Program-made: the position numbers and the translations under genes
Notes under the pieces: model-generated
The model's input: only the letters and a program-made list of their open reading frames with translations
Told to the model about the DNA's origin: nothing
Databases searched by the model: none
Shown: positions 1-64,000 of the stretch, piece after piece
Layout of the letters: the number at the start of each line of letters is the position of its first letter
Numbering within the stretch: position 1 is the first letter of the stretch
Assembly (NCBI GenBank): GCA_973895155.1
Contig: OZ316895.1
Span: forward strand, 14,700,816 to 14,764,815
Reading direction: 5' to 3'
Length of the DNA stretch: 64,000 nucleotides
DNA from: Marsupella aquatica
Lineage: Eukaryota > Plantae > Marchantiophyta

Positions 1-485
1 CACCATGCAAATCAAGTGGAATGTAGCCCAAGTGTGAGCCATCCGTATGCCAAATCAACTCTGTAGTATGCATGCTCATGCCAGTTTGTCAATGGTAAAA
101 CCTGGTGGGAACAAAGCCTCCTGGCCAATGAGCACATCATACGTAGTGGCATTGGTAACCAAACATTTGACTGGGAAATGCAGTTCCTGATCTATACCTC
201 CATTAAAAGTGAGAGTGAGTAAAGTAGAACTCTCACCCAACACGTCCTCCACGGTGCCACTAGCAGTCCGAATGTGCCACCTGGATTGCTGTAAATGATG
301 AGTCAGCAGTCCCATCTTCTTGGCAAACTGAATGCCCAAGATTACTGGTTGAGCGCCTGTGTCTAGCATGACCACCTGAGGAGTGTGACCCTCCAACTTG
401 ACTGCTGAATTCCTGTTGTCAACAATGGCAATGGTGGTGGAAACTAAAGCCTGTCACTAGACACCACTTTTGGCAAATGATGAGG
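1..485 (-). mobile_element. Fragment (aspartic protease region) of a second, oppositely oriented copy of the DNMT-Gypsy element, running off the left edge
   Basis: 1-485 is a near-identical reverse complement of 694-1177. ORF 76..396(-) has the intact protease motif VMLDTGAQP. Confidence 0.85.
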
Positions 486-774
486 CTAGTGTACGACTTG
501 AGTTAGCGACATGTTCTTATAGCAAATGCCAGGCGTTCTTGAAGCAAATGCCAGGCAGTGTAGGGGCAGCAGCCTAGTACCTGGATCGCGGTGGACGCGC
601 AATACTGGCCTCATAATGTGCATGGGCCAACTCAAGTTTCTCAGCAGTGTCATAGACATTGAGCAGGGTGTAGCTGTCTCCCTTCACAAGGTACCTCATC
701 ATTTGCCAAAAGTGGTGCCTAGCGACAGGACTTCAGTTTCCACCACCATTGCCATTGTTGACAACAGGAATTCA

Positions 775-1110
775 GCGGTCAAGTTGGAGGGTCACACTCC
801 TCAGGTGGTCATGCTAGACACACGCGCTCAACCAGTGATCTTGGGCATTCAGTTTGCCAAGAAAATGGGACTATTGACTGATCATTTACAACAATCCAGG
901 TGGCATATTTGGACTGCTAGTGGCACCATGGAGGACGTGTTGGGTGAGAGTTCTACTTTACTCACTCTCACTTTTAATGGAGGTACAGATCAGGAATTGC
1001 ATTTCCCAATCAGATGTTTGGTTACCAATGCCACTACGTATGATGTGCTCATTGGCCAGGAGGCTTTGTTCCCACCAGGTTTTACCATTGACAACTGGCA
1101 TGAGCATGCA
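775..1110 (+). pseudogene. Retroviral-type aspartic protease domain (catalytic DTG mutated to DTR)
   Basis: VVMLDTRAQPVILG...YDVLIGQEAL in ORF 526..1434. A frameshift near 1350-1377 separates it from the downstream pol frame. Confidence 0.8.
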
Positions 1111-1469
1111 TACTACAGAGTTGATTGGCATACGGATGGCTCACACTTGGGCTACATTCCACTTGATTTGCATGGTGCCCATACACCTATGGCTCACCAC
1201 TGTGTGTTGAAAGTAGTGCACACAGCTACCTATGTCAACCACCCATTGCAGGATTGGATTGAGGAGGATGATGATGAGGTGGCTACTGCACATGCTGCTG
1301 CACATATAGCAGCACTTTCCAGCAACGTGGATCATCAACCAGAGGTGGTACACGGCTCCAAGCAGCCCATGGACCTTTGGTGGCTGCATTGCGCAAATTT
1401 GAGGATCTTGGGCAGCACAATGGCCAACCAATAGCCCCAATCTTGAGCGCACCAGTTACATGGACTCCT

Positions 1470-2440
1470 CCTTCAGATGGCCTTACATTGCTTGAGCTTT
1501 TTGGTGGCATTTCTATAGGCTTGGAAGCTCTCCTACAGTCTGGCATGGTGGTGAAGCAGTACATCTATGTGGATATTGATCCAGGTGCAAGGCAAGTGGC
1601 TGAATCCCGTCTGCTGGAATTTTCAGAGCGATTTCCCCAGTAGTTTCCACACAGTGCATGGAAGTCTGCATTTTCTTTCTTTCCTCCAGATATCCAGCTT
1701 GTCCAGGACCGGCACTTCACCCTTCTTGGCTCCCTTGATTTGATCATAGCTGGTTGAAAATGCCAAGGGTTTTCAGCTGCTGGTCACGGTGGTGGACTGC
1801 ATGATTCTCGTTCTGGCCTTTTCACAGCATTGGTTTAGATTCTCATCTGGGCTCAATCCCTTTATCTTGCTGTTGGTTATATCATTGAGAATACTCCATC
1901 TCAATTTGACCAGCGTCCACAGGTCACAGAGGATTTCAGTGTGGTCCAGCACTACTTGGGACCACCCCTTCTCATTGATGCAGTGCACTGTGGTTCTTAT
2001 GCACATCGTCTTCGTAACTTTTGGACTAACCTTGCACCACCTTCCTTGCTGGAGTTCGCTCTTCACCACACATCCAGGGACACTACCCTCATAGTGGACC
2101 AGATTTTGGATCCTGACAGTTCTTGTCAACCAGTTACACGGCAAGAGTCAGCACCTTGGTATCCAGCCAATACCATTGGACAGCCCCGTGCTGCTTGGCC
2201 TACATTTGTATCCTTTCCAAGTGCACATGCCTTTCAGGGTGATGGTCCTGGCCTGGTTTATCGACATTCTACCGGTACATGGGATGAACCTAGTCCTGAG
2301 GACAGAGAACGGGCTATGGGCTTCCAATCCGGTACTACAAGTCACACCAAGATCACCAGGCTGGCCAGGAATGCTTTACTTGGCAGGGTAATGGATCTTA
2401 ATGCTCTCACTTGGCTTCTGGTCACTTGCATCCTTTTTCA
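1470..2440 (+). pseudogene. DNMT3-like C5-cytosine DNA methyltransferase domain within the retrotransposon pol frame (3 in-frame stops)
   Basis: Read-through gives motif I LELFGGISIG, II YVDID, III PPDI, IV DLIIAG*KCQGFSAAG, V GLHDSRSGLF, VI IIENTP, VIII AHRLRNFWTN, IX ERAMGF, X RNALLGRVM. Stops at 1641, 1755, 1836. Confidence 0.9.
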
Positions 2441-2810
2441 GATGTACATTCATCCAGCATCTGGAGTTCCAACTCTCCCACTCCATGGTGCTGCTACATG
2501 GCATCCGGATCAGGTGCACTTACCTCTATTCAACACTCACCGCTTCAGTCCCAGTGTTGGGGGGGAGGAGGTCCCTTGTAACGTGGCTAGCAGTATTTCT
2601 GAGTTTCATGGTGTGGACCAACTCAAATCAGCAGGTACAACAGGCCTTGGAGAGGCCTCATCACCTTATCAGCAGCATGTTAGCAGCTTGGATAGTGGAG
2701 AGGCTGGCACTTCTGGCTCTTCAAGCATGAGTACATCAGGTCCTATTCCTAGTGTTGCCAACTACACATTCATCATGGGCAACCACCTGAGTAAAAGACA
2801 GAAGGACTAG

Positions 2811-5351
2811 TTGCTGAATTTGCTCCTCAAGCATGAGAACGTGTTTGCTTTCTCTATGAAGGACTTGGGTAAGTGCAAGACTATGCAGTTCTCCATTGAG
2901 TTGGTTGATGAAACACCTATCTTCAGGGGGAGGCATCGTTTGAGTAAGCATGAGTGGCAGCTGGTGGATGAGAGGTGCCAAGAGCTCTATGAAGCTGGTC
3001 TTATTCAGCCATCTACATCAGATTTTGCAGCAGCTACAGTGATGCCAGCAAAGAAGGATTCCAGTGGATTATGTACAGAGAAGCGCATGTGTGGGGACTA
3101 CAGGCCAGTGAACCTGGTCACACCCCAGGACAGGTACTCCATGTCGCGGCCAGAGGAGCTATTTGACAACATTGGAGACTCAGACATCTTCACTCTTGTG
3201 GATCTAAGGCAAGGCTTCAACCAGATTTTGCTACTTGCAAAGGATCGCAAGAAAACAACTTTCCATGGTAGTAACCAACTATGGGAGTGGTTGGTGATGC
3301 CATTTGGCTTGAAGAATGCGCCCATATTCTTTCAAAGAGTCATGGACCAGGTTCTTCAAGGTGCTGAGTTTCTGAAATGCTACATTGATGATGTGTTGGT
3401 CCACAACAAAGGATTTGACCAACATCTACTTGACCTTGAGGAGCTATTCATGAGGCTTAAGAAGGTGAACCTGAAGATACACCCCAAGAAGTGTGAATTT
3501 GCTGTCAGATCAGTAGTATACCTTGGGCACCGCATTCTTCCAAATGGAACCATGGCTCACTGGGCCAAAGTGGTATCCATCCTGGAAATGCCCACTCCTA
3601 CTGATGTTCACACTCTTAGGAGATTTATTGGGTTGTGCAATTACTACCGGATCTACATCAAAGATTTCAGTACCATTGCACATCCATTACACTCTTTGTT
3701 GAAAAATAATGTGACTTGGACATGGAGTACAGATGCTAAGGCAGCATTTGCCACTTTGAAGGAGAAGTTCTCAGAATACCCGGTGTTGAGAAGACCTGAT
3801 TTCAGCAAGGTCTTTGTGCTACACACAGATTGGAGTGCCCTTGGGATTGGTGCCATTCTAGGCCAGCATGATGAGGAAGGTAAAGAGTACGTCATTGCCT
3901 ATGCATCCAGGAGCAACAATCAGACAGAGAGTCATTATTCTTTGTATGAGGGTGAATGTCTTGCTGTTGTGTGGGCTGTAATACATTACAGGCCCTACCT
4001 CTATGGGACCAGGTTTGTCCTCTACACCAACCACCAGCCCTTGAAGTGGTTGATGACCAACGACAAGCTTACTGGCAAGCTTGCTCGTTGGGCGCTCATA
4101 CTCCAGGAGTATGATTTTGAGGTAATTCATAGGCCTGGTGTGACACATCAAAATGTTGACACTATGTCCCGCAGCCCTTTGATTGCCTCTGATGATTCCT
4201 CAGATGCACGGCAGGATTCTGACCAGGTTTCCATCCTGCCTACATTTCATGCATCTACCTATCTTGCTTTGCTGCCATGCTACATCGTTGACCAACCTGT
4301 GGTGGACATATGGGAGGACAACGACACTCTGAGATTTTTGCAGCATGGGGAGTACCCCATACATGTTACTGCAACCCAGAGAGACCGAATCCAGCAAAGG
4401 TCCAAGCGTTACTTGTGGAAGGGAAATCATCTCGTGCGCTGCTTGCTAGACAGGGAAGTGGTGGTTCCACCCATTCATGAGAGGGTTGGCCTTATCCGTA
4501 AGGTACATTCTGAGCTTGGTCATTTTGGCGTTAAGAGGACTTACAGCCTCTTGGTCCCTCATTATCATTGGAGAGGCATGCATGGCCAGGTTCGAGATGT
4601 TATTGCCCGGTGTGAGCAGTGTGATAGGGTAAGGACTTCTTTCACATCTCGGCAACCCACACTTCATCCACTCCCTATTCAGGGCATGTTTTATCGTTGG
4701 TCATGTGATTTGGCTGGAGAATTACCCCTCACATCTCGGGGTAATCTCTACATCATGATCATGATAGAGCATTTCTCCAAGTGGATAGAACTTGTGGCAT
4801 TGCCGGATAAGACCTCCCGTAGCACCAGCCAGGCATTCCTGCAACAAGTTCTCAGCCGCTTTGGAGCTTGTGCAGAATGTCTCACTGACCAAGGCTCAGA
4901 GTTTAGAGGAGAGTTCCAAGAGCTGCTTGATCAGGCCCTCATTGATCATCGCCGGACATCACGAGATCACCCACAGGCAGATGGCTTGGCAGAGCGCATG
5001 GTTCAGACATGCAAGAAGGGTCTCCGGAAGATTTGCCTCACCAAAAACAAGGAGGATTGGGACCTGGCCTTACCCTACATTGCCATGGGGTATAGGATGT
5101 CTAGACATGCATCATTGTCTAACTTTTCTCCCTACTTCTTGTTGTTTGGTCGTCACCCAGTTCCACCTTCTGCTATTGCTGCTCACATGGTTCAGGTGGT
5201 GGACTTGGATTCAGCTGTGACTTGGTCTGATGTGATCTCTGAGAGGGCTGCCCTATTCAGGAGGGTTATGCCCATGGCCATGGAGAATTTGGCCATTGCA
5301 CAACATAGGGACACGCTGCGTTATGCACACACACGAGGGGGCACTTTTTAG
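2811..5351 (+). CDS. Gypsy pol: reverse transcriptase, RNase H and integrase (part of a stop-interrupted polyprotein)
   Basis: 846-aa ORF with YIDD, RNase H and HHCC/DDE motifs. Same frame as the ORFs starting at 1377, 1941 and 5472. Confidence 0.93.
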   Translation: MLNLLLKHENVFAFSMKDLGKCKTMQFSIELVDETPIFRGRHRLSKHEWQLVDERCQELYEAGLIQPSTSDFAAATVMPAKKDSSGLCTEKRMCGDYRPVNLVTPQDRYSMSRPEELFDNIGDSDIFTLVDLRQGFNQILLLAKDRKKTTFHGSNQLWEWLVMPFGLKNAPIFFQRVMDQVLQGAEFLKCYIDDVLVHNKGFDQHLLDLEELFMRLKKVNLKIHPKKCEFAVRSVVYLGHRILPNGTMAHWAKVVSILEMPTPTDVHTLRRFIGLCNYYRIYIKDFSTIAHPLHSLLKNNVTWTWSTDAKAAFATLKEKFSEYPVLRRPDFSKVFVLHTDWSALGIGAILGQHDEEGKEYVIAYASRSNNQTESHYSLYEGECLAVVWAVIHYRPYLYGTRFVLYTNHQPLKWLMTNDKLTGKLARWALILQEYDFEVIHRPGVTHQNVDTMSRSPLIASDDSSDARQDSDQVSILPTFHASTYLALLPCYIVDQPVVDIWEDNDTLRFLQHGEYPIHVTATQRDRIQQRSKRYLWKGNHLVRCLLDREVVVPPIHERVGLIRKVHSELGHFGVKRTYSLLVPHYHWRGMHGQVRDVIARCEQCDRVRTSFTSRQPTLHPLPIQGMFYRWSCDLAGELPLTSRGNLYIMIMIEHFSKWIELVALPDKTSRSTSQAFLQQVLSRFGACAECLTDQGSEFRGEFQELLDQALIDHRRTSRDHPQADGLAERMVQTCKKGLRKICLTKNKEDWDLALPYIAMGYRMSRHASLSNFSPYFLLFGRHPVPPSAIAAHMVQVVDLDSAVTWSDVISERAALFRRVMPMAMENLAIAQHRDTLRYAHTRGGTF

Positions 5352-5597
5352 CCCAAGGTCAGGAAGTTTGATGTGGGAGATTTTGTGTACTTGTAGTGGC
5401 AAGCTAACAACACCCTGGACACCTCTACTAGTCGTACTATTCTCAGGGTTAAAGCTATTCGACCGTCTGGAGTGCTAGAGTTACAAGGGGCAGATGGGCG
5501 CACAATTGCTGACAATGCCAAGAATTGCGCCCCTTGTCATCTGCCTAACCTGGATCCCACCATTGTGACTTCTACCTGGATTCCACGTGTGGACTAC

Positions 5598-5753
5598 CCT
5601 TGCAAAGTGTGTTTGCGAATTGATGATGCTGACCAGATGCTGCTATGTGATAATTGCAACGGAGGGTACCATCTTTTCTATCTGCGGCTTGAACTTACCC
5701 AGGTGCCAGAAGGGTTATGGTTTTGCCCTTCCTGTGCTCCACATGCCACCTGA
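5598..5753 (+). pseudogene. PHD finger at the C-terminus of pol
   Basis: CKVC...MLLCDNCNGGYHLFY...VPEGLWFCPSC fits C4HC3 with one Cys replaced by Tyr. In frame with the integrase beyond stops at 5349 and 5394. Confidence 0.88.
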
Positions 5754-5970
5754 CTTTTCCTCAGCCCTCCTTGTGACTGTGGTCTGGAGGGGATACAGAG
5801 GTTTACACCTCCACTACGTACATACCACCTCAGTTGCTTTTTCTTGGCACTTGGGAATGTGATTGGACTTTTTCTATGCATGTTGGTTGCTAGCAGCTTG
5901 CACATATGCATTGCCGGTGACTTGTATGTTTTTGATACACTATGGCTACGATACTATATGTCACGACAGC

Positions 5971-6507
5971 TGTCATGTCGAGGGACAGTGCCGCTTGTGC
6001 ACATCGGCATGTCCCTCGCATGCCCGCTAGGTATGTAGTTAGGGCTAGTGTACTACTTGAGTTAGTGTCATGTTCTTGTAGCAAGTCTGGGCCGTTCTTG
6101 AAGCAAAATGTGCTTGTTAGTGTGACGCCTTGACTTGATCTACTTAGGGCATGTCTTTCTTTGTTGGTTTTCAGTTCTTCTTGAATCGCTGTTGACAGAG
6201 CTCAGACAGTGCTCGTCGGTTCCATACACGGGATTCACACAGTGATTTATTAGATGCTCCCGGCTGATCTTGGCATCCTGCCGGTTTTCGATTCGATTTC
6301 AGTACGATTGTTTCTCTTACGCCTTTTATACATACAGAGGTTTACACCTCCACTGCGTACATACCACCTCAGTTGCTTTTTCTTGGCACTTGGGAATGTG
6401 ATTGGACTTTTTCTATGCATGTTGGTTGCTAGCAGCTTGCACATATGCATTGTCGGTGACTTGTATGTTTTCGATACACTATGCCTACGACACTATATGT
6501 CACGACA
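5971..6507 (+). repeat. LTR (537 bp) of the DNMT-Gypsy element
   Basis: Starts TGTCATG and ends CACGACA (imperfect inverted termini, TG...CA). Its last 176 bp are also present at 5793-5968, and an internal piece (~6043-6110) recurs at ~484-550. Confidence 0.75.
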
Positions 6508-8247
6508 ACATCATCTACCTTTTCTTAGAGTTTTGCCAACCCTTTACTCTTCTTTACCATATCAAACAAGATAATATTTGATCATGCCAATAATAGGCCA
6601 ATCTCTGTTTATGAAATGTTCTTGGCAGGAGGAAATATGGTAGTTTGCTGAAAAATGTTTTTTCATCACTGTTTCATCGGCCAAAAACATCTCCCTGCGT
6701 CCTCCACCTCGCCGTTCGTGCTTCACCTTTGTGTCTCACTCTGGCTCATTGTGCAACGCACGGGCACTTGGCTCGTACAATAAATATGATCTGAAGAGTA
6801 CCCATCTCCAATAACTTGTATGTTGCAAACTTGGTATGCCAAAATGCAGGCCCAATGGGGTAGCCAAATTGTTGAGATTGTCTGTTATTGGTGCAAATCA
6901 GATTATTACTACACTACTGTAGTTGTGTATCAAGTCAAATGTACCCCTGAAAGTTCCTATGGACCAAACATAGAAACAATGGACTAAATTCTATGTGACA
7001 TCTATTGATACTAACTGTAATGTACTAATTGTATTATACTACCCTATACTTGATGTTGGGAGTCTAAGGTTTCTCCAGTAACATTTCTAAGTACCCTTCA
7101 TTGCACCTGGTCTCCTGATCCTACAAAACACACTAAGTTCCCCTTGAGAGCTTTTCACAATAACAACATGCAACCATTAAGGTCCATTGGGTTAGTTTTC
7201 TTTGAGCCCTGGCAGCTTACAGTTTCTACCAAGGTGGACTTTGAATTCATTTGGCACATAGTTGCCTTCACTTGAAAAAGAAGAAAAGAGACATCTCCCG
7301 AGTATGAATAGCCTGGCTGACACTTCTGCTTCTTTGCCTTGCAACCTGCTGGTTTCTGTCACCGATGCTTTTGAATTCATTCTGTTTTTTCTTTTTCCTT
7401 CTAATCTATGTGAAAAGGATAACAATGAGCCCAGTGTTTGCCGTGGTAAAACCCGGGCATGGAGAACAATTAACCCGTGAGACCAGATCCCATGCCTACT
7501 GAATCCTCCATGTCTAAAAGCCGCCCAACCAGACCCAGGGTCACCAACTAAGAGCATTTGGGTGCGAATGGATCAGGGTAGGGTCAGTCATCTATGAACA
7601 CTCATAACTAATGGAGTAGATAGGTGAACTGTCCCATCAATCCAGATTGGGGAGTACTTGAATTCATTTGATGCACCATAGCCTTCACTTTAAAATTAAA
7701 AAAAAATTGAAGGGCCTTTATTATCCTTTGGCTGGCGGAGGCATTTGGTTTTAGGGCTTCTAGTCAAATCCCTCTTTGTCACCCACTTATGTTGTTCACC
7801 CTGGAGCTCTACCAAATGTTTCAGTCTGTAGCTCAGTAGGGCTTTCAAACCTTTGACTTTCAAACTTCTGGGCATTTACCGGTTGGGCTTTTGGATTTTT
7901 TGGCCCATTGGCCTCTTAGCTCTTAGGTTTTCCCTTTTTAGTCCTCTGTTTTCCCCCCTAATTAGGTGTTTGGCCTTTGGGCTCATGTCTCCTCCCCATC
8001 TGGTGTTTTTGTTCCTTGGCAGTTTTATTGTGGTTGGGGCCCGATGCCTCCAGTTCTTTTTTTTGCGCATATAATTTCTCTGCATATGATCCTGCAAAAT
8101 ACAGTGTACATTACTAAATAGAGGGCATTTGCAAAGAGTTCAGTTTTTGTGACCAAACCTCTTGGTCATCGGCGTGGTATACAAAAGACATGTCCAGTGT
8201 TGAATAGCCTAGGCCAACGATTCTCCTCCTAAATTTTGTTCAAACCA

Positions 8248-8417
8248 CCACTATCCATATTAAAAGGAGAAGTGTCCAATACTTTTTCACATTTCTCTCC
8301 TCTAGGGATTTCTCTCCTCTAGTGTGAGACTTCCACTATCCATATTAAATGGAGAAGTGTCCAATACTTTTTCACATTTCTCTCCTCTAGGGATTTCTCT
8401 CCTCTAGGGTGAGACTT
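8248..8417. repeat. 85-bp tandem duplication (2 copies)
   Basis: ccactatccatattaaa...gtgagactt at 8248 and 8333. Confidence 0.9.
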
Positions 8418-9955
8418 TGCTCTTTCAGGGAAAAAGTATAAAAATGGTGAAACCTAGTTGGTGGATACAGGTTTTGTCATGGATAGTGGGGCTTCAAGAC
8501 AGAAATCAAGATAAAAGACCGTGATGACCCATTCAGACTGCCATTCAACTACAGGAGTCTTACCGTTCTTGCCACGTCACACACCACTACCGTAGTGTCA
8601 CATTAACGGTCTACCATCACTTTACAAGAACATCATTCCCTTTTCGTTCATCAACCTGAAATCGAGGCATCGAAAAACGCTCTCACATGGAACTATCAAG
8701 CGAACGATGAGTACAGTCGTACAGACCCGTGACGCTTTGCACATTGATAGTCTCGTAAATCGTGGATCGGAATGTAGCGATTCTTGGCTCATTACTAAGT
8801 TTGCTCAATCCTCTTTCTTCTGAGCTATGGTGCGTCGTCAGGCGTTCAGTATTCGCGACTCGGAGTTGCGGACGGATATTTCGCCTGACGGGTGTTTGAC
8901 TGACTGAACTCGATTCTTGCGAGTTTCGAATTCCGTCTGTCGAGTTTCGTCGCAAGCATTGTTGGTAGTAATTTGTAAACGAGCTTGAGCGGCGGAGCGC
9001 GGGAGTGTTCTTTCGTTTGAATGCGCTCGCCAGATTCGTCGCCTCTCTCCTTGTCTGCTGGCTGGAAACTTCACGACGTCTACATTTACTGGACAGAGTT
9101 CTCTGCCACGCGAGCTACTGAAAGTTATGTGCGAGGAATGGAGTGTCGTACTTGAATGAAACGTAACTTGAATGGTTGTAGATCCCCGGCTCGTGATTCC
9201 GTGTGTTGTGGATGAAGCTCGACGGCGTTGAAGAAAGTGTTTGAAAAGTCTTCCGGGCTAGAGCGATGGTCACGGCAATCGAAGAGCATCATTGACGATG
9301 GCGATTCATGGTGACTGCTGGCCCAACTCCTGTTGTTCGCGAAAGGACTGGATCACTGGACGTTTTCAGCGTTTTTCGTTTCTGCGCGGTACCTATAACC
9401 GTGATTATCTTTTGAAGGATGTCTCATTGCGTGTGCAAACTTGAAATTCCACGAACTAAGGAGAAACTTGTACTTGGTAGCAGGTGTCCTCTTTCAATGT
9501 GATTCACGAGACCTAGACGAAAGGTACCTTCCCTCTGAGGGAGCTTGTCGGGGAGGGAACGGGCGAGCCTCAGTTGAATCACAAGCCGGCAGAAAACGAC
9601 TTCTCGCAAATCATTCGTGAGCAGAGAGGTGGCAGAGCAAATTGCAGGACTGAACTTTGCCGGAAAGAGCGAGGGGCAGGCTGCGTGCCTCGGAGGAGTA
9701 ACTGATAGGAAAGGTTTCGTGCTTGTGAATTGAATTGAGCTTGCAGCACTCACCTGAACAACCGGAGATATCGTGCATTAACAAGTGGTGCCGGAATTAC
9801 AACTTTCTCATTCGAAAGTCATGATCTCTAAATTGCGTTGTTTTAGAGAGCACACCTCAGGAAAGATCCGATAGTTTGCTCACCGGGGATATTTGTCGCT
9901 AATGGAGGTGAATTGCTCAAGTCCTAGTTGTTGAGTCAAGCTTTAAGATTTCGAA

Positions 9956-12900
9956 ATGGCGGAAGACGTGATGTCCGATGTTGAGCTGTTGCTGGGATGC
10001 TTCGAACGAGGGGTGTCTCAGCGGTCCTCCCAGAGACAGCGTACGTAATCTTAAAAACCTGTGCTCTCTGCATATATCACAAGTGTCGAAGAGAAATGTG
10101 AGACATATATTAAGTGATTAAATTGTGGAGAGCATCGTTGTTAGGGAGAGGAGAATTGTGAGTGCAGGTTCTCTGCCAAGTATCCACGTAGTAGAAGACT
10201 ATTGAAAAATTAAATGATGTTAAGGTCTTGTGGCCCACCAATGAATGCGACAAGAGTAACATAATAGACAATTAGCCTTAGGACAATTGATGTCAAACAA
10301 GACGATGCAAACTTCTGCTTCTCTAAAGTTTTATTGTAAACGATGACAGGCAGTGGGGACGGAAAGCAACGGACTCCATGCAAAAGTGAGGTCGCTGATT
10401 CTATACATACTGCTCCTGTCGAGGAATGTGCGCGAACTCCTGACGAAAAAGAAAACCGAATTGGTGGCAGATCAGAGCATCCCATTGGTGAATTTTGGAC
10501 TCCTACTTATTCCGAGGCTATGCATTGCATGAAATTCCTCTCCACTCAGCCTTCTAGATTTCATCGCGGGATTTTCGTAACGTTACCACACACGCAGACC
10601 CGCACAAATCCTGAAGCGAGTCACTTATTGGCGTACGAGGATTCTCCTTCCTGTCAGCAGTTTGATCCCTACCCTTCAACTTTTAATGTTGGTTTGCAGT
10701 GTCTGCCCTGAAGCAATCAGCCAGCGCTTGTAAGCAAATCTCTCCGGGAGTGTTCTATGGATCACCACTTGGAAAACCTGCTACAAAACCACCGCAGCTC
10801 CAGCGCCTATTGAGAGATATCCGCAGGGACCTTGCTGGACAAAATCAATTCAGGTATTGACTCCACCTACGGAGGAATTCTCTGACCATCTTTCTTGGGA
10901 CGTTTGCGGTTGATTGTAATCGGTCAATTGGTTTCCACAACGAAGTCGTTATATGGCATTTGCTCTTCAAATGAGCCGTGCAAGAGGTCCTGACAAAATT
11001 GTTGGAGCTGGAGCTGATGAAATTGGGTCGTTAACATCTCACTGACGCAGGGAAGTTGAGTCTGCCGGGGAGTTTACGTCAGCGACAGCTACCAGGTTCA
11101 TTTCCAGATGAAGTGTTTTGCTTTGAGCGTGTTGCTCCCGTTGGGATGAGCTGGCGGAGCTTCATTTGTAGTTCTTCGGTTGTACTGACGGTTAGGCTGT
11201 TGTTTTCTCGGTTGGCCATGCGAACAGTAGTCTACTGCTTTCTTTGGGTGCATGGCGTCAGAAAAGTGACGATTGAAGTTTACATATATTTCCGTGACAT
11301 TCGAGTGCAGGACTGCGATATGGGCAACATTTCCAAGGCAGGAACAAGCCATTCAATTCGCTGAGAGTGATAGCAATAATAAACTTGTAGTCTTCCAGTA
11401 CCAAGATCATATTAATGGGCAAAGACGCTTCCTTGCAACCACTTATGAAGAATTCTGGTACAGGTATGCCAGAACTAATAGCGGAAGCTTTTTCCAAATT
11501 TTCTCGTGAGTAGTATGATGCGGAATTATAGTATTGCTTGTGGAACCCTCCTACTATTAGTATGATACCGAGCTTTCCACAAATGTACTGTACCTTGTCG
11601 AAACTGATATCCCACTGTGTCCAGTAGTTTCGCTTCCCAGGACAGGGAAGCCGTTGTGTTGAGTTTTAACGTGACAAAGATACTTGTGGACATCTTGAAT
11701 GTGGTTCATTTCTTATGTCCGTTTGGATGCAGGTACAAACGTATGATTGCTGACTATCGTCACCATTACGAGATCATCCAAGACGTAATTCTCTTCGTCT
11801 TCATTCTATATCTTTAGAAAGCCTGACTTCATTGAGTGTGATTAGAAAAGCTTCCAGTCACCACTGAGACATTCGACCTGGCACCGCAGACGTAGTCTGC
11901 TCTCGATTAGTTGACGGGCTTTGTTGCATCAGGTGCTGATGAATTGAACTACCAATCTTTCTATTCAAAGACAAGGGTTTGGGGATGTGTCAGACGCTGA
12001 GCACATTCTTAGAGGTTCCATTGCATATGCCCTTCTGCCGAGTGCTCATAATTCAGTGTGGGGTGCTGCAGGGCAAGCCATGCCATTTGTACTTTGATTT
12101 GGAGTTCAATCGCAGAAAAAATACTGAAGCTGATGGTGAGACGATGGTGGATCTGCTATTGTCGGTAGTGGAAGCGGCTTTCCTGGATATTTATGGCCTC
12201 CAATATGATACATCATGGACAGTTGAACTTGACTCATCAACAGAAGGTTCTCCCTATACCTCGGACTGGAACACCAATTCATTCAATTTTTTTATGTTGT
12301 CCATTTGAATGTGGTCTCTGTAGACTGCAATTCACAAGATTTCCGTTTGTGTGGATAAAGGTGTGAGCCAACTTGTAAGTATTTCCTCTTTTGATTTCCC
12401 TTCTTTCATTCTTCGTAAAGGTCGTCTGTCTTGTCGCCTTGGAAGAAAATTTGCTATCTGTTTTACTCTGTTGGGAGTCGAAACTACTCCCAGTATTGCA
12501 TTGGGACTGAATTAGCTACTACACCAGGTGGGTTTAATGTAGAGTTCTGGAATCGTGAAACAGACAAATTCTCGCGCCACTTGGTGATTCGTGTACCGCG
12601 CGTGGCTTTCGAAAAAAACTCTCACGTCGGAGCTTTCGTCGGAGAGGTATGCTGAAAGGAAGCTCTGAGTAACGACTAGCATGTCATTACATGACGTTGC
12701 TTTGACTCTTGTTGTTTTATGCCTTTCACAGTGCCGTGGCACATCATCTCTGACCCTAAAGTGGATCATGGTTTCAGATATGCAAAAGAATTCATCACTC
12801 CAAGGAAAGCAATAAGGACTTAACCTGTCTGTTTGTTCAAGCTGAGTCTCGACCTGCTCACCACACCGAGCTTTTTGTGGACCAAGGTGTTTATTCTCGC

Positions 12901-15900
12901 AATCGGAGCTTTCGTTTGCCTTTCTCAAGTAAGGCCGGCAAAACAGCTAAACTCGAGCCAACAACGCGTTTCAGATGCGAAACCTTGGTACGATGCAGGT
13001 TGACTAGTCCATTGGTAAAAGTTGTGTCCACCAGTAATGGTGTCAAGTCTTGGCCTATATATCGTCCACTTAATTATCTAGTACTCATCTAAAATCAGAA
13101 TAGCTGTATGCTGAATGTTACTACACGAGTTGGAAAATGGACAACAGCACGGTGAGAGTTGTGAACATTTTGCTGTAACGCTCAGACCTGTTATTATTTA
13201 TTTAGAGTCTGAGATATCTGTCAGAAGTTGATCAAAGTTTTGGCCCACTCTTCAGTGTTTCTAGTTACATTCTAAGAACATTTCATGTACAATGGCCTAG
13301 CTTTACTGCTAAATGCTGAGTGCTACCTGACATGGGGGGATACAGATGGTTACAACCTAAAGCTTACCGTAGGAACTTTTAAGGTACTGTTCAATGTGAC
13401 ATTCACGTCAAATGTCAAAGAACCACATTGTCTTCTCATTGGTAAGTATTATAGAAGTGATTTGCTCTTGGGTTTTTGTAAGAGGAGTTTCACATCAGCC
13501 TCTCGCCGGATGCAGTAAGACTTGACACCCCCTCTACATATGGTCTTTCCTGCAGTGCGACTGCAGGCTTGACATACCTTTACTTCGTTTTAATATGTTG
13601 GAAACGATTATGAGAGCTGTCATAAGGTGTAGTTCTATGCCATTTGCCCTCACAAGCTTTTTCTCGAGGATCAACAAGGTGGCCTGAAAAGATGATTGTC
13701 ATCTTCAAGCAGGGTGAATTTGAAGTCTTTATGGATTCTCTCATTTGTCGAGTTGAAGAAAAATGCGAAAGATTACTCACGTTTGGACAGGAGGTAAGAG
13801 GGTCATTTGTGTTTTGCGCGGAGACCGAGCTAACAAGTGAGGCACAGCAAATGCTGTTCTTTATCATTTTGTTGGTGTAGGTTCCTCTAGCAAACATCCG
13901 TCCTTGTGTCTTCGCAATGGATAAGTATGCTTCGATAGAATCACTCATATTCATGATAATTTTTAACTTGGTGTGACCCGGGACGTGTGACAATAGGGTC
14001 CGGGTCGCGGAGGGACATTGGATTACGCAGCGTGGAAAGAGAAACCTGTGGATCCACGACCAGGACTGAATTTTTGCTTGTCCGGAAAATCACCATTTCC
14101 AGCTTTGGATATATTTATCGAGTCCGTTGCTTGTATTGAAAATGTCACAGGTGCGGTTATCTGATCATTAGTATACCCCGTCAATTTGCATAACAGTAGT
14201 CTATCCGATCTTGAACTAGTTCTATCAGAGTAAGTCTCATCAGACCACAGAAATTTATGTGATCACACTGCAAGTGCTGCACTTTGTCTGATGCAGGCAG
14301 GATTCGGAGCTGGTACTGGTTCTCAGAATACGGTGTGGTTGTATACAACATTTCCGAGAACCGCTTTTGTGAAAACATTGGAAGACCCCACAAGAGCAAC
14401 AATGGTACAGCTTTCATTCTTGCGCTAACGGATTTTCTGGAGATACGACTTAGATGACATTATAATTGTCGGCGGAAGGCGTGATGTCTTCCAATTCGTA
14501 GGTTCGCTAAGCTACTCAGAAGCCTAGTCCGTAGTTGATGAACGTATGGCAGTAGTGGCTCCTTTTTTGCGGATCTAGTGCTCTGTCCGAAATTCAGTTT
14601 TGTCTCGATTCATATCCATTTCGGGATCCTCTGTAATCCAATTCATTGTTTGCGGGTGTGCAGTGATGTACATTGTGGACTTCCGCACAGCTGGATACTA
14701 TCAAAAATGTCACGATCCTGATTGTCGAGGTTTGAGCTCCTAGTCCTCTACCGGATTTGGCGTAGTAGTTTACGTCATCGTGCTTTTCGGTTTTACAACA
14801 CCCCACTGATCCTAGTACATAATCGTGCGAAACAAGTACAGTCTAGCACGAACGCGAAACAAAGGATGAGAGATGTTCTTCTAGGGCCGCCCTCTCGCTG
14901 TATTCGATCTTTCTGTATGGATTTAGAGTTTGATTTTGAAGGCAACACAAAGATGTTTTACGACGACTGTGAAAATCGTAATCATTTTGGAGACGTTTTT
15001 CCGTCCTCTACTCTCTAACGGCAGCCGGATTGGTCGGTTCATCCTTCAGTTAGCGTAATTTGATCAGGAGCTACAGAATTTGGGTCATCTACACTTATAG
15101 TCTGCACATTTACTCCACCTACGTCTTAGCTCCATCGGGCTGCGAGTAAATCCTCAAATTTTTATGTTCGTCTCGAGTATGAAGTGAAAGCATTATTGTT
15201 GCTTCATCTTGATTTCCCCGCCGTATCCATCTCTGGTATCATTGGGAACAGCAGCGTCCCAAACAAGAGTCAGACGCCTGAACTGACCAGACCTTCTGTT
15301 GATATCAGGATATCGTTCATTGCTGCGACCTATTCCCAGACATACTATACCTCTGGAATATCCACTCTCGTCGGCCCCACCTCCTTCAGGACACGAAGAC
15401 GGCGGAAGTAGACTGCTCTTCGGCGAGGAATGGGAGGATGAAACATGGTGGGAAGAAGTGGTCTCGTCCATGTCCAGCTTGGAGTGTGCATCGCAGTCTC
15501 AGGAGAGGCACCAGGTGGGCTACCTACCTGGCCATGCATCCTTCCCTGAAGAAACTATAACGAGTTTTCATCCCGTTCCTTTATTCTCATTAGTCTCTAG
15601 TTCTACATTATTGATGCGACTTGAGACGATAAAGAGACTGTCATATGTCAGTTCAACTACAAGCCAGTCCTAAAGTCCTGTTGTCACCGCCCGACTTCGA
15701 ATCGCACGAATATTTGCATGACTTTTGAAAAGTGGCACTTGGGAGGATTTGGAACAGTCGGTACGATCCGCGCAGTGTGACTGCAAGATTACTAACGCCA
15801 TTCTTACAGTACGACTTGGCCTACCCTGCCGAGTCCTGACAGTTTGTAGCTGCTATTGCACGAGATGCCGCGGCGCAAATTCGTGTTGGCCCAGTTCAGT

Positions 15901-16226
15901 ATCTTCCCGTGCGTAATGTAGAACAGAATCTCCCTCAACAAAATGAATCCGCCGTGTTGGAAATGCTTCACTCAGTTTTAGAAATCTTGCCTGCTCAAAC
16001 TTCTTTCCAGTACTAGGGTATCGAAATCTGATCGGGTGGCCTGTCACTGAAGGTTTCTAATTCTTGCGAGAACGCGGGGTACAACGATGATGACGACGCC
16101 TGGTGGTGGGCGGTTGAGCAAGAACTCGTGAAGCTGGAAAGCAATTCACTAACGAGCAGTTTGCCGTGTGGATCGGTCACAATCGCCTCGCCTCACCAAG
16201 GTGAAAGTACAATTATGATGAATTAA
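9956..16226 (+). CDS. PRIMPOL: DNA-directed primase/polymerase PrimPol, multi-exon (~14 exons, boundaries approximate)
   Basis: Exonic peptides: MAEDVMSDVELLLGCFERG (9956), GVFYGSP (~10750), WATFPRQ...GQRRFL (11311-11463), HHYEII (~11760), PCHLYFDLEF (AEP motif I DxE), KFSRHL (SxH), FVDQGVYSRNRSFRL, IRSWYWF...RFCENIGRPHKSNN and YYQKCHDPDC (UL52-type Zn finger). GT-AG boundaries are visible. Confidence 0.9.
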
Positions 16227-19200
16227 TTGCTCCTTTCGAGGGCTACACGGTTAGTTCTGTATCCAGGAGCACTGTACTCAGAAGCGAAGATAGTTGAGAA
16301 CATCCGAATGTGAATTCCCCTCGTGCTGTTGACGCCGAACGCGACATTGTGGCACCCTTCACTTGTGCCAGGTGGTTCGCAGATTCTGTCGTCAGTCCAG
16401 CTAGTCGTTAGTTGTCACGAGGAGTCTGTACAATAGACATTTTTTTTGCCTTGTACAATAGACATTTATATATTTCCCCGCTGAATGCTATTCTCATTTC
16501 TCGGGAGTAGTGAAGCGTGTTCTAATTCTCCTTTTCCCCATGGCTAGAGGTTTGTTACTCAATCTCTATTGCATATCAAGATTTTTTGTATCAAAAGATT
16601 TCAGAGAATTACATTGCCGAATCCAGCAAGGGAGGATCGCAGAAGTGGAGCGATACCCAATGAGAACCCGAGGTTGGACTAAGAGTAATGATTAGTTAGT
16701 GCATTCTTGGAATACTTTCCTGCAGTGTTCAGACACTCTTACGCTCTGACCGCTCTGATTTAGCTTTTCCATTGTTCTACCTGGGTCGACTGGTTCAGGA
16801 CATCGATTAACAGCAGCATGTCGCAACCACGCAGTCATCGGAACTTTGAGCTGACTCCCGGATTCGCCAGAACGCCGGCTGTCAGACCTTGGCTGGGTTG
16901 ACGAGCAAACTAGATTAGATACGCCGTTTGATGAGTCTCTAATTGTCAACTGATAATCATGATTTAGACTTAACATGCAAATCTAGAATTTATCGTGCGC
17001 AGGAGAATCTCGGTTCCCCTGTTGTGGCGAAGCCGCCGAACGTGGTTTGCTCAACTCATGTCCCTGGTGGTCCGGGCAATGTGACGCTTTCTTAATTAAT
17101 GATGTTGATGGGGGACTGAAGATCGGGGGGCTGTCCTCTCTCTTGTCACCACACCAACTGTATTCGCCACTGTTGATCGTATAGCGTCGCCAGCTACACC
17201 ATCAAAGTGGGCTGTACTCGTCCACTGAATACGGTAAAACGCCATAGTTTCCTCACCCGGCGATAGCTCAGTGCTATTCTCACCATGACGTTCCCCAACG
17301 TAGTCTGTCCCCTTCGAAAGTAAGCATCCCGAGAGAGCAGCCCAACCATGCCCAGTCTGCAAGGTAGGAAACAGTAGAGCTTCGCACCACCTTCGCTGAT
17401 CAATGACCTTTTCTTCTGGGTTCAGTGATTTTTAACGCAAGCCCTAGGTATCCAGATTTGCATATTTATAGTCGTGTAAAAGGTCTAGATAATGCACATT
17501 ACCACACCAATCGATTCTTTCCCTTCATTGCACCTGGACGTCCGAAAAGTAGTCCACAGTCTAACTGTCAGTCATGTGCAAGAAAGACTTCGCACTTTCC
17601 GATGTGTCGACACTATTTAACGTTGAATCTTCGATGCCATCCAAATCTTCCTGTAGGGTTCCTTGTTCATTGTGTCGTTAGTGGCTGAAACTATAATTCG
17701 AGCCCATACTGTAATGTCATTACAATTGCATACCTCCACGAGGTGCGGGGGAGCTCAGTGGTGGGGCTGCCAGTCTTCCTGAAATACTAGCCTGGCAGAG
17801 ACTTCGTAGTGAAAAGGAGCCAATTAGGCTTCTGCTTGTCAACAGAACGTAGTTATTAGGTACCTTTTCATTCCATCGTTGCAAGGGATTGGCTAGGGTC
17901 CAGCCTGACTGCCTGAGTTTGGTCATGTTTGGATTTGTCTACACTTCAGGCCCCACTGGTAGGGCCAGGTTGGCTACTACCGCTCATTTTCTTCTTTGTC
18001 AGGCACGGAAACTCCTACCGTCCATACTCACCGTTCTCTGAATTCCAGAAACCTTGTCCGGAATCAGAGGAACTTGGACCGACTGTGCCAGTCAGAGCAA
18101 AAATAGAGGCATATCGGACATGTTTGAATTGTAGTTTGCAGAGGGCAGTGAATGCTCGCCAATTATTGTTGTTTGTGCAACTGGGGCCCCATTTCTTCGT
18201 TATTTTATTCAATTGCAAGATTAGACTGGCCTACTGAACCCGGCTGATGCTCCTACCTTAATCCTCACTCAGCGTCGGGGTTGGGGTTATGTACTGTGGT
18301 ATCTTAGGTCGTTACAAAACGAATTGTTGGCTCTAACGAGTCGTGGTGGGACTTTGTCCATGTTCGATGTGACCTCACTGGTAATGCCCTCGTTTTTTTC
18401 AATTTTCTCTTGCGGGCAGAGCCAGAGGCAAACTTTACTTCACAGGATGGTGGTGGACTCGTGTCATTGCATGCTGTGGCATTTGGTCAATCAGTGCAAA
18501 TGCATGCTAATTTCAGGGGCACAGAGCAGTTTGCATCTAGGCAGCTTTCCCTGTGTGCCCCTTTGAAACACACTTTTTCTGTGCGCCGTAGAGGAGCTTC
18601 CAAGCAGTCGCAGGCTGACAGTCCCTCCTTTTCTATTTATTTGTTTTGAAAGGTGAACAGAGGGGACTTCTCTTCTACTGTAAGATGTCGTCTGTCGTTT
18701 AAATGAAGCCACCGGCCATTATTGGCTTACCAGTACAAGAACTGAAGGCACCCCTAAAAGCGTGCAATGAGTAGGTCCTGTTTGCTTATGATTGTGCCAT
18801 GCTTTCTGAGTCGTGTCGTTAGACCACCTTTGGAGGTCCACTTCGCCTCAACGGGTAGTCTAAAAAACTAGGATCGGGGACAAAGTTAATTGCACGCCTG
18901 TTCAGACACGTTAATGCCACCTTCGTCATCGATTCTCTCTTGTTAGTTTAGTCTCCTGTACTACTCATTGGGTAGTGGTAACCCATGATACATAGAAGCA
19001 ACATGACTCAGTGGTATAAAAGAATAATCGCGTTCATACGGGTATGGAAAAATTTATGCAATGGATGAGTGTTTGCCACTTGTCACATTGCAACATATGC
19101 TGCTGATTTTATATCTGCAACTACTGTTAGGCCTACTCATTGTCATCATCTCCTCCTGGTAATTGTGGCGAACTGATGGGCCTGACTCTTGTAAAACGAC

Positions 19201-19266
19201 AAGGCCTACTTCAAGCTTCTTGTAGCCTATCATTCTTTACTGCTGTTGGAATTTTAAGGTAAGAAA

Positions 19267-19971
19267 CTAGAATTAAAAAACATACAGTTGAAACTGTGTA
19301 TTGGTGACTTTTGGTTATGCCAAGGAAGCAGGCAGCCAACTCGTCGAATAGCAACTGACATTGGAGTTCATGGTCTGACGAGCATAATTAAAAAGCTACG
19401 AGCCCTATGCCAGTGCTTTGCACTGTGCAAGGAGGGCAGGCCTCGCAGGGGTGTCGGGGCCAGGAGGGCGCGAAGCCCTATGCGGAGCGAGGAGGGTGTA
19501 AGGAGGGGGGCATGCGAGGCTGCTGTAAGAAGGGGGGCGAGCGAGGCAGCAGCCTCGCAGGGGTGTAGGGGCCAGGAGGGCGCAAAGCCCTATGCGGAGC
19601 AAGGAGGGTGTAAAGAGGGGGGCGAGCGAGGCAGCAGCCTTGCAGGGGTGTAGGGGGGGGGGGGGGGGGCGGGCCCTAAGCCCTATGCGGTTGCTCCAAA
19701 ATTGAATGCCTTTTGCCACGCGGAAGGCCTGTATGCTTCCGTCATTCTGAGTGCATGGAAGGGAGCAATTGTGTGGTCCTGTGCCTGCCTGCGTGCCTCT
19801 TTCCTGGCATGCGTGCCTCATTGTAAGAGGGTATTAGAAGATCGGACGGTCATGACAAATAAGATGTTTTTATTTGATGGTCAGTTGTGATTCCCGCTGG
19901 AATTCGAATTTGTAACGGGATGACGGACGAAAATTGGCCAAATGGGCGGGATTGCCTATTATAGTGTTAGA
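19267..19971 (-). mobile_element. Non-autonomous Helitron, 705 bp
   Basis: Minus strand begins A|TCTAACACTATAATA and ends with hairpin ACAGTT-TC-AACTGT, a T-rich spacer and CTAG|T. Inserted in an AT dinucleotide with no TSD. Internal G-rich tandem repeats at 19430-19690. Confidence 0.8.
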
Positions 19972-19989
19972 TATAATGGTGAATCCACC

Positions 19990-21732
19990 TTTCAGATTTT
20001 GTCTCATTTAGATGTTCTGTCCAATATTTTAATTTTAATGTACCCTAACAAGGTGAATCTTTTCTATTAATTTGATTTTGAATTAACTTCTGGATCCCTT
20101 TGAATTTTAGTGACTTGGAATATTTTGAATGTATTTGGCTCCCCTCATAAATGTTTAATTTTTCATTTTGAATCATTCTTTAGTGAAATCTTTTTTTTCT
20201 CATGAGAATGAGAGAAATGAATTTAAACAATGTGCACATGTGGTGTACTAAGTTCCCCTTGTGGTTTCTTTTACAAAAGTTATGGTTTTAATTGAGTTGA
20301 TTGTCATTACCTAGAAGCAAGTGAAAATCTGTAAAGTATGTGCACAACTCTTTAGTACCTTGGTACTTCTTGGTCATAATGTGCTTTTGTTTGCATTTGT
20401 ACTTATGGTTTTGTGTGTTATGTCACTCACTCTTCTTTTATCATAAAATGAATTATATATCATTACAGACAAAAAAAGAGACATGTTCCAGGATGAACAT
20501 GCTATATTGTGTAAGGGTCGTAAGGGACTAGTGAGCACGGGCTACAATTAGCTGAATACAGATATACCCAACTCAAGATTTTGGGGTAACCCAAACGAGT
20601 TCCACTTCATTAGTGGTGGCTGAAACAGCATCTGTGGTGTGTCATTGAGTAGCAAGGGATGGCAATGGTCAAAGGACAGGGCAGACACCTTCCTCAGCAA
20701 AAAGGGAAAGTTGAGGTGGAGGGTTTACTCTACTGATATCCAACACAGATCTTAAACCCAGATGTGAAGGGGGCCTAGGAAAAGCAAAGGCCATCACAAA
20801 AGAATTAATTTGGGCAAAGCCATCTTGTGTCACCAGCCTTTATTTCGAAAAGGAAATCCCCCATAGCCACAGGTTGGTTCCAGAAGCTTGGTTGGATGCA
20901 TTCAAACCACTGTAGTAAAACAGGAACAAAGTACTCAGAAAACAAAGTCAATAGTGGAATGGAAGCATAGTTTACTTTGTGCAAATATATGCAAGCACCT
21001 TGTCAACCCTTTAAGTCTATCCAAGTTTTTTCTCCATTTTTGCACTCAGGTCAAAGTGGAAAAGGGCTGGTCAGTTTCAACTCCAGAGTTATCAATGGGG
21101 AACTGGGTGGCTGGGGACAATGGGCACTGGACAAATATCATTTCGTTGATTTCTTAACTACCAGGGTGCCGGTGCTATTGTAGGTGTGGCCCATTGATTC
21201 CTTGTGAACCCTTGCTTTGCTCAACCTTGGTCGAATAGGAAGGAAAATGGATAGATATAGCACGCTCATCCTGGAACATGCTTGAGTTTTTGTCTTGTAG
21301 TGATTTGAAAGTAAATAAAATATGAAAACATAACTAGAAGGATTGGTGCAGAGTGACCAATGAAAAGTACAATCAAGGATGCTACGATGTGTGCACTTAA
21401 TTCAATGTCCTTATGAATGACACTCATTTCAATAAAAACCATAAACTTAGGAATGAAAGACATGAGGGGAACTTAAGACACAATGAGAATCATTTCTCTC
21501 ATTCATGAGAATGTTCAAGTGGTGGAGCCGTTCATTTCATCTCTAATAAATCACAAACATTAAAATTTATAAGGGGGCTGCCAAAATAAGTTCAAAATAC
21601 TTTAGAATCCTAAAAATTAAAGGGGTCCATAAATTAATTAAAAATGAATATGATACACAGGCGGCCCCTTGACAAGGCACATTGAAATAAAAATACATGA
21701 CATCAAAACTCTGAATAAGACAAAATCTGAAA
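19990..21732. mobile_element. Old foldback/MITE-like element with ~500-bp degenerate inverted arms
   Basis: 19990-20500 aligns to the reverse complement of 21260-21732. Examples: tttcagattttgtct, gaatgagagaaatga, taagttcccct, catgttccaggatga. Confidence 0.65.
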
Positions 21733-23543
21733 TATAGCAGTTTCAAGTTGGGTTGATGGACTAGCAAGGAAGGTGAGAGAATAGGTACACAAAAGGCAAT
21801 TGTAACCAAAATCCAGGAGTGGGGAGTGGAGGCACAATTGGAGGAAAATCGTAAACCCTTCCCCCTCAGCCTCTAGACCTTCTCTTCTTGCTTGATTGAG
21901 GAAAATGAAATGTAAAAGTCCCTAGTGGTAAACAGGGGAGCTACCAAAAAATCCTAATGAATTGAATGGCCATAATGTGTTCCCGCCTTTTTGGATTTGT
22001 GGATTGACCAAACATTTAGAAGGAATAGGTAGAGGGGTCTTAACCTATTACAGAAAAGCAAAAGTACATGTGCCTATTCTTCAACCCAAACCTCTTGGTG
22101 GGATAGGATCGCTAAGCTTGTGTAGGGATCTTGGACACATGCATTTTCACTAGGGTGACACAAATTTAGAGTCACAACCCTTTACTATCACGTGAAGATC
22201 ATGTTGGGATCCCATCCAAGCTCAGAACTGCAGAGGATTTGTGGAAAGTTCCCTTCCCTTGAGGAGGCAAGACAAAAGCTCCAGAAATTTATAATCACAA
22301 CCCTTTACGTTCGCATGAAGAGCATGTTGGGGTCCCATCAAAGGTCATAACTCTCATCACACTAGTACACCGGTACCTTATATCTTAATTTTTTTTATTT
22401 TCTTCTTGTTTCTCTTTGGGGTCTGCATTTGCCCTTTCTTTTAAATTTGGTGCTTGTCCTCTCCTTTGGAGCACTGCTGCTTTTAATCTATTATACTTTT
22501 ATTGGCCTGTTTAGAAAATTGGACCTTTTCCCAACAAACAAATTGTCACTATGACGAGGCAAGACAAAACCTCCAAAAGACATCTCGTTCTGACATTTGT
22601 GGCCCTTGTAGTTTACTAGATTGTTGGTTCCTCTTTTATCTGGACTTGGGTTGGGCTTTGGAATACTCCTCCTTCGAGTTTCCTTCTTCCACCTTGTCCT
22701 GAGTAATGTAGTGACAATCAGGTTAGTGCTAAAAATAAATAATTACTCAAAATATGAGTAAGTGAGAGACAATTTTAGGTACTTGTGCCTACTTGTACCT
22801 AAAAAAATTCTGAAATAATTGCAAATGCATATAGCAGGAGAATTTGAAGTGCGAAACACTGATTCATCAGTGTGGACATTGTTGTAAAAGTAGCACAACA
22901 CTTTGAAATGTACAATATTGAGGCTTCCGGCATGAAATGTGCAAAGCTGATCATGATATGGTGTAACTCTAGTCGGATGTCAATGAAGACGATACAGAAA
23001 AACTACAAAAAAGATGATCTCTGTTTTTGAGTGATTGGGTTATTTCATGGCAAAAGAAAGAAGTTTTGTGAGTCAAATTATTAAAGCTACTGTGAGAATC
23101 ATCAAAAGTTCGATGACCTACCTTACTTGATTGATACAGTGTCCAGTTTGAAATCATCGATTGAAATATGCACAGTCCCAGTCCTCCAGCCTTTTCATTT
23201 TTCAGCAGGGTGGCTTTGTGCTCTCACAAGAGTTTGCAGAAAGAAAGATTATGTTTTGAATAATTGCTACAGACTCCAAGATAGTACCCCAGTGTGGTGT
23301 TTAAAAGAACCCCATCTTCGCCTAAGGTTATAGTAGAAGTGCCATGATCCCGGCCCGGAGTTCCTATGTCACTTCCACAAGCTCTTTCCTTTAACTGGGA
23401 TTTATTTATTTATTTTGGAGACACATCAAATAATTTTTATCTTTTTTATTTACAGCAAAAACGCCACCATGAAGTAACACAAAATTGGATCTTGATTCTT
23501 CTTAGAGTGAGCAAGCTCGGGAAACCCCTCCAATTTGTTTGGT

Positions 23544-23544
<1 letters not shown>

Positions 23545-23595
<51 letters not shown>
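23545..23595. repeat. (CT)n microsatellite, ~25 units
   Basis: Direct reading. Confidence 0.97.
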
Positions 23596-23598
<3 letters not shown>

Positions 23599-24867
23599 AA
23601 AACCCATATTACATTCAAGAGCATAATTGTCTGATTGGATAATGAACGACCTGTTGGTCACAAGTCCTCCGTTGCAACCTAAGCTGACCTGCAGGCATTA
23701 CTCCAGTGGTTTACTGTAGTGTTGTTGCCTCTTGGGGTCGCAGGGGTCTCTGTTTGCCAGGTGATGCTGTGTCCCCCCACCTTGGATTTCCTTCTGGCCC
23801 CTTGAGATTGTCTTCTTAGTGGGTCACTGATTTTTGCTGCTCGTCCGTTTGAATACATCTGGTGCACTGTTGCCTTTCCTTTTGATTAAAAAAAATATTG
23901 TTGTTGCTGTTTGAGAGTTTGGAAGAATTAAAACAAGATTAGGATACTACACTAGTGTTGTTGCATTTCGATATTAATGGTGTAGATGATATGAAATTTC
24001 ATCCAAGTACCAGAACCCTCACTTTGCAAAGGTTCATGGTTCAAATTTACATTTAATGAGTTTGAGTGCCTGACAATCATACCCCTTATAAAACTCATGC
24101 CCACAAAAAGTTAGTCGCTTGCTACAGCATTCGCCTTTATTGATTATTTAGTGTAAATTTATTTTTTGGTTTCTTTCCTTTGCTCTTCTTCCACCTTTAC
24201 TTGTTTGTTTGTTTCTTTCTTTCTTAGTGTTGGCTTTCTTTTGCCTTTGTGCTATTTAGTGTATAACTCTCACACTCATATCACATGTTCATCGAGAGCT
24301 TTTGGTGCTAAAGGGTTACAAATTTCAACGTTTTGGCCAATGCCATAATGAACCATCACAAAGTGGTTGGAGTGATTCCACTGTGCTAAAACTCATGAAG
24401 AAACATCCATCCTCTAAATTAAGAGCTCCAGTTTCTTCATTTTCTATTTTTTACAGTTTCTTCATGAGGTTGACCTTTGGGCCAATAATTAGCCACCTTT
24501 GCACGCAAAAAAATGCATCTGTACACTTTTAAGTTCTTTACCCTTTTGGTGTGTGCATGATTTTGTACCTGTTTTATACCAAGAGCATCCTCCATGGACA
24601 AAAGGGTTGGTTCTGGAGACTTGAGTGGACACAATCAAACCATAAAGTAACACATTATGAGTAAAATATTTTGCAATTTGTACGTAGTGGTATGGGACTA
24701 TCATTTCTGTTTGTTTATGTGTATACAGGTTTTGTGAGTCCATTGACGTACCTCGTCAAACCTGAGTGTCTATCCTGGACTTTCTTTCAGTTTAATCTCA
24801 TAAAAAACTTTTAATCTAAACAATATAGTATTCAATGCCACACTTTATTTCTCGTGGTCTGTCTGCA

Positions 24868-24991
24868 AAATGTAGCATCCCTAGCAGTCTAATCATGGTG
24901 ACATATTTCCTTAACCATGAGATGAGCCTAAATGTAGCATCCCTAGCAGTCTGATCATGATGACATATTTCCTTAACCATGAGATGGGCCT
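24868..24991. repeat. 62-bp tandem duplication
   Basis: aaatgtagcatccctagcagtct...catgagatg at 24868 and 24930. Confidence 0.9.
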
Positions 24992-27900
24992 GAAGGTGCC
25001 ATTGTGCACACTCCTGGAAATCCAATTGCCAGGCCGACTCTCCAACTCCCTACCCCTGATTTGCCTAACTGTGCTGGTTAAGCAATTAAAAACTCAGATA
25101 GGGGCATAATTGTTTTGTGAAGGTTGGGAATTTGGAATGAAAGAAAAAACATCGATGAGAAAATTGGGGGCTCTTTGCCCTCTTTCCAACAATTAATTTA
25201 ATTTAATGGTAACATTTTCCTCATGGATTAGATCTTCAGTTCTCCACGATGTAAATACAGTGTAAACTCGTCTCCAGCATGATTTCACAATATGCGCAAA
25301 TCGCGATTGGGAAAAGGAAAAAAGTGCCCAGAATCTTAATTAGGTGTAAGATTTGTGTGTCGTGTACACAGCCTGCGTGTTAATAATAGGGTGTCCCACA
25401 ACATCCAAAAAGCTGTCAATTATTGGAGTCCTTTTTAGTATTTCTTTTTATTGGATTCCTTTGTAGGCACTCGCCATCAACTCAGATAGACCACTCAGGA
25501 TCTCCAACATTTGCTTACTATATACATTAAATATAGCGGAGAGAGTTGTTCTATTTTAGACTACTATATATAGCAAATATATCAAAAAGCGAGCCCAGTG
25601 GTTCTTGGGTTTTTCACTACCTCCTCACATAGGCAGGTTAGATACTAATTACTAGATTTGGGAGAACCCAGGAATGAATGCTATATTCCTATATTCAGTC
25701 AATGTGCTATATATACAGTTACAATCCAGTAACCAAAAGCCACAAGTGCATAGCATTAGAGTAACCTATTTGGGTTGCCCTTTTTGTTCAACTAACATAC
25801 TTTACTGGGTTTGGTCAACATAGCATTACAGTAGGCTAACCCAGTAATAGTAGCTTAGAACGAGCCTGACTGCCTCAACTTTGTTCCGGCCCACAATTGC
25901 CTTCTCCACCTGTTGTCTCACCCCAAAACTTGTTGCCTCCCAGAGTCCATGAGTGTAAATATGGATTGCCAATTATTAGTTAAATGGTTACATTAAAAGA
26001 TAGATAACCTACTTTTGGTATACTTTCTGGTTACAAGAAGCTCAGAGAAAAAAAAAAATTCAAATTTTTTGACGCTGCCCTCTGAAAGGATGAAAGTTTG
26101 ATCGTGCTCAACAGGGTGTTATGTAAACTGGACGAAATGCATTTTGGGGGAAGGGGATCCTGGAATACGCTGGAGCCCTTTAAAAATAGCAAAACCTAGG
26201 TCTCACCTTTGTAATATCATCAAGAAAAAATTATTTAAACACATCAACAAGAAATGAGAGTGAATACGTACATGTAGTTCTATTTTAAATATTTCAAACC
26301 ATGTCCACCCAAATCAAGCATTCAAGGGCTTCTTACAATCAAATGTACAAAGAACATTTCCAAACATTATGTAGAAAATGCACAAAGCAAGTCTACATAC
26401 ATTGGTTTTGGAGTTTACTGACTGGTGTTGAATTTCATCAATGTTGAACTCTTTTGGTCTCATTTTTTCTTCTTAATTTGGAAGGGATGTGTTACTTTCC
26501 AACACCTAGCTAGGCCTTGGGTGGAGAAGTTGTGGGGCCATTGTTGGAAATGCTTGAATTGGATAATGATTTTGATTTCTATCTATGTTGCTCTCACGGT
26601 TGGACTTGAGGCCTCCCTTCTGAGAGCCTTATTACATTTAACCAAGTGAAAACTCTGGACTGTGACGTTGGGGGCCAACACGGTCATTCGACTAGTGAAG
26701 ACAGTGTGGTTATACCTCACAAGCACATGAGCGTAAACCTCACACTGTCACATCCTCCATTCCGGATTCAACATGTCTTCCCCAGGTTTTGTCTTGGGTT
26801 GATTAGGGTGTTAGAATATTTGTGTACAAATGAAACCACTCTGAAGCAGAAGTCCCGTAGTAAAAACTTGGCTAGAGGGGTTTGAGAAGCTCCTTTAGGT
26901 CAAAAAGTCCAGCTGTCAATGCTTGGCAACATGGATTTAGCATCAAACACTATATCATTTCTCTCAAACACAGCATCACATCCGTCAAAATTCAAATTTC
27001 AAATGCACTCTTCAATTTGACGCAGCATACAGGAAGATGGCAGTGAAAATACATGTTGAAATCTCATTCATGCAAGGACTTGGATGGAGACCCATCTCAG
27101 CCGGGGTCCAAGCTTATAGATTTAGAGTATTGCATAGAATAATTTAAAGGAACTACAGATTCACCCCGGTCAAGTAGTGACTCTATTCATATATTGCTCA
27201 ATGTTTGTAATGCATCTGGTACATTTGTATACACCTTTTGTGCCGATCCAAACCCCTTTGTGTCTACCTGAGCTTTCCTTTCTGAATTTAGCAAGTTCAT
27301 GCTTGGATGGACCTCAATTTGTAGCTACGGAACTTGGATGGACCAAGTAGCTTTTAAGACCCCCAAAACTGTGATTGCTTAAGAATCATTTCAAGCAAAA
27401 AGAAATACTGTTTGAGTTCAAACCAATACTTGATATATGGTCCATCCAGGTTGAATGGTCCATTTGAGGACTTTGTCAGCTTTTGGAGTCTGTCTGAGGC
27501 CTGTTTTTTTAATTTAATTTAATTTTTTTAAGGGAAATCTGTGAAACCCCACATAAAGGGATGAGTCGGTCACAATAGTTGGGAAGAGTCAGTCCACAAC
27601 ACTTAAACCCAAGACCTATCAGTCTCTAGTCAAGTGAGTTACCACAAAGTCATGCCTCTCTGGGTGTCAAGGCCTCTTTTTTGGTAGAGTTAATTATGAA
27701 AATTCCCCAAACTGATCAAAACTACCATTAGATCTTTTGTTCCCTCTCGGATTTTAAAATCCCATACCAGGTCTACTCTTCTTAGTGTTGATGTCCTTCC
27801 TGGCCCTTTCCTCTGGTGTGTCTATTTTCCAACCCAGGGTTGAGTTTGCCGCCGGCACCACTATTGTGGTCTAAATGCTTGTAATATTTACGGTAAGAAT

Positions 27901-28038
27901 ATCTGGGTGATTCTTCACTCTTTGGAGCAGTAAGGTGCTGCCAGGATAGCACTTTTGCTTATGATTAAGGACATCTGGATGATTCTTCACTCTTTGGAGC
28001 AGTAAGGTGCTGCCAGGATAACACTTTTGCTTATGATT
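27901..28038. repeat. 72-bp tandem duplication
   Basis: atctgg...ttggagcagtaaggtgctgccaggata...tatgatta at 27901 and 27973. Confidence 0.9.
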
Positions 28039-31000
28039 ACATCTCATAACGTTGTATTCAGTCTGGTACAGAGTTACGTTAAAATCTTACATCCACGTAT
28101 TCATCAATGTATAAGTCAGTGTTTATCTCACCCAGACTCCTGAACATAAAGTAAAGAATGTTTGCTCATCTCATAATGATGTATGTTATTTCTCATATAT
28201 GGTCTCCTCGTGTATGCAGGTCTACCTTATATGGTCGACAATATACTCAATAATGGGACAGCCAACTTCCTTAATTATATACTTTTAGTCTGAAATTTTT
28301 TTTTCAATCTATGGCCCATATTAGAATAACATTCTAATCTGGGTCACTTGTTTGTATGTTGTCTTTGTGAATGGAATTAAAAAAACAAATTCAAGGCAAA
28401 AAAAAACAACATTCCCCAACTCTTGATCAAGTGTGCCCCAGTTACATTGTAGTGCTCTGTAAAATCAATCCTGCTATTTCTCTTCTTGCTTTGTCCCTCG
28501 AAGACTGCTTTTGTTCAAAGTTTTCGTTTCTTACAAGGTAACATTTGAGGCCAAAAATAAATTCAATCCTGTACCTCCGGTTTCCAATGAATCTCCGTCA
28601 ACTTACTGTAAAGATCAAATCATTACTTTCCAACGCTCCATCGGGTTTGCTGGCGGCACCCAAGGTACTGCCATCCCCAAAACCTGGGCAAAACATGAAT
28701 AGTATTTAATTACAGGAAACAATCCAACACCAAACTATGATTCTCCAGTTTAGATTTTTATTTCAAAAATATTGTCTACACTGATAAGTCAATGTTTCCG
28801 TATCAAGATGCTTAGAACATTCGTAAACTTTACGTGCAAAACTCTTTTGTGGTATAATAAATAATGCACTTAAATAATGTCCTTGGTGAGTCTACACCAA
28901 TTTTTTAACATTTATTTATGTTTTCACGCGCGAACCGGGACGGCACTCCGGTAATCCACGACCTGGGGTTCCCAGCGATTGTCGTCAACCTACGGTCCAG
29001 ATGAAGTACTCATTTTCCAATCCTCGGTCGGGGTTGCCGGCGCCGGGCGGTACACCATGTCGTGCTCTGTGAGACCAAATCCTCTACTCTACCTCGGGTT
29101 CCCGGAGATTCCCTCTTCTCATTCCCTCCTCCCTATAGCTCTTCCCTTTTCGCCTTTCCGGCCGGGGAGTTCTGTGTGCCAGCCAGGCAGGCAAGCAGCA
29201 TGGCAGCTCACACTCGTCCTCACTTGCCCATCATCAGACTCTGTGTCCAGAGCAGTCCAGCCTTCCCGTCCTCTTCTCCTCCCGACTCCCGTCCCGTCCC
29301 GTATTCCCGCGATCCCGTCATCTCGGGCCTCGGTGAGTGAGAGCCCAGTCCTCATTCCTTTCGCCATTCGTTCGCTAGAGCTCTCTCTCTCTCACTCTCT
29401 CACTCTCACTCTGTCTGTCTCTCGCTGTCTCCGTGTCTCTGGCTCCTCCCCCTCGGGTCTGTGCTTCGTCTCCGGCGAGCGTTAGCTACATTCTACGTTT
29501 CATCGGTCCAGGGGATTGTCGAAGGATTGAAGGTGGTGCTGGTGGTGTTGATTATGCGGCATTTTTGAGGAGAGGAGAGGAGAGGAGGTGGTTTGTAGAG
29601 GTGACTTTGTATTATTACTACGAAGACGAGTGGGCGTGGAGGGAGCGAGGGAGTGATTGACTGTAAGAGGACGCGGAATCGAGCAGAGTGAGAAAAGACC
29701 GCGGTGGCTGGCCGGGTCGTTGTGCGCTTTCCCGTGAAGAGTTTGGTTGTGTGTGAGTAGGAGTGTCCGTTGATTGGTGGTGGTGCTGGGGAACAGGGCG
29801 AGGAGGACGTGGAGGGGGAGGGCATTCGCGTCGGTGGTGTGGTGGCGATTGATTTGTACTGCACTGGAGTTTTGGTTTTCGTGGAGCGCATTTTGGAGGA
29901 GAGTCTGGGACGGAATTGGTCTTGGAGTCTTGGATAATTGGACGGTGGGAGCCTGGCTAGAGTGAGTGAGTTTGTGCCAGTCGTCGGTGGCGCTGCTGCT
30001 GCTCTTGCGGTCAGTCCTGTGATCGAGGTTTGGTCATTTTCGGCGTTAGCATTTTTTGGGTGTCTACGGCGACGCGGACGTGGTAGAGCAGACGGCATCG
30101 ATCGATCGATCAGCGAGCGAGCGAGCCATCAGGAGTTGGTCCGGGGAATTGAAGGGAGATACTTGCAGATTGTGGAATTGCACGGAACGTAGAATAAGCT
30201 TGCGGTCATTATTCAGCCGATCGATTTTGCTACCGGAGGAGCAGCAGGTATTGCAGCATTAAGTCGTCGGAGGATCATCAGGGATCCAACGACCTGGAGG
30301 ACTTGCTGCGGCCTAGATTGAGTTCTTCTAGTCTTCAAGAGCAAAGTTAGGGTGACTTTTTGGCGTTATTTAGGTTTGGAAGTCCAATTCGGGGAAGCGC
30401 CCCTCATGTCCTCGAGATCTCGGAACCAGTTGTGATTCAACTATCTTCCAAGTGTGATTCAACCATTCCTAAGTTGTCGATGATCGTCTCTGGTTCCGAC
30501 GAGGGGATTCATCACAGTTCCAGGGGCTGAAACCGAAGTTGCCAGTTCTTTATTGGATCATCGCAAAAGGACATATTTCGGCTGTCAGTCCCACTTGAAA
30601 GCACTTGGTATGTTCCTGGACTTCCTCCCTCTCGAGTCTCATGCTTTCCTTTCTTCCGGTGCGGCTCCCTGGTCTGCTCTTTTCCGTCGGGTTGTTACCT
30701 GCTTCGCTCTTCTGTCGTTGATCAGCTCAATCAACTTTCTCTGTTCAGCTCAATTCTTACTACACCAGGAATTAGTCAATGCGTCAGAAGTCTACAGTTG
30801 TTCGTTTCGAGGCATCTCACCGGCCGGCTCAATGTGCGTCCTGCATAGTGCCGTCTCTTCTTAGTCGGCGTGTAGCTCACCGTGAGCCGCATCTACAATG
30901 CCGCTACTTAGCGACTCCATTTCATTGGGAGAAAACGGTACCGGTTGTCGCATTGCGGTACCTGTATCGTCCTTACATTATCGAAATGAGTGCTTCAGCA

Positions 31001-32046
31001 ATTCCTGCTTCCTTTCGCCGGACGGCGTCTGCTCTCAGCCGCATTGATTGAATTGATCAGCACCTCCTGGATTTCCAAAGTGGTTCTATGGTCACTTTGA
31101 CGGAATCTGCGCTCGCCGTCTGCAGATGACGTTTGTTTCGTGTCTGTCGTCAAATTTTCCATATGTATGGGTTATCGGCAGTGCTTTGGACCATTCCTTT
31201 GGATATCTCGAAGTGATTCGTGGCAAGAATTCACTCTTCAGCTTTCATTTGTGCCGCGAAACTAGGAATCCCTCTCGACGTGCATTATATAGGATATTTT
31301 ATACTATCTGCAGATCTGCACCGTATTTGTTCTCTTGTCCTATTTGTCCCAGTTTAGACACGGAAATATAGACCTAGGGATTTCATTGAGATCTGTGAAT
31401 TACCATGTGGAGGGGTTCTTTCGGTGGTCAGGGCCGGTAGGAAACCATCGTACAGGACCCATGCTTGGTCTGATGGTGAAGTGTAATCCGGAGTACTGGC
31501 CCAGAACCGCTTGTCCTTCTATGCATCGGCATTGGCAGGAGTGTTGAGCTCGTGCTTTCTAATGATGGCCACCTGGATGCGATCTAGAGTCCTACGATGG
31601 TTACATTTTTGCCATTGGGGCGGGCGTGTCCAAGGGGCACGGTTTACTACGGGTTTGCTGTGTTGTGTGGTTACTCAGGAGTAAAGACTGAAGGGGTTGG
31701 TGTGGCCAAGGACTAGTCCATTCTAAGCAAGGAGGCCATGACCATTTGGAAGTAGGGCTCGTCAAAGCACCGATTTGCTTCGAGCCGTTTGAATTGTTTT
31801 TGGAATTGTTTGCCTTATCTTCTGAACGGAAGAATTTTTCTGTCTGCTGCTCTAACTCGCCGTGATGTTGCGTTGTGCAGAATTGTTTTGTTGGAACTCG
31901 ACTTGACAGACATATAAGGGATTTCGACCTAACGGGTCGAGTCAGCAATAACGGGGTTTTCACAATTTGAAACTGTGGGGTCCGACCAGGCTGGCAATGG
32001 TCACGCTTTGACCGACAAGCTGACGTCGAGATCTACTCAGACCAAG

Positions 32047-33369
32047 ATGCCTCCAAGCGCCATGCCAGACCATTTCCCCTCCACTCCAGGGAAAGTGAAA
32101 GTGGAGCGGAGTAGTTACATTGTCAGGGTGTTCAGTCGATGGCAGAGCACTTTGTCCTCGAGGCTTTTTGGCATTTCAATAATCCTGTTCATGTTGACTT
32201 TGATGATGCTTCTACTGCGGTCGAATAGTCCCAACACTTGGGGTCTCGGTGACGGATTAGTTGGTCCTGTTCAAGCCAAATGGGGCGACATCGTGTGGCA
32301 AAGGAAAGTCCGGCAATCCTGTCATGCAAAGCGCGAGAATGGATTCGTGGTTTTGGTCACGGGAGCTGCTGGCTTTGTTGGCTCTCATGTGTCACTTGCT
32401 TTGAAGAAGAGAGGAGATGGAGTTGTTGGGCTGGACAACTTCAATAACTATTATGATCCGACTCTCAAGCGAGCTCGCGAAGGCCTTCTCGATAAGCATG
32501 GCGTCTTCGTTATTGAAGGGGATCTCAATGATGCTGACCTCTTGAAGAAGCTTTTTGACATCGTACCCTTTACGCATGTCATGCACTTGGCAGCTCAGGC
32601 TGGGGTACGCTACGCGTTGGAGAATCCAGGCTCATACGTCCATAGCAACATTGCTGGGCTCGTCACTTTGCTGGAGGCTTGCGTGAAAGCCAACCCTCAA
32701 CCGGCAATAGTGTGGGCCTCATCAAGCTCTGTCTACGGCTTGAATACCAAGGTGCCTTTCTCAGAGACCGATAGAACAGATCAACCAGCTAGTCTTTATG
32801 CAGCCACCAAGAAGGCTGGGGAAGAATTCGCACATACTTACAACCACATTCATGGGCTTTCGATTACGGGATTGCGATTTTTCACAGTTTATGGGCCTTG
32901 GGGGAGGCCCGACATGGCCTATTTTTCTTTCACCCGGGATATTCTCAATGGCAAGCCGATCACAATATATCAAGGAGCCAATAACAAGGATCTTGCCAGG
33001 GACTTCACATACATTGATGACATTGTCAAAGGCTGTGTGGCGGCCTTAGATACAGCTGAGAAGAGTACAGGTAGTGGTGGGAAGAAGAAGGGCCCAGCTC
33101 AGTTCCGAATTTTCAATTTGGGTAACACAGCTCCAGTGACTGTTCCCGACCTGGTGATGTATTTAGAAAGGCATCTTAAGGTCAAAGCCAGAAAGGATCT
33201 TGTGAAAATGCCTCGCAACGGTGATGTACCGTTTACTCACGCCAATGTTACTCTTGCTAGAACGCAACTCAACTACAATCCGACGACCAATCTGGAAGCA
33301 GGGCTGAAGAAGTTCGTGAATTGGTATAAAACGTACTACGGAGTGTCGGGTGGTAGTAGGAGAAGATGA
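32047..33369 (+). CDS. GAE: UDP-D-glucuronate 4-epimerase (Golgi type II membrane SDR), single coding exon
   Basis: N-terminal PSTPGKVK, a TM helix, GAAGFVG, HLAAQAGVRYA, YAATKK, LRFFTVYGPWGRPDMAYF, NGDVPFTHAN. First ATG at 32047. Confidence 0.96.
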   Translation: MPPSAMPDHFPSTPGKVKVERSSYIVRVFSRWQSTLSSRLFGISIILFMLTLMMLLLRSNSPNTWGLGDGLVGPVQAKWGDIVWQRKVRQSCHAKRENGFVVLVTGAAGFVGSHVSLALKKRGDGVVGLDNFNNYYDPTLKRAREGLLDKHGVFVIEGDLNDADLLKKLFDIVPFTHVMHLAAQAGVRYALENPGSYVHSNIAGLVTLLEACVKANPQPAIVWASSSSVYGLNTKVPFSETDRTDQPASLYAATKKAGEEFAHTYNHIHGLSITGLRFFTVYGPWGRPDMAYFSFTRDILNGKPITIYQGANNKDLARDFTYIDDIVKGCVAALDTAEKSTGSGGKKKGPAQFRIFNLGNTAPVTVPDLVMYLERHLKVKARKDLVKMPRNGDVPFTHANVTLARTQLNYNPTTNLEAGLKKFVNWYKTYYGVSGGSRRR

Positions 33370-36300
33370 CGAGGATCAATTTCGAGAGCAGCAAGTGACA
33401 CTAGTCAGCGTGATCTTCTTTCGAAGTTTTTCCCTTGCAGGAGATTCGAGACAATCTTGTCGATATGGCAGTCAACACATTTATGAGACATAGTTAGCAA
33501 CAAATTGCAATAAGAGCTTTCATTCTTTCAACCACTGAGGACTTGGGTTGTGAGGATTTGCATCCCTGCCGAGCAAAAGTTTTCCTTCTCGTAAACAAAC
33601 AGTCGTAAGCAAGTAGGAATGTTGTCGCCAGTGACCAGGTTCTCGTTTCGTTTTTGTCGATGGCCTGATGACGGTCCGGACGATTGGTAGTCGTTGATAC
33701 AGTTGAGCTGAGTCAATATGTCAAATAATCTCTTGTGTAAAAACTCTTTGGCTCGCTTCAAATCTCTTCCGTATGTACCATGTGGGCTCCTCAATTTTTG
33801 CAAGGAGTACTTACTACTGTGTCTGTGCCTAACATTTTCGCACAGTCTCAGTATCATGAATTGATCTCCTTCGTCTCTATATCTAATTTCCAGTGTCCTT
33901 GACATGTCGGCAGCGCACTGTTTATGATGAATATGGTTATCGCCTTGAGCTAAATTTCTCTGCCCTGTTGCCACGTGTACAAAACCACTTCGCTGGGATC
34001 GAACAGTATAATATGATGGTCTCTTCTATCAAGTTTGAGCAATAATTTCGTCTTGTGTCTAAATTTCTAATCTTTTGCACCAGCTCTTTTATTCGTATAT
34101 GTCGTTCATCGCGGTGTTTTGTAGCAAGCCAAATTCTTAGTTAGGAGCCATTTGTTGCTTAATCGTTAACTGTCTGCGAACGCATTTCCTCTTGTAACGA
34201 TCTGGATTGGATCGGTTCATCCTCGAGCTGGTATTGCTCCCGCTGTATCACTCCTGTTCAAGACGAGAGCTGATTTAATGACCTCAAAGCGACTGCAACA
34301 GATGCCGCGTTTAGACCCTCTTTGTTAGGCTCATGGCTCCGCACCAGGGCGAAGATGCCATTACAGTTGAAATTGAACTGAGTTGAGGATTTGTCTATTC
34401 AATCTTGTTTGTGGCTGACATTTTCATTACATGACTCCGTACTATCACTCCGTACTCACTCGACCATTGTCATCTTTCTGACCAAGATCCATCCATATGA
34501 AGGCTTCTCACATGGACTCGATACCGGATTACCTGGTCTTGATATAAGATCAATTTCTTCCCTCCAGCTGCAAAAAAATTACTACTTATACTTGACTTTC
34601 CCTTGGGCTCTGATTGTCGGTGTGAAAGTTGCCATTCCAATCCCTTGTCATCTGTACCACGTACCTGACAATTCCTTGCTCGCCCGTGTACTTCTCGATT
34701 TGCGGATATGTCGTGGCCCAGCTGCGTTACTTTCTCTGTAATAAAGTTGCCGGTGATCAGCTTGCTCTCATCACAGACAGGTGGGCGTTGGATTCCACGA
34801 GGATGCGCAAAGGGCCCTGACTGCCGAAAGCACTTTCGATGCTTTTAATACATAGATTCAAGTCATCTTTTACAAGGTAACCAAAACCATGAGCTCGCAA
34901 GCTGCTCCTCGATGCATGAATGTCGAGTCGAAGTGCTGTAGTATCTATCTATCCTCCATACACCTATTATTGATTGGGCTTCTCCCTCACATGCTAGACC
35001 ATCCGCCCGTGGGCCGCATGATGGTGAGCCGGATAGGTTGGTAAGTAGGATGGCAGGATCTCCGTGAACGCGTGTGGCCCGAGGCGGCAAGCAAGTACGA
35101 GGGAAATGATGAAAGCTTCAACCTCCGTGTTTGTCTCGATGGTCGGCCAGGCGATTGGTTCAGCATCACACCATCCGCATTGCAGGCAGAGGAGAATTTG
35201 ATACCTCGCTCAACCCTTTGGAAGGAGCGACAGGTACATTACCCAATACCGGGTTTCTTGATAAGACCCAAATTCCCACTTCATCATTCTCGTCAGCTTT
35301 TCTATCATGTTGTTGCAGGTTCTCTCACATGCGACGTACCGTGCTCGATTAAGTTGTTGGTTGACTTCTCTCGTGCTCGATTCGTGGACGAGAGGTAGGA
35401 AACGATAACGGTATCGTTATGTGGGGTGTGGAGAATTTAATAGAGAAGGTAAAGAATCAACGAATTGGGTTTCGGTGTGCTGGCCAGGGGATGACACCGG
35501 GACCTCCTTTCAGTCTAGTAGGTGACCCTCCATTTTACTTCCCACCAAACTTGTGAACCCTTTGCTTTGTAGTTTCATTCAAGGTTGTGGGCATCTTTGT
35601 TCTTTATTTTCACTAGCCTGATTCCCCATTCTTTGAACCTGACCAGAGATGAAGACAAAAAGGATTTCATGCTATTTTCCTTTCAACTTTGCCCATATCC
35701 CTGTTGTTTTGTCCACTCACACCTTCAGTTTCGTCCTTATTCAGAGTTAGGCTATGGAAAGTAGCTTTGCATCATGCTTTACTAATAAGATGTCCACCAA
35801 ACTTGTGAATTTTACTTGAAGCTAAAGCCACAATGGACCTACAAGGTGTCTCTGGCCATCCCATGGATTGTGATTGGGAGAGTAATCACTTTACACCTAA
35901 TCATGAGAGAATTTGGTTGCACATGGATGATGAAACATTCTAGTTGGCTGTTTACTTGCAATTTTTGTTAGGGTAAGGCGATTGTGAATCTAAAAGTCAA
36001 TTGTCCACCTGGACGGGCTGGACTGAAGGTTCACAATTTTTATGTATGTTTGAAATGTTAGGTAGTTGTGTAGTTGCAACTTTTGAAAGTGCTCCTTGCA
36101 ACTAGAGCAACACTCTTTTAAAAATAGTGTTTCATGTAGCTCCGCAACGACAAAATGACTCGAACTACTCCTTGTAATAAGGACAATGCGCTTTGAAAAA
36201 TAGGATTTCGTAACAATGCTACTGCAAATTAAAATCTCCCGTAGCTCTGCAAGGGCAAAATTACTTGAACTACTCCTTGTAAAAAGAGCAAAGTTCTCTA

Positions 36301-38401
36301 AAAGTTATTCTGCAACAACATTCTCTCAGGTAGTACAAGCACTTCACAAATATCATTGCCTTAGAATCAAGGCTATGTGTACAAATGCCCTTGAATGAAA
36401 ATCTGTGTATCCACTTTTCCTATCCGCCAAGCTTGTGAACCTTAATTTGTATTTTCATTGAAGGTTGTGGGCCATTTGTTTTTCCCTTTCCTGTGCCCCA
36501 AACGGCCGACCAAACTGGTCAAAATTACTTAGCTGCCCGTGAAACTAACTAAACTACCAGGCCTGCCCCCATTGGTACATGGGAGGCTTGACCAGACTAG
36601 CCTAACCCAAGATGACACATAATTGGTATGTGGACACATAAAGGCTTGTAACTTGTCCAAGCTAACCCCTTCCAACCATAAATGCGGGGGAAATGCGGGG
36701 AAACAAATGGGCTAGGTTTTGCTTACAGACAATAGCCTGCACCTGTGTCCTGGTGAATGGTGGAGGGGAGCCTGGTCTGCGTGAAGGTACAGTTGCAGGG
36801 GTTAACACAGGTGAACGGCAAGCCTCCATGTGTCCACAAACCAATTGCATGTCATATCAGGTTACTCTAGTCAAGGTAGGCCAATCCACATAAGAGATGG
36901 GCGCAACATGATAGTTAGATTATTTTTGGGCAGATTAATGATTTCAATCAGTTTGGGGGATAGGATAGTAAAAAAACACTATGGGCCATAATCTCCTCAC
37001 CAACTTGGCCAGGGGATTGGTTCACTTTAAGTCTATGTGATAATTTCATAACCCCCTGTTCTCATTTCTGTTGTGTAGCAAAGGTGGAGTTTTGGCCCCT
37101 GATTTGTTCACTTTGGGACCCTGGCTTACCTCCCTCTCCCTCCCGGCATTGTTGCATCCTCCAAAGATCATCATTTACTGATGGGTAGATAGTATTTTAG
37201 TTTCACGGCAAAAAGAAGATGATTAGATGAATACTAGCCTGATTACCAGTTCCTTTCACATAAATAGGGATGTAAAAAATGAACTTTGCAAAAAAAAAGG
37301 ATTCCATGTATTTCCAGTGCATCTTTGCTCCTATCCTTGTTTTGTTGTATGAACCCCCACTGGCAGCCATGCCCTCACTTAGAGTTATGATGTAGAGTTT
37401 TCACTCTAGACAGTAGGCCCATGGAGTAGCTTCCCACTTTCGACCATGCCCTCACTTAGAGTTACAATCGAGAGTATTCACTCTAGAAACTCTAGACAGT
37501 TGGCCCATGGAGTAACTTTGGATTGCGCTATATGAGTTAGATGGCCAAATAATTGCATGAGGGAGAGACTGAGGGAGAGACTAAGGTCTTGATAAGCCAA
37601 AACATGGGTAGCTAAGCATTGGCAAACAAATAACTATTGGATAAAGGAAAGACTAATAAGTTATATAGTTCGTATCACAGGCATAAGCTTTAGTATAGTA
37701 CTATAAAACAGGTCAGTTCAGCAAATAATGCTGCATTGCTGCCTACCCTTGTTTGTCACAACATGGGCAAAAGGGGGGTCAATGGAATCAACTCTTAGGT
37801 ACAGAGTACATCACTATATTCATTAAAACTGAAATTATAAAGGATATAGGGAAATTTGGCGATTTAAAAACATAGTTTTAGGCATGAATATTGTAAATTT
37901 GGAAGATGAAAAATGAAAATTCAAGCATCATTAAATGTAAATTTGGGGACAAAAAAATGAAATTTTGGGAAAGTAAAATATTAAATTGGATGATATTAAA
38001 AAACATTTGGGTGATAAAAGTGTTCATTTGGTTGGAAAATAGATAGAATCTAGTAATAACATATAAGCTTGGATAGCATCTATATTCAAAACATTTAGCT
38101 TGAGTAAGATATCTAACTAAGCACCAATACAATGGAATGACTATAGTGTCTAGACAAAGTTAACTAGGATGATATCCAACCTACTAGAAGGAATGAAATG
38201 GCATCATTTTCTAGAATTAAAATATACTAAGACAAATAAAATAATAATTATAAGAAAGTCCATTCAATAGCTTTGAGAGATCATAGAGTATTAATTTGAT
38301 TGTCTTGTTCTCTCACTTTAGACCAACGCATGGAAATCAACTCGACCCTCTTAATCACAAGTCATTTGAGTGGAGACTTGTAACCTACGAGTTCTATCAA
38401 T

Positions 38402-41400
38402 CTACTCATCAATTATACCTTCCATGTAAATTTTGAGAGTTTTCAAAACATTCTTAGGAATTGTCAAACCTCTATCCATAATATTTTGTTCTTTAGCACC
38501 TGACTTAAACCCATACATTGCAGAATTTGCAAACTGCCAACTTTGAGTAACATTGTCAAACCCAGGATCCAGCTCCCAAGTCTTAGTGGTTTGAAAGCAA
38601 CGTTCATATCGAACATCATCCTTCCATGTTTAGGCCTCCACCATTGTACTTGGAACATAGGAGCATTCCTAAGAGGAATGCTCTCAACAGACGTTGAAGA
38701 AGACCCTTCAATATGTTGCAAATCTGTTGAGGGAACCTCATGGTTTGGATCCACACCACCCAAAGCTCGAACCAACCAGAAACGCCCTTTGCCATTCTCC
38801 TGTTCCCATTCATCCTCTGGACGTAAAAATACAAAGTGACCTTCTTGAATATCTTGTAGAGGAATCCAACGTGCAGGTTCTCGCTCTTGTCGTGCACCAA
38901 CAAAGGGTGCAGCTTGATCTTCCATCTCTTCCATGTACTCATTTTGAAGGTCCATCATCTCTGGATTTTGAGAAGGTTCACTTGACGGCTGAGATGTCCC
39001 CAAAATCATCTTGTAACTTGTGCCATGGTTAGTCTTTGGCCAAAAATCAGTTGTCAATGGCAAATGTCTTTCCTCCTCCCCTTCTATTGTAAGTTCCTCG
39101 GACAGTGCTTGCACAAGATTCTCCCAATATTTGACCAGAGGAAATCTCTCTTTATATGCTGCAGAGGTCTCATCCTTACAACTTTTCTTCAAGAAATCAA
39201 TATAGCGATTAAGGAATGGGATGATTTCTCCAGCCGTCTTTTGTACATCCCCAGATATAGGTTTTGCAAATGGTTGGCCTTCCGGTAAAATGAGCGCATT
39301 TGTGATGGGATCAGTTCTCCAAATGGACCTCCCCATTGCCGGAAGCCAAGGTTGCTTGACATGTGCTTTATATTGATACACTGGCACATTATCCCTCATG
39401 GAGAAAAGAAATGCCACTGGTTTTGAGTGACCTTCTATCTCTTTCACCTGGAAAGTTTTCAAATACTCCTTGTAAGATGCAACCTCTTGAATCAATCGTG
39501 GTACATGATGAATGCTTTCACACTCCCAAACCTCAGCCATCAACCCCAAGAGGGTAGCAACCTCTTTGTATCTGACCTGTTTGGATACTTGAGAAAATAA
39601 TGCATCCACGTCTTCATGGGTGTGGCCAACCATGAGGAATGACATTTGCACAGTTTCAAACACCCCCCTGCTAACAAGCTCAATGCAAAATGCCATCACA
39701 TATTGATTTTTGTTATCTTTCCCTGAATTGTCCATTTGCAACGTTAGGTGCCTTGGTAAGGGCTTGAAAGAGCCCCTAGTAGTCTCAGGATCATCCTTAG
39801 AACCAACATCCACTATGGTTGACTTTTTAGTCTCCTGACCATCTTCAATGCCTTGAAATCGAACAATTGAAACATTTTTGGGTTCCAAGTAACCGGCCAG
39901 AAATGCTTCAAAGTCTAGAAGGGACTGAAATATTGGCCTAGTTGCATTCCAATTCAATCCCTCAAGAAGGTCTCCAGTTTTGTCTCCTGTGTAATCTTCC
40001 AAATCTCGGAGGCATTTGGCCAAAGATGTCACGGTAAAGTCTGCATCTCTAGGCCAAAGTCCAGTCAAACTGAAATGTGCATACACTCCAGGATCTCTTC
40101 CATGGGTTAACATCCCAGTAAGAGCAATAGGCAAAGGCTGACCACTACCAGAGAGGGATTTTGGAGTGGGGACCAACCTGGGGATCCAAGTCTTGGCTTG
40201 ATCCATCTTATCGTGAATAATGCAAAGATAGTTTTGAGGATCCTTCTTTGCAAGAACCCTATGAGCATAGTAAACATATCTTCTTGACATTTGTTCACGA
40301 AGATGTCGCGCTCTTTTCTCTTCAATCTCTGCACGCTCTTTTTTTCTCTTCTCCCGCATCAATTGATCTTTGAACTCAGTGCAAAATGTGCACTTGGCAA
40401 ATGCACTTCCCTTGTGAAAGTCAAAATTATCAAATGAGTTTTTCCAGATGTTGTACATAGTAACTTCAGTAACCTTAGCAAACCCATCTAATTCCATCTT
40501 GGTGAACACCTCTTGGAAAATCTTCTTCTTAGTAAAAGAAGATGGGAGCCGATATTCAATAGTGTCAGTGCCGTTGGACCCACCATAGGGAAGATGTGGC
40601 ATTGGTTCCCCATTTTGGATTAAAATGGACTCCAACAAGGCGCGAGCGTGCAAAGTGCTTGATCGTGTCTTCCGTTGTCCCTGATTTCCATGGAAACCAA
40701 TTGTGCAACCAGCTTCGTATTGATTTTTGTAGTCATAGTACTTTGTTGTATTGAACCCATGCATTTTAATAAATGCATCTTTACAAACCACACGTCCCTT
40801 TAGAACAAAAAATCCCTTTCTCTTGACTTGCTCCTCTCTACACCCAAAGAGACTAAAGATGTGACTTGTTTTGTTGTCACTTGACATTCCATGGTATTCC
40901 CTCCTCATTGCCTCTAAGTCCTCCCTGGGCATGTTCAAGCAACACTTCAGCTTGCAACAACCTTCTCTTTGGATGGAATCAATGGACTCCTCGTTAATTT
41001 TCAAAAGTGCCCTCGACTCCAAATGCCTTTTCTTCCTCTCCTCAAGATCAACTTTTGTCCTCCTAATGAAATTGTATGGTCTTTTTGTAGGTTTACCATC
41101 ACCATCCGAATCCGGATCGCCCTTAGTTCGACCCGACTCCATCCACTTCTCTGAAACTTCCTCAAGGATATCCCCAAGAAACCTTTGAGACGAAATCAAT
41201 AGAAGGGATTTGATTTCCCACCTCACCAAGCCAGGGGTACCAACACGGATATTTGGAAATAATCCGGGTTCATTGATATTCACAACAGCAACACCAACAT
41301 GATCTGCACCAAGAAGTTCATCGTCAACGGCACCTGTTTCAAATGGGACCGTGATAACACCTGTTGCAACCTTTCGACAACGAGAAGCGTCATACAAATC

Positions 41401-42105
41401 AACCTCCTCCGCCATCCAGTTGGAACGTAGTGTAAAATCTTTTAATGGAAGATCATTGAAAATATTTGAACTACCAAACACGCCAAAATCTCAAAGAGTG
41501 CCCTTTCTAGAAACATGCGCAACATCCCAGATAACCCAGGTATGCAAGGCCTCTGCTATTGTATCAGCTCCAGGGTGCGAGTATGACAATTTTTGATTTC
41601 CCTTAACAATATCAGATATTCTTATACTGATGCGACCAACCCCGAGTGTTTCAGTATGACAAATATCCATCGGATTTGTCTTGAAAACAACTCCATTTGC
41701 AACCAACTGATCAAAAATGAACATCTGAACTTCATCCCCTTCCTTGAACACGTCCTCTTCAACCCTTGCATCAATTTTGGATTTATCATTTCCAGCATCT
41801 CCAGCCAAAGAGAAATCATCGACATTGATTCTTCGGTGCTGAGTTGATGACCTCAAGTATGCCAATGCACAATCCCAAATCACGCAGGAGTCAATTGCCT
41901 CAGCCAATGTAGAAAATTTGGGCAAAGGAAATGGAAGTTGACGCGATCCATCAAAACACTTTTCGATCAATACCCCAATTCGATTGTCCCCTAGACAAAT
42001 GTTCTGTATAGTATCCTGGGGGTCAACCTTTTGAACTATCCCAATTGCCGTTTCAAATCCATCAATCACCAATGACACTTCATCCCCTCGTGTAAAATTG
42101 ATCAT
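38402..42105 (-). pseudogene. DD(E/D) transposase (Sola-like/DUF7869-type) with three N-terminal Tnp1/En/Spm-like domains; one in-frame stop and one late frameshift
   Basis: Motifs CIIHDKMDQAK, LQMDNSGKDNKN, FLMVGHTHEDVDALFS and FAKCTFC. ORFs 41491..42105 and 38464..41481 share a frame, separated by one TGA. A shifted frame from ~38620 (RYERCFQTTKTWELDPG...) continues to TAG at 38402. Confidence 0.85.
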
Positions 42106-42232
42106 GATAGCGGACTATCTGTATTCAAATAAAGTTAGAAATTGTTAAGTTCCCCATGTTACAATCATGTTTCAAAATCTGGACTCTCCTCCAAAAAATA
42201 TTGTAAAATCACTCAAAACCCTAAATACATTC

Positions 42233-42560
42233 AAGTCGGGTCGGAATTATTTCGACCCTCCTCCAACATTATGTCTTGAAATGATTGAATTGACTAAACA
42301 TTTACAAGTCGGGTCGGAATTATTTCGACCCTCCTCCAACAATATGTCTTGAAATGATTGAATTGACTAAACATTTACAAGTTGGGTCGGAATTATTTCG
42401 ACCCTCCTCCAACAATATGTCTTAAAATGATTGAATTGACTAAACATTTACAAGTCGGGTCGGAATTATTTCGACCCTCCTCCAACAATATGTCTTAAAA
42501 TGATTTAATTGACTAAACATTGATAAGTTGGGTCGGAATTATTTCGACCCTACTCCAACT
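42233..42560. repeat. 73-bp tandem array (4.5 copies), each unit with palindrome GGGTCGGAATTATTTCGACCC
   Basis: Units start at 42233, 42306, 42379, 42452 and 42525. A degenerate inverted copy lies near 42660-42682. Confidence 0.95.
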
Positions 42561-43722
42561 ATTAAGTTGAAATTATGTCAAAACTATTTGTGAAACTATC
42601 TTGCTTATGCTTTTATATACCAGTTTAAAATGCTAGTTAAGATGACATAGTCAGGTCGGCACGAAATAATTCTGACCCACTTCTAGAAACTATGTTAGTA
42701 ATCACATAAAGGGGTACAGTAAGTTCTACACATGCTAGACTGTGGATAAAGGTCTAGAATGAGTAAAATATATGATCTAGAACCTAATGTGTAAATCTTA
42801 ATCTAGGTTTGGCTTAAAGGTATTGAATTAGATGTAGTTGAGCTAGTACTTCTAAGATAAATAAATAAAATCACTAACCTGCTCCGCAATATATCTCTGT
42901 CCACCCTTGTACAAGCTAAATGGGTACCTTGGATGCCAGCATTGTAACTCTTAGCACCACAGTGCTCACCAGTGCCCTTACTAAACCTTGCATTCAACCA
43001 TGCGGACCTAAACAAGGCACTCGGACAGAGGAGAGTCAGTGATCGTACCAATCACTGTCTAAATGACAATGAACCAAAAAATGGATTGTGGGAGGTCTAT
43101 ACTCAGTTTGAGAGGCAAAAAGCCCACATATTACCCAACACACGAGTGGACACCAACAGATCGGGCACGGGTGGATGAGGCACGCACCCAGCACACAAGT
43201 AGACATCGGATAGGGTGTCAGCCAATCACTCACGAGTGATAGGTGAGTTGCGAGCACACACCGCTGACAGCTCGGAAGTTTAAAATTGGTAGGTGAGTCG
43301 CGAGTGGTCGTGAGTGGTCACACCATCGGTGACTCACGATCACATGCACCGAGGAGGGTCTCCATCATTGGCGCGCATTGATGCCTCCGTACCCTCTCGG
43401 ATCCTTGCCTCCTCGGACTCCTCGCTCGCAGGGGGTATAGGAAGGCAGGCCTTGCGCTTGAGGCCTCATTTCCTTGCCTCCCTCTTGCCTCCTCTCTCGT
43501 CTCCTCACTCCTTGCCTCCCTCTTGCCTCGCTCTAGGGCTTTTGTTTTTGCCTCGCTCTTGGGATTTGTTTTCCGCCTCGCTCTAAGGCTTTTATTTCCA
43601 CCTTGCTCCCTTCCCTTTTGGGTCGCTCCCTCGATCATTGTTTGCCTGTTAGTGCCCTCTTGCAGCCTGTGGCATTCTCCATTGCTGCCACGTGTCATCT
43701 TAAATCTCACTCGCCCCTTACA

Positions 43723-46700
43723 ATGTCTACTTCCTCCAGTTCTGAAGCTTCCACCACCTCCGCCAGTTCTCAAGAGTCATTGAACTTCAATTATAACTCT
43801 CTGTATGAATATGACCCTGAAGACCTGGATGTCCAAAAATTGGTTAACAATGCGTTGGAGGCGTCAAAGAAAGCCCAGTTAACTTTTCCACGTAAGGCAC
43901 CTCCTGCTTCAACTTCTTGCCTCGCCCTAAGGGCGAGGCAACTTTACTTTAATTTGGATTTCAAACTTCTTATTAGGAAAATTTCTATATTCCTTTGCAG
44001 TCGCCTCGCCCCAAGGTCGAGGCGACGTCTACTTCATTCTAGATTTCTTGTTGCTCCGAAGGCGTATTGGACCTTGTATCTTACATTAATAAAGGATCTT
44101 TAGCTATATTCTATTTTTTGCCTAGCTCTTGGGGCGAGGCGATGTCGTCTGCATTCCTCAAATGTAGTTTGCATTCCCAGAAGTTGCCTCGCCCTTGGGG
44201 CGAGGCAATGTCCTCTACATTCCTAAATGTTGTCTGCTTTCCCAGAAGTTGCCTCGCCCTTGGGGCGAGGCGATGTCCTCTGCATTCCTAAATGTTGTCT
44301 GCTTTCCAGAAGTTGCCTCGCCCTTGGGGCGGGGCGATGTTGTCTGCATTCCTAAATGTTGTTTGCTTTCCTAGAAGTTGCCTCGCCCTTGGGGCGAGGC
44401 GATGTCGTCTGCATTCCTAAATAATGTTTGATTGCTTGGATGAGGTGGCAGGGCTAATTGCACTAGGAGCAAAGAAGATTTTGCAATCTTCTATTTGTCG
44501 CCTCGCCCCAAGGGCGAGGCACCTTGAAAGTTTTCCACATGTCAATGTTAAAAATATGATGCTGACCATTTTGTTTTCAATGTTTCTTACCAGGAAAAAA
44601 TCTTGAGAAGCCGGAGTTAAATATTATGGACGAGGATATCAAGGACTTTGTTTTCCCTGACCAAGATACTCTAGGATTTAGATGGGCACTAGAAGTTGGG
44701 GTGTCGGCGGAAGGCAGTCTCTTGATTTGTTTCAAGGGCCTCACAAGTCAATTGAATGACCGCAAGACAATTGTTACTCTAGGTCCAGTCGTCCTTGTGA
44801 ACACGGACAACAACCGCAATGCAACGATTATTGTTGAGTCCAATGAGAAATCTCAGTGGATGAGACTTCTAGTGCCAATAAAACTCTACTCGACTTTACT
44901 GAATGTTGAGTGGATGGCTCGATTGGAGATAAGCGTAGCTGATATGGGATTCTTCCCAGATGGAGTAACAATTGATCAGATGTTTGAGAAGACGCGTTCT
45001 CAAATAAGTGGAGTTGACCTAGTGTTTGGATTTCTCTACGTAAAGAAGCACATGCATGACAATGCGGACAGTGTGGACCCTCCGTCTACTTGGATAGTTC
45101 AAAGGATGATTGATAAGGCACATTTTTCATACGAGCAAGCAATCGACAAGAGTTTCATTTTTTGTCCAGAGTTTCAAGAGGCCGCGTGCCGGACGTGGAT
45201 TTCAGAGATGAAGAAAAAAGAAGCAAAGCATAAGGCAAAGGAGAGAAAGAAGACAGTGGAAAGAAGTGCGCAATCAAAGACAGAGAAGAAACGAAAGCTT
45301 CAAGAGCCGGTTGTTCAACAAGAGAAACAATCTGGGAGTTCACGCCGTAAGAAGATGGCTAAAAAAAATGAAGATGATGAGGGCCCCCAAAAAAAGCAGA
45401 CAAAGAAGGCAAAGGTTGCAAAATCAAAACCAATGTCAGGGTCGACTTCAAACTTTGTCTTGCATCCAAAGGATGATATGTGTCCGACAGAAGGACCCAA
45501 AGAAGATGATGTGCTCAAAGGCCAAGAGGTTTTGCGTAATATTGAGCAGTATTATACTTTTGGCATCCGCGAAGTTTTTGATATTCCTGTAAAAAGTATT
45601 AATCCGCCATCGGCCATTTTTGTATATCGAATGTTCAATCTTTTGCATGCAATGGAGATATCAAAGTCTATGATGAAAAACCCTGGACAGGAACCACAAG
45701 TTGCTGATTTGATTCCGTATCACGAGAGCACTAAACAGTTGCTTCATTATGACAACACACCTCAGGATAGGAAAGAGTTTTTGATTGGTGTGAAGAAGCA
45801 TGAGATCCAATTCCTTGCCATCAGTGGCCAGCATTCTGCAAGAGCTGCCCAATGGATCCAAGGGTGGGCCGAGACTAACGCCAAGCTGACAGATCTTGCC
45901 AACAAACTAAAGTATAGGAAAGCAAGGATCCTATCTGACCTCACTCCGAAGACAATTTTGGTTGAACATTCAAGTTTATCGAATGCTGTCAATGATACTA
46001 TGCAATTTAAGTCTTGTTTTTTAGAGACTATTGTTCATGCACGAAGGCAGTTTGAGGAGTGCGGGAAACCGCCGCGTCCAGGGATTGGGACCAATCAAAA
46101 TACAGACAGGAAAAACTATCAGGTACATGTTGGAGCAACGCAAACTATTCTTGATCCGCTTTGTTTAAAGATTGTCAATGGTAGAGGTTTGCCTTGCCCC
46201 AAGGGCGAGGCTGCCTTTTCTTGTTTTCCTTGGTTAGAAGATTAAAGCAAATGTTTGCCTCGCCCTCAGGGCGAGGCAACCTAGACTAGTCTCTCTAAGA
46301 ATAATTCCCTAGTTCCGTTTCAGTCAATTGCGGTTAGATGTAGAGGTTCGCCACGCCCTTGGGGCGAGGCGGCTTAGCCTGTTTCAAACATAGGTATAAA
46401 TTTTCTAACATATGCATTGTACCCTGAAACTAATGTCAAGTCCATTGGATATGCAGGATTGGTTTGCCCTGGCAAAGGTTACAATGGGGAAGTCAAGCCT
46501 AAAGAGCATTTATTGGTTACTTTTTGCCGAAGATGAGCTCTTTGAATTATGGCGGAACGTGTGTGCAAAATGGTTGAGTGGGAAGCTCCAAGACGGGGCT
46601 GGTGGGTATGGAGGGCCAAGACCCCCAAAATTGATCACTCCCGGTACCTTTCGATGCTTTGAAGGAGAGATTAGTAGCAAACAGATAATTGAGATCTTGA

Positions 46701-48654
46701 AGGACGTTGAAGAGGAGCGTGTCTTGCTGAAGAAGGATATCACCAACAAATCAGAGCTTGTCGCAATGGGAGACTTGGCCCTTACAATCAAGATAATGTC
46801 CAAATTGAGAACAGCCATTATTGGCTATTTCGTGGAAAAGTATCGTGAGAAGTTTCCTGTTGGCACATCTTGGGAGTCTCTGGTGATATTGTTGCCTTCC
46901 TTGAAATCTGAGCTTGAGATGACAAAATTGAGGAGAGCAGCGGGTGAGGTTTACCTCAACAATTCATTGAAGAAGAATGTGGTCAAGGAGAGTTTCCCAC
47001 AAAGTCTGATGGTCAGACTAGATGGGTTGTATTGTAAAGAATTTGGTGGGATTGGTCGTTCTCGCACGGAGCCTTTCTTGACATTTTTTAGTGAGAATTT
47101 GATGAAGACGACCGTGCCGGAAATGCTACAAGAGCCTTCGCCTTTGTGTCCTCTTGCCATTGTTGACTTCAGTAGGCTCCGACAACATGTTTGGACCGAT
47201 GCTGAAATTATTGCATTACTACAATACATTGTGGATCTTCCAAGAAATCCAACAATTGTTGTTGTCATGACTATGCATCCGGGGCCACTTGCTGCAAACA
47301 TTTTGAGTGCCCTTAGGAAATTGCAACATGAAAAGGGAATGGACATCCACGTCGACTATGGGAGCTATCGACAGAGTGATACACCAGTTCCAGAGGGCTT
47401 ACTTTTCAGTTGTGGTATGGAGGAGATAATCTTTGCAGGAATCACCACTGAGGAGAAATTTGATTGGAAGCAAGTGTTCAGGCCTGGATTTAATTGCCAA
47501 TTTTCTTACAATTCGGCGATCGACCCTGATTTCCAAGTGGAAGACAAGACGGAGAAGCGAGATAAGAATAAGAGTAAGACAAGTAAGGAGACAGTGACTG
47601 CGTCAACTTCGGCATTTCACATTGGAGATTTCTTACGAAAGGCTCCCATGTTTGAGATGGTGGGAAGTAGAGGTGGCTTTGTGAATATTCACGCTAAGCC
47701 AAAATGTATGCTGCAGAGTATTATTGAATTTTTTTCGGCTGAAGGGGAGACTATACTTGACTTTTTCTCGGGAAGACAGGTTATGAAGGTGTCATTGTTG
47801 TGTTTCAGAGAATGCTTTGCGTATTCAGACACTGAGGATGAATATGATTTCACTCAGGCATATGGAAGGGTTCTCTGCGAGAAAGTTCCTTCCATAATGA
47901 GTGACCGGATGGGCGGTTCCAAATTTGGTAGAGCCCGCGATGGGGTTTCCGCGCATGTTGGTGCCAAAGAAGGCGTAGACCAGGGCGAAGATGATATTGA
48001 GGAAGGAGAATTGGGTCACGACACAGACGACAGGGTCACCCGAAATTTGGATGAACGTGGAACACAAGTGGTAGGTATTCCCTACTTTGGTGTGGGGTTG
48101 GCTGATGTTGTGGGTCGACCTGAGGGCGACCCACCAAGAAATCCCTTTGCCGGTGTAGAGAATTGGATGCACCAATCGGACCCAGATCTTACATCGTCCA
48201 CATCGGACGCACATTGGAAGGCAACCGCAGATGGTCTAGGCAATATTGACGTAGTAGAATTGGGAGAAATGTCAGACATTGCGCTTGCAAAGGAGGATGA
48301 TCGTCAAGTACCTGAGACCGTTGCAAATGAAGAAGAGAAGGCAGGTGCTTCAAATCCTCCCGTCTCCTCTATATTGCTCATCAGAGACTAAATTGGTTTT
48401 TACAAGTGCTTCTACAGGAAGCCCCGTAGTATTATCATTTTCACAAAATTCTGGATCTGAGATCGGCAGGACTGGATATATGAAAACAGTCCGTCCTGCA
48501 ACTCATTTTATATGGAGAAATGGACCAAAGGTTGGAATGATAGAATCACTAGACGATGCTCCAAAGATAATGGCAAAATCAGATTACAAAAAACTGAACT
48601 TGAGACTGAGCCCAGTTTTTGCACCCCCATCCTTTGAAGAGCAACTTCCCAGTG
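43723..48654 (+). CDS. Spliced transposon cargo gene: unknown N-terminal domain, K-rich segment, ParB/Srx-like domain, N4/N6 DNA methyltransferase-like domain
   Basis: Frame-compatible GT-AG introns 43892-44593 (phase 1), 46123-46456 (phase 0) and 48345-48417 (phase 1) join the ORFs. ParB-like FDIPVKSI...YR...FLAISGQHSARAA. MTase-like HAKPKCMLQSIIEFFSAEGETILDFFSG...ECFAYSD. The 3' end is uncertain. Confidence 0.72.
43917..44522. repeat. Intronic array of 21-bp palindromes GCCTCGCCCTTGGGGCGAGGC (~65-bp tandem unit in the core)
   Basis: Copies at ~43919, 44003, 44120, 44186, 44251, 44315, 44380 and 44500. Three more at ~46191, 46257 and 46350 in intron 2. Confidence 0.93.
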
Positions 48655-49088
48655 GTATCAATTCCGGGATACAGAGTGTTCTAGGTGATCAAACAATAGA
48701 TGAATTTGGGCATTTTAGCATTGGAAATTATTAGCCCATTCTTTGGTTCTTGGTATTTTAATGACAATCTAAGCTTTATCTTTGTAATAATATACTTTTT
48801 TACAGACCAAAGTTCCGTCGTAGAATCTCCTTCCTCAAAGGATTTTGTTGGCATTCCCTCGGAAAGCGTTGCTGTGGAGGAAGGGTTTGACCCAAGTATA
48901 CTTTGGATCTAAAAAATGGCAATTGAATGTAATTAATGTTTTTCTAGGAGGGTCGCCCCAGGGTCGTTCCTCTCTACTTCAAATGCTATAACAAAGTTTG
49001 TTTGATTTCAAATTTTGAGAGTTTTCCTCTGTAGTAATTGTTTAAACTTTGAGTCGCATTGACTAAGGGCTTATGTTAATGTTTCCAG

Positions 49089-50128
49089 AATTCACTCCAA
49101 TACTACACTCTCCGATCCGGCGAAAGCTCTTGGTTCTTGACCTTAACAAGATTTGTTGGGATTGCATTAAGACCAGAAGCTCAGGACCATGGCGAAATCA
49201 GACAAGTTTACGTGGTGTGCACTGGGGGAGACGTGGAGGGTTTAATTTCATGTATGTGGAGCGCCCATACCTCCACGAATTTCTATATGCAGCTTTCATG
49301 GTTTTTGACGTCGCAATTTGGACCTGTGCAAGGAGGCCAAAAACAATGGACTTAATGGAGTTGATTTTCACTAAGGAGGAGCGATAGAAGTTCAAGTTTG
49401 TCTTTACTCAAGAAGATACCTTTGATAGTTGCATCCAAAGGCCAGATATAACAGATGGGAAGGCCAATTTACTTCTGAAGAATTTGCAAACCATTTGGGA
49501 CCGTTTTCCAGAAAAATATGATGCTTCTAATACAGTTCTTATTGATGATTCTCCATTGAAGGCATTTTTGAATTATGACATGAATGGATTGTTTCCAAAT
49601 CCATTTACTCACACAGCTTCAAATGACACTTTTTTGCCCGAGATATTATGGCCGTATCTTTGCAAATTGAGAAAGGCTTACTGCGTTCAACATTATATCA
49701 CTGTCAACAATCCAAAGTGGTCTGTTTTCAATTTATTAACAAGCAAGGAGGATCATGCTGCCATCTATGCTCTTTTGGAACAGAAGTGGGGAGATTGTCG
49801 TTGTATCCATAGGGAGTTTGGAACCATCTTGGATGTGACTCCTGAAGAGATTCCTTGGGACGGAAAGAACGAGGTGCAGCATTACCCACCACTGGAGACG
49901 TGGACCACGGATGAGATCGAAGAAACTGCAAACGTAATACTTGGAGACAACTATTCTGGTCCTCATACACAAAATAGAAGGTATTTTATTTGGAAAGTTC
50001 TCAGAACTAGGGATCTCACCAATAAGTTTAAGAACCACCATGCGAGAGATACTTGCAACCGTGACATCCGCTATGATAAATCAGGAAGCAGACTTTCTTG
50101 TTCAAATGAGTTTTGTCTTGATCATTAG
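49089..50128 (+). pseudogene. FCP1/NIF-type HAD phosphatase-like domain with Cys/His-rich tail; one in-frame stop (49385)
   Basis: RKLLVLDLNK, ERPYLHEFL, FDVAIWTCA, LLKNLQTIW, NTVLIDDSPLKAFLN. ORFs 49073 and 49484 share a frame. Confidence 0.8.
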
Positions 50129-51174
50129 GAGATAGGGTTGCTCTAGTGCCTACCCTGAATTGTACATTCATATTATGTCTTGAAAGGATATGTTTTGAAC
50201 ATGTAGGATAAAGTAAATAATTAGGATATATGCTTAGTGTGAGGCTCTCTCACTGGACTGGATAATTTAATAATTATATAGTGGATCAATCTCATTTTGA
50301 CCCTTGATTTATGACCATCTATATTTTTTAATTTATAGATGGTCTGAGTGGTATTGGCCTCTGATTTTTGGACTAAATTAAATTACTCTAATTTTCAAAT
50401 TAATTAGAATATATGATTTAAGTTATTATTAAACATTTGGGTGAAAAAAAACAAAATTTTGGGCATTCAAAAGTGTATATTTGGGCTGAAAAAATTAGCT
50501 TTTGGGAATGCTTTAATAGAAATTTGGCCTGAACAAAAATAACTTTAGGGTTCATCTTATGGACTTTTAAAAGTACAGTTTTAATGAATATAGTGATGTA
50601 CACAGAATCAGGAAAAGTGTGTGAATGTTTAAGGGTTTCTATAGCATTTATTGCATGTAGAGGCAACTTGACATCACCTACAGTCTACCGTGTATATGTG
50701 CAGCGTGTATAACTGCATTTCATGGGTAACTGTAGGGTGGTCATGTAATCCCTCAATAATACAGCATTTGTTTTTGTAAATGCACCAAAAAATGCATGGT
50801 CTGTAGGGCATTTTCCATCTATAAGAGTACATATGCATTAATCCATATGTTAGAAGCATTTATTGACAAGTGCAGCAGATAACTACACATTGTAGTTTCA
50901 TGCACTTATCCAGTTGGATTTGCACTACGGGGATTATGGATATGAGAAGTCGATGCACATGACCTGACGAGACATTTGTGAAATGCATGAGCGATTTCTT
51001 AGGCACATATTGGAAAGTGCAACATGCACTTATGAAGAAGTGCATAACGTGGATAACTGCAGGCTTGGGGTGTCTTCCTGGGAGTCTACACTTAGACATG
51101 GTAGGCTGTATTTACCCTTCCTGGCATATGGGAGACTCTATACATTGCAAAGGTCTAATGTCAAGGGTGCATGA

Positions 51175-54100
51175 TGTGGGGAGAAATCAGATCAGGAAAA
51201 ACACTCCAAACATACACGTGCTCAATAGTTACGTGGTTCGCCTCAAGGTTGGCTACGTCCACGGGAAGACCAAACTTTATTAACGGTTATGTGTCTACTC
51301 AAGCATCACCATAGCTCTCATCTCTTCAAGCTCTCCTCTCTTGCTATATCCCTGGTTCTCTCTTGAGAACTCTCTTGTTTGTTCTCACACCACATAGAAG
51401 TTGAAGAGATAAGGACCAACCCTTCAACTAGGGTTTACTCTAACCCTAGTTAACATACTAACCATAGTTCAACCCAAGACTGAGTTAACCTCTACAAACT
51501 CCCCCTTGACTCACGTCTTGGGAGGGTTCATAGCATTGTCTTTTCCTTACAAGTTCCTCCGCGGGACGTTCAAGACAGTAGGGCCAAAAGACCCTCCCCC
51601 TAATGCAAGGGTTAACTAGAACTAAGCCGTAGCCGATAAGCCATCGGATGGAGTACTCATATAAAGACATTTTCTTGGTTAACTCTATATTTACAATATT
51701 TGTAAATAATTACAATGCCTTGAAAAACTATTGGAGTCTAATACTTTGGTAAAAGCATCCGCTGGATTAAGCTTTCCATCAATCTTGACAAGCTCAAATT
51801 CATCATCCGATAATGCCTGTCGGATGAAATGATAGCGGACATCAATGTGCTTTACCCTGCCATCCATCACTTGATTCTTGGTAGTGTAAATTGCACTTTG
51901 ACTGTCACAATGAAGATATACACACTCCTGTGATAAACCCATCTCTGTGACAAGATTTTTCAACCAAATGGTCTCTGATGCTGCTTCTGCTGCTGCTACA
52001 TACTCGGCATCCATAGTAGACTTTGCAACACACTTTTGGAGAGTAGACTTCCAACTAATGCATCCACCAGCAAGTGTAAATACATATCCAGTTGTCGATC
52101 TCCTCTTATCCAGATCACCTGCGTAGTCTGCATCCACATAACCTTGAAGCACTTTCATATTGTTTGAACTTGCATCAAACAATAAACCCTTCTTAGTGGA
52201 GCCTCTGATGTAGCGCAAAATCTATTTCACTGCTTCCCAATGAACTTTTCCTGGATTTGCCATGTATCTGCTTACCTTGCTAATGGCATAAGCTATGTCT
52301 GGTCGGGTGCATACCATGAGATACATTAAACTACCCACAACACTTTCATAAGGAACTTTGGACATCAAACTTTTTTCTGTCGCATCTAATGGACAAAATG
52401 CTGCAGAAATATTGAAATGCCTTGCCAAAGGAACACTCACAGCCTTAGCATCTGCCATGTTGAATTTTGAGAGTACCTTCTCTGCATATCTTTTCTACGT
52501 CAGCCAAAGTTTGGCTTTGTTAACATCCCTGACAATCTCCATGCCTAGGATCCTCTTGGCTGTGCCCAAATCCTTCATCTTAAACTCAGAACTGAGTTGG
52601 GCCTTAAGCTTATCAACTTCGCCCCTATCCTGTGCTACAATGAGCATGTCATCCACATAAAGTACAAGGATGACAAGCTTAAAACATGTGTTGTTCACAC
52701 GCCTTATGTAAACACATGGATCGTACACGCTTCGCACAAATCCAAGCGATTTCAAAAATTCATCAAAACGCTTGTTCCACTGCCTTGGGCTCTGCTTTAA
52801 TCCATACAAGGATTTTAGCAACCTACATACCAAATTTTCCTTGCCCTTTTGCACAAAACCCTCTGGTTGCCTCATGTAAATCACCTCATCCAACGATCTA
52901 TATAAGAATGTCGTGACAACATCCATTTGATCTAAAACCAGATCAAATAAAACTACAAGAGCACATAGCAAACGTATTGTTGAATACTTTGCTACGGGTG
53001 AAAAAACCTCATTGTAGTCTATACCTTTCTGTTGAGTAAAACCCTTGGCTACCAACCGAGCCTTAAATATCTTCTCAGCATCCTCCGTGGGTCCATCTTT
53101 CTTCCTATACACCCACTTGTTGTCAACAGCCTGCTTATCACTGGGTAGACTTGTGAGTTCCCAAGTCTTGTTATCATGAAGTGATTTCATTTCCATGCGC
53201 ATCGCCGCCTGCCACTGTTGCTTCTCCATAGAAGCTAGGACCTCTCGAAATGAGGATGGATCTCCATCTTCTGTCACCAATGCATCAATAGATTCTTCAT
53301 CCAAATCCACTTGATCAGATTGAAGCCAAGTTCCATACCTTTCCCGGGCTTGACGTTTGCGAGTTCCTCTTCGCACTGAAGACTCTGGCTGATTTGATTG
53401 TACTGTGCTTTGCCTTACAGTGGTGTCAACATATTCATTATCTGACACATCCTTTCCCCTTATATCCTCTAGAGGAGGAGATTGCTCTTTGTTAGTAGTA
53501 GGGAATTGATCTATCTCCCCTTCCTTCAATGATTTTTCTTCATTGAAGGATACATCCTGACTAACAAGTAACTTGCAATCAGCTGGATCCCACAACCGAT
53601 AACCTTTAACTTCACGCTGATAACCAAGAAAAATGCATTTCTAGGCTCTAGGATCTAGCTTAGTCCTATTGTTGCTAGGAACATGTGCATATGCTTCACA
53701 GCCAAAAACCCTAAGCTTTGAATAATCAGCAGGTCGATTGTGCCATAGCTCAAAGAGGGTTTTGTAAGTAATTGCCCGACTAGGAGAGAGATTTACTAGA
53801 TAAGCAGCTATGTTGACAGCTTCCACCCAAAAGATTTGTGGCAATTTAGAGTGGCTCAACATGCTCCTTGCTCGCTCCAACAATGTGCGGTTGAGTGCTC
53901 AGCAACACCATTTTGCTCAGGAGTGTACACAGTTGTGAGATGGTGAGTAATTCCCTTATTTGCACAATACGTGTTGAACTCGCCAGAGGTGTATTCACCA
54001 CCATTATCTGATCGTAGATATCTCACATTCTTTGCAGTCTGTGTCTCAACTTGAGCTACCCATTGTTTAAAGATGGAAAGCACTTCAAACTTATGGGCAA

Positions 54101-57100
54101 TGAAATAAATCCAAACAAACCTTGAGTAATCATCGATAAATGATACATAGTATTGTTTGCCTGAATGTGAGGAAACCGGAGCAGGACCCCACACATCGGA
54201 ATGAATATACTCAAGTACAACTTTAGAATGATGAATGGCAGTCGGAAATGGAGTTCTTGTTTTCTTGCCAACAATGCAATGATCACAAAAACTCAACTTG
54301 TATGCTTGCAATCCTGGTAGGAGATGTCGCTTGTGTAAGATTTCCAAACTTTTTTCACTCATGTGACCAAGCCGAGCATGCCATAAATTGATTTTCTCCT
54401 CCTGAGATGTGACCAAATTGACTTCGGCAAGAAGTGTGGTGCCTTCCAAGACATAGATATTTCTTTTCCTCTTGCCAATAAGAACTTCAGTTGATCCATG
54501 CGTGACTGTTAACACCCCATCAGTTGCACTCCATTGATAACCCTTCGCATCCAAGTAGCCAAGAGAAATCAAATTCTTACACATTTCTGGAATGTGTCTA
54601 ACATTTGATAGAGTACAGTACTTGTCACCGGGTAGTTGAATCTTTACGGATCCAATCCCTAAAACTTTGCAAGAATGATTATTTCTCATCAAAACAGATC
54701 CATGGATAGGAGTGTAGGATGAGAAAAGTTCACGCATATAGCACATGTGATACGAGCAAGCGGAATCCAAGATCCATTGACAATCCTCAACTTGGGAAGT
54801 GGTACACAATGAAAATCCTTCACTATCCTCTTCTCGAACAACTACTTGGGCTGAAGAACCGACAACTTCCTTGAATGTGTCTTTGACGCGAAAATCCTTC
54901 TTCATGTGGCCCACTTTGTCACACTTCCAACACTTTATCTCACGAGTAGACTTGGATGGTGATTTGGATCAAGATCTAGATCTGGATCTAAACCTCCTCC
55001 TACCAAAAGATCGATCGTGGAACCTTCCTCGCTCCATGGGAAGTGGGTTAAACCTTTTGTTTTCATGAGATGGCTCCCTTGATTTACCTCTTTCTACCAA
55101 CAGTGTTGTTGATGATGAGGTTGAGGTAGGATGAGTTGAAGAGACCAGCTTAGACTGCATGTCATCGGTCAACTGGGCACTCACCACATCATTGTAGGAT
55201 ATAGTTATCTTATCACGGAATAGAAGAACTCGAGACAAAGATTGGTACGAAGGTGGTAGTGAGCTCAAGAGTTGTAAGGCTTTCTTTTCTTCGCTCAAAT
55301 GCTCCCCCAAATTCTCTAGGTCAACCACAAGATCATTGAACTGATCGACATGATCTTGAATCTTAACTCCATCAGCCATTTTGAATTGCATGAGCTTCAG
55401 GCTTGCATACATTCGGTTTGACATCTCCTTCTTGTAGTACTTGTTGCGCAATGCTTGAAACAAGTCCATCACCGTTTGTGTTGCTTTTTCCTCGAACTGC
55501 TTCTTCACATTGTTTTTCAGGTACATGCCAATAATACTTACCGCTTGATCCTGGAGATCATGCCAATCATCATCTTCCATCTCCTTGGGTTGAGATCTTA
55601 GTACCTTGCCTAGGCCCATCGCCCTAAGTGCATCCCTCACGTTACGTTCCCACATTGTATAATCCATCCGACCATCAAATTTTTCCACCTCAAACCTTTG
55701 ACCTCCAATCCTAGTAGTCGCCATCACTGGAATACCAAATGTAGTGTGGAGTCGCCTTCCGATAAGAAATAAACATCGAATGCTCAGATGTGGGGTGTGA
55801 AAATAAGACCAAAAATGAAAGTTGGTGAATTTTGAAACTGATCACTCCTATGTGTAGCCCACAAGGTAACGCTCCAAATTCTGAAAACGGTTTGTCAAAT
55901 GGACTCTCGAGTGCCGAGAATTTTTACTCCGACCGGAGGGGGTAAAAGATGAAATAATTACCCCTTGAGGGAATCTCTTATGCCAAAGATTCCACTAGTA
56001 TAATTTTTCAGAATTGAACGCACCAATATTTGCCTAGCTTCCCCAAGTATGCCTCTCCAAAAGTTGAAGTTGATCCGATTTTATTTGCCGCTCGGAATTT
56101 TTGACCTTCGATAAAAATTTAAGCCTCTGGAAAAAGAATCTTTTCGGGAAATTCCGTCCGCCCTTGTACAGCCCCTGTGGGAGATTTCACAGGGGGCACT
56201 TCCCCCTGCCCGAGCCCTGTCGAGCCCTAAAAGGCCTCCTCGAAGTTTTTGACCTCCTCGTGCGTCCGCGGAAGTCGCAACTACTCACGGCAGAAAGTAC
56301 CCCTCGGTGGATTCACTCAAATTCCCATCTCAGTTTTTGACAAAATCCAATTCTGATTTCAGATTCAGAAACTAGACTTCGAGGGCATCAAGATTGATAT
56401 AAAGAACTCACAAACGGTGGAGTAATGAGGGAGAAACAATTCGGTGAAAGTGACTGATATTAAGTTATCCGCCATAGCCAAAATTTCGAGCTCAAAAAAC
56501 GAGAATTGAAATTAAGATTGCTTCTCAACCGTTTCACGGAATTCAACGATGTTGATATCGAAACGTCTAGAAAGACAAGGCGCTCAAGCGTATCTCAGTT
56601 TCAAGTCCCGATAGAACAATCAAAAAGACTGATCTGAGAAATTGACCTTATCTCTTGCCCGATAACGTAAATTGAAAACCGTCACTTACAATTATTTCCG
56701 TTTCTGACCTCAGGCCTTCATTGCTTCACTGAAATGAGCCCCTGGTTGTGTGCTCCACACTTGTGAGAAGATTGAGTCCGATCTTCTTTCAATAGCTCCG
56801 CTTCGAAGAGGAAATCATTCGCTGTTCGCTTTGCTTGAAGAAAATTCTATGGAGTTCCTAATCGACTGAAAAAACCTGAGCTCTGATACCAATTGTGGGG
56901 AGAAATCAGATCAGGAAAAACACTCCAAACATACACGTGCTCAATAGTTACGTGGTTCGCCTCAAGGTTGGCTACGTCCACGGGAAGACCAAGCTTTATT
57001 AACGGTTATGTGTCTACTCAAGCATCACCATAGCTCTCATCTCTTCAAGCTCTCCTCTCTTGCTATATCCCTGGTTCTCTCTTGAGAACTCTCTTGTTTG

Positions 57101-57215
57101 TTCTCACACCACATAGAAGTTGAAGAGATAAGGACCAACCCTTCAACTAGGGTTTACTCTAACCCTAGTTAACATACTAACCATAGTTCAATCCAAGACT
57201 GAGTTAACCTCTACA
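51175..57215 (-). mobile_element. Full-length Ty1/Copia LTR retrotransposon with disrupted gag-pol
   Basis: 322-bp LTRs TG...CA at 51175-51496 and 56894-57215 (2 differences seen). TSD CATGA. PBS TGGTATCAGAGC (tRNA-iMet) near 56880-56891 and PPT near 51499-51507. Gag, PR (WILDSACSYH), INT (IHSDVWGP, RSDNGGEY), RT (LYVDDML) and RH (YVDADYAG, KHIDVRYH). Confidence 0.97.
51691..55727 (-). pseudogene. Copia gag-pol polyprotein with 4 in-frame stops and 1 frameshift
   Basis: Stops at 54969, 53641, 52495 and 52222. Frameshift at ~53860-53900. Confidence 0.92.
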
Positions 57216-60200
57216 CATGACACTACATTACAGGTCAGTGCTCATGAAACACTAGGAAATTATATGTGTTTTCTATGTACACCTGAGTATGTATGAAGTT
57301 GGCCCCTTTTGAAATCTTAATGAGAGGTACTTTTTAGCACTAAGGTGGCAACACGACATTAATGGAGAATCTTAATGTTGTGTCACTCGTCCTTAAAGCA
57401 ATCCAAGCAAATTACATGAAGCATACAAGGCAAGCCAGAAACCATCCAAGAGAATTAGATGAAGCACACAAGGCACACCAGAAATCTTCCAAGAGAATTA
57501 GATGAAGCACAGGAGGCAAACTAGAAACCATAGAGTTTGTGATACTAAAAACAACCAGTGTATGTATTAAGAATACACTTAGAGTTAATTGTGTTTACAT
57601 AGTTTGTGACATGCCAACTCAACTCGAGAGAATTTTTCTAGGCCATTGCAATATCCTTTGAGCACAGGGCATGTGTGAAGTTATTAGATTCTCATCCCAC
57701 AAACGCCTCCAATTCTCCAACCCCATCGCTGGAAAGACAATCAGATTGCAAACGACAACATCAACACAGACACTCCCCAGTCCTGAAAGCACACGATTGT
57801 ACAGTTTCTCTGGAAAATCTGCAAACTTTAGCACAATAATTGTTAATGTTGATAATCAGGAGCTGTTGGATTGATCGGGGCCCTGTCATGAATGTCAGTG
57901 ACACGAGAAGTCAATTTCCCTCGTGACAAACTGTCATCATCCCCAGTTTTCAGAAAGCCAAGTTGCACGATGAAGTGCTAAATGATGAACCCTATTAACT
58001 TTCATTATTATACCACCTCGATCGATTGATAAACGCAGAGTCAACGGGTTGTGAATGCTGGAGACAGTCTTGGAGCCCAAATTTAGTGAGATTTCGGTTG
58101 ACGTGGACAATATGCCTTGTAGGAATCACCAGAAGACCTCGTGCAATCCGTTTCCTCTGAGAGGCGGGATGCCAAAATGAGAATGATGCTCAATGAGGGG
58201 AGACTTGAAACCAGCCTACTGGACTGCAAGACTGAGAGCAACAGCCTGCTCTTCGTGACAAAGCTATGGGGTCCACAAGTCCTTTGTGACCAGACTATGG
58301 GGCAGAAAAGCCACAAGGTCCCCCCTGGATATTTAAGGTTTTTTCTTTGTGGCCTGTGTGCTTAGATTATTTTCTTATTGTCAGATCTCCCTAAATTCAA
58401 GAATGAGAGTCAAATTCTGGCTAATGGGGTATGTGGGTAGGTGTGAGGCTGGCTAATGGGGTCTGTGGGTAGGTGTGAGGCTGGCTAATGGGAGACAAAG
58501 TAATGAATTTTTGTCAAAAGCAACCAAGACTTTTATGCCAGGTGGAATCTAGCTCATTTTTGCCACTAGAAAAAACACTGTACACAAGTCATTTCTGACC
58601 GAACTGCAGTCCTGTCTAGTGCACAAGCAATAGGTGCCAGGCCTGCCGACTACAAGGCACCCTGTTCCGCCCTTTTTTCCCATGGAGTTTGCACTTTTGT
58701 AAGTGCAAAAAATCCAGAAACACTTTTGTTGAACAACAACTATATAAGTCCAAATCCTCAATAAATACATGAGTACTTATCAGTTCCATCAGAATACTGG
58801 AATACACAATTCCATCAATTTACACTTACTGATAAGTGCATGGCATTTTCCTCGGCATTTTCCCGTAGAATAAAAATTGCGCTTGTGGGGTAGGGGATCA
58901 CATTTAGGCAGCACTGTACGATAATGGGTGGGAGTCATGAGAGTGCGCACTGATGGAGGGGTCCATTGCACATGGGGGAACTGGAGCTCTTACTGACAAA
59001 TACACAATTCACACCATTGTACTTATCATATAGTGCAACACATGTTTAAGTGCACCTTGGAGGTGTGTGCACTTAGCAAGGGTCTACTGTATGCGGCAGA
59101 ATAGCTACAAGTGTCCCCAAGCAAGCCCCTGAGATCTTGAAAGACCATGCAAGGCGGATGAACTAAGGGTGGCTTTACAAGTCATGGGGGCACTTATGAC
59201 TTTTTCCAACAAAAGCATTATGGAGGGTCACTTCTCCTCAACATAGACTGCAGACCAAAAGTCTTGAGGTGGTCTAAAATTATATACAAACTAAGCACTT
59301 CCAAACTTTGGCTCCTTCCTTCAAGGAATTTGCATGTGTTGAACCCCATTTCCTTTTTTAATTCCCTCCCCTAAAAGGAATTTGTATGTGTTGAACCCCA
59401 ATTACTTTTTTATTCCCTCAATTCAATCTGGACCCAATAATGCGTCGAGAGCATGGCTGCCGTTGGCTCCACAAGAGCTTGGGGGCTCATTCAGGTACAT
59501 GTCTACAACTCCTCCATGGGGAGTAGTGGGCCAAAGGAATGGACCCTCCATGTCTTGCAATGCCACCCATTATTTATTTTGCCTGTCTTTAGAATTTGAA
59601 CCAGGGTGGACCTCCATACCTGCCAAACTCTCAACTGGCTTTCACAACTGGGATGGACGACAGTGAAACTCTCTTGCCTGCTCAGATGATCCATTTTCTT
59701 TACAGAAAGGGGTCTTTAAATAGGGCCAGGCTCACACATGGTATGTGACAAACTAGGTCAAGTGAAACCCTAAACAGCGCAAGTCAATAATTTCCTTGCA
59801 TGGTATGAGGCTTCTGGACACACTTCAAGAGTGCTCATCATCAAGATGACCACTCAATTAAGTTGTTGGAAGTATATATTCAAACTGCCAAAGAACAAAA
59901 CGTGCCAAATTGGGAGACAAGATCCCCAAAAGGCAGAAACCCAATGAAGAGGAGAAAACAAGGAAACCTCAGTCATGCAACTCTAGTGTCTCTGTGAATC
60001 TTGATGACCCTAAAGAGCGCTCCTTATGGTCGTTTCCATCCAATGTCTTTTCTTTTCGTTTTTGCCTTGGAACTGAAAGACCATCCACCCTTCAGTAGAC
60101 AATCAACCTCTTATGGTCAGTTCCATTGAGTGTCTTTTCTTCTCTTCTCTTCTCTTCTCTTCCAGGAGGAAGAGAGGGTCACATTAGGGTCCCAAATTTC

Positions 60201-60385
60201 TTTCCATGTTATGTGATTCACCCAAGATAGTGTTATTGAGCCAAATCAAAGCAGAATACTCTATTTGACGAGACATGCAGTGCAAAGCCATGAGATCGAG
60301 GAAAATTGGAGTAGCCTTTTCGATCTCTTGGTTCGTTACTGATGGAACTGAGGGCCCTATTGCAGCCAGAGGACTGTTCGTGGGG

Positions 60386-60505
60386 GAATATTTATGGGGT
60401 GCTGAATCATGTCAATATCAAATATTCGAGTCAAAGCCAATGGTAGAATATTATGGGGTGCTGAATCATGTCAATATCAAATTATTCGAGTCAAATCCAA
60501 TGGTG
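60386..60505. repeat. ~60-bp tandem duplication
   Basis: gaatat(t)tatggggtgctgaatcatgtcaatatcaaat...ccaatggt occurs twice. Confidence 0.88.
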
Positions 60506-61059
60506 ATATCAATTATGGATTTGAAGTGTCTGGGTCGAGTGAAGCTGTGTGGAAAGTGGAGGATAATTTTCACACCCTACGGTGGAAGCTGAAAACCAAT
60601 TGCCGGGAAATGGAATTCGCTCAATCGGACCACTCATGAGGACGATGAGAGGATGGAAAGATAGCTCGCATTTGGGTCTTCTCTAGTGGGTCTGGAACCA
60701 AATGCGACTGTCCACCAGATGTCTAGGTTAAAGTGAGATTTCTCGAATGCACTTATCACCATATCAGAACATTTCACTTCAGATATGGAGGAAATACATT
60801 TCACAGAGACGAAAGAAGATGGAGATGACATCGTGCGAAGGACCTCCAATTTCTGAAGTCTAATAGGAGTTTACTTAATGAGACAACTGAATTGCTGTCA
60901 ATCTGTCTGAAACATCTCAAGAAGATGCTCAGATCCAAAAATGATCATAACACCGACAAGATTGCATTGTATCGATTACTGAACAGTCTGACAGTCAAGA
61001 TTGCAAAGGTCTGGCACGAGACATTCATATACACTGATCTTATTTACCTCTACTAATGT

Positions 61060-61290
61060 CAGCAACAATTCCGCCCCTAAGTTAATCTCAGGTCTACGCT
61101 ATGCCAGCATGAAAGGAATGATCTGGACACCCATATAGTGGTGGAGTTATTAGAAAATAGTTAAAAAATTGTAGGCTCCCTCTCCTAATTTCAGCAATAA
61201 GCTCACCCCCAAATCAATCTCAGGTCAACGCAATCCCAGGATGAAAAGACTGATCTGGACACCCATATAGTGGAGTGCCAAGTTATTAAA
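61060..61290. repeat. Diverged ~130-bp tandem duplication
   Basis: aatctcaggtc...tgatctggacacccatatagtgg occurs twice. Confidence 0.75.
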
Positions 61291-61958
61291 AAGTAGTATA
61301 TAATTCGTACGCTCAGCTTCTACCATTTCTCAGCTATAAAATGAGATCGTTACCCAACCAGGATTTCAAGCAAAGGGGAAGAACTTATACTTGTACACTA
61401 TGGCCGACTCTATAGGAACAAATAGATAAGCTGCTATGATCCAATTTTGCTGCCTTACTATGAAAGTGACTCCCTGTATATAACTACAAAAACCAAGGTA
61501 ATGTCATCAATGCACATATTCTGGTCCCCACAGAGGTGGGTAAATGATGATTCTTAAATCATTCAACGTCATTGCATAATTGTTGTCCCGAAGTGCTCGT
61601 ATCTGTGATCTCTCCTGGTGCCCAAGAAAGTAAAAATTCTCTATGTACAGGCACTGCAGATGGAGTGCGATCTGTAAAGGATGTTTGATGATCAACTTGA
61701 AAGTGGATAAAACGTATTTTATGGTGCTCACAAAACTATATAAATGTTTTGTACATAAAGGCAAAGAGGGAATGATTTGAACTACATAGGGATGGATAGA
61801 CCGTTGTGAACAAACACCCATCTGAAAGACTTGAGTTCTCGAACTCCGCTGCCCCTTGCTAGACTAAACCTGGCACTGATGCCAAACATGAGCTTACTGT
61901 GGAAAATTGTGCTCAGAGGTCGTTGCTGTAGCAAGGAACAAAGGGCCCCTCCATGTTC

Positions 61959-63137
61959 CTAATTGAAGAATTGGGAATCAATCTGGATCAACTTGGGCAT
62001 CATTGCCCTCAGTATCCTGATATACTCCAAGTTTCTGGCGCACGGATTCCGCACGAGATAAATGGTGGTGAGTGAATCCTTGACACCTTGTAATGCCGTC
62101 TCCAGCTCATCCAGTGACGAAATGTTGTTATCATTTAGCCATAAATCTTCCAACTTGGTCAAATTCCCGATATCTTGGATGGCGTCCAGCTTATTCGAGG
62201 ATAAATCTAAGATTCGGAGCTTGGTAAGAGTTGAAAGACCTTCCATTACTGAGATAAAGTTGTTACTCAAATAGAGCTCTTCGAGCAGAACGCATTCCTG
62301 GAAGCCCAGCATGGAAGTGAGACGGTTGTTTTGTAGGCTAATCCTTGTCAAACTGGTGAGGCCACACATATCCACTGTCTTGATCCGATTCTTGCCCAGC
62401 CAAAGTTCCTTCAACTGGGTCAGGTTCTGGATGCCGCTCAACTCCTTGACTCTGTTAGCACCTAGCTCCAGGACCTGCAACTCTTTCAAGTGGTCAACCT
62501 CAACGATCTCCACGACACCATTGTTGGACAAGTAAAGCTCCTTCAATTGCTCATTGACCTGAGAAATGCCCGTCAAAGAACTGATCTTGTTGAAGGAGAC
62601 ATCCAGCACTGCGAGACAAGAAAATACCTCAAGTTTTGGTACCTTCGTAAGTCTATTGTCACGTAACACCAGTTCCTGTAGGCCAAAAAGTGCTGGCCAT
62701 CTCGTCAAGGATTCCACTGCTTCATCCTCAAACAGGTTTTGTCGGAGGCTCAGCTTCTTGAGAAGCGTCATTTGCCCTATCCTCTCATCCACCTTGGTCA
62801 GTCGGTTAGCGGTCAAATCCAGTTCTATGAGGGACCCAGACAATTCAACATCCTTTAAATCGTGGAGCTGTGCACTGGTGAGGTCCAGAACCCCGTCCTC
62901 CTCTACGGCCCACGACAGTACAGATGAGGCTGTAACGCGAGTAGACCGATTTTCTCCTCCTACCACTGACTCCCTTGCAGGGGGCAATTCTTCCACCTGT
63001 TGAGTAGTTCCACAAGGCTCCGCGGAAACCACCAATAAATCTCCTCTGCTGTTGCCATTCTGTCCTACAGAAACGGGTGTTACAGCATCTATACGACTTG
63101 GTTCGGATTGCACGGGGTCTTTGCCCTCTGGCACCAT
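61959..63137 (-). CDS. SDS22: SDS22/PPP1R7-like leucine-rich-repeat PP1 regulatory subunit, intronless
   Basis: VLDLTSAQLHDL...LDLTANRL, ~11 SDS22-type 22-aa LRRs (LELGANRV, LWLGKNRI, LEDLWLNDNNI) and an LRRcap (LTTIYLVRNPC...Y...LIQIDS). First ATG at 63137. Confidence 0.88.
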   Translation of the reverse strand: MVPEGKDPVQSEPSRIDAVTPVSVGQNGNSRGDLLVVSAEPCGTTQQVEELPPARESVVGGENRSTRVTASSVLSWAVEEDGVLDLTSAQLHDLKDVELSGSLIELDLTANRLTKVDERIGQMTLLKKLSLRQNLFEDEAVESLTRWPALFGLQELVLRDNRLTKVPKLEVFSCLAVLDVSFNKISSLTGISQVNEQLKELYLSNNGVVEIVEVDHLKELQVLELGANRVKELSGIQNLTQLKELWLGKNRIKTVDMCGLTSLTRISLQNNRLTSMLGFQECVLLEELYLSNNFISVMEGLSTLTKLRILDLSSNKLDAIQDIGNLTKLEDLWLNDNNISSLDELETALQGVKDSLTTIYLVRNPCARNLEYIRILRAMMPKLIQIDSQFFN

Positions 63138-64000
63138 TTTCAAAGGAGGGGGGTGGGAACTTTGTACTTGGGAAGCCGGCCGAAATGATAATTCTACTAG
63201 CCAAGAAGACAACTCCACAGCAAACTACGGCCTTCCAAAAAACCCTAAAACTCGAACATCCTCTACTAGGTTGAAGTCACTTCCGGCGAAGCTCCAGTTG
63301 CAAAACCCTGAGCTCAAATCTCGTCCTATTGCCGACCCAGGACCAAAGACCTTCCCGAATGGCACAACTCAAGTCACAAGAAAATTGCCCAGTTCCAACA
63401 TGCCGCTAACTCCAACCCGTGGAATCTTAAAACCGTGCCCCTGGAGTCACCTTGAATGGACCGGTTCTGAAACAAGCTCGAGGAGGAAATTTCCCAATTT
63501 CCAATCATTCTCTTGGTAAAACCCCCCAGAACGTCCAAGTACAGCTATCTCCCATCAAACTGATTCCCACTAGACAGATCGGCAACAAATTCTTGGATAC
63601 CTGCCTTCATTTCTGACCTAACCTCACCACTCTTTTCTCAACCTCTCTCTTGGTCCTCCCCAATTCGGTGGAGGTGCTTCTTAGTGTGCACTCAACAGCT
63701 ACAACAGAGTCGTCAACTTCGCAAGCAATCGTCTCCTCTCCTCTCCTCTCCTCTCCTCTCCAGTCCTCAAAACAATTCGGTTGAGGTGTAAGCAAAGAGC
63801 AGCTACTACAGAGTCCTCGGGGCAAGCAAGGAGAAAGAATTACAGTGATGGAAAGGTGAATGCCATGACCTCGATTGTCACGAAGTCCTTGGCTGTCTCG
63901 TTTGCTTTCTTGCACACTCTCCCTCGTGAAGCTCCAAATTCAATGGCGTCTGTAAATTCCATTCCCTTCCACCAGCTTGGTCGCCTTCCCATTCCACCCT

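Follow-up and report, generated by a model that had tools for sequence, protein, structure and literature searches.

Cytosine methylation is a host's main weapon against transposons, and an element that itself carries a DNMT3-type methyltransferase reverses the usual picture, because host methylation normally targets transposons. Judging by the accessible parts of the literature, such elements are in print so far from dinoflagellates and from one charophyte alga with few copies. In the accessible text of the paper that describes both (PMC5890265), the element of the alga Klebsormidium nitens, KnitGypsy-Dnmt3, has a Gypsy-type Pol and a non-rearranged Dnmt3 domain with Ka/Ks <0.2, and the figure legends (Fig. 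4c and Fig. 1e) call its repeats DIRS-like and spell the Symbiodinium element as A-coding region-B-A-B. For that element, SymbioDIRS-Dnmt3, the same text reports de novo CG methylation in yeast, regards the DNMT as an independent acquisition and already proposes self-methylation of new DNA by the DIRS-borne enzyme. In the parts accessible, a 2025 paper cites de Mendoza et al. 2018 for ‘streptophytes and dinoflagellates’ (PMC12344493), a preprint on EpiLTRs separates these from ‘streptophytes (Gypsy-DNMT3)’ (bioRxiv 10.64898/2026.05.21.726589), and the text of an accessory-domain screen of plant LTR elements, checked for the terms ‘DNMT’ and ‘methyltransferase’, contains no mention of a DNMT (PMC9289625). 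An earlier note on the DNA described here, made from its letters alone, knew of no characterised case from land plants; likewise, our literature search yielded only the Klebsormidium and dinoflagellate reports and no DNMT-bearing retrotransposon in a land plant, although the supplements of the 2018 paper might list more hosts.

In this work, we analyse a stretch of 64,000 nt from Marsupella aquatica (GCA_973895155.1, OZ316895.1:14,700,816-14,764,815, plus strand), hereafter the window. We consider it likely that positions 694-6507 are a decayed, 5'-truncated copy of a Ty3/gypsy-type element in a liverwort, whose DNMT3-like domain is conserved in its family and, in intact copies, is predicted to act on the element itself by methylating cytosines in its cDNA or in a new insertion. 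The kind of element is known; what sets this family apart from those in print is its land-plant host group and its very high abundance. The features of the copy and of its surroundings, in window coordinates, are as follows.

1..485, minus strand: inverted duplicate of the protease region, the reverse complement of 694-1177, continuing past the left end of the window
484..548, plus strand: repeat-A-like fragment of 65 nt, 85% to 6043-6107, the sole remnant of the 5' A repeat
580..675, minus strand: short gag fragment, reversed, in the spacer (tblastn with P0041 residues 3-35, 67% identity, E 3.8e-7)
694..1351, plus strand: polyprotein section with the protease, in frame 1 (Pfam match at 778-1068)
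1351..1352, plus strand: frameshift that leads out of the protease frame into that of DNMT/RT; some other copies have one extra base
1440..2420, plus strand: DNMT3-like C5 cytosine methyltransferase domain, catalytic Cys codon 1761-1763
1500-1520, within the domain: motif I, FGGISIG
1641..1643, plus strand: private stop TAG, CAG in other copies
1749-1769, within the domain: motif IV, AG-stop-KCQG
1755..1760, plus strand: private stop TGA plus AAA in motif IV, TGG GAA (W-E) in other copies
1836..1838, plus strand: private stop TAG, CAG in other copies
1887-1895, within the domain: motif VI, ENT
1995-2030, within the domain: motif VIII, SYAHRLRNFWTN
2301-2324, within the domain: motif IX, ERERAMGF
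2367-2396, within the domain: motif X, RNALLGRVMD
2421..2810, plus strand: DNMT-RT linker, poorly conserved (pN 0.324), ending in stop TAG 2808-2810
2811..5351, plus strand: open stretch of 846 codons, ending in TAG 5349-5351
3051-3536, plus strand: RT (Pfam RVT_1)
3798-4112, plus strand: RNase H (Pfam RT_RNaseH)
4470-4637, plus strand: integrase zinc finger (Pfam Integrase_H2C2)
4692-4973, plus strand: integrase core (Pfam rve)
5397..5753, plus strand: C-terminal part with a PHD finger at 5601-5735 (PF00628, E 2.8e-10)
5793..5968, plus strand: repeat B1 (repeat search)
5969..6331, plus strand: repeat A2, between the B copies (repeat search); same layout in loci L002, L012 and L050
6332..6507, plus strand: repeat B2, the 3' end of the element (repeat search)

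The methyltransferase domain lies in frame 3 of the plus strand, which runs from 1278 to 5351 unbroken by any frameshift but with four internal in-frame stops (TAG 1641-1643, TGA 1755-1757, TAG 1836-1838 and TAG 2808-2810). The earlier note had placed such a domain at 1470-2440, with its motifs in canonical order and three stops, between protease and RT and in the frame of the latter. We aligned the domain with those of 18 relatives, and the motif positions given above come from this alignment. Motifs I, IV, VI, VIII, IX and X all find their counterparts in that order, and opposite the three stops the relatives read Q, W and Q, so that the note was right on the coordinates, the order of the motifs, the frame and the number of stops. 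The protease indeed lies upstream in frame 1, and RT, RNase H and integrase follow downstream in the DNMT frame, with matches to RVT_1, RT_RNaseH, Integrase_H2C2 and rve in Pfam, as the note's reading of a Gypsy-type pol implied. The search with PF00145 (DNA_methylase) that it had suggested, run on the read-through translation of 1278-2810 with X at the stops, gives 26.9 bits against a cut-off of 22 (residues 138-193), and relatives score 28-37 bits. In an alignment of 20 sequences, every row (20/20) keeps the catalytic Cys, E-N in motif VI and R-x-R...W.N in motif VIII. Motif IV, suspected to be W-x-CQ, reads stop-K-C-Q in the window, W-E-C-Q in the family's bryophyte clade and W-P-C-Q in other clades; nearly all C5 methyltransferases have Pro in this motif, from which the Glu of the bryophyte clade departs. 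The window thus holds a real C5 cytosine methyltransferase domain.

Both sequence profile and predicted fold place this domain with the DNMT3 enzymes, as had been proposed from its motifs. A profile built from 16 gag-protease-DNMT proteins and searched against all solved chains matched DNMT3A/3C/3B with 65-71 bits (best DNMT3A, 71.5 bits, E 2.9e-19), compared to 35 bits for DRM, 32 for M.HaeIII and 27 for M.HhaI, with no DNMT1 among the best 60 matches listed. The AlphaFold model of the window domain (X at stops, 20-row alignment) has a mean pLDDT of 90.4 and a pTM of 0.89, and Foldseek searches with it returned DNMT3A/B/C only, among the matches listed to rank 50, at about 20% identity and with a TM score on the target of about 0.8. 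The motifs stand in the unpermuted order of DNMT3, which differs from that of DRM. Pfam finds no PWWP or ADD reader domains in four pieces of the window, in P0010 or in P0041; a PHD finger stands at the far C-terminus instead. Among solved methyltransferases, the domain is therefore closest to DNMT3A/B/C.

The gene order of the element is gag, protease, DNMT, RT, RNase H, integrase and PHD finger, and its repeats are arranged as A-coding-B-A-B. This layout is complete in L002 (A1 7798-8089, B1 16469-16653, A2 16646-16937, B2 16938-17122), L012 and L050, and the window keeps its B-A-B end, where B1 and B2 show 5 differences in about 177 nt. Homology to full-length relatives begins only at about 679, so that gag and the 5' leader are missing, and stops at about 5683. 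The protease match at 778-1068 (gag-asp_proteas) reaches 20 bits, below the cut-off of that family. On the left flank, the inverted arms are 96-100% complementary in the repeat search, with 22 of 487 columns differing, and the minus-strand duplicate is also matched by P0004/P0041 in tblastn; the spacer between them spans 208 bases and holds the repeat-A-like piece and the reversed gag piece. A canonical LTR element was considered and rejected, as neither the window nor L002, L012 or L050 has an upstream B or an ordinary LTR pair. The order of a DIRS element was rejected as well, because the element encodes a DDE integrase (rve, Integrase_H2C2) and no recombinase family turned up with Pfam: the four window pieces scanned (523-1434, 1278-2810, 2811-5348 and 5397-5750) had none at E values up to 0.01. 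Rfam has 0 matches in the window.

The domain is widespread at this position. Among proteins of 746-2375 aa, the DNMT part as a query found 36 matches, and many of these single proteins carry RT, RNase H, integrase and PHD alongside PF00145. In P0010 (2358 aa), a single open frame encodes protease-DNMT-RT-RNase H-integrase-PHD by Pfam, preceded by a gag-like N-terminal part that we recognised by eye in the sequence. Metagenome contigs yielded at least 465 relatives with coding sequence; we retained 80 loci, with which the window shares 67-73% DNA identity along as much as 5 kb. Among these 80 loci we found no intact full-length copy from the subfamily of the window element: their longest open stretch on the plus strand (the strand to which each locus was oriented) is at most 847 aa, so that they are likewise dead. 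We also placed the contigs of four sequencing runs on the element, keeping in mind that short contigs cannot show whole frames. On the 6 kb of the element, 6572 contig pieces were placed in run X1 and 3399 in run X2, with summed word depths that run to tens of thousands and peak near 180,000 in X1, a depth that does not equal copy number. From these piece counts and summed depths, the family is highly repeated in both runs. A further run, X17, presumed to be RNA, placed no contigs on 1600-1880, a result that carries no information on expression.

The same contigs show how the window copy decayed. Position 1641 is C in 57211/57530 of the depth in X1 (19 contigs), 11835/11835 in X2 and 1170/1183 in X7; positions 1757 and 1758 are G in 109081/109081 in X1 (21 contigs), 981/981 in X2 and 8438/8438 in X7; and position 1836 is C in 16581/16581 in X1 (7 contigs), 22336/22336 in X2 and 185/381 in X7. 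The three stops in the domain are private to the window copy; each goes back to a C>T or G>A change, as the earlier note had guessed, and two lie at CAG, with other copies in X1 and X2 reading sense bases there. At the frameshift, an inserted A behind 1351 accounts for 11354/33796 of the depth in X1, and at the linker stop 2808-2810 both P0041 and P0003 carry Q. Further stops at 5349 and 5394 separate the PHD part from the integrase, and the PHD finger of the window copy has lost one zinc-binding Cys to Tyr in an alignment with the PHD fingers of WSTF and ATXR5. Altogether, the damage consists of one frameshift, six stops between 1641 and 5396, the loss of gag and an inverted duplication on the 5' side. 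With three stops in the domain, one of them within motif IV, the window copy cannot make the enzyme; it is dead and 5'-truncated. Relative to the other copies in X1, it has T/A where they have C/G at 114 places and the reverse at 54, and its observed/expected CpG ratio is 0.31, compared to 0.71 and 0.57 in two host genes. The two-fold excess of C>T/G>A together with the low CpG shows a methylation footprint in the window copy, a depletion that host silencing would fit equally well as self-methylation.

To gauge constraint, we computed Nei-Gojobori pN/pS in the frame of the window for 24 loci, out of 32 of the 80 that span 1440-5351, after dropping eight near-duplicate or partial loci (L024, L032, L038, L051, L052, L055, L057 and L065). 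The values per region (pN and pS of the window against the 24 loci; omega among the 24 loci, 276 pairs) are as follows.

DNMT: pN 0.232, pS 0.712; omega 0.42
RT-RNase H: pN 0.145, pS 0.722; omega 0.35
Integrase: pN 0.128, pS 0.681; omega 0.46
DNMT-RT linker: pN 0.324, pS 0.675; omega 0.49
RNase H-integrase link: pN 0.353, pS 0.281; omega 0.72

For the window against the loci, omega of the DNMT part is about 0.12 (calculable for 22 of the 24), a rough value as a pS of 0.71 is near saturation, whereas the frame-shifted controls give 0.96 (+1) and 2.27 (+2). The figures are rough, given dead copies throughout and synonymous sites close to saturation, but the DNMT domain evolved under constraint about equal to that on the core enzymes.

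The host is a land plant, as the earlier note had it. An intronless GAE-like epimerase gene at 32044-33366 of the same 64-kb sequence has its best named match in the leafy liverwort Calypogeia fissa (94% identity), compared to 82% for Marchantia polymorpha and about 67-75% for Sphagnum, Selaginella, conifers, ferns, flowering plants and the row jgi/Mesen1, which from its name we take to be the alga Mesotaenium. The 52 further open reading frames of the window gave a piece of a NIF-like phosphatase as their only Pfam match, and an atlas search placed the sequence no more finely than Eukaryota, with Streptophyta commonest. Judged by sequence identity, the host is evidently a liverwort near Calypogeia. 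Searches with the DNMT domain matched P0179 (66% identity, with a protease domain) and P0244 of Calypogeia fissa, P0208 of Sphagnum compactum, P0230 of Sphagnum magellanicum (with a PHD finger) and P0288 of Klebsormidium nitens (32% identity over 86% of the query, E 1.5e-33). As gene models of Calypogeia fissa and Sphagnum are matched, the family is present in liverworts and peat mosses.

To put these domains into evolutionary context, we built a maximum-likelihood tree of 53 element-type domains, taking those with at least 85% model coverage less five near-duplicates, plus P0288 and P0179 at lower coverage; the tree, with no host DNMT3 among its rows, was midpoint-rooted. The window falls in a clade of 8 rows (support 100/100), where its nearest row is a Calypogeia fissa protein at a path of 0.34, and this clade and that of Klebsormidium nitens both lie within a group of 34 rows with modest support (95/60). 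Of the rows of this group, 4 have a detectable RT motif (window, P0003, P0010 and P0017), and in all of them the DNMT precedes RT. In a second group of 18 rows (support 94/74), the DNMT comes after RT and RNase H in 11/18 rows, an order also seen in P0038, a lone row at the root as drawn.

In a live element, the DNMT domain would be translated within Gag-Pol and would then sit beside RT in the particle or the pre-integration complex, travelling with the integrase, where it could move methyl groups from SAM onto cytosines of the new DNA. The PHD finger would have a part of its own. The window's finger is closest to those of WSTF, ATXR5, KDM5, BAZ2 and CHD4, which read H3 tails with unmethylated K4, and by this analogy it likely selects silent chromatin, directing integration to chromatin with unmethylated H3K4, in the role that falls to the chromodomain in chromoviruses.

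Three other explanations have to be weighed against an active DNA methyltransferase. That the domain is a one-off fragment of a host DNMT3, captured by a single copy and drifting neutrally, has next to no probability: the three stops in the window copy would suit it, but hundreds of relatives hold the domain at the same place, other copies have sense codons at the stop sites, and pN lies far below pS. The earlier note had named a lone, neutrally evolving copy as the case that would speak against its reading; what we find is a family-wide domain with pN of 0.232 and pS of 0.712, in frame only, and the capture was therefore rejected. An enzyme that methylates RNA, be it the element's genomic RNA or host RNA, is highly improbable. 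DNMT2 shows that the same fold can methylate RNA, yet the nearest enzymes in both sequence and fold are DNMT3A/B/C, which act on DNA, and not DNMT2. An RNA substrate was raised as a possibility for a LINE-borne DNMT (PMC5890265, accessible text), but the DIRS-borne DNMT3 that is related to the window domain methylates CG in DNA according to the same text.

It is also quite unlikely, if less so, that the domain is a pseudo-enzyme, kept for binding SAM or DNA or as a spacer in Pol after the Glu of motif IV abolished methylation. The presence of W-E-C-Q throughout the bryophyte clade and also in P0010, P0019 and P0025 would agree with this, and the KnitGypsy-Dnmt3 domain gave no methylation in yeast in the accessible account, a result from which its authors draw no conclusion, as DNMT3B also failed (PMC5890265). 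However, the catalytic Cys, E-N and R-x-R are kept in all 20 sequences, residues of a sort that dead domains usually lose; P-C-Q is retained in the sister clades; and the model predicts a complete DNMT3-like fold. We therefore favour the reading in which intact copies would methylate their own new DNA.

Beyond this lies a bolder reading that we hold to be unlikely: bryophytes may harbour a live, very high-copy Gypsy-DNMT3-PHD family whose particles bring along a de novo methyltransferase, select chromatin with unmethylated H3K4 through the PHD finger and mark their own insertions. If true, transposon enzymes, and not the host, would write part of the methylome of liverworts and peat mosses, and DNMT3 genes may have passed between hosts and elements in the course of land-plant evolution. 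Either way, liverworts and peat mosses are land-plant systems in which to ask what a transposon gains by methylating DNA, with methylome tools at hand and, in Marchantia, genetics as well. There is also a risk for annotation, as the gene models of these elements in Calypogeia fissa and Sphagnum could be miscounted as host DNMTs.

Among known systems, EpiLTRs resemble the window family in being LTR-type elements with a cytosine methyltransferase, but they also carry a Dam-like adenine methyltransferase and a chromodomain, and their DNMT is sister to DNMT4, according to the accessible part of the preprint (bioRxiv 10.64898/2026.05.21.726589). Chromoviruses (Ty3/gypsy) share the fusion of a small chromatin reader to the C-terminus of the integrase, which is a chromodomain in their case and a PHD finger here. 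The host enzymes DNMT3A/3B/3C are the best match to the window domain by profile and fold and have the same unpermuted motif order; whereas host DNMT3 has PWWP/ADD parts, the window domain has none of these in Pfam and is embedded in a retrotransposon polyprotein. SymbioDIRS-Dnmt3 of Symbiodinium, as far as its accessible description goes, likewise has a DNMT3-type domain in Pol and the A-coding-B-A-B layout, but it uses a tyrosine recombinase where the window element has a DDE integrase (PMC5890265).

The closest described element is KnitGypsy-Dnmt3, which in the accessible text has, like the window family, the Gypsy domain set, an unrearranged DNMT3 domain in the Pol frame, A-coding-B-A-B repeats and purifying selection on the domain. 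The two differ in several respects: their identity is only about 32% (with P0288 of Klebsormidium nitens); the host of one is an alga, while that of the window family is a liverwort, with relatives in Sphagnum, and hence land plants; the window family is highly repeated in X1 and X2, whereas Klebsormidium nitens is described with few copies (PMC5890265, accessible text); motif IV of the window family is W-E-C-Q, a difference from KnitGypsy-Dnmt3; and the window family has a PHD finger after the integrase, a word (PHD) absent from the accessible text of PMC5890265. Grouped by their A-coding-B-A-B layout and by the homology to the Klebsormidium nitens protein, the window family and KnitGypsy-Dnmt3 appear from these sequence comparisons to be the same lineage.

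The same DNMT domain that the window's element carries is also found in a second architecture, in which it stands between RNase H and integrase in the order RT, RNase H, DNMT, integrase and PHD (related proteins P0019, P0021, P0025 and P0052, with an additional G-patch in P0025). Most rows with this order form an 18-row group of their own in the maximum-likelihood tree of element-type DNMT domains. On visual inspection, a second pattern, resembling that of a SAM-methyltransferase, can be seen in the C-terminal tails of P0021 and P0025; a Pfam search of these tails returned no match.

One relative, P0201 (455 aa), is labelled as coming from a 'Candidatus Obscuribacterales bacterium' MAG and is 42% identical to the window's DNMT domain. 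As the tree places it amid eukaryotic gag-protease-DNMT proteins, its source is probably a mis-binned eukaryotic contig.

At the 5' side of the element, the protease region is duplicated head-to-head in inverted orientation (window 1-485 versus 694-1177), with arms that are 96-100% complementary and a 208-nt spacer containing a fragment of the element's A repeat and a reversed gag fragment. Because the left arm continues past the window's left end, a second, inverted copy may lie to the left.

Elsewhere, the window holds the following features:

8248-8417, 85-nt unit in two tandem copies, 98% alike
38464-42114, minus strand, very long open frame, one of three
44566-48391, plus strand, very long open frame, one of three
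49067-50128, plus strand, very long open frame, one of three
51691-55841, minus strand, Copia-type element in long open pieces broken by a few stops (gag, integrase, RT and RNase H by eye)
61959-63224, minus strand, presumed host gene of the leucine-rich-repeat type, without introns (LRR_4 and LRR_8, E 1e-38)

The three long frames, one of which contains DUF7869 (E 1.9e-43) and two of which have no match in Pfam, are adjoined by a split NIF-like phosphatase, and this stretch resembles a large mobile or viral insertion of unclassified type.

C-terminal to the integrase, the element encodes a PHD finger (window 5601-5735) whose nearest relatives are the fingers of WSTF, ATXR5, KDM5, BAZ2 and CHD4 (E 4e-14 to 1e-11), and in which one zinc-binding Cys is replaced by Tyr in the window copy. 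In chromoviruses this position is occupied by a chromodomain.

What the first reader, a model, noticed from the sequence alone, without database searches (positions are those of the whole stretch)
37801..50606. 12.8-kb cargo-carrying DNA transposon with GTAC termini and a 5-bp TSD that fits no superfamily cleanly
Seen: perfect 26-bp TIRs, TSD ACAGA, a transposase gene on the minus strand and a divergent multi-exon cargo gene on the plus strand, with few lesions. Established: the D...DNxxxxNKN...GHTHxxxD core resembles Sola/DUF7869-type transposases, but described Sola groups make 4-bp TSDs. CACTA makes 2-3-bp TSDs, and Transib makes 5-bp TSDs but has CAC ends and a RAG1-like enzyme. Inference: a distinct lineage carrying its own chromatin/DNA-modification module (ParB-like, amino-MTase-like, CTD-phosphatase-like) and cognate cis arrays, possibly an anti-silencing or self-marking system analogous to VANDAL/VANC.
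Basis: partly seen in the sequence, partly recalled or inferred. Interest (0 to 1): 0.9.

Follow-up and report, generated by a model that had tools for sequence, protein, structure and literature searches.

The report
Liverwort Sola transposon with ParB-methylase cargo
This is a real, multi-copy 12.8-kb jumping gene, likely from a liverwort, whose true ends leave the ordinary 4-letter duplication of the known Sola group rather than a new 5-letter one, and which carries a helper gene predicted to grip the element's own mirror-image DNA repeats with a probably inactive methylase-like part, a design already reported in seaweeds.

Summary
The transposon is real, but its headline feature is a misreading. 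In four sequencing runs the family's contigs begin at 37810, not 37806, and empty sites in 2 of 4 runs keep one GTAC. The element is therefore 37810-50597, with 22-bp TIRs (ATCAC...GTGAT) and a 4-bp TSD, the palindrome GTAC, which mimicked extra TIR. A 4-bp TSD with a DDD/DUF7869 transposase fits the Sola superfamily; no new superfamily is needed.

The cargo is real and conserved in liverworts. It has a PH-like domain, a ParB/Srx fold and a beta-class amino-methyltransferase fold whose catalytic DPPY motif is missing in 8 of 8 aligned sequences. A NIF-like phosphatase frame follows. Eleven 21-bp palindromes lie only in its two introns.

The same layout (Sola plus an opposite-strand ParB-methyltransferase gene) is published for Ectocarpus Sola1-1_Ec32. 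What remains new is its presence in land plants, a probable pseudo-enzyme and the extra domains. Most likely the protein binds its own element and shields it from silencing without methylating; this is untested.

The parts
37806..37809 (.). Left target-site duplication GTAC (4 bp, palindromic)
   Evidence: Present once in empty sites of runs X4 and X6; family contigs start at 37810
37810..50597 (.). Whole Sola-type DNA transposon, 12,788 bp, multi-copy family
   Evidence: contig depth about 474-515 against 20 on the flank in X1 (rough; the tool warns that depth is not copy number)
37810..37831 (+). Left TIR, 22 bp perfect, starts ATCAC
37853..37990 (+). Left subterminal AT-rich TTTGG repeats, about 43-bp spacing
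   Evidence: (D5, D8)
38402..42105 (-). Single-exon transposase, about 1,230 aa: three N-terminal repeats (weak PF03017; PF26133 on homologs), C-x2-C...H cluster, DDD core (DUF7869), C-terminal domain. This copy has a stop at 41491-41493 and a frameshift near 38625
   Evidence: (P0001 and P0063 align from 42105 to about 38405)
42232..42559 (.). 73-bp x 4.5 tandem array upstream of the transposase; each unit holds the imperfect palindrome GGGTCGGAATTATTTCGACCC (5 copies)
43523..43608 (.). 25-bp x 3 array with half-site-like GCCTCGCTC upstream of the cargo start
43723..43891 (+). Cargo exon 1 (predicted)
   Evidence: ATG, GT donor, phase fits exon 2; no RNA evidence
43892..44593 (+). Cargo intron 1 with 8 copies of the 21-bp palindrome GCCTCGCCC-nnn-GGGCGAGGC, including a 65-bp x 4.8 tandem array
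44594..46122 (+). Cargo exon 2: PH-like fold (about 44623-45075), charged linker, ParB/Srx-like domain (about 45559-45999) with conserved SGQHS
   Evidence: (pLDDT 85)
46123..46456 (+). Cargo intron 2 with 3 more copies of the 21-bp palindrome
   Evidence: Calypogeia gene models P0055 and P0081 run across the same junction
46457..48734 (+). Cargo exon 3: helical region, beta-class amino-MTase-like domain (about 47078-47899; DFSR in place of DPPY), acidic linker, conserved C-terminal domain. Frameshift at 48361 in this copy
48806..48895 (+). Possible small exon that would join exon 3 to the NIF frame (phases fit; unproven)
   Evidence: against it, homology to P0055 continues past the needed donor
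49088..50128 (+). NIF/FCP1-like HAD phosphatase frame (DLNKI in place of DxDxT); last exon or a third gene. Stop at 49385-49387 in this copy
   Evidence: PF03031 E 2e-16; most copies are open here
50435..50545 (+). Right subterminal AT-rich TTTGG repeats, about 22-bp spacing
50576..50597 (-). Right TIR, 22 bp perfect, ends GTGAT
   Evidence: joint at 50597 in run X3
50598..50601 (.). Right target-site duplication GTAC

Best explanation
This is a recently multiplied Sola-superfamily cut-and-paste transposon (37810-50597, 22-bp TIRs, 4-bp TSD), likely of a liverwort, that carries a fixed accessory gene whose ParB-like protein likely binds the palindromes in its own introns and, with a probably non-catalytic methylase-like domain, is predicted to shield the element from host silencing. 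Shown: the ends, the TSD, the multi-copy family, the DDD motifs, the domain folds, the loss of DPPY and the palindrome positions. Inferred from the DDE/D families: the transposase pairs the TIRs, excises the element and makes a 4-nt staggered cut. Inferred by analogy with ParB/parS and with the proposals for algal elements: the accessory protein loads at the 21-bp palindromes, possibly gated by a nucleotide in its conserved SGQHS pocket, and spreads or blocks. The methylase fold would act as a DNA-binding or base-flipping shield, and the PH-like and NIF-like domains would recruit host chromatin or Pol II factors. This copy is broken in both genes and could move only in trans.
For: Ends and TSD. 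Sola definition (DDD, 4-bp TSD, TIR 11-1124 bp, known in moss). Transposase sits in a 21-row clade with Riccia sequences (SH-aLRT 100, quick tree, 48 of 61 candidates kept). Cargo is part of the family: depth is raised over both genes in all 4 runs; in Calypogeia fissa a transposase model (CAM6082369.1) and a cargo model (CAM6082376.1) are 7 accessions apart, with the same longest-contig length. Cargo is conserved: 93 relatives of exon 2; G411, Q412, H413, S414, N463 and R483 are 90-97% conserved while the linker is not. ParB fold: the first 15 listed Foldseek rows are all Noc/ParB/PadC/sulfiredoxin (best E 1.5e-3); the top 6 VIA rows are ParB/Srx-family, Z 5.9-7.9. MTase fold: ESM hits to PF01555 at 0.93; global hhalign to 5 phage MTases, probability 97, 237 columns, DPPY opposite DFSR. 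Palindromes: 11 of 11 window copies lie in the two cargo introns; 7 perfect 9-3-9 palindromes in the element against 0-1 in 20 shuffles. Codon-junction CpG O/E is 0.53-0.67 in cargo exons, like the host epimerase gene (0.67), against 0.18-0.49 in the transposase (z 2.3; weak). Precedent.
Against: No binding, expression or methylation data. Two distant Sola relatives (L004, L005) carry their own palindrome arrays beside the transposase, with no ParB, MTase or NIF cargo detected in the 9.6 and 4.3 kb held, so arrays can exist without detected cargo and may be transposase sites; both contigs may be truncated. No listed contig spans both genes. In Riccia sorocarpa none of the 7 named cargo tags is adjacent to any of the 17 named transposase tags (small subsets of both). 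No Foldseek match reached E 0.001 and no VIA Z reached 8. The exon-3 model was poor (pLDDT 44), and the phage MTases were picked by weak hits to the C-terminal half, so that score is biased. The CpG contrast is one copy, and two Copia frames also score 0.54. Group membership (Sola1, 2 or 3) was not tested against Repbase.
Confidence: 0.45

Rival explanations
1. Same Sola element, but the accessory protein is a transposition cofactor: it would bind the internal palindromes and compact or bridge the 12.8-kb element so that distant ends can pair, or tether it to replicating or segregating chromatin, with no role in silencing.
For: The ParB/Srx fold and conserved pocket suit DNA clamping and bridging (established ParB biology, recalled); ParB-type cargo recurs on unusually long elements; the methylase motif is lost.
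Against: The arrays are internal and intronic, not near the ends; it does not explain why an MTase fold and a NIF-like frame are kept; most Sola elements move without such a gene.
Confidence: 0.25
2. The cargo is an active 4mC or 6mA writer with a non-canonical DF(S/G/A)R catalytic loop and marks its own element.
For: The motif IV Asp is kept in 7 of 8 aligned sequences; motif I D(F/L)FSGG is kept in 5 homologs and the Lys of HPTQKP is kept. Liverworts do use beta-class 4mC enzymes.
Against: No (D/N/S)PP(Y/F/W) in any protein held; Marchantia's active enzymes carry TSPPY; the acidic SAM-binding residue of GIE aligns with Ser; P0133 has lost the motif IV strand.
Confidence: 0.12
3. The cargo is a captured passenger without a function for the element, and the arrays are transposase operator sites or by-products.
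For: Arrays occur in relatives without detected cargo; this copy's cargo is broken twice.
Against: Most copies are open at both cargo breaks; domain-restricted conservation across 82 aligned sequences and at least two liverwort genera; the same design recurs in algae.
Confidence: 0.1
4. A new superfamily with GTAC termini and a 5-bp TSD.
For: ACAGA does flank a perfect 26-bp inverted repeat in this one copy.
Against: Empty sites keep GTAC, the family begins at 37810, and other copies show other letters before it; right end at 50597.
Confidence: 0.02

Closest known systems
Sola1-1_Ec32 of Ectocarpus (PMC12477816; I saw section 5 part 2, passages, and rows of supplement 1; its FASTA files could not be read)
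   Same: Sola transposon over 10 kb; 4-bp TSD; termini start with A (AACCG there, ATCAC here); accessory gene on the opposite strand with a ParB-like and an N4/N6 methyltransferase domain; self-binding proposed; its transposase's best blastp hit is the moss Sola1-1_PPa.
   Different: Brown alga, 21.5 kb, 282-bp imperfect TIR, 1,104-aa protein described as a predicted methyltransferase. Here a land plant, 12.8 kb, 22-bp TIR, catalytic motif missing, an added PH-like domain and NIF-like frame, and intronic palindromes. Direct homology of the two cargo proteins was not tested.
Sola superfamily, including Physcomitrella Sola1 (PMC10741241 and PMC9033089, passages; Bao et al. 2009 not held)
   Same: DDD transposase, 4-bp TSD, variable TIRs, occurs in a moss, some members over 15 kb; a Ceratodon DUF7869 protein is 31% identical.
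   Different: The AWWT target preference given as the Sola1 hallmark in insects is not seen in the four flank 4-mers available (GTAC, ATAG, TAAC, TAAA). What cargo the moss elements carry I could not read.
Plavaka (EnSpm) accessory genes PAG2 and PAG3 of Bostrychia (bioRxiv 10.1101/2025.02.11.637652, passages)
   Same: ParB-like accessory protein next to tandem arrays of inverted repeats; a PF01555 methylase on the same element; self-binding proposed.
   Different: Different transposase superfamily; ParB is fused to a 2OG oxygenase and the methylase to a SET domain, in separate genes.
VANDAL/VANC anti-silencing system of eudicot Mutator-like elements (one passage; otherwise recalled)
   Same: Element-encoded protein thought to act on the element's own tandem motifs to counter silencing.
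   Different: No sequence link found or tested; VANC action is shown by experiment, here nothing is.
MpDN4MT1 4mC methyltransferases of Marchantia (bioRxiv 10.1101/2021.02.12.428880, passages)
   Same: Beta-class amino-methyltransferase fold of prokaryotic type in a liverwort.
   Different: Host genes with an intact TSPPY motif; no ParB fusion is mentioned in the passages seen; the cargo here lacks the motif.

Membership tests
Sola superfamily | 4-bp target-site duplication | tested here: met
   One site tested with empty alleles in 2 of 4 runs: GTAC once when empty, twice when filled; definition
Sola superfamily | DDD-type transposase | tested here: met
   D427 nearly invariant, D587 and D629 invariant in 18 aligned sequences; motifs listed; PF25273. 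That these are the catalytic triad, and that DUF7869 corresponds to Sola, is inferred
Sola superfamily | Terminal inverted repeats within the reported 11-1124 bp range, variable termini | tested here: met
   22-bp perfect TIR; range
Sola superfamily | Transposase groups with Repbase Sola1/2/3 references | not testable with these tools
   No Repbase sequences held; the tree has no labelled Sola reference; Ectocarpus FASTA supplements unreadable
Sola1 group | AWWT target preference | tested here: not met
   GTAC here; unpaired flank 4-mers ATAG, TAAC, TAAA (assumes the printed loose letters adjoin the junction). Ectocarpus Sola1-1 is also not described as AWWT. I file it under Sola, group unresolved
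CACTA/EnSpm | 5'-CACTA termini with a 2-3-bp TSD (recalled) | tested here: not met
   The TIR reads AT-CACTA; the AT is shared by family contigs that start at 37810, and empty sites lack the AT+GTAC that a 2-bp TSD would leave
CACTA/EnSpm | CACTA-type catalytic domain | tested here: not met
   Only DUF7869 is hit in the core; one weak PF03017 hit (E 0.098) lies in the N-terminal repeats
Transib | CAC ends, 5-bp TSD, RAG1-like enzyme (recalled) | tested here: not met
   4-bp TSD; no RAG1 Pfam hit
Beta-class N4/N6 DNA methyltransferase (PF01555) | Permuted fold, motif IV before motif I | tested here: met
   Pfam hits to motif I are below the curated cut-off
Beta-class N4/N6 DNA methyltransferase (PF01555) | Catalytic (D/N/S)PP(Y/F/W) motif | tested here: not met
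   0 of 8 aligned sequences: DFSR x2, DFSQ, DFGR x2, DFAR, DLIA, one without the strand; 4 of the 5 phage controls have DPPY, one DIPY
Beta-class N4/N6 DNA methyltransferase (PF01555) | Methyl transfer to DNA | not testable with these tools
   Needs a bench assay
ParB/Srx superfamily | ParB N-terminal fold | tested here: met
   Model pLDDT over 90 across the domain; searches agree, though single scores are modest (E 1.5e-3, Z 7.9)
ParB CTPase clamps | Arginine patch GxxR (motif recalled) | tested here: not met
   The family has SGQHS, with Ser at the Arg position; works-like, not a canonical ParB
ParB CTPase clamps | CTP binding and parS-type palindrome recognition | not testable with these tools
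   Palindromes are present; binding untested
FCP1/SCP (NIF) phosphatases | NIF domain | tested here: met
   PF03031 E 2e-16, profile positions 1-156 of 160
FCP1/SCP (NIF) phosphatases | DxDx(T/V) catalytic motif (recalled) | tested here: not met
   DLNKI in this copy; other copies not checked
VANC-like anti-silencing systems | Sequence-specific loss of methylation at the element's own motifs | tested here: inconclusive
   Only a CpG-depletion proxy, z 2.3 on one copy

The most novel reading that the evidence does not exclude
Bryophyte Sola elements have spread with a phage-type ParB-methylase fusion remodelled into a nucleotide-gated sliding clamp that carries a dead methylase and Pol II-directed domains. 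It would load at family-specific intronic palindromes and keep the element free of 5mC: a parS/ParB-like, sequence-specific anti-silencing machine in land plants, independent of VANC and usable as a programmable epigenetic shield.
Probability: 0.25. Interest if true: 0.8.

Novelty: new variant of a known kind. Interest (0 to 1): 0.45.

Why it matters
The claimed new superfamily disappears, and the case shows how a palindromic TSD can fake both longer TIRs and a wrong TSD length. What remains is useful. ParB-methylase accessory genes on transposons have been proposed, not tested, as self-modifying systems in algae. This family puts one in a land-plant lineage, with a young multi-copy element, one sharply defined candidate binding site and a foldable ParB domain, so the proposal becomes directly testable. 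The missing catalytic motif suggests that binding, not methylation, is what has been kept. My searches found no paper on this cargo in liverworts (0 papers with all four terms; searches showed none in their listings), but the founding Sola paper and Repbase entries were not available, and they may describe cargo in the moss elements.

Tried and rejected
No host genome is held, so no genome-wide TSD table could be made. An exact 22-nt TIR scan of metagenome contigs gave 3 loci with nothing else of the element; chance matches. That pattern also included the 4 TSD letters. Viral contigs: 66 stretches matched the transposase patterns and none was confirmed; the cargo alignment was unusable for that tool. 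Search for longer, fused cargo proteins: none among 6,490 candidates of 1,433-4,090 aa; weak evidence. PDB sequence searches found nothing useful. Exon-3 model, pLDDT 44: Foldseek gave only Alba and METTL14 rows at E above 0.01, not relied on; no VIA search was run for it. ESM features for exon 2: best 0.86 (DUF3723), a lead only. No RNA holder listed; this says nothing on expression. X2 and X5 showed no empty site; their contigs barely or do not cover the flank. CACTA reading (CACTA ends, 2-bp AT TSD) considered and rejected. An intron around the transposase stop was considered; no in-phase splice pair was evident. Whether other copies are open at that stop is unresolved: only 40 of about 1,180 difference rows were shown, with a change next to the stop codon and none inside it. 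The NIF translations were in the wrong frame and the LRR-gene rows on the wrong strand; these rows are discarded, and NIF was redone (no hit among 176 held proteins or 23 loci). The tree is the quick one, 13 of 61 candidates were dropped as too short, and it has long branches among the non-plant rows. Searches of earlier findings by sequence or place were empty.

Full report
CHECK OF THE OBSERVATION. The same script showed a second reading: ends moved 4 bp inward give a 22-bp TIR and a 4-bp duplication, GTAC (shift -4). GTAC is its own reverse complement, so a GTAC TSD looks like four more letters of TIR. One copy cannot decide between the two readings. No host genome is held, so I laid contigs of public runs on the window (8 runs listed; X1-X4 laid; X2, X4, X5, X6).

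THE ENDS. In one search, 9 of the 27 listed pieces, from all four runs, start at 37810; two start at 37803 with mismatches, one at 37808, none at 37806 (57 pieces were not shown). Depth in the bin 37795-37809 is 36 in X2 and 205 in X4. A start at 37806 would give about 1,500 and 4,660. Two runs hold an empty site: contigs in X4 and X6 follow the left flank to 37810 and then continue with GAGAGAATCAGGAAAAGTG... and AAGAGAATCAGGAAAAGTG..., whose last 27 printed letters match the window's right flank. For X4 the only listed difference in 37750-37810 is at 37780. The empty allele thus reads ...ACAGA GTAC A(G/A)AGAGAATCAGG. A 5-bp TSD would predict ...ACAGA ATCAGG with no GTAC. The empty alleles are diverged homologs and carry two more letters than the window just after GTAC, so they are not the exact pre-insertion state, but they keep GTAC once. 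Other copies show ATAG and TAAC before 37810, if the printed letters adjoin the junction. One joint in X3 leaves the element at 50597 and enters intron-2 sequence, which fits the right end. The element is 37810-50597, 12,788 bp, with a 4-bp TSD. Only this one site was tested with an empty allele.

THE FAMILY. In X1 long contigs over the element have depth 474-515 with 3-10 differences in 0.6-1.7 kb, against 20 for the flank; in X4 two listed contigs have 3,732 and 5,508 against 35-38. That suggests about two dozen and over a hundred close copies, but the tool warns that depth is not copy number. Depth is raised over both genes in all four runs, so the cargo travels with the family; no listed contig spans both genes. 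This copy has four breaks. Most copies are open at the cargo frameshift (48361) and at the NIF stop (49385), and X4 and X1 contigs carry 13 more letters near the transposase frameshift at 38625. The transposase stop at 41491-41493 is unresolved.

THE TRANSPOSASE. Full-length relatives align from 42105 to about 38405 as one exon. The core is PF25273/DUF7869, with HDKMD, QMDNSGKDNKN and GHTHEDVD; D587 and D629 are invariant and D427 nearly so in 18 sequences. Of 54 homologs the named ones are mostly Riccia sorocarpa, then Calypogeia fissa, Ceratodon and marine invertebrates. A quick tree puts the window in a 21-row clade with the Riccia proteins. The host is therefore likely a liverwort (inference). 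Sola elements are defined by a DDD transposase and a 4-bp TSD and occur in moss (review passage; the founding paper was not held). I file the element under Sola. The group is unresolved: the AWWT preference of insect Sola1 is not met, and no labelled reference could be placed in the tree. The TIR contains CACTA from its third base, but the CACTA reading fails on the empty sites and on the enzyme.

THE CARGO. Three exons join in frame through GT-AG introns; Calypogeia gene models cross the second junction. Exon 2 has 93 relatives among 50% representatives; all 8 named ones among the 20 looked up from that search are Riccia (7) or Calypogeia (1). Its model is confident (pLDDT 85). Residues 322-468 match the ParB/Srx fold: the first 15 listed Foldseek rows and the top 6 VIA rows are of that family, with modest scores. 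Residues 10-160 match PH-like folds weakly (Z 4-5). The ParB pocket is strongly conserved as SGQHS, with Ser where ParB clamps have Arg (motif recalled). Exon 3 holds a beta-class amino-methyltransferase fold; all 15 listed weak phage hits are DNA methyltransferases. The catalytic DPPY aligns with DFSR, and none of 8 aligned sequences has the canonical motif, while the Asp and the motif I loop are mostly kept. A NIF-like frame follows with DLNKI in place of DxDxT; it may be a last exon or a third gene. In Calypogeia a transposase model and a cargo model are 7 accessions apart; in Riccia the few named tags are not adjacent.

THE ARRAYS. All 11 window copies of GCCTCGCCC-nnn-GGGCGAGGC lie in the cargo's two introns, 8 and 3. 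A different palindrome fills a 73-bp array before the transposase start. Two distant relatives, apparently eukaryotic contigs binned with bacteria, have their own palindrome arrays beside the transposase and no detected cargo in the stretch held. Arrays alone therefore do not prove cargo binding. CpG loss at codon junctions is milder in the cargo exons (0.53, 0.67) than in the transposase (0.18-0.49), z 2.3, but two Copia frames also score 0.54. This is a weak hint only.

HOW IT LIKELY WORKS. The transposase cuts and pastes with a 4-nt stagger (inferred from the family; TSD shown). The accessory protein most likely loads on the intronic palindromes through its ParB module and protects the element from host 5mC silencing by binding, not by methylating (0.45). 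Rivals: a cofactor that compacts or bridges a long element (0.25), a non-canonical 4mC/6mA writer (0.12), a passenger (0.10), a new 5-bp superfamily (0.02). None of the cargo steps is shown.

WHAT IS KNOWN. Ectocarpus Sola1-1_Ec32 is 21.5 kb, has AACCG termini and a 4-bp TSD, and carries an opposite-strand gene for a ParB-like plus N4/N6 methyltransferase protein; the authors propose self-binding and self-modification and cite similar genes in green and red algae (section and supplement rows seen, FASTA files unreadable). Bostrychia Plavaka elements pair ParB-like genes with inverted-repeat arrays (passages; bioRxiv supplements closed). Earlier AI notes of this scan report similar layouts in an invertebrate and in a moss-like plant (unchecked, not counted as support). 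New here: a land-plant family, a consistent loss of the catalytic motif, and the added PH-like and NIF-like parts. Repbase entries and the unread supplements may already hold some of this.

VERDICT. Real element, wrong ends, known superfamily, known kind of cargo in a new and probably non-catalytic form. New variant of a known kind; interest 0.45.

Noticed in passing
window 51175-57215: Young Copia element, 322-bp LTRs 99.4% identical, with a 5-bp CATGA duplication; high depth in all four runs.
   Followed up: partly
window 1-6500: Ty3/Gypsy-type pol (RT, RNase H, integrase; 2811-5351) with strong CpG loss and a 485-bp inverted duplication at 1-485 / 694-1177.
   Followed up: no
window 31933-33369 (+) and 61959-63224 (-): Host-like genes: an NAD-dependent sugar epimerase and a leucine-rich-repeat protein.
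   Followed up: no
window 35746-37810, runs X3 and X4: These runs hold two versions of the flank (100% and about 91% identical; similar depth in X4), and X4 holds both the filled and the empty site (depth 34 and 44); this would fit a polyploid, a duplicated locus or mixed individuals.
   Followed up: no
window 46243-46252, run X3: A contig joins the element's right end to the element's own intron-2 sequence, as if one copy had inserted into another, next to a palindrome.
   Followed up: partly
L004:4500-5310 and 8280-9030; L005:30-510 and 3750-4290: Distant Sola relatives with intact 960-aa frames carry arrays of a different palindrome, TTCAGCTCGASTCGAGCTGAA-like, on both sides of the transposase.
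   Followed up: partly
L004-L018: Fifteen loci in prokaryotic genome bins encode DUF7869 relatives; most contigs are short, and L011 and L014 have split frames and (L011) simple repeats, so these look like eukaryotic contamination rather than bacterial Sola (inference).
   Followed up: partly
window 41284-42105 (-): The transposase begins with three repeats of a small domain weakly like PF03017 (TNP1/En-Spm); Calypogeia homologs share them, a possible domain exchange with CACTA elements.
   Followed up: no

Follow-up and report, generated by a model that had tools for sequence, protein, structure and literature searches.

A Sola/DUF7869-like transposon with a divergent cargo gene

The window (the whole 64-kb stretch of Marsupella aquatica DNA that was analysed) holds a 12.8-kb transposon with terminal inverted repeats (TIRs), which is Sola/DUF7869-like and carries a DUF7869-type transposase gene and a divergently transcribed cargo gene. 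The two start codons lie at 42105 (minus strand) and 43723 (plus strand), the latter, and not 43724, being the cargo ATG. The parts of the element are:

37801-37805 and 50602-50606: target duplication ACAGA, 5 bp, from flanks read at both ends
37806..37841, no strand: left TIR, inverted repeat I6, 36 nt, 92% complementary to 50566-50601
50566..50601, no strand: right TIR, partner of the left 36-nt repeat
38464..42105, minus strand: Sola/DUF7869-like transposase gene, ATG at 42105, in-frame TGA at 41493-41491
43723..43891, plus strand: cargo exon 1, ATG at 43723, donor CAC/GTAAGG, phase 1
44594..46122, plus strand: cargo exon 2, weakly PH-like at the N terminus, followed by a lysine-rich linker and a ParB/Srx-like domain
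46457..48391, plus strand: cargo exon 3, with a helical region and then a beta-class methyltransferase-like domain
49067..50128, plus strand: NIF/FCP1-like phosphatase ORF, PF03031 at E 1.3e-06, in-frame TAG at 49385-49387

We found the transposase matches PF25273 (DUF7869) in a Pfam scan with E 1.9e-43 and 148.8 bits against a cut-off of 26, and its Atlas neighbours are 93-98% DUF7869. The equation of DUF7869 with the Sola transposases is a working assumption; the term 'DUF7869' gave 0 matches in the literature searched, and no figure for the length of the Sola1 target duplication was found there. The NIF/FCP1-like ORF probably belongs to the cargo gene as well, and in relatives the methyltransferase-like and NIF domains are fused in one protein (P0094). 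Among the six larger ORFs of the element that were scanned, Pfam found no ParA-type partner, only DUF7869, a weak N6_N4_Mtase and NIF.

The window copy is decayed: the transposase has the TGA, the cargo gene is frameshifted near 48375 when set against homologues, and the NIF part has the TAG. The contigs of other copies are mostly 95-99% alike, which indicates that the window copy is young. Its CpG observed/expected ratio is 0.56, equal to that of the whole window, and 9 of the 33 best-supported differences of the window copy are CpG losses by C>T or G>A, one of them inside the array B dyad at 46191 (below). Hence, the window copy loses CpG like an ordinary methylated transposon, with no sign of protection.

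The intron borders of the cargo gene fit the reading frame, and spliced exons 1-3 are open for 1210 codons, followed by a stop. The best protein relatives of the cargo product come from the liverwort Calypogeia fissa, one of which (P0004) bridges the exon 2/3 junction, and the position of intron 2 is common to relatives whose predicted proteins run on into the intron.

The ParB/Srx-like domain (residues 325-470 of the exon 2 product) superposes in its predicted model (pLDDT 80-94) on residues 37-132 of M. xanthus ParB with Z 9.5 and an rmsd of 2.3 Å over 95 residues, and the top 11 rows of the structural match list are all ParB, Noc, KorB or PadC. The match covers the N-terminal nucleotide-binding domain only, with alignments ending near ParB residue 132; searches of Pfam, NCBIfam and the PDB by sequence alone gave no ParB match. 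In ParB, the CTP-binding box is arginine-rich and a helix-turn-helix (HTH) domain reads parS. At the position of the box we found the motif SGQHS invariant in 15/15 sequences, so the GERR-type box is not kept, and no HTH domain was found in the models, where the region able to hold one is split between two models at intron 2.

The methyltransferase-like domain has its best fold matches in CcrM (Foldseek E 1.8e-07), M.PvuII (E 4.0e-07), M1.HpyAVI, M.RsrI and rotifer N4CMT, and its profile matches M.RsrI at E 2.8e-09. Pfam recovers only the C-terminal half of PF01555, with most matches below the cut-off. The SAM-binding motif I reads FFSGG in relatives and FFSGR in the window copy. Canonical beta-class motif IV is D/S-P-P-aromatic; here that motif is degenerate and the strand, whose placement is putative, ends in ..AIVD-F-S-R. 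Across 21 aligned relatives, D237 alone is nearly invariant, with no PP-aromatic. Hence, methylation by this protein is doubtful. The first-pass description of the cargo as a ParB-methyltransferase protein is borne out for the two folds but not for the ParB box (SGQHS) or motif IV (D-F-S-R).

Two palindrome arrays and a shared core

We found four classes of dyad in the element, amounting to 18 words of 21 bp (9+3+9): array A, array B and two single sites at 41114 and 48112. These and related features are:

42232..42559, no strand: array A tandem repeat, 73-bp unit, 4.5 copies, 96% matches, five identical dyads
42658..42678, minus strand: sixth, degenerate inverted A-like copy, 3 mismatches, one TCG changed to TCA, right arm disrupted
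43523..43608, plus strand: 25-bp tandem repeat with three B-like left half sites
43892..44593, plus strand: intron 1, eight B dyads at 43919, 44003, 44120, 44186, 44251, 44315, 44380 and 44500
46123..46456, plus strand: intron 2, three B dyads at 46191, 46257 and 46350
41114..41134, no strand: extra dyad GGATCGCCCTTAGTTCGACCC, full core, in the transposase CDS, sense strand encoding GRTKGDP
48112..48132, no strand: extra dyad GGGTCGACCTGAGGGCGACCC, full core, in exon 3, encoding GRPEGDP
48950..48970, plus strand: partial site GGGTCGCCCCAGGGTCGTTCC, one core mismatch, two GGGTCG half sites

The array A word, GGGTCGGAATTATTTCGACCC, has five exact copies (42238, 42311, 42384, 42457 and 42530) in intergenic DNA 127-454 bp upstream of the transposase ATG, each a 9+3+9 dyad with one G:T pair. 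Units 2-5 have 7 variable columns, 0 of them in the dyad (P = 0.082), and a CpG just upstream of the dyad is lost in 2/5 units compared with 0/10 dyad CpGs (P = 0.095). These differences are weak evidence of constraint on the array A dyads.

The array B word, GCCTCGCCC-N3-GGGCGAGGC, has 11 matches at ≤3 mismatches compared with 0.00 expected. Six are exact (43919, 44186, 44251, 44380, 44500 and 46257), four have one mismatch (44003, 44315, 46191 and 46350) and one has two (44120). The 3-nt centres are TTG (six), CAA (three), TAA and TCA, and such a free centre fits an uncontacted spacer. Within the 9-bp arms, five copies carry 6 single changes, 0 of them compensated, and the pair just outside the arms is T:A (3), C:G (2) or T.G (4). 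The flanks of the 11 copies hold no target duplication, only this palindromic extension. Miniature foldback or MITE insertions were rejected as the source of B, as its flanks lack a direct duplication.

Hence, the first-pass account of five A copies upstream of the transposase and 11 B copies confined to introns 1 and 2, all 21-bp palindromes with CpGs 11 bp apart, is borne out. Its statement that B is kept where flanks differ holds for the arms, which are 93% identical among eight representatives; for the flanks, identity is 37% when compared in one orientation and 27% when inverted (background 25.5%). Five copies (44120 to 44380) lie within or at the edge of a 65-bp tandem repeat in intron 1 (44118-44430, 91% matches) and are therefore not independent.

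Paralogs differ by gains and losses of whole units with borders at or next to dyads (44138>44491, 44241>44275, 46128>46213, 46175>46253 and 43471>46263). Copy 46191 is missing from about 2892 of depth in one run, compared with 4408 with it, and is absent from all contigs of another organism. By these sequence comparisons, individual B copies are dispensable.

The core shared by A and B that the first-pass annotation named, TCG-N9-CGA, has 22 matches compared with 4.40 expected. The extended core G-N2-TCG-N9-CGA-N2-C, for which A and B were the only input, matches the 64-kb window exactly at 14 places compared with 0.15 expected; all 14 fall within the element, and the remaining 51.2 kb has none. 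Two of the 14 are outside the arrays, at 41114 (transposase CDS) and 48112 (cargo exon 3). In the element minus the arrays and both introns, these 2 matches compare with 0.029 expected (P(≥2) 0.0003, 3000 dinucleotide shuffles).

The two extra dyads have flanks unrelated to those of A or B, so that only the 21 nt are common. The 41114 dyad is identical to A at 16/21 and to B at 14/21 positions; the 48112 dyad combines the outer arms of A with the inner arms of B (15/21 to A, within the 14-16/21 that the two dyads have in common with B) and falls within a linker of exon 3 modelled at low confidence (pLDDT <50 for residues 485-633). A and B are identical at 10/21 positions, among them G1, T10 and C21 in addition to the core. 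In sequence, 41114 and 48112 are thus intermediates between A and B, and the earlier view of two otherwise unrelated arrays needs correcting.

Half sites also occur without a partner arm. The B-like half site GCCTCGCTCT (GCCTCGC) is found at 43525, 43550 and 43575, 123-198 bp upstream of the cargo ATG, and, leaving array A aside, the element has 9 copies of GGGTCG, compared with 9 in the 51 kb around it. The heptamer GCCTCGC is also clustered in an unrelated repeat at 19440-19632. Overall, the sites are concentrated where the two divergent genes have their 5' ends.

Candidate readings: docking sites, by-products, hairpins or methylation targets

We tentatively favor the reading that the 21-bp dyads are candidate cis-acting docking sites for a dimeric, sequence-specific protein acting on the transposon. 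The top candidate for this protein is the element's own accessory protein, as modelled with its ParB/Srx-like and methyltransferase-like domains. Each half of the dimer would read one G-S-N-TCG half site, and because the 11-bp distance between the CpGs is close to one helical turn, both would lie on the same face of the DNA. The arrays would load many protein copies beside the promoters, like operator or parS clusters, and this loading might determine whether the element is transcribed or silenced, acting in trans on decayed copies such as that in the window.

We found the CpGs of TCG and CGA invariant across the four classes, whereas the rest of the arms mostly differs by paired, complementary changes. 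Hence, sequence-specific recognition fits better than structure alone. The B arms outlasting their flanks and the half sites without a partner arm both speak for docking, as far as sequence comparison goes. Several points speak against it. The modelled ParB match is N-terminal only and the GERR-type box is not kept, the heptamer GCCTCGC is clustered in the unrelated repeat too, and individual B copies appear dispensable. In the relative P0018, an intron read-through is compatible with GCCTCGC...GCGAGGC around a spacer of greater length; the N9 geometry would then be lost, and this too counts against docking.

Further features limit what the dyads can say. Since A and B differ at 11/21 positions, a single protein must rely on about 4 bases per half site, and since the copy is young (95-99%), intact dyads prove little alone. 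In the sense direction both coding sites specify GRxxGDP, and they might instead reflect a peptide motif in common. The relative P0003 (49% identical) has GGPDGD at this place; hence, TCG cannot be encoded there.

A wider form of the docking reading is doubtful on present evidence. It would have one word, G-S-N-TCG-N9-CGA-N-S-C, spread through the promoter region, two introns and the CDS of both genes, with the accessory ParB/Srx and pseudo-methyltransferase protein reading the word as a dimer, as a eukaryotic parS/KorB counterpart that controls silencing or copy number of the family in trans.

A live rival, if a rather unlikely one, is that the arrays are instead neutral by-products, that is, hairpin-prone minisatellites shaped by slippage, template switching and gene conversion, with the core and the coding sites shared by descent or chance. 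Part of each array is a young tandem repeat (73-bp units at 96% matches in A, 65-bp units at 91% in B), the whole-unit gains and losses in paralogs have borders at or beside dyads, and the flipping of the B loop points to hairpin-templated mutation. The copy is also dead, and its CpGs decay to TpG or CpA like other methylated DNA, including one in a dyad. However, slippage does not account for isolated copies, each in its own unrelated flanks, in both introns and in two coding regions, the contrast between arms (93%) and flanks (37%) needs selection or very efficient conversion confined to 21 nt, and two extra core matches have P = 0.0003.

Also a live rival, though in our view unlikely, is that the dyads act as hairpins or duplexes in nucleic acid rather than as protein sites on duplex DNA. 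In pre-mRNA, the B copies would fold the introns through local hairpins of 11-12 bp or inter-copy duplexes of 25-29 bp, with consequences for splicing or small RNAs; in DNA, cruciforms could be extruded. Folding energies of single B units are -20 to -23 kcal/mol (z about -6) whichever strand is folded, and intron 1 folds at -292.7 kcal/mol compared with -201.9 for shuffles (z -11.8), with copies pairing into long duplexes. The 11 B copies in the introns of one gene and the 2 extra sites in exons would make 13 transcribed sites if the genes are transcribed. The pairs outside the B arms are all tolerated in RNA, 41114 pairs better on the sense strand, where the pair is G.U, than on the opposite strand, where it is A.C, and P0018 may have this outer stem around a longer inner portion. 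The loops occur as TTG and CAA, in both orientations, while the flanks keep one, as expected of hairpin-mediated flipping.

Structure alone nevertheless leaves the invariance of TCG/CGA across four classes unexplained, as well as the half sites without a partner arm. The first-pass annotation had named compensatory changes at the CpGs as the mark of RNA hairpins; we found the CpGs never vary between the four classes, and 0/6 single changes in the 9-bp B arms are compensated. Array A is intergenic and folds weakly, at -12.8 and -12.0 kcal/mol, values matched by 4 and 5 of 200 shuffles. Stems of 9 bp alone are too short for Dicer-type processing, and Rfam 15 gave 0 matches at gathering score on both strands of 37800-50650.

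The suggestion that the sites are methylation targets, with N4-methylcytosine (4mC) or N6-methyladenine (6mA) on the TCG/CGA half sites blocking or replacing host 5mC silencing, is improbable: the beta-class amino-methyltransferase fold (M.RsrI profile), the FFSGG motif kept in relatives, the 4mC or 6mA predicted for an algal homologue in the accessible text of PMC12477816 and the extensive 4mC in Marchantia sperm described in the accessible part of a preprint (10.1101/2021.02.12.428880) are in its favor, but motif IV is D-F-S-R with no PP-aromatic in 21 relatives, motif I is FFSGR in the window copy, the PF01555 matches are partial and mostly below cut-off and CpG decay in the copy is ordinary, including that in dyad 46191. 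Of this part of the first-pass proposal, the methyltransferase-like fold is supported, and the ordinary CpG decay gives no sign of protection.

Comparison with known systems

ParB-methyltransferase accessory genes of eukaryotic transposons were described in 2025 from brown, green and red algae, according to the accessible text of PMC12477816. There, Sola1-1_Ec32 of Ectocarpus is a giant Sola-type cut-and-paste element with a ParB-like and DNA methyltransferase accessory gene, whose protein is proposed, as speculation by the authors, to bind and modify its own transposon. The Marsupella element resembles Sola1-1_Ec32 in its giant size and Sola type, an accessory gene on the strand opposite the transposase, a product of >1100 aa and ParB-like plus N4/N6 methyltransferase-like parts (PMC12477816, accessible text). 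It differs in its land-plant host, its degenerate motif IV and the NIF/FCP1-like part that follows. The word 'palindrom' is absent from the accessible text of PMC12477816; hence, no cognate sites are described in that text. None was found in print in the openly readable literature.

What is new here relative to the published algal design is a set of candidate cognate sites, deduced from sequence, for a ParB-methyltransferase accessory protein. One 21-bp word with a fixed core occurs in four contexts in one element and 0 times in the 51 kb around it. Because the word is defined (A, B, 41114 and 48112), it offers a concrete probe set, and the function of the accessory protein is directly testable.

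The ParB-parS, Noc and KorB-operator systems share with the Marsupella element a ParB/Srx N-terminal fold (PDB 7bnk, 7bm8, 6sdk, 7ol9 and 8qa8) and clustered palindromes, and KorB acts at operators near promoters. In contrast to ParB-parS, only ParB residues 37-132 are matched, the box is SGQHS, no ParA-type partner occurs among the 6 ORFs scanned, and the 21-bp sites have a free centre of 3 bp and sequences of the element's own.

In En/Spm, TnpA binds repeated CpG-containing motifs, direct and inverted, around the 5' end of the element gene, both in the promoter and in a GC-rich control region downstream, and counters methylation. That system belongs to a different superfamily and uses a different protein.

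The targets of VANC, an anti-silencing accessory protein encoded by the transposon, in Arabidopsis VANDAL elements are non-coding, often tandem repeats, and vary considerably between related elements (PMC5735166, accessible text). The Marsupella element is similar in its motif arrays in non-coding parts, its tandem repeats and copy numbers that vary between paralogs (44138>44491, 46128>46213). However, the protein is unrelated, the Marsupella sites are dyads that also lie in introns and coding exons, and binding and hypomethylation have been shown for VANC (PMC5735166, accessible text) whereas for the Marsupella sites both are putative. If binding is true, the Marsupella element would be a second case beside VANC, mechanistically different, of a transposon-borne regulator with rapidly evolving target arrays, and ParB-type logic of bacteria would enter plant epigenetics.

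A decayed Sola-like element and its divergent cargo gene

We found that the window is eukaryotic and that the palindromes (dyads) are mid-way within a single DNA transposon, the element, which has the following features.

Features of the element
37806-50601: the element, bounded by 36-nt terminal inverted repeats (92% complementary)
Both sides of the element: 5-bp target duplication, ACAGA
ATG at 42105, minus strand: transposase gene, with a DUF7869 domain (PF25273, E 1.9e-43)
43723-43891, plus strand: cargo exon 1
43892-44593, plus strand: cargo intron 1
44594-46122, plus strand: cargo exon 2
46123-46456, plus strand: cargo intron 2
46457-48391, plus strand: cargo exon 3

We take DUF7869 to be the Sola transposase domain. 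The cargo (accessory) gene is on the plus strand and starts 1617 bp from the transposase start. Its exon 2/3 junction was confirmed by P0004, an annotated Calypogeia fissa protein that spans the junction, and the position of intron 2 was also confirmed by relatives whose ORF-called proteins continue into the intron after the identical residue. The nearest protein matches are in the liverwort C. fissa and in further assemblies (30-57% identity).

Downstream of the methyltransferase-like exon is a NIF/FCP1-like phosphatase ORF (49067-50128). The relative P0094 carries methyltransferase-like and NIF domains in one protein, and the relatives P0146 and P0150 carry the NIF domain; this co-occurrence suggests the accessory protein may include an RNA-polymerase-CTD-phosphatase-like part. 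The window copy of the element is decayed, with all three coding parts broken: the transposase by an in-frame TGA (41491-41493), the cargo gene by a frameshift near 48375, and the NIF/FCP1-like ORF by an in-frame TAG (49385-49387).

Both subterminal regions (37999-38013 and 50430-50444) hold A/T-rich ..TTTGG(G) words, and AAACATTTGGGTGA is common to the two in the same orientation, not inverted. These words may be subterminal repeats to which the transposase binds; over the whole window, exact ATTTGGG heptamers show no enrichment (22 vs. 13.9 expected). Rfam gave no match in the element (37800-50650, both strands). Directly right of the element, two 300-bp direct repeats (51175-57193; 99% identical, 5719 bp apart) with long minus-strand ORFs between them (52495-55841) look like a young LTR retrotransposon, and the window starts with a large foldback (1-1177) of nested inverted repeats of 53, 34, 364 and 36 nt (94-100% complementary).

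Two palindrome arrays and their shared core

Array A comprises five invariant copies of GGGTCGGAATTATTTCGACCC carried by a 73-bp tandem repeat; it lies upstream of the transposase ATG, at a distance of 127-454 bp. A degenerate, inverted copy is at 42658. Array B comprises 11 copies of GCCTCGCCC-N3-GGGCGAGGC (0 expected by chance), 8 in intron 1 and 3 in intron 2; six match exactly, four carry a single change and one carries two. A 65-bp tandem repeat accounts for 5 of the B copies, and three B-like half sites are found shortly before the cargo ATG, within a 25-bp repeat. The dyads of both arrays are 9+3+9; TCG occupies positions 4-6 and CGA occupies positions 16-18. Hence, the description in the first-pass annotation, five A palindromes and 11 intronic B palindromes with TCG/CGA, is upheld.

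The pattern of bases shared by A and B, G-N2-TCG-N9-CGA-N2-C (the core), matches exactly 14 times in the 64-kb window, and all 14 matches are within the element; shuffles give 0.15. Twelve of these are A and B copies and two are new.

Extra core sites
41114: GGATCGCCCTTAGTTCGACCC, within the transposase coding sequence
48112: GGGTCGACCTGAGGGCGACCC, in a disordered linker of cargo exon 3

For the element without array A and both introns, these two matches compare with 0.029 expected, and the probability of two or more is 0.0003 (3000 dinucleotide-preserving shuffles). Outside the element, the core has 0 matches in 51.2 kb (0.16 expected), and allowing one mismatch yields 8 matches there, at chance level. 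Beyond array A, the element has 9 GGGTCG half sites vs. 9 in the four-fold larger rest of the window.

The likeness of both extra sites to A and B is confined to 21 nt. Site 41114 is identical to A at 16/21 positions and to B at 14/21, and site 48112 is identical to A at 15/21 and to B at 16/21; A and B are identical to each other at only 10/21. By these identities, the extra sites are intermediates between A and B, so the earlier view that the arrays are otherwise unrelated does not wholly hold. Across the four site classes, positions 1, 4-6, 16-18 and 21 are constant, and positions 2, 3, 8 and 9 vary together with their partners. The novel feature is the convergence of two distinct arrays and two coding sites, all within a single element, on the same core.

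Several other repeats were seen. The transposase coding sequence has a perfect 9+3+9 palindrome, AGCATTCCTAAGAGGAATGCT, at 38662-38682 without the TCG core; units of the 65-bp B repeat also contain the 10-mer GCATTCCTAA of this palindrome, which could be chance (~0.3 such matches expected). A GC-rich repeat of ~112 bp at 19440-19690 holds 5 of the 7 GCCTCGC heptamers outside the element, in the order GCGAGGC...GCCTCGC, the reverse of the B dyad; hence, the B half-site word also exists outside the element. The B centres are TTG (6), CAA (3), TAA (1) and TCA (1), and since the centre is found in both orientations and the flanks in one, the B loop flips in place. In intron 1 (43892-44593), copies with TTG centres and copies with CAA centres are perfectly reverse-complementary along their full 21 nt, so the intron RNA is predicted to form 25-31-bp inter-copy duplexes (inverted repeats I7 and I8). 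MITE-like insertion of the B units was ruled out, as there are no target duplications.

Within the window copy, the B arms are 93% identical (8 representatives), whereas identity among their 20-nt flanks is 37% in the same orientation and 27% when inverted, vs. 25.5% for random intron 20-mers. Hence, B copies are kept where flanks differ, as previously claimed, and the copies are either old duplicates of a longer unit with nearly random flanks by now, or their arms are being homogenised. For array A, units 2-5 have 7 variable columns, with 0 in the dyad (P = 0.082; a weak test); these units were used because the non-repeat part of unit 1 inflated the test (P = 0.00018). A CpG just outside the A dyad is gone in 2 of the 5 units vs. 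dyad CpGs intact in 10 of 10 cases (P = 0.095).

The window stretch or part of it is contained in 7 sequencing runs, with no RNA run listed among them. Contigs of four public runs show multiple copies of the element in three or more organisms. Some other copies are without the 65-bp array (joint 44138>44491) or without single dyads (joint 44241>44275), and the first intron 2 dyad is absent (46128>46213) from a large share of copies in one run and from all contigs in another. At dyad 46191, the window has TTG where other copies have TCG. Nine of the 33 best-supported differences are CpG elsewhere vs. TpG/CpA in the window copy, and several more are at CHG sites, a signature of methyl-cytosine decay; hence, the window copy decays like ordinary methylated DNA. 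In this comparison of the window copy with other copies, the dyad CpGs show no sign of special protection from decay. Among the 40 of 302 variant rows listed, too few for a rate test, 1 of 26 non-coding rows is in a dyad vs. ~3.3 expected.

The cargo protein and candidate binding sites

By sequence, the cargo protein has no ParB match in Pfam, NCBIfam or PDB. In an AlphaFold model of exon 2 (15-sequence alignment; pLDDT 72 overall, 80-94 in the relevant part), residues 325-470 match the N-terminal ParB/Srx domain of ParB, Noc, KorB and PadC, and the best match is Myxococcus xanthus ParB residues 37-132 (Z 9.5, rmsd 2.3 Å, 95 residues aligned). The ParB-type box is absent, and the invariant motif SGQHS is at that place. 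ParB reads parS with its HTH domain; the exon 2 model has no HTH match, and candidate helices are split between two models at intron 2. No ParA partner was found in a Pfam scan of 6 element ORFs.

The exon 3 model (pLDDT 71) matches beta-class amino-methyltransferases, with CcrM first (E 1.8e-07), followed by M.PvuII, M1.HpyAVI, M.RsrI and rotifer N4CMT, and a 21-sequence profile of exon 3 matches M.RsrI (E 2.8e-09). Of 1.84 billion representatives, 190 belong to the exon 3 family at E ≤0.001; a Pfam scan of 23 of them found weak N6_N4_Mtase in 13, with 3 of those at or above the cut-off, and NIF in 3. Motif I (FFSGG) is kept in the family, and the motif IV place has D-F-S-R or other residues, with D alone conserved, so catalysis is doubtful. 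The cargo protein is thus ParB/Srx-like plus methyltransferase-like. Hence, both folds of the proposed ParB-MTase protein were matched, but the parS-reading HTH domain was not and motif IV is degenerate.

Our preferred, tentative reading is that the dyads are protein-binding sites. Two G-S-N-TCG half sites, with CpGs 11 bp apart and the 3-bp centre left free, would be read by a dimer, and the arrays near the 5' ends of the two genes would each load many protein copies. The accessory protein would be the first candidate binder, since ParB-like genes and palindrome arrays seem to travel together. Several findings go against binding: the core is only ~4 bases per half site, individual dyad copies are dispensable, both coding sites encode GRxxGDP and so may reflect a peptide motif, and the 49%-identical relative P0003 cannot encode TCG at the 48112 position. 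In addition, the 33-residue intron read-through tail of P0018, another relative, hints at the outer B stem around a longer spacer. For this tail a generic palindrome test is weak (37 of 913 control windows score as high), and chance GCCTCGC...GCGAGGC pairs are expected at ~2.3e-4 per residue (69 in 300000), or ~0.008 for the tail. The tails of relatives P0010, P0012 and P0020 are too short or without palindrome signal.

We consider it unlikely that the dyads are neutral, hairpin-prone minisatellites. Hairpins or inter-copy duplexes in intron RNA are a rather unlikely explanation too. Single B units fold at -20 to -23 kcal/mol, and the intron 1 fold has a z of -11.8; however, the core is constant while partner positions change in pairs, half sites are found without partner arms, and single sites with unrelated flanks are found in four contexts, all of which argue for sequence recognition over mere folding. 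That the dyads are true methylation targets is improbable. The earlier proposal of binding or methylation targets is partly supported: the shared core is element-specific, but catalysis is doubtful and the dyad CpGs show no sign of protection from decay.

Relatives and known systems

Scans with the exon 2 profile in metagenomes (44 pattern matches) and of viral contigs (43 pattern matches) gave 0 confirmed matches each. The B word was found in 119 metagenome stretches, with one match apiece (median GC 0.62). No relative of the three element proteins is encoded in any of them; the stretches resemble unrelated, GC-rich hairpins, so they were rejected as element relatives and are uninformative on the element.

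The element, in a bryophyte-like host, is a member of a published kind, the Sola element with a ParB-methyltransferase accessory gene. Sola1-1_Ec32 of Ectocarpus has the same gene pair, in which a protein of 1104 aa is encoded opposite to the transposase, and palindromes are unmentioned in its description (PMC12477816). In the literature searched, we found no published description of cognate sites for such accessory proteins. The candidate site system resembles ParB or KorB operator clusters but is not a member of that kind, since the ParB box is absent and the scanned ORFs include no ParA partner. By analogy, the candidate sites would work most like the target arrays of VANC, which are non-coding, tandemly repeated and fast evolving (PMC5735166); however, VANC is unrelated to the cargo protein, so the system resembles the VANC kind and is not a member of it.

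Follow-up and report, generated by a model that had tools for sequence, protein, structure and literature searches.

A DNA transposon of the liverwort Marsupella aquatica carries a gene in which a ParB-like part is joined to a part resembling N4C/N6A DNA methyltransferases, and the question is whether this gene still methylates DNA or serves the element in another way. We analysed it in a window of 64,000 nucleotides (contig OZ316895.1, positions 14,700,816 to 14,764,815), following an earlier note made from the letters of this stretch.

The transposon and its accessory genes

The element and its transposase are placed as follows, with all positions given as those of the window.

37806..50601 (12,796 bp): whole DNA transposon, with the transposase on the minus strand and two accessory genes on the plus strand
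37806..37841, plus strand: left terminal inverted repeat of the pair
50566..50601, minus strand: right terminal inverted repeat of the pair, with loose contig ends nearby
38464..42114, minus strand: transposase gene, whose single frame (1008 + 207 codons) is interrupted by an in-frame TGA at 41491-41493

The terminal inverted repeats are 36 nt each with a complementarity of 92%, and ACAGA is present in both flanks of the element. Contigs of other copies part company after 50597 in sequencing run X1 (3 contigs, agreement 0.51) and after 50594 in run X5; therefore, the real ends may be 37810 and 50597, with a 4-bp GTAC duplication. The transposase matches PF25273 (DUF7869, E 1.9e-43), and its match to TNP1/En/Spm is weak (E 0.098) and under the cut-off. 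The ESM Atlas clusters found for it, a lead only, are all DUF7869 with scores of 0.84. Diverged copies of the element are numerous in the four sequencing runs (X1, X2, X3 and X5). Taken together, the inverted repeats, the flanking duplication, the transposase and the diverged copies bear out the proposal of the earlier note that the gene is carried by a DNA transposon. The gene (44594-48734) is encoded on the strand opposite to the transposase, and a degenerate FCP1/NIF-like gene follows downstream of it.

43723..43891, plus strand: candidate exon 1, with ATG at 43723 and donor C/GTAAGG
44594..46122, plus strand: exon 2, with its first in-frame ATG at 44626, supported by the open frame, 14 relatives, alignment, model and structure searches
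46123..46456, plus strand: intron 2, GT..AG, phase 0 and frame-preserving, holding three palindromes
46457..48734, plus strand: exon 3, stop at 48732-48734, frame broken by a 2-nt deletion behind 48361
49073..50128, plus strand: second accessory gene, with an FCP1/NIF-like HAD-phosphatase fold, interrupted by a TAG at 49385-49387

The plus strand has open frames at 44566-46245 (559 aa) and 46409-48391 (660 aa), and the two are parts of a single gene. Two relatives, P0170 and P0002, bridge the junction 46122/46457. P0170 is a single 1009-aa open reading frame with both the ParB-like and the methyltransferase-like parts; in the alignment, its residues 64-257 correspond to 45532-46107 and its residues 261-727 to 46457-47875, and P0002 reads across intron 2 in the same way. 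In the Riccia protein P0137, a ParB-like part (hhalign probability 96.4, E 1.1e-9) is followed by a methyltransferase-like part. Thus, the two parts are indeed fused in one gene, as had been proposed from the letters. The gene has 226 relatives at E<=1e-3. Of the relatives found, every named one is from a liverwort, and long open frames with shared motifs are present in relatives of 20-50% identity from two classes of liverworts.

Of the three introns proposed earlier, intron 2 stands on the two bridging relatives, and intron 1 (43892-44593) is a candidate only: it has plausible GT/AG signs and keeps the frame, exon 1 is covered by no relative among those aligned, and several relatives begin near the in-frame ATG at 44626. 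The third intron, near 48360, is rejected. The frame change there is a private 2-nt deletion, and other copies carry CT behind 48361 (depth 549.8 of 549.8 in X1, 3797.6 of 7024.5 in X2, 19224.3 of 37097.7 in X3 and 20.7 of 20.7 in X5). No intron-skipping joints were found in the four sequencing runs, which are not on record as RNA. The gene end had been placed at 48654, and it is moved to the stop at 48732-48734, to which the conserved C-terminal domain continues. The positions given for the motifs hold: ISGQHSARAA at 45820-45849, LAIVDFSR at 47153-47176, HAKP beginning at 47690, and, within FSGRQ, the Arg codon at 47774-47776. That arginine had been read as a degenerate motif I; position 47774 is G at full depth in the four runs, the A (Gly to Arg) is private to the window copy, and FSGGQ is what other copies and relatives show.

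The second accessory gene scores 29.7 and 28.6 bits against PF03031 (NIF; cut-off 21.8), and all four runs have C instead of T at 49385 (CAG instead of TAG). DxDxT is the catalytic motif of FCP1/SCP phosphatases, and its place, which we take to be DLNKI in the window copy, reads DVEGL in the Riccia protein P0140. In 3 of the 36 relatives scanned, the methyltransferase-like part is followed by NIF within one fused protein. The window copy is mutationally decayed: the 2-nt deletion, the Gly to Arg change in motif I, and the stop codon in the NIF gene are all private to it.

The methyltransferase-like part

The second part of the gene lies in exon 3, with the following features.

46457-47056, plus strand: helical domain
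About 47063-47905, plus strand: predicted methyltransferase fold
47153..47176, plus strand: LAIVDFSR, strand beta-4 and the loop where motif IV (DPPY) is expected
47681..47782, plus strand: motif X to motif I, VNIHAKPK ... ILDFFSGRQV, the PF01555 match
48372-48719, plus strand: conserved C-terminal domain, preceded by an acidic linker

With the exon-3 model (pLDDT 85.7, pTM 0.79), Foldseek returned 100 matches at E<=1e-3, led by CcrM (2.4e-8) and M.PvuII (1.2e-7). In the VIA search, the first 20 rows consist entirely of beta-class and type III Mod methyltransferases (Z 17.6-14.2), which align to model residues 203-483 over 181-229 residues with an identity of 6-17% to every solved enzyme. N6A and N4C enzymes are mixed among the structural matches, with neither preferred and N6A at least as good; rotifer N4CMT is found there too (Z 15.4), and a phage protein that bears the name ParB/Sulfiredoxin aligns with the model at E 4e-8 over 494 columns. 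By its model, the second part has a beta-class N6A/N4C amino-methyltransferase fold, as the earlier note had supposed.

The window matches PF01555 (N6_N4_Mtase) with E 0.0092 and 16.4 bits and misses the gathering cut-off of 26.7, which is reached by 1 of 6 and 2 of 36 relatives (3 of the 42 scanned). At E<=0.01, 6 of 6 and 16 of 36 relatives match, solely at profile positions 92-217. The family profile matches residues 224-267 of M.RsrI (E 5.4e-6), the motif order IV ... X-I is kept, and the lysine of motif X and the second glycine of FFSGG are found in 63 of 66 and 57 of 68 relatives, respectively.

Prokaryotic beta-class enzymes retain (D/N/S)PPY at motif IV. In the exon-3 model, strand 233-237 and the loop after it fall on LAIVDFSR, and DFSR is put at motif IV on the basis of model topology and aligned ranges. 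The column holds Asp in 57 of 62 sequences, followed by Phe in 33, Leu in 23 and Pro in 0 of 62, and the place reads D-[F/L]-[T/S/A]-[R/H] across the family instead of (D/N/S)PPY. The pattern [DNSTE]PP[YFWHL] was found at this place in none of 125 sequences, its sole occurrence being elsewhere at an unrelated place. Thus, the PPY catalytic loop has been lost family-wide with motif I (FFSGG) retained, and the missing DPPY/SPPY first seen in the window copy is a property of the whole family. The loss of PPY is no proof of lost catalysis. The Arg/His of D-[F/L]-x-[R/H] is conserved, as is the Asp, and judged by their conservation these residues would suit a binding site and a new active site equally well. 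SAM binding by the fold is uncertain because the acidic position that follows strand beta-2 is weakly conserved (D in just 16 of 62).

An active DNA N4C or N6A methyltransferase, targeted to the transposon by the ParB-like domain as proposed for algal proteins, would be in line with the complete beta-class fold (Z up to 17.6), with the conserved motifs X (63 of 66) and I (57 of 68), and with the strongly kept Asp at the end of beta-4; the authors of the algal cases suggest self-modification in the accessible parts of their papers (PMC12477816; bioRxiv 10.1101/2025.02.11.637652). On the other hand, the Asp is followed by proline in 0 of 62 sequences, the PPY pattern is absent from motif IV in all 125, PF01555 scores 16.4 against a cut-off of 26.7 that only 3 of 42 relatives reach, and the functional relatives named in papers keep the loop (TSPPY in MpDN4MT1, according to the accessible text). 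We consider an active methyltransferase of this kind unlikely.

The ParB-like part and the palindromes

The first part of the gene and the palindromes around it are arranged as follows.

About 44623-45075, plus strand, exon 2: predicted PH/PTB-like beta-sandwich
Plus strand, exon 2: Lys-rich disordered linker between the PH/PTB-like and ParB/Srx domains
About 45499-46008, plus strand, exon 2: ParB/Srx-fold domain in the AlphaFold model
45820..45849, plus strand: ISGQHSARAA, with SGQHS at the place of the GERR / DGQHR box
43919..44520: eight 21-bp palindromes GCCTCGCCC-N3-GGGCGAGGC, partly in 64-65-bp tandem units
46191-46211, 46257-46277 and 46350-46370: three further palindromes inside intron 2

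The AlphaFold model of ORF1 has a pLDDT of about 85-90 across residues 320-470. In the VIA wide search, the ParB/Srx superfamily takes the top 8 of 8 matches (Z 8.8-5.1; 84-104 residues aligned, spanning model residues 312-481): KorB (8.8), PadC (8.5), free serine kinase (7.2), the N-terminal domain of pNOB8 ParB (6.8), plant sulfiredoxin (6.3), SbnI (6.2), Atu1540 (5.6) and human sulfiredoxin (5.1). Foldseek gave no match at E<=1e-3 for this model; Noc, ParB, sulfiredoxin and PadC fill its first ten rows, with a best E of 2.2e-3. At the sequence level, none of 11 family members matches Pfam ParB_N (PF02195) at E<=1, one of 11 matches DndB (PF14072) at E 0.052, and the family profile of this part found no ParB among PDB sequences. 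The structure searches indicate that the modelled first part has a ParB/Srx fold, in agreement with the earlier suggestion. Helices come after this fold in the ORF1 and exon-3 models; no helix-turn-helix match was isolated from these models, in which the helical domain was folded together with its neighbours.

The GERR box of ParB has two arginines and binds CTP. We take SGQHS to be the equivalent of this box and of DGQHR in DndB, by pattern and model; on this presumed correspondence, the arginine pair is replaced by residues (S420, G421, Q422, H423 and S424) that are invariant in 11 of 11 aligned sequences.

A search of the 64 kb for the palindrome with up to 3 mismatches gave 11 matches against 0 expected, and all 11 lie at 43919-44520 or 46191-46370, only beside or inside the ParB-methyltransferase-like gene. 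Half-site matches are concentrated likewise, with 25 of 32 at 43525-46370. The array at 43919-44520 is inside candidate intron 1, or just 5' of the open frame if the start is 44626. In some copies, most of it is missing (joint 44138>44491, one contig each of X1 and X3). The palindromes could serve the transposase or transcription, or could be a functionless repeat.

The earlier note had raised a reader or shield on a sliding clamp. If the ParB-like domain were a CTP-dependent clamp, loaded at the palindromes and spreading from there, it would be in the company of the CTP-bound clamps KorB, ParB and Noc among its best structural matches, and the palindrome arrays resemble parS, OB and NBS sites. 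However, the family has the invariant SGQHS where ParB has the GERR arginines, and sulfiredoxin, SbnI and free serine kinase match equally well, which points to a common fold only. A sliding clamp is therefore not supported, and we consider it quite improbable.

Self-recognition and comparison with known systems

A captured, functionless gene fragment riding in the element would explain a window copy broken at three or more places (at least 3), but other copies are open at these places, the long frames and motifs persist in relatives of 20-50% identity from two liverwort classes, and the models are confident, so that we give this explanation very little credence. It is even less probable that the host 4mC writers MpDN4MT1 (Marchantia) and N4CMT (rotifers) have a relative or reservoir in this gene, which shares with them the Pfam family by fold, a liverwort setting in the case of Marchantia and a structural match to rotifer N4CMT (Z 15.4), since MpDN4MT1 has TSPPY and no extra domains in the accessible text, N6A enzymes match no worse than N4C, and identity to every solved enzyme is 6-17%.

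We hold it somewhat probable that the gene is a decayed accessory-gene copy of a 12.8-kb DNA transposon, with a ParB/Srx fold and a PPY-less methyltransferase fold, whose product likely binds the element's own 21-bp palindromes and would act there without canonical N4C/N6A methylation. The gene likely serves self-DNA recognition by the element. The ParB-like part, perhaps with the following helical domain, would read the palindromes, by analogy with KorB, ParB and Noc, which have palindromic sites of their own, and with the proposal for red-algal PAG3. The methyltransferase fold may have been retained to bind SAM or a base, or for altered chemistry, and the module may aid self-marking of the element or its escape from silencing. 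A bolder version, which we put forward only tentatively and consider unlikely as a whole, is a land-plant transposon self-recognition module in which the ParB-like reader sits on the 21-bp palindromes, the rebuilt loop D-[F/L]-x-[R/H] would carry out a non-canonical DNA reaction or read a modified or flipped base, and a pseudo-CTD-phosphatase partner would connect the complex with RNA polymerase II, for self-marking or silencing escape.

VANC of the Arabidopsis VANDAL transposons is an anti-silencing protein reported to bind short tandemly repeated motifs in its own element, and its binding and the hypomethylation have been demonstrated experimentally. It is a functional analogy only: the proteins are unrelated, and the Marsupella gene is known from sequence and models. 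The ParB-methyltransferase fusions of phages and plasmids, together with CcrM, M.RsrI, M.PvuII and MboIIA, share the permuted fold and the domain order from ParB to methyltransferase, whereas the Marsupella family has D-[F/L]-x-[R/H], introns, the Lys-rich linker and extra eukaryote-only domains.

MpDN4MT1 of Marchantia and N4CMT of bdelloid rotifers are eukaryotic 4mC writers of bacterial origin, and on this the earlier note agrees with the accessible parts of the papers. Like the Marsupella gene, MpDN4MT1a/b and N4CMT are eukaryotic with a PF01555-type fold and a bacterial origin, and MpDN4MT1a/b is from a liverwort. However, as far as the accessible text describes them, they are host genes with proven catalysis, TSPPY and no ParB domain, whereas the Marsupella gene is transposon-borne and its catalytic loop is missing.

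The closest precedents are algal, and the earlier note was unaware that they are published. In the accessible text, red-algal Plavaka elements carry PAG2 (PF01555+SET) and PAG3 (ParB-like+2OG oxygenase), tandem inverted-repeat arrays adjoin PAG3, and the accessory genes recur across transposon superfamilies (Petroll et al. 2025, bioRxiv 10.1101/2025.02.11.637652). There, as here, both prokaryote-type domains ride giant DNA transposons with inverted-repeat arrays beside the ParB-like gene; the algal domains are in separate proteins with SET and 2OG oxygenase, whereas the Marsupella gene fuses both and adds a PH-like domain and a NIF-like neighbour. In the brown alga Ectocarpus, Sola1-1_Ec32 has a gene for a 1104-aa ParB-like and DNA-methyltransferase protein, which lies opposite the transposase (Dinatale et al. 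2025, PMC12477816). Compared by its description in the accessible text, it is likewise one large protein (about 1260-1325 aa in Marsupella) with ParB-like and N4C/N6A-type domains, encoded opposite the transposase strand in a giant DNA transposon; unlike it, the Marsupella gene is from a land plant with a DUF7869 transposase, belongs to a family without the PPY loop throughout, and has a NIF-like gene downstream. Thus, on the parts of these papers that are accessible, transposon-borne ParB and PF01555 genes with adjoining inverted-repeat arrays have already been described in brown and red algae, and the Marsupella gene is therefore a variant of them, new in its land-plant host, its remodelled catalytic loop, and its NIF partner.

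Gene model and copies of the accessory gene

The transposon-borne fusion of a ParB-like and a methyltransferase-like half is a real finding; its gene model needs correction, and its novelty is below what the earlier note had assumed. The open frames on which the model rests are:

44566-46245, + strand, long open frame (559 aa)
46409-48391, + strand, long open frame (660 aa)
48258-48734, + strand, third open frame, overlapping the end of 46409-48391

The motifs ISGQHSARAA (45820-45849), LAIVDFSR (47153-47176), HAKP (from 47690) and FSGRQ (Arg codon at 47774) were all found where the earlier note had placed them. Three introns had also been proposed, and one of them stood: a GT..AG intron of phase 0 at 46123-46456, linking the two long frames. 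P0170, a related protein encoded by a single 1009-aa ORF, corresponds to 45532-46107 with its residues 64-257 and to 46457-47875 with its residues 261-727, and the Calypogeia fissa protein P0002 also spans the junction 46122/46457. The junction is supported by these two relatives at the level of sequence. The upstream exon 43723-43891 (donor C/GTAAGG; acceptor at 44593) is compatible with the frame. Because coverage of this exon was not found in any relative, and because several relatives start near the in-frame ATG at 44626, we regard exon 1, and the intron behind it, as a candidate only.

To compare the window copy with other copies of the element, six public sequencing runs were found, none of them listed as RNA, and contigs from four (X1, X2, X3 and X5) were placed on 43500-50700. 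The contigs behaved as DNA, with the introns covered and the joints 43891/44594 and 46122/46457 absent. Many diverged copies are present in the four runs; among the 5076 contigs of X3, 1976 matched at 99% or above, 2065 at 95-99% and 1035 at 90-95%. The window copy has three private lesions. The first is a 2-nt deletion behind 48361, where CT is present in other copies (at full depth in X1 and X5, at about half in X2 and X3). The supposed third intron is therefore this deletion, and with CT restored the frame is open from 46457 through to the stop codon 48732-48734. The second is the change of a Gly in motif I to Arg. All four runs have G at position 47774, so that the motif reads FFSGG, and the degenerate motif I that had been read as FSGRQ is therefore a feature of the window copy and not of the family. 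The third is a TAG at 49385-49387 in the neighbouring NIF-like gene, where position 49385 is C in the four runs (CAG). Among the 40 best-supported differences listed, out of 309 in the span 43500-50700, the window shows a C>T or G>A change at 26, and 20 of these 26 lie in CG or CHG context, a pattern that fits what is expected of deamination in a methylated, silenced copy. The decay concerns the window copy, not the family as a whole.

The C-terminal domain at 48372-48719 (+), about 116 aa long and ending in ..IDEFG, is conserved and common to the close relatives P0001 and P0002; a family match for this domain was not found.

The ParB-like and methyltransferase-like folds

ORF1 was modelled together with 10 relatives, and the model had a pLDDT of 64.8 overall and of about 85-90 over residues 320-470. 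The eight top-ranked structures in VIA, a structure search independent of Foldseek, were KorB (Z 8.8), PadC (8.5), free serine kinase (7.2), pNOB8 ParB-N (6.8), Arabidopsis sulfiredoxin (6.3), SbnI (6.2), Atu1540 (5.6) and human sulfiredoxin (5.1). All eight are in the ParB/sulfiredoxin superfamily, to which free serine kinase, SbnI and Atu1540 also belong. The first ten rows of Foldseek were Noc, ParB, sulfiredoxin and PadC, all with E-values of at least 1e-3. Searches of the PDB with ORF1 (phmmer) and with the profile of the ParB part, and of Pfam with ORF1 and its 10 relatives, gave nothing useful. The ParB-like domain is invisible to sequence methods and is assigned by its predicted structure. 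Residues 20-170 of ORF1 showed a weak likeness (Z up to 4.9) to a PH/PTB-type sandwich, for which we claim no family.

At the ParB box of the ParB-like domain, SGQHS is invariant. The corresponding box is GERR in ParB and DGQHR in DndB-type proteins. With SGQHS in place of GERR, the box speaks against a canonical CTP clamp.

In ESM Atlas, fungal DUF3723 clusters were nearest to 44626-46122 (+), with 16 of 30 matches and a score of 0.91, and phage ParB_N clusters matched the ParB-like half at 0.87 and 0.86; the recognition value for ORF1 was 1851, under the mark of 2300, and we treat these matches as leads only. Starship elements of fungi carry DUF3723 as an accessory gene.

The model of exon 3, built with 124 relatives, had a pLDDT of 85.7 and a pTM of 0.79, and its residues 203-483 resemble beta-class amino-methyltransferases. 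Foldseek gave 100 matches at E-values up to 1e-3, among them CcrM (2.4e-8) and M.PvuII (1.2e-7). In VIA, the Z scores were 17.6 for CcrM, 16.2 for M.BceJIV, 16.0 for M.RsrI, 15.9 for MboIIA, 15.4 for the rotifer N4CMT and 15.3 for M.PvuII, and only about 11 for the MT-A70 group. The family profile matched residues 224-267 of M.RsrI (E 5.4e-6), and phmmer of the exon-3 ORF against the PDB gave nothing useful. Pfam PF01555 scored 16.4 bits in the window, under its cut-off of 26.7, and matched 6 of 6 close and 16 of 36 distant relatives, always with the C-terminal half of the profile. Thus the earlier assignment of both folds was right, as judged from the models by VIA and Foldseek. Absence of either fold, or transcripts that do not join the frames, had been named as grounds for rejecting the fusion; neither ground refutes it, and the structure searches recovered both folds.

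By the aligned ranges, the LAIVD strand (model residues 233-237) and the loop that follows it occupy the place of beta-4/DPPY. At this motif IV place the family has D in 57 of 62 sequences, then F or L in 56 of 62 (proline in none of the 62), T/S/A, and R or H in 41 of 62. A search of 125 sequences for [DNSTE]PP[YFWHL] found none at the motif IV place and a sole occurrence elsewhere. Motif I (FFSGG) and motif X (K in 63 of 66) are well conserved. Read from the sequences, the PPY catalytic loop appears to have been swapped for another conserved motif and not to have decayed, and such a conserved replacement argues for a methyltransferase-like fold with a retained but altered function.

The element, its palindromes and its neighbourhood

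The element is bounded by inverted repeats of 36 nt at 37806-37841 and 50566-50601, which are 92% complementary, and ACAGA is found on both of its flanks. Because contigs of other copies diverge past 50597, the ends may be 37810 and 50597, with GTAC duplicated. Annotated features of the element and its surroundings are:

523-5351, + strand, Ty3/gypsy-type retrotransposon (ORF translations only)
31933-33369, + strand, NAD-dependent epimerase, apparent host gene (PF01370, E 1.7e-52)
38464-42114, - strand, transposase frame of 1008+207 codons (PF25273 DUF7869, E 1.9e-43)
49073-50128, + strand, FCP1/NIF-like gene downstream of the accessory gene (PF03031 above cut-off)
51691-55841, - strand, Ty1/copia-type retrotransposon (ORF translations only)
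61959-63224, - strand, leucine-rich-repeat protein, apparent host gene (LRR_4, E 1.2e-38)

The two retrotransposons flank the region of the element. An in-frame TGA at 41491-41493 splits the transposase frame of the window copy, and repeated units resembling TNP1/En/Spm were seen in the N-terminal part of the frame, a weak match (E 0.098). ESM Atlas returned DUF7869 clusters only (0.84), a lead only, and no mention of DUF7869 was found in the literature searched. A 4-bp duplication and the opposite-strand layout are reminiscent of Sola1, and the CACTA-like letters of the terminal inverted repeats and the weak TNP1 match are reminiscent of En/Spm. At the DxDxT place, the NIF-like gene has DLNKI in the window, against DVEGL in a relative from Riccia. 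Three gene models of Riccia sorocarpa place the NIF domain behind the methyltransferase-like part in one protein, which may be a real fusion or the product of merged gene models.

The 64-kb window holds 11 copies of a 21-bp palindrome, GCCTCGCCC-N3-GGGCGAGGC, where 0 would be expected. Eight copies lie at 43919-44520, just upstream of the gene or in intron 1, and three in intron 2; 25 of the 32 half-site matches fall at 43525-46370, and none is near the ends of the element. We infer that the element would recognise itself through its palindromes, without canonical methylation. The arrays and the protein offer a concrete, testable DNA-protein pair, and if the element does recognise or modify its own DNA, this would be a second type of transposon self-targeting system beside VANC.

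Other repeats were seen in the same region: four to five tandem 73-bp repeats at 42195-42559, in the divergent stretch that separates transposase and accessory gene, and a short repeat of GCCTCGCTC units with a 25-bp period at 43525-43608. One contig each of X1 and X3 has lost most of the palindrome array, the 352 bases at 44138-44491 being replaced by 37 other letters.

Relatives and comparison with known systems

A profile search found 226 proteins at E-values up to 1e-3. Riccia sorocarpa accounts for 13 of the 20 relatives looked up by identity, and Calypogeia fissa for five further named relatives; among those with a species name, a minority, none is from outside liverworts. The Riccia protein P0137 has a ParB-like part (hhalign probability 96.4%) followed by a methyltransferase-like part, so distant members, at about 20% identity, have the fusion in common. 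A 'longer' homologue search for fused forms gave nothing useful, which is weak evidence, and a metagenome contig scan with A2, the alignment of ParB-half relatives, gave 93 pattern matches, of which 0 were confirmed.

The discovery of ParB and DNA-methyltransferase genes on transposons of brown, red and green algae is very recent, and no such gene has yet been tested. With many copies across several runs, and with both Riccia (Marchantiopsida) and Calypogeia (Jungermanniopsida) among the genera of its relatives, the liverwort family would carry the range of this module into land plants. It also offers a natural variant in which the SAM-loop motif is conserved and the PPY loop is exchanged for another conserved motif, and it cautions against tallying PF01555-like genes of liverwort genomes as 4mC writers.

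The background given earlier on MpDN4MT1 (TSPPY, sperm 4mC) and N4CMT agrees with the papers; these are host genes that have the catalytic motif and lack a ParB domain. Clades of eukaryotic N6A-methyltransferases linked to ParB have been listed, and none listed there is in liverworts (Iyer et al. 2016); among the papers that a literature search returned, none joins ParB-like genes, liverworts and transposable elements. The closest counterparts are algal. One report describes the 21.5-kb Ectocarpus element Sola1-1_Ec32, in which a 1104-aa ParB-like and DNA-methyltransferase protein is encoded opposite the transposase (Dinatale et al. 2025, PMC12477816). Another reports that Plavaka elements of red algae carry PAG2 (PF01555+SET) and PAG3 (ParB-like+2OG oxygenase), that inverted repeats in tandem arrays adjoin PAG3, and that PAG2/PAG3 genes are also present on Zisupton, Mutator and Fanzor-encoding elements (Petroll et al. 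2025, bioRxiv 10.1101/2025.02.11.637652). The liverwort gene is a land-plant variant of the kind just described in algae, distinguished by its fused architecture, the catalytic loop rebuilt across the family, the SGQHS box, the NIF-like partner and the palindromes in and beside the gene. By analogy, the accessory gene probably works like, and belongs with, the algal class of transposon accessory genes.
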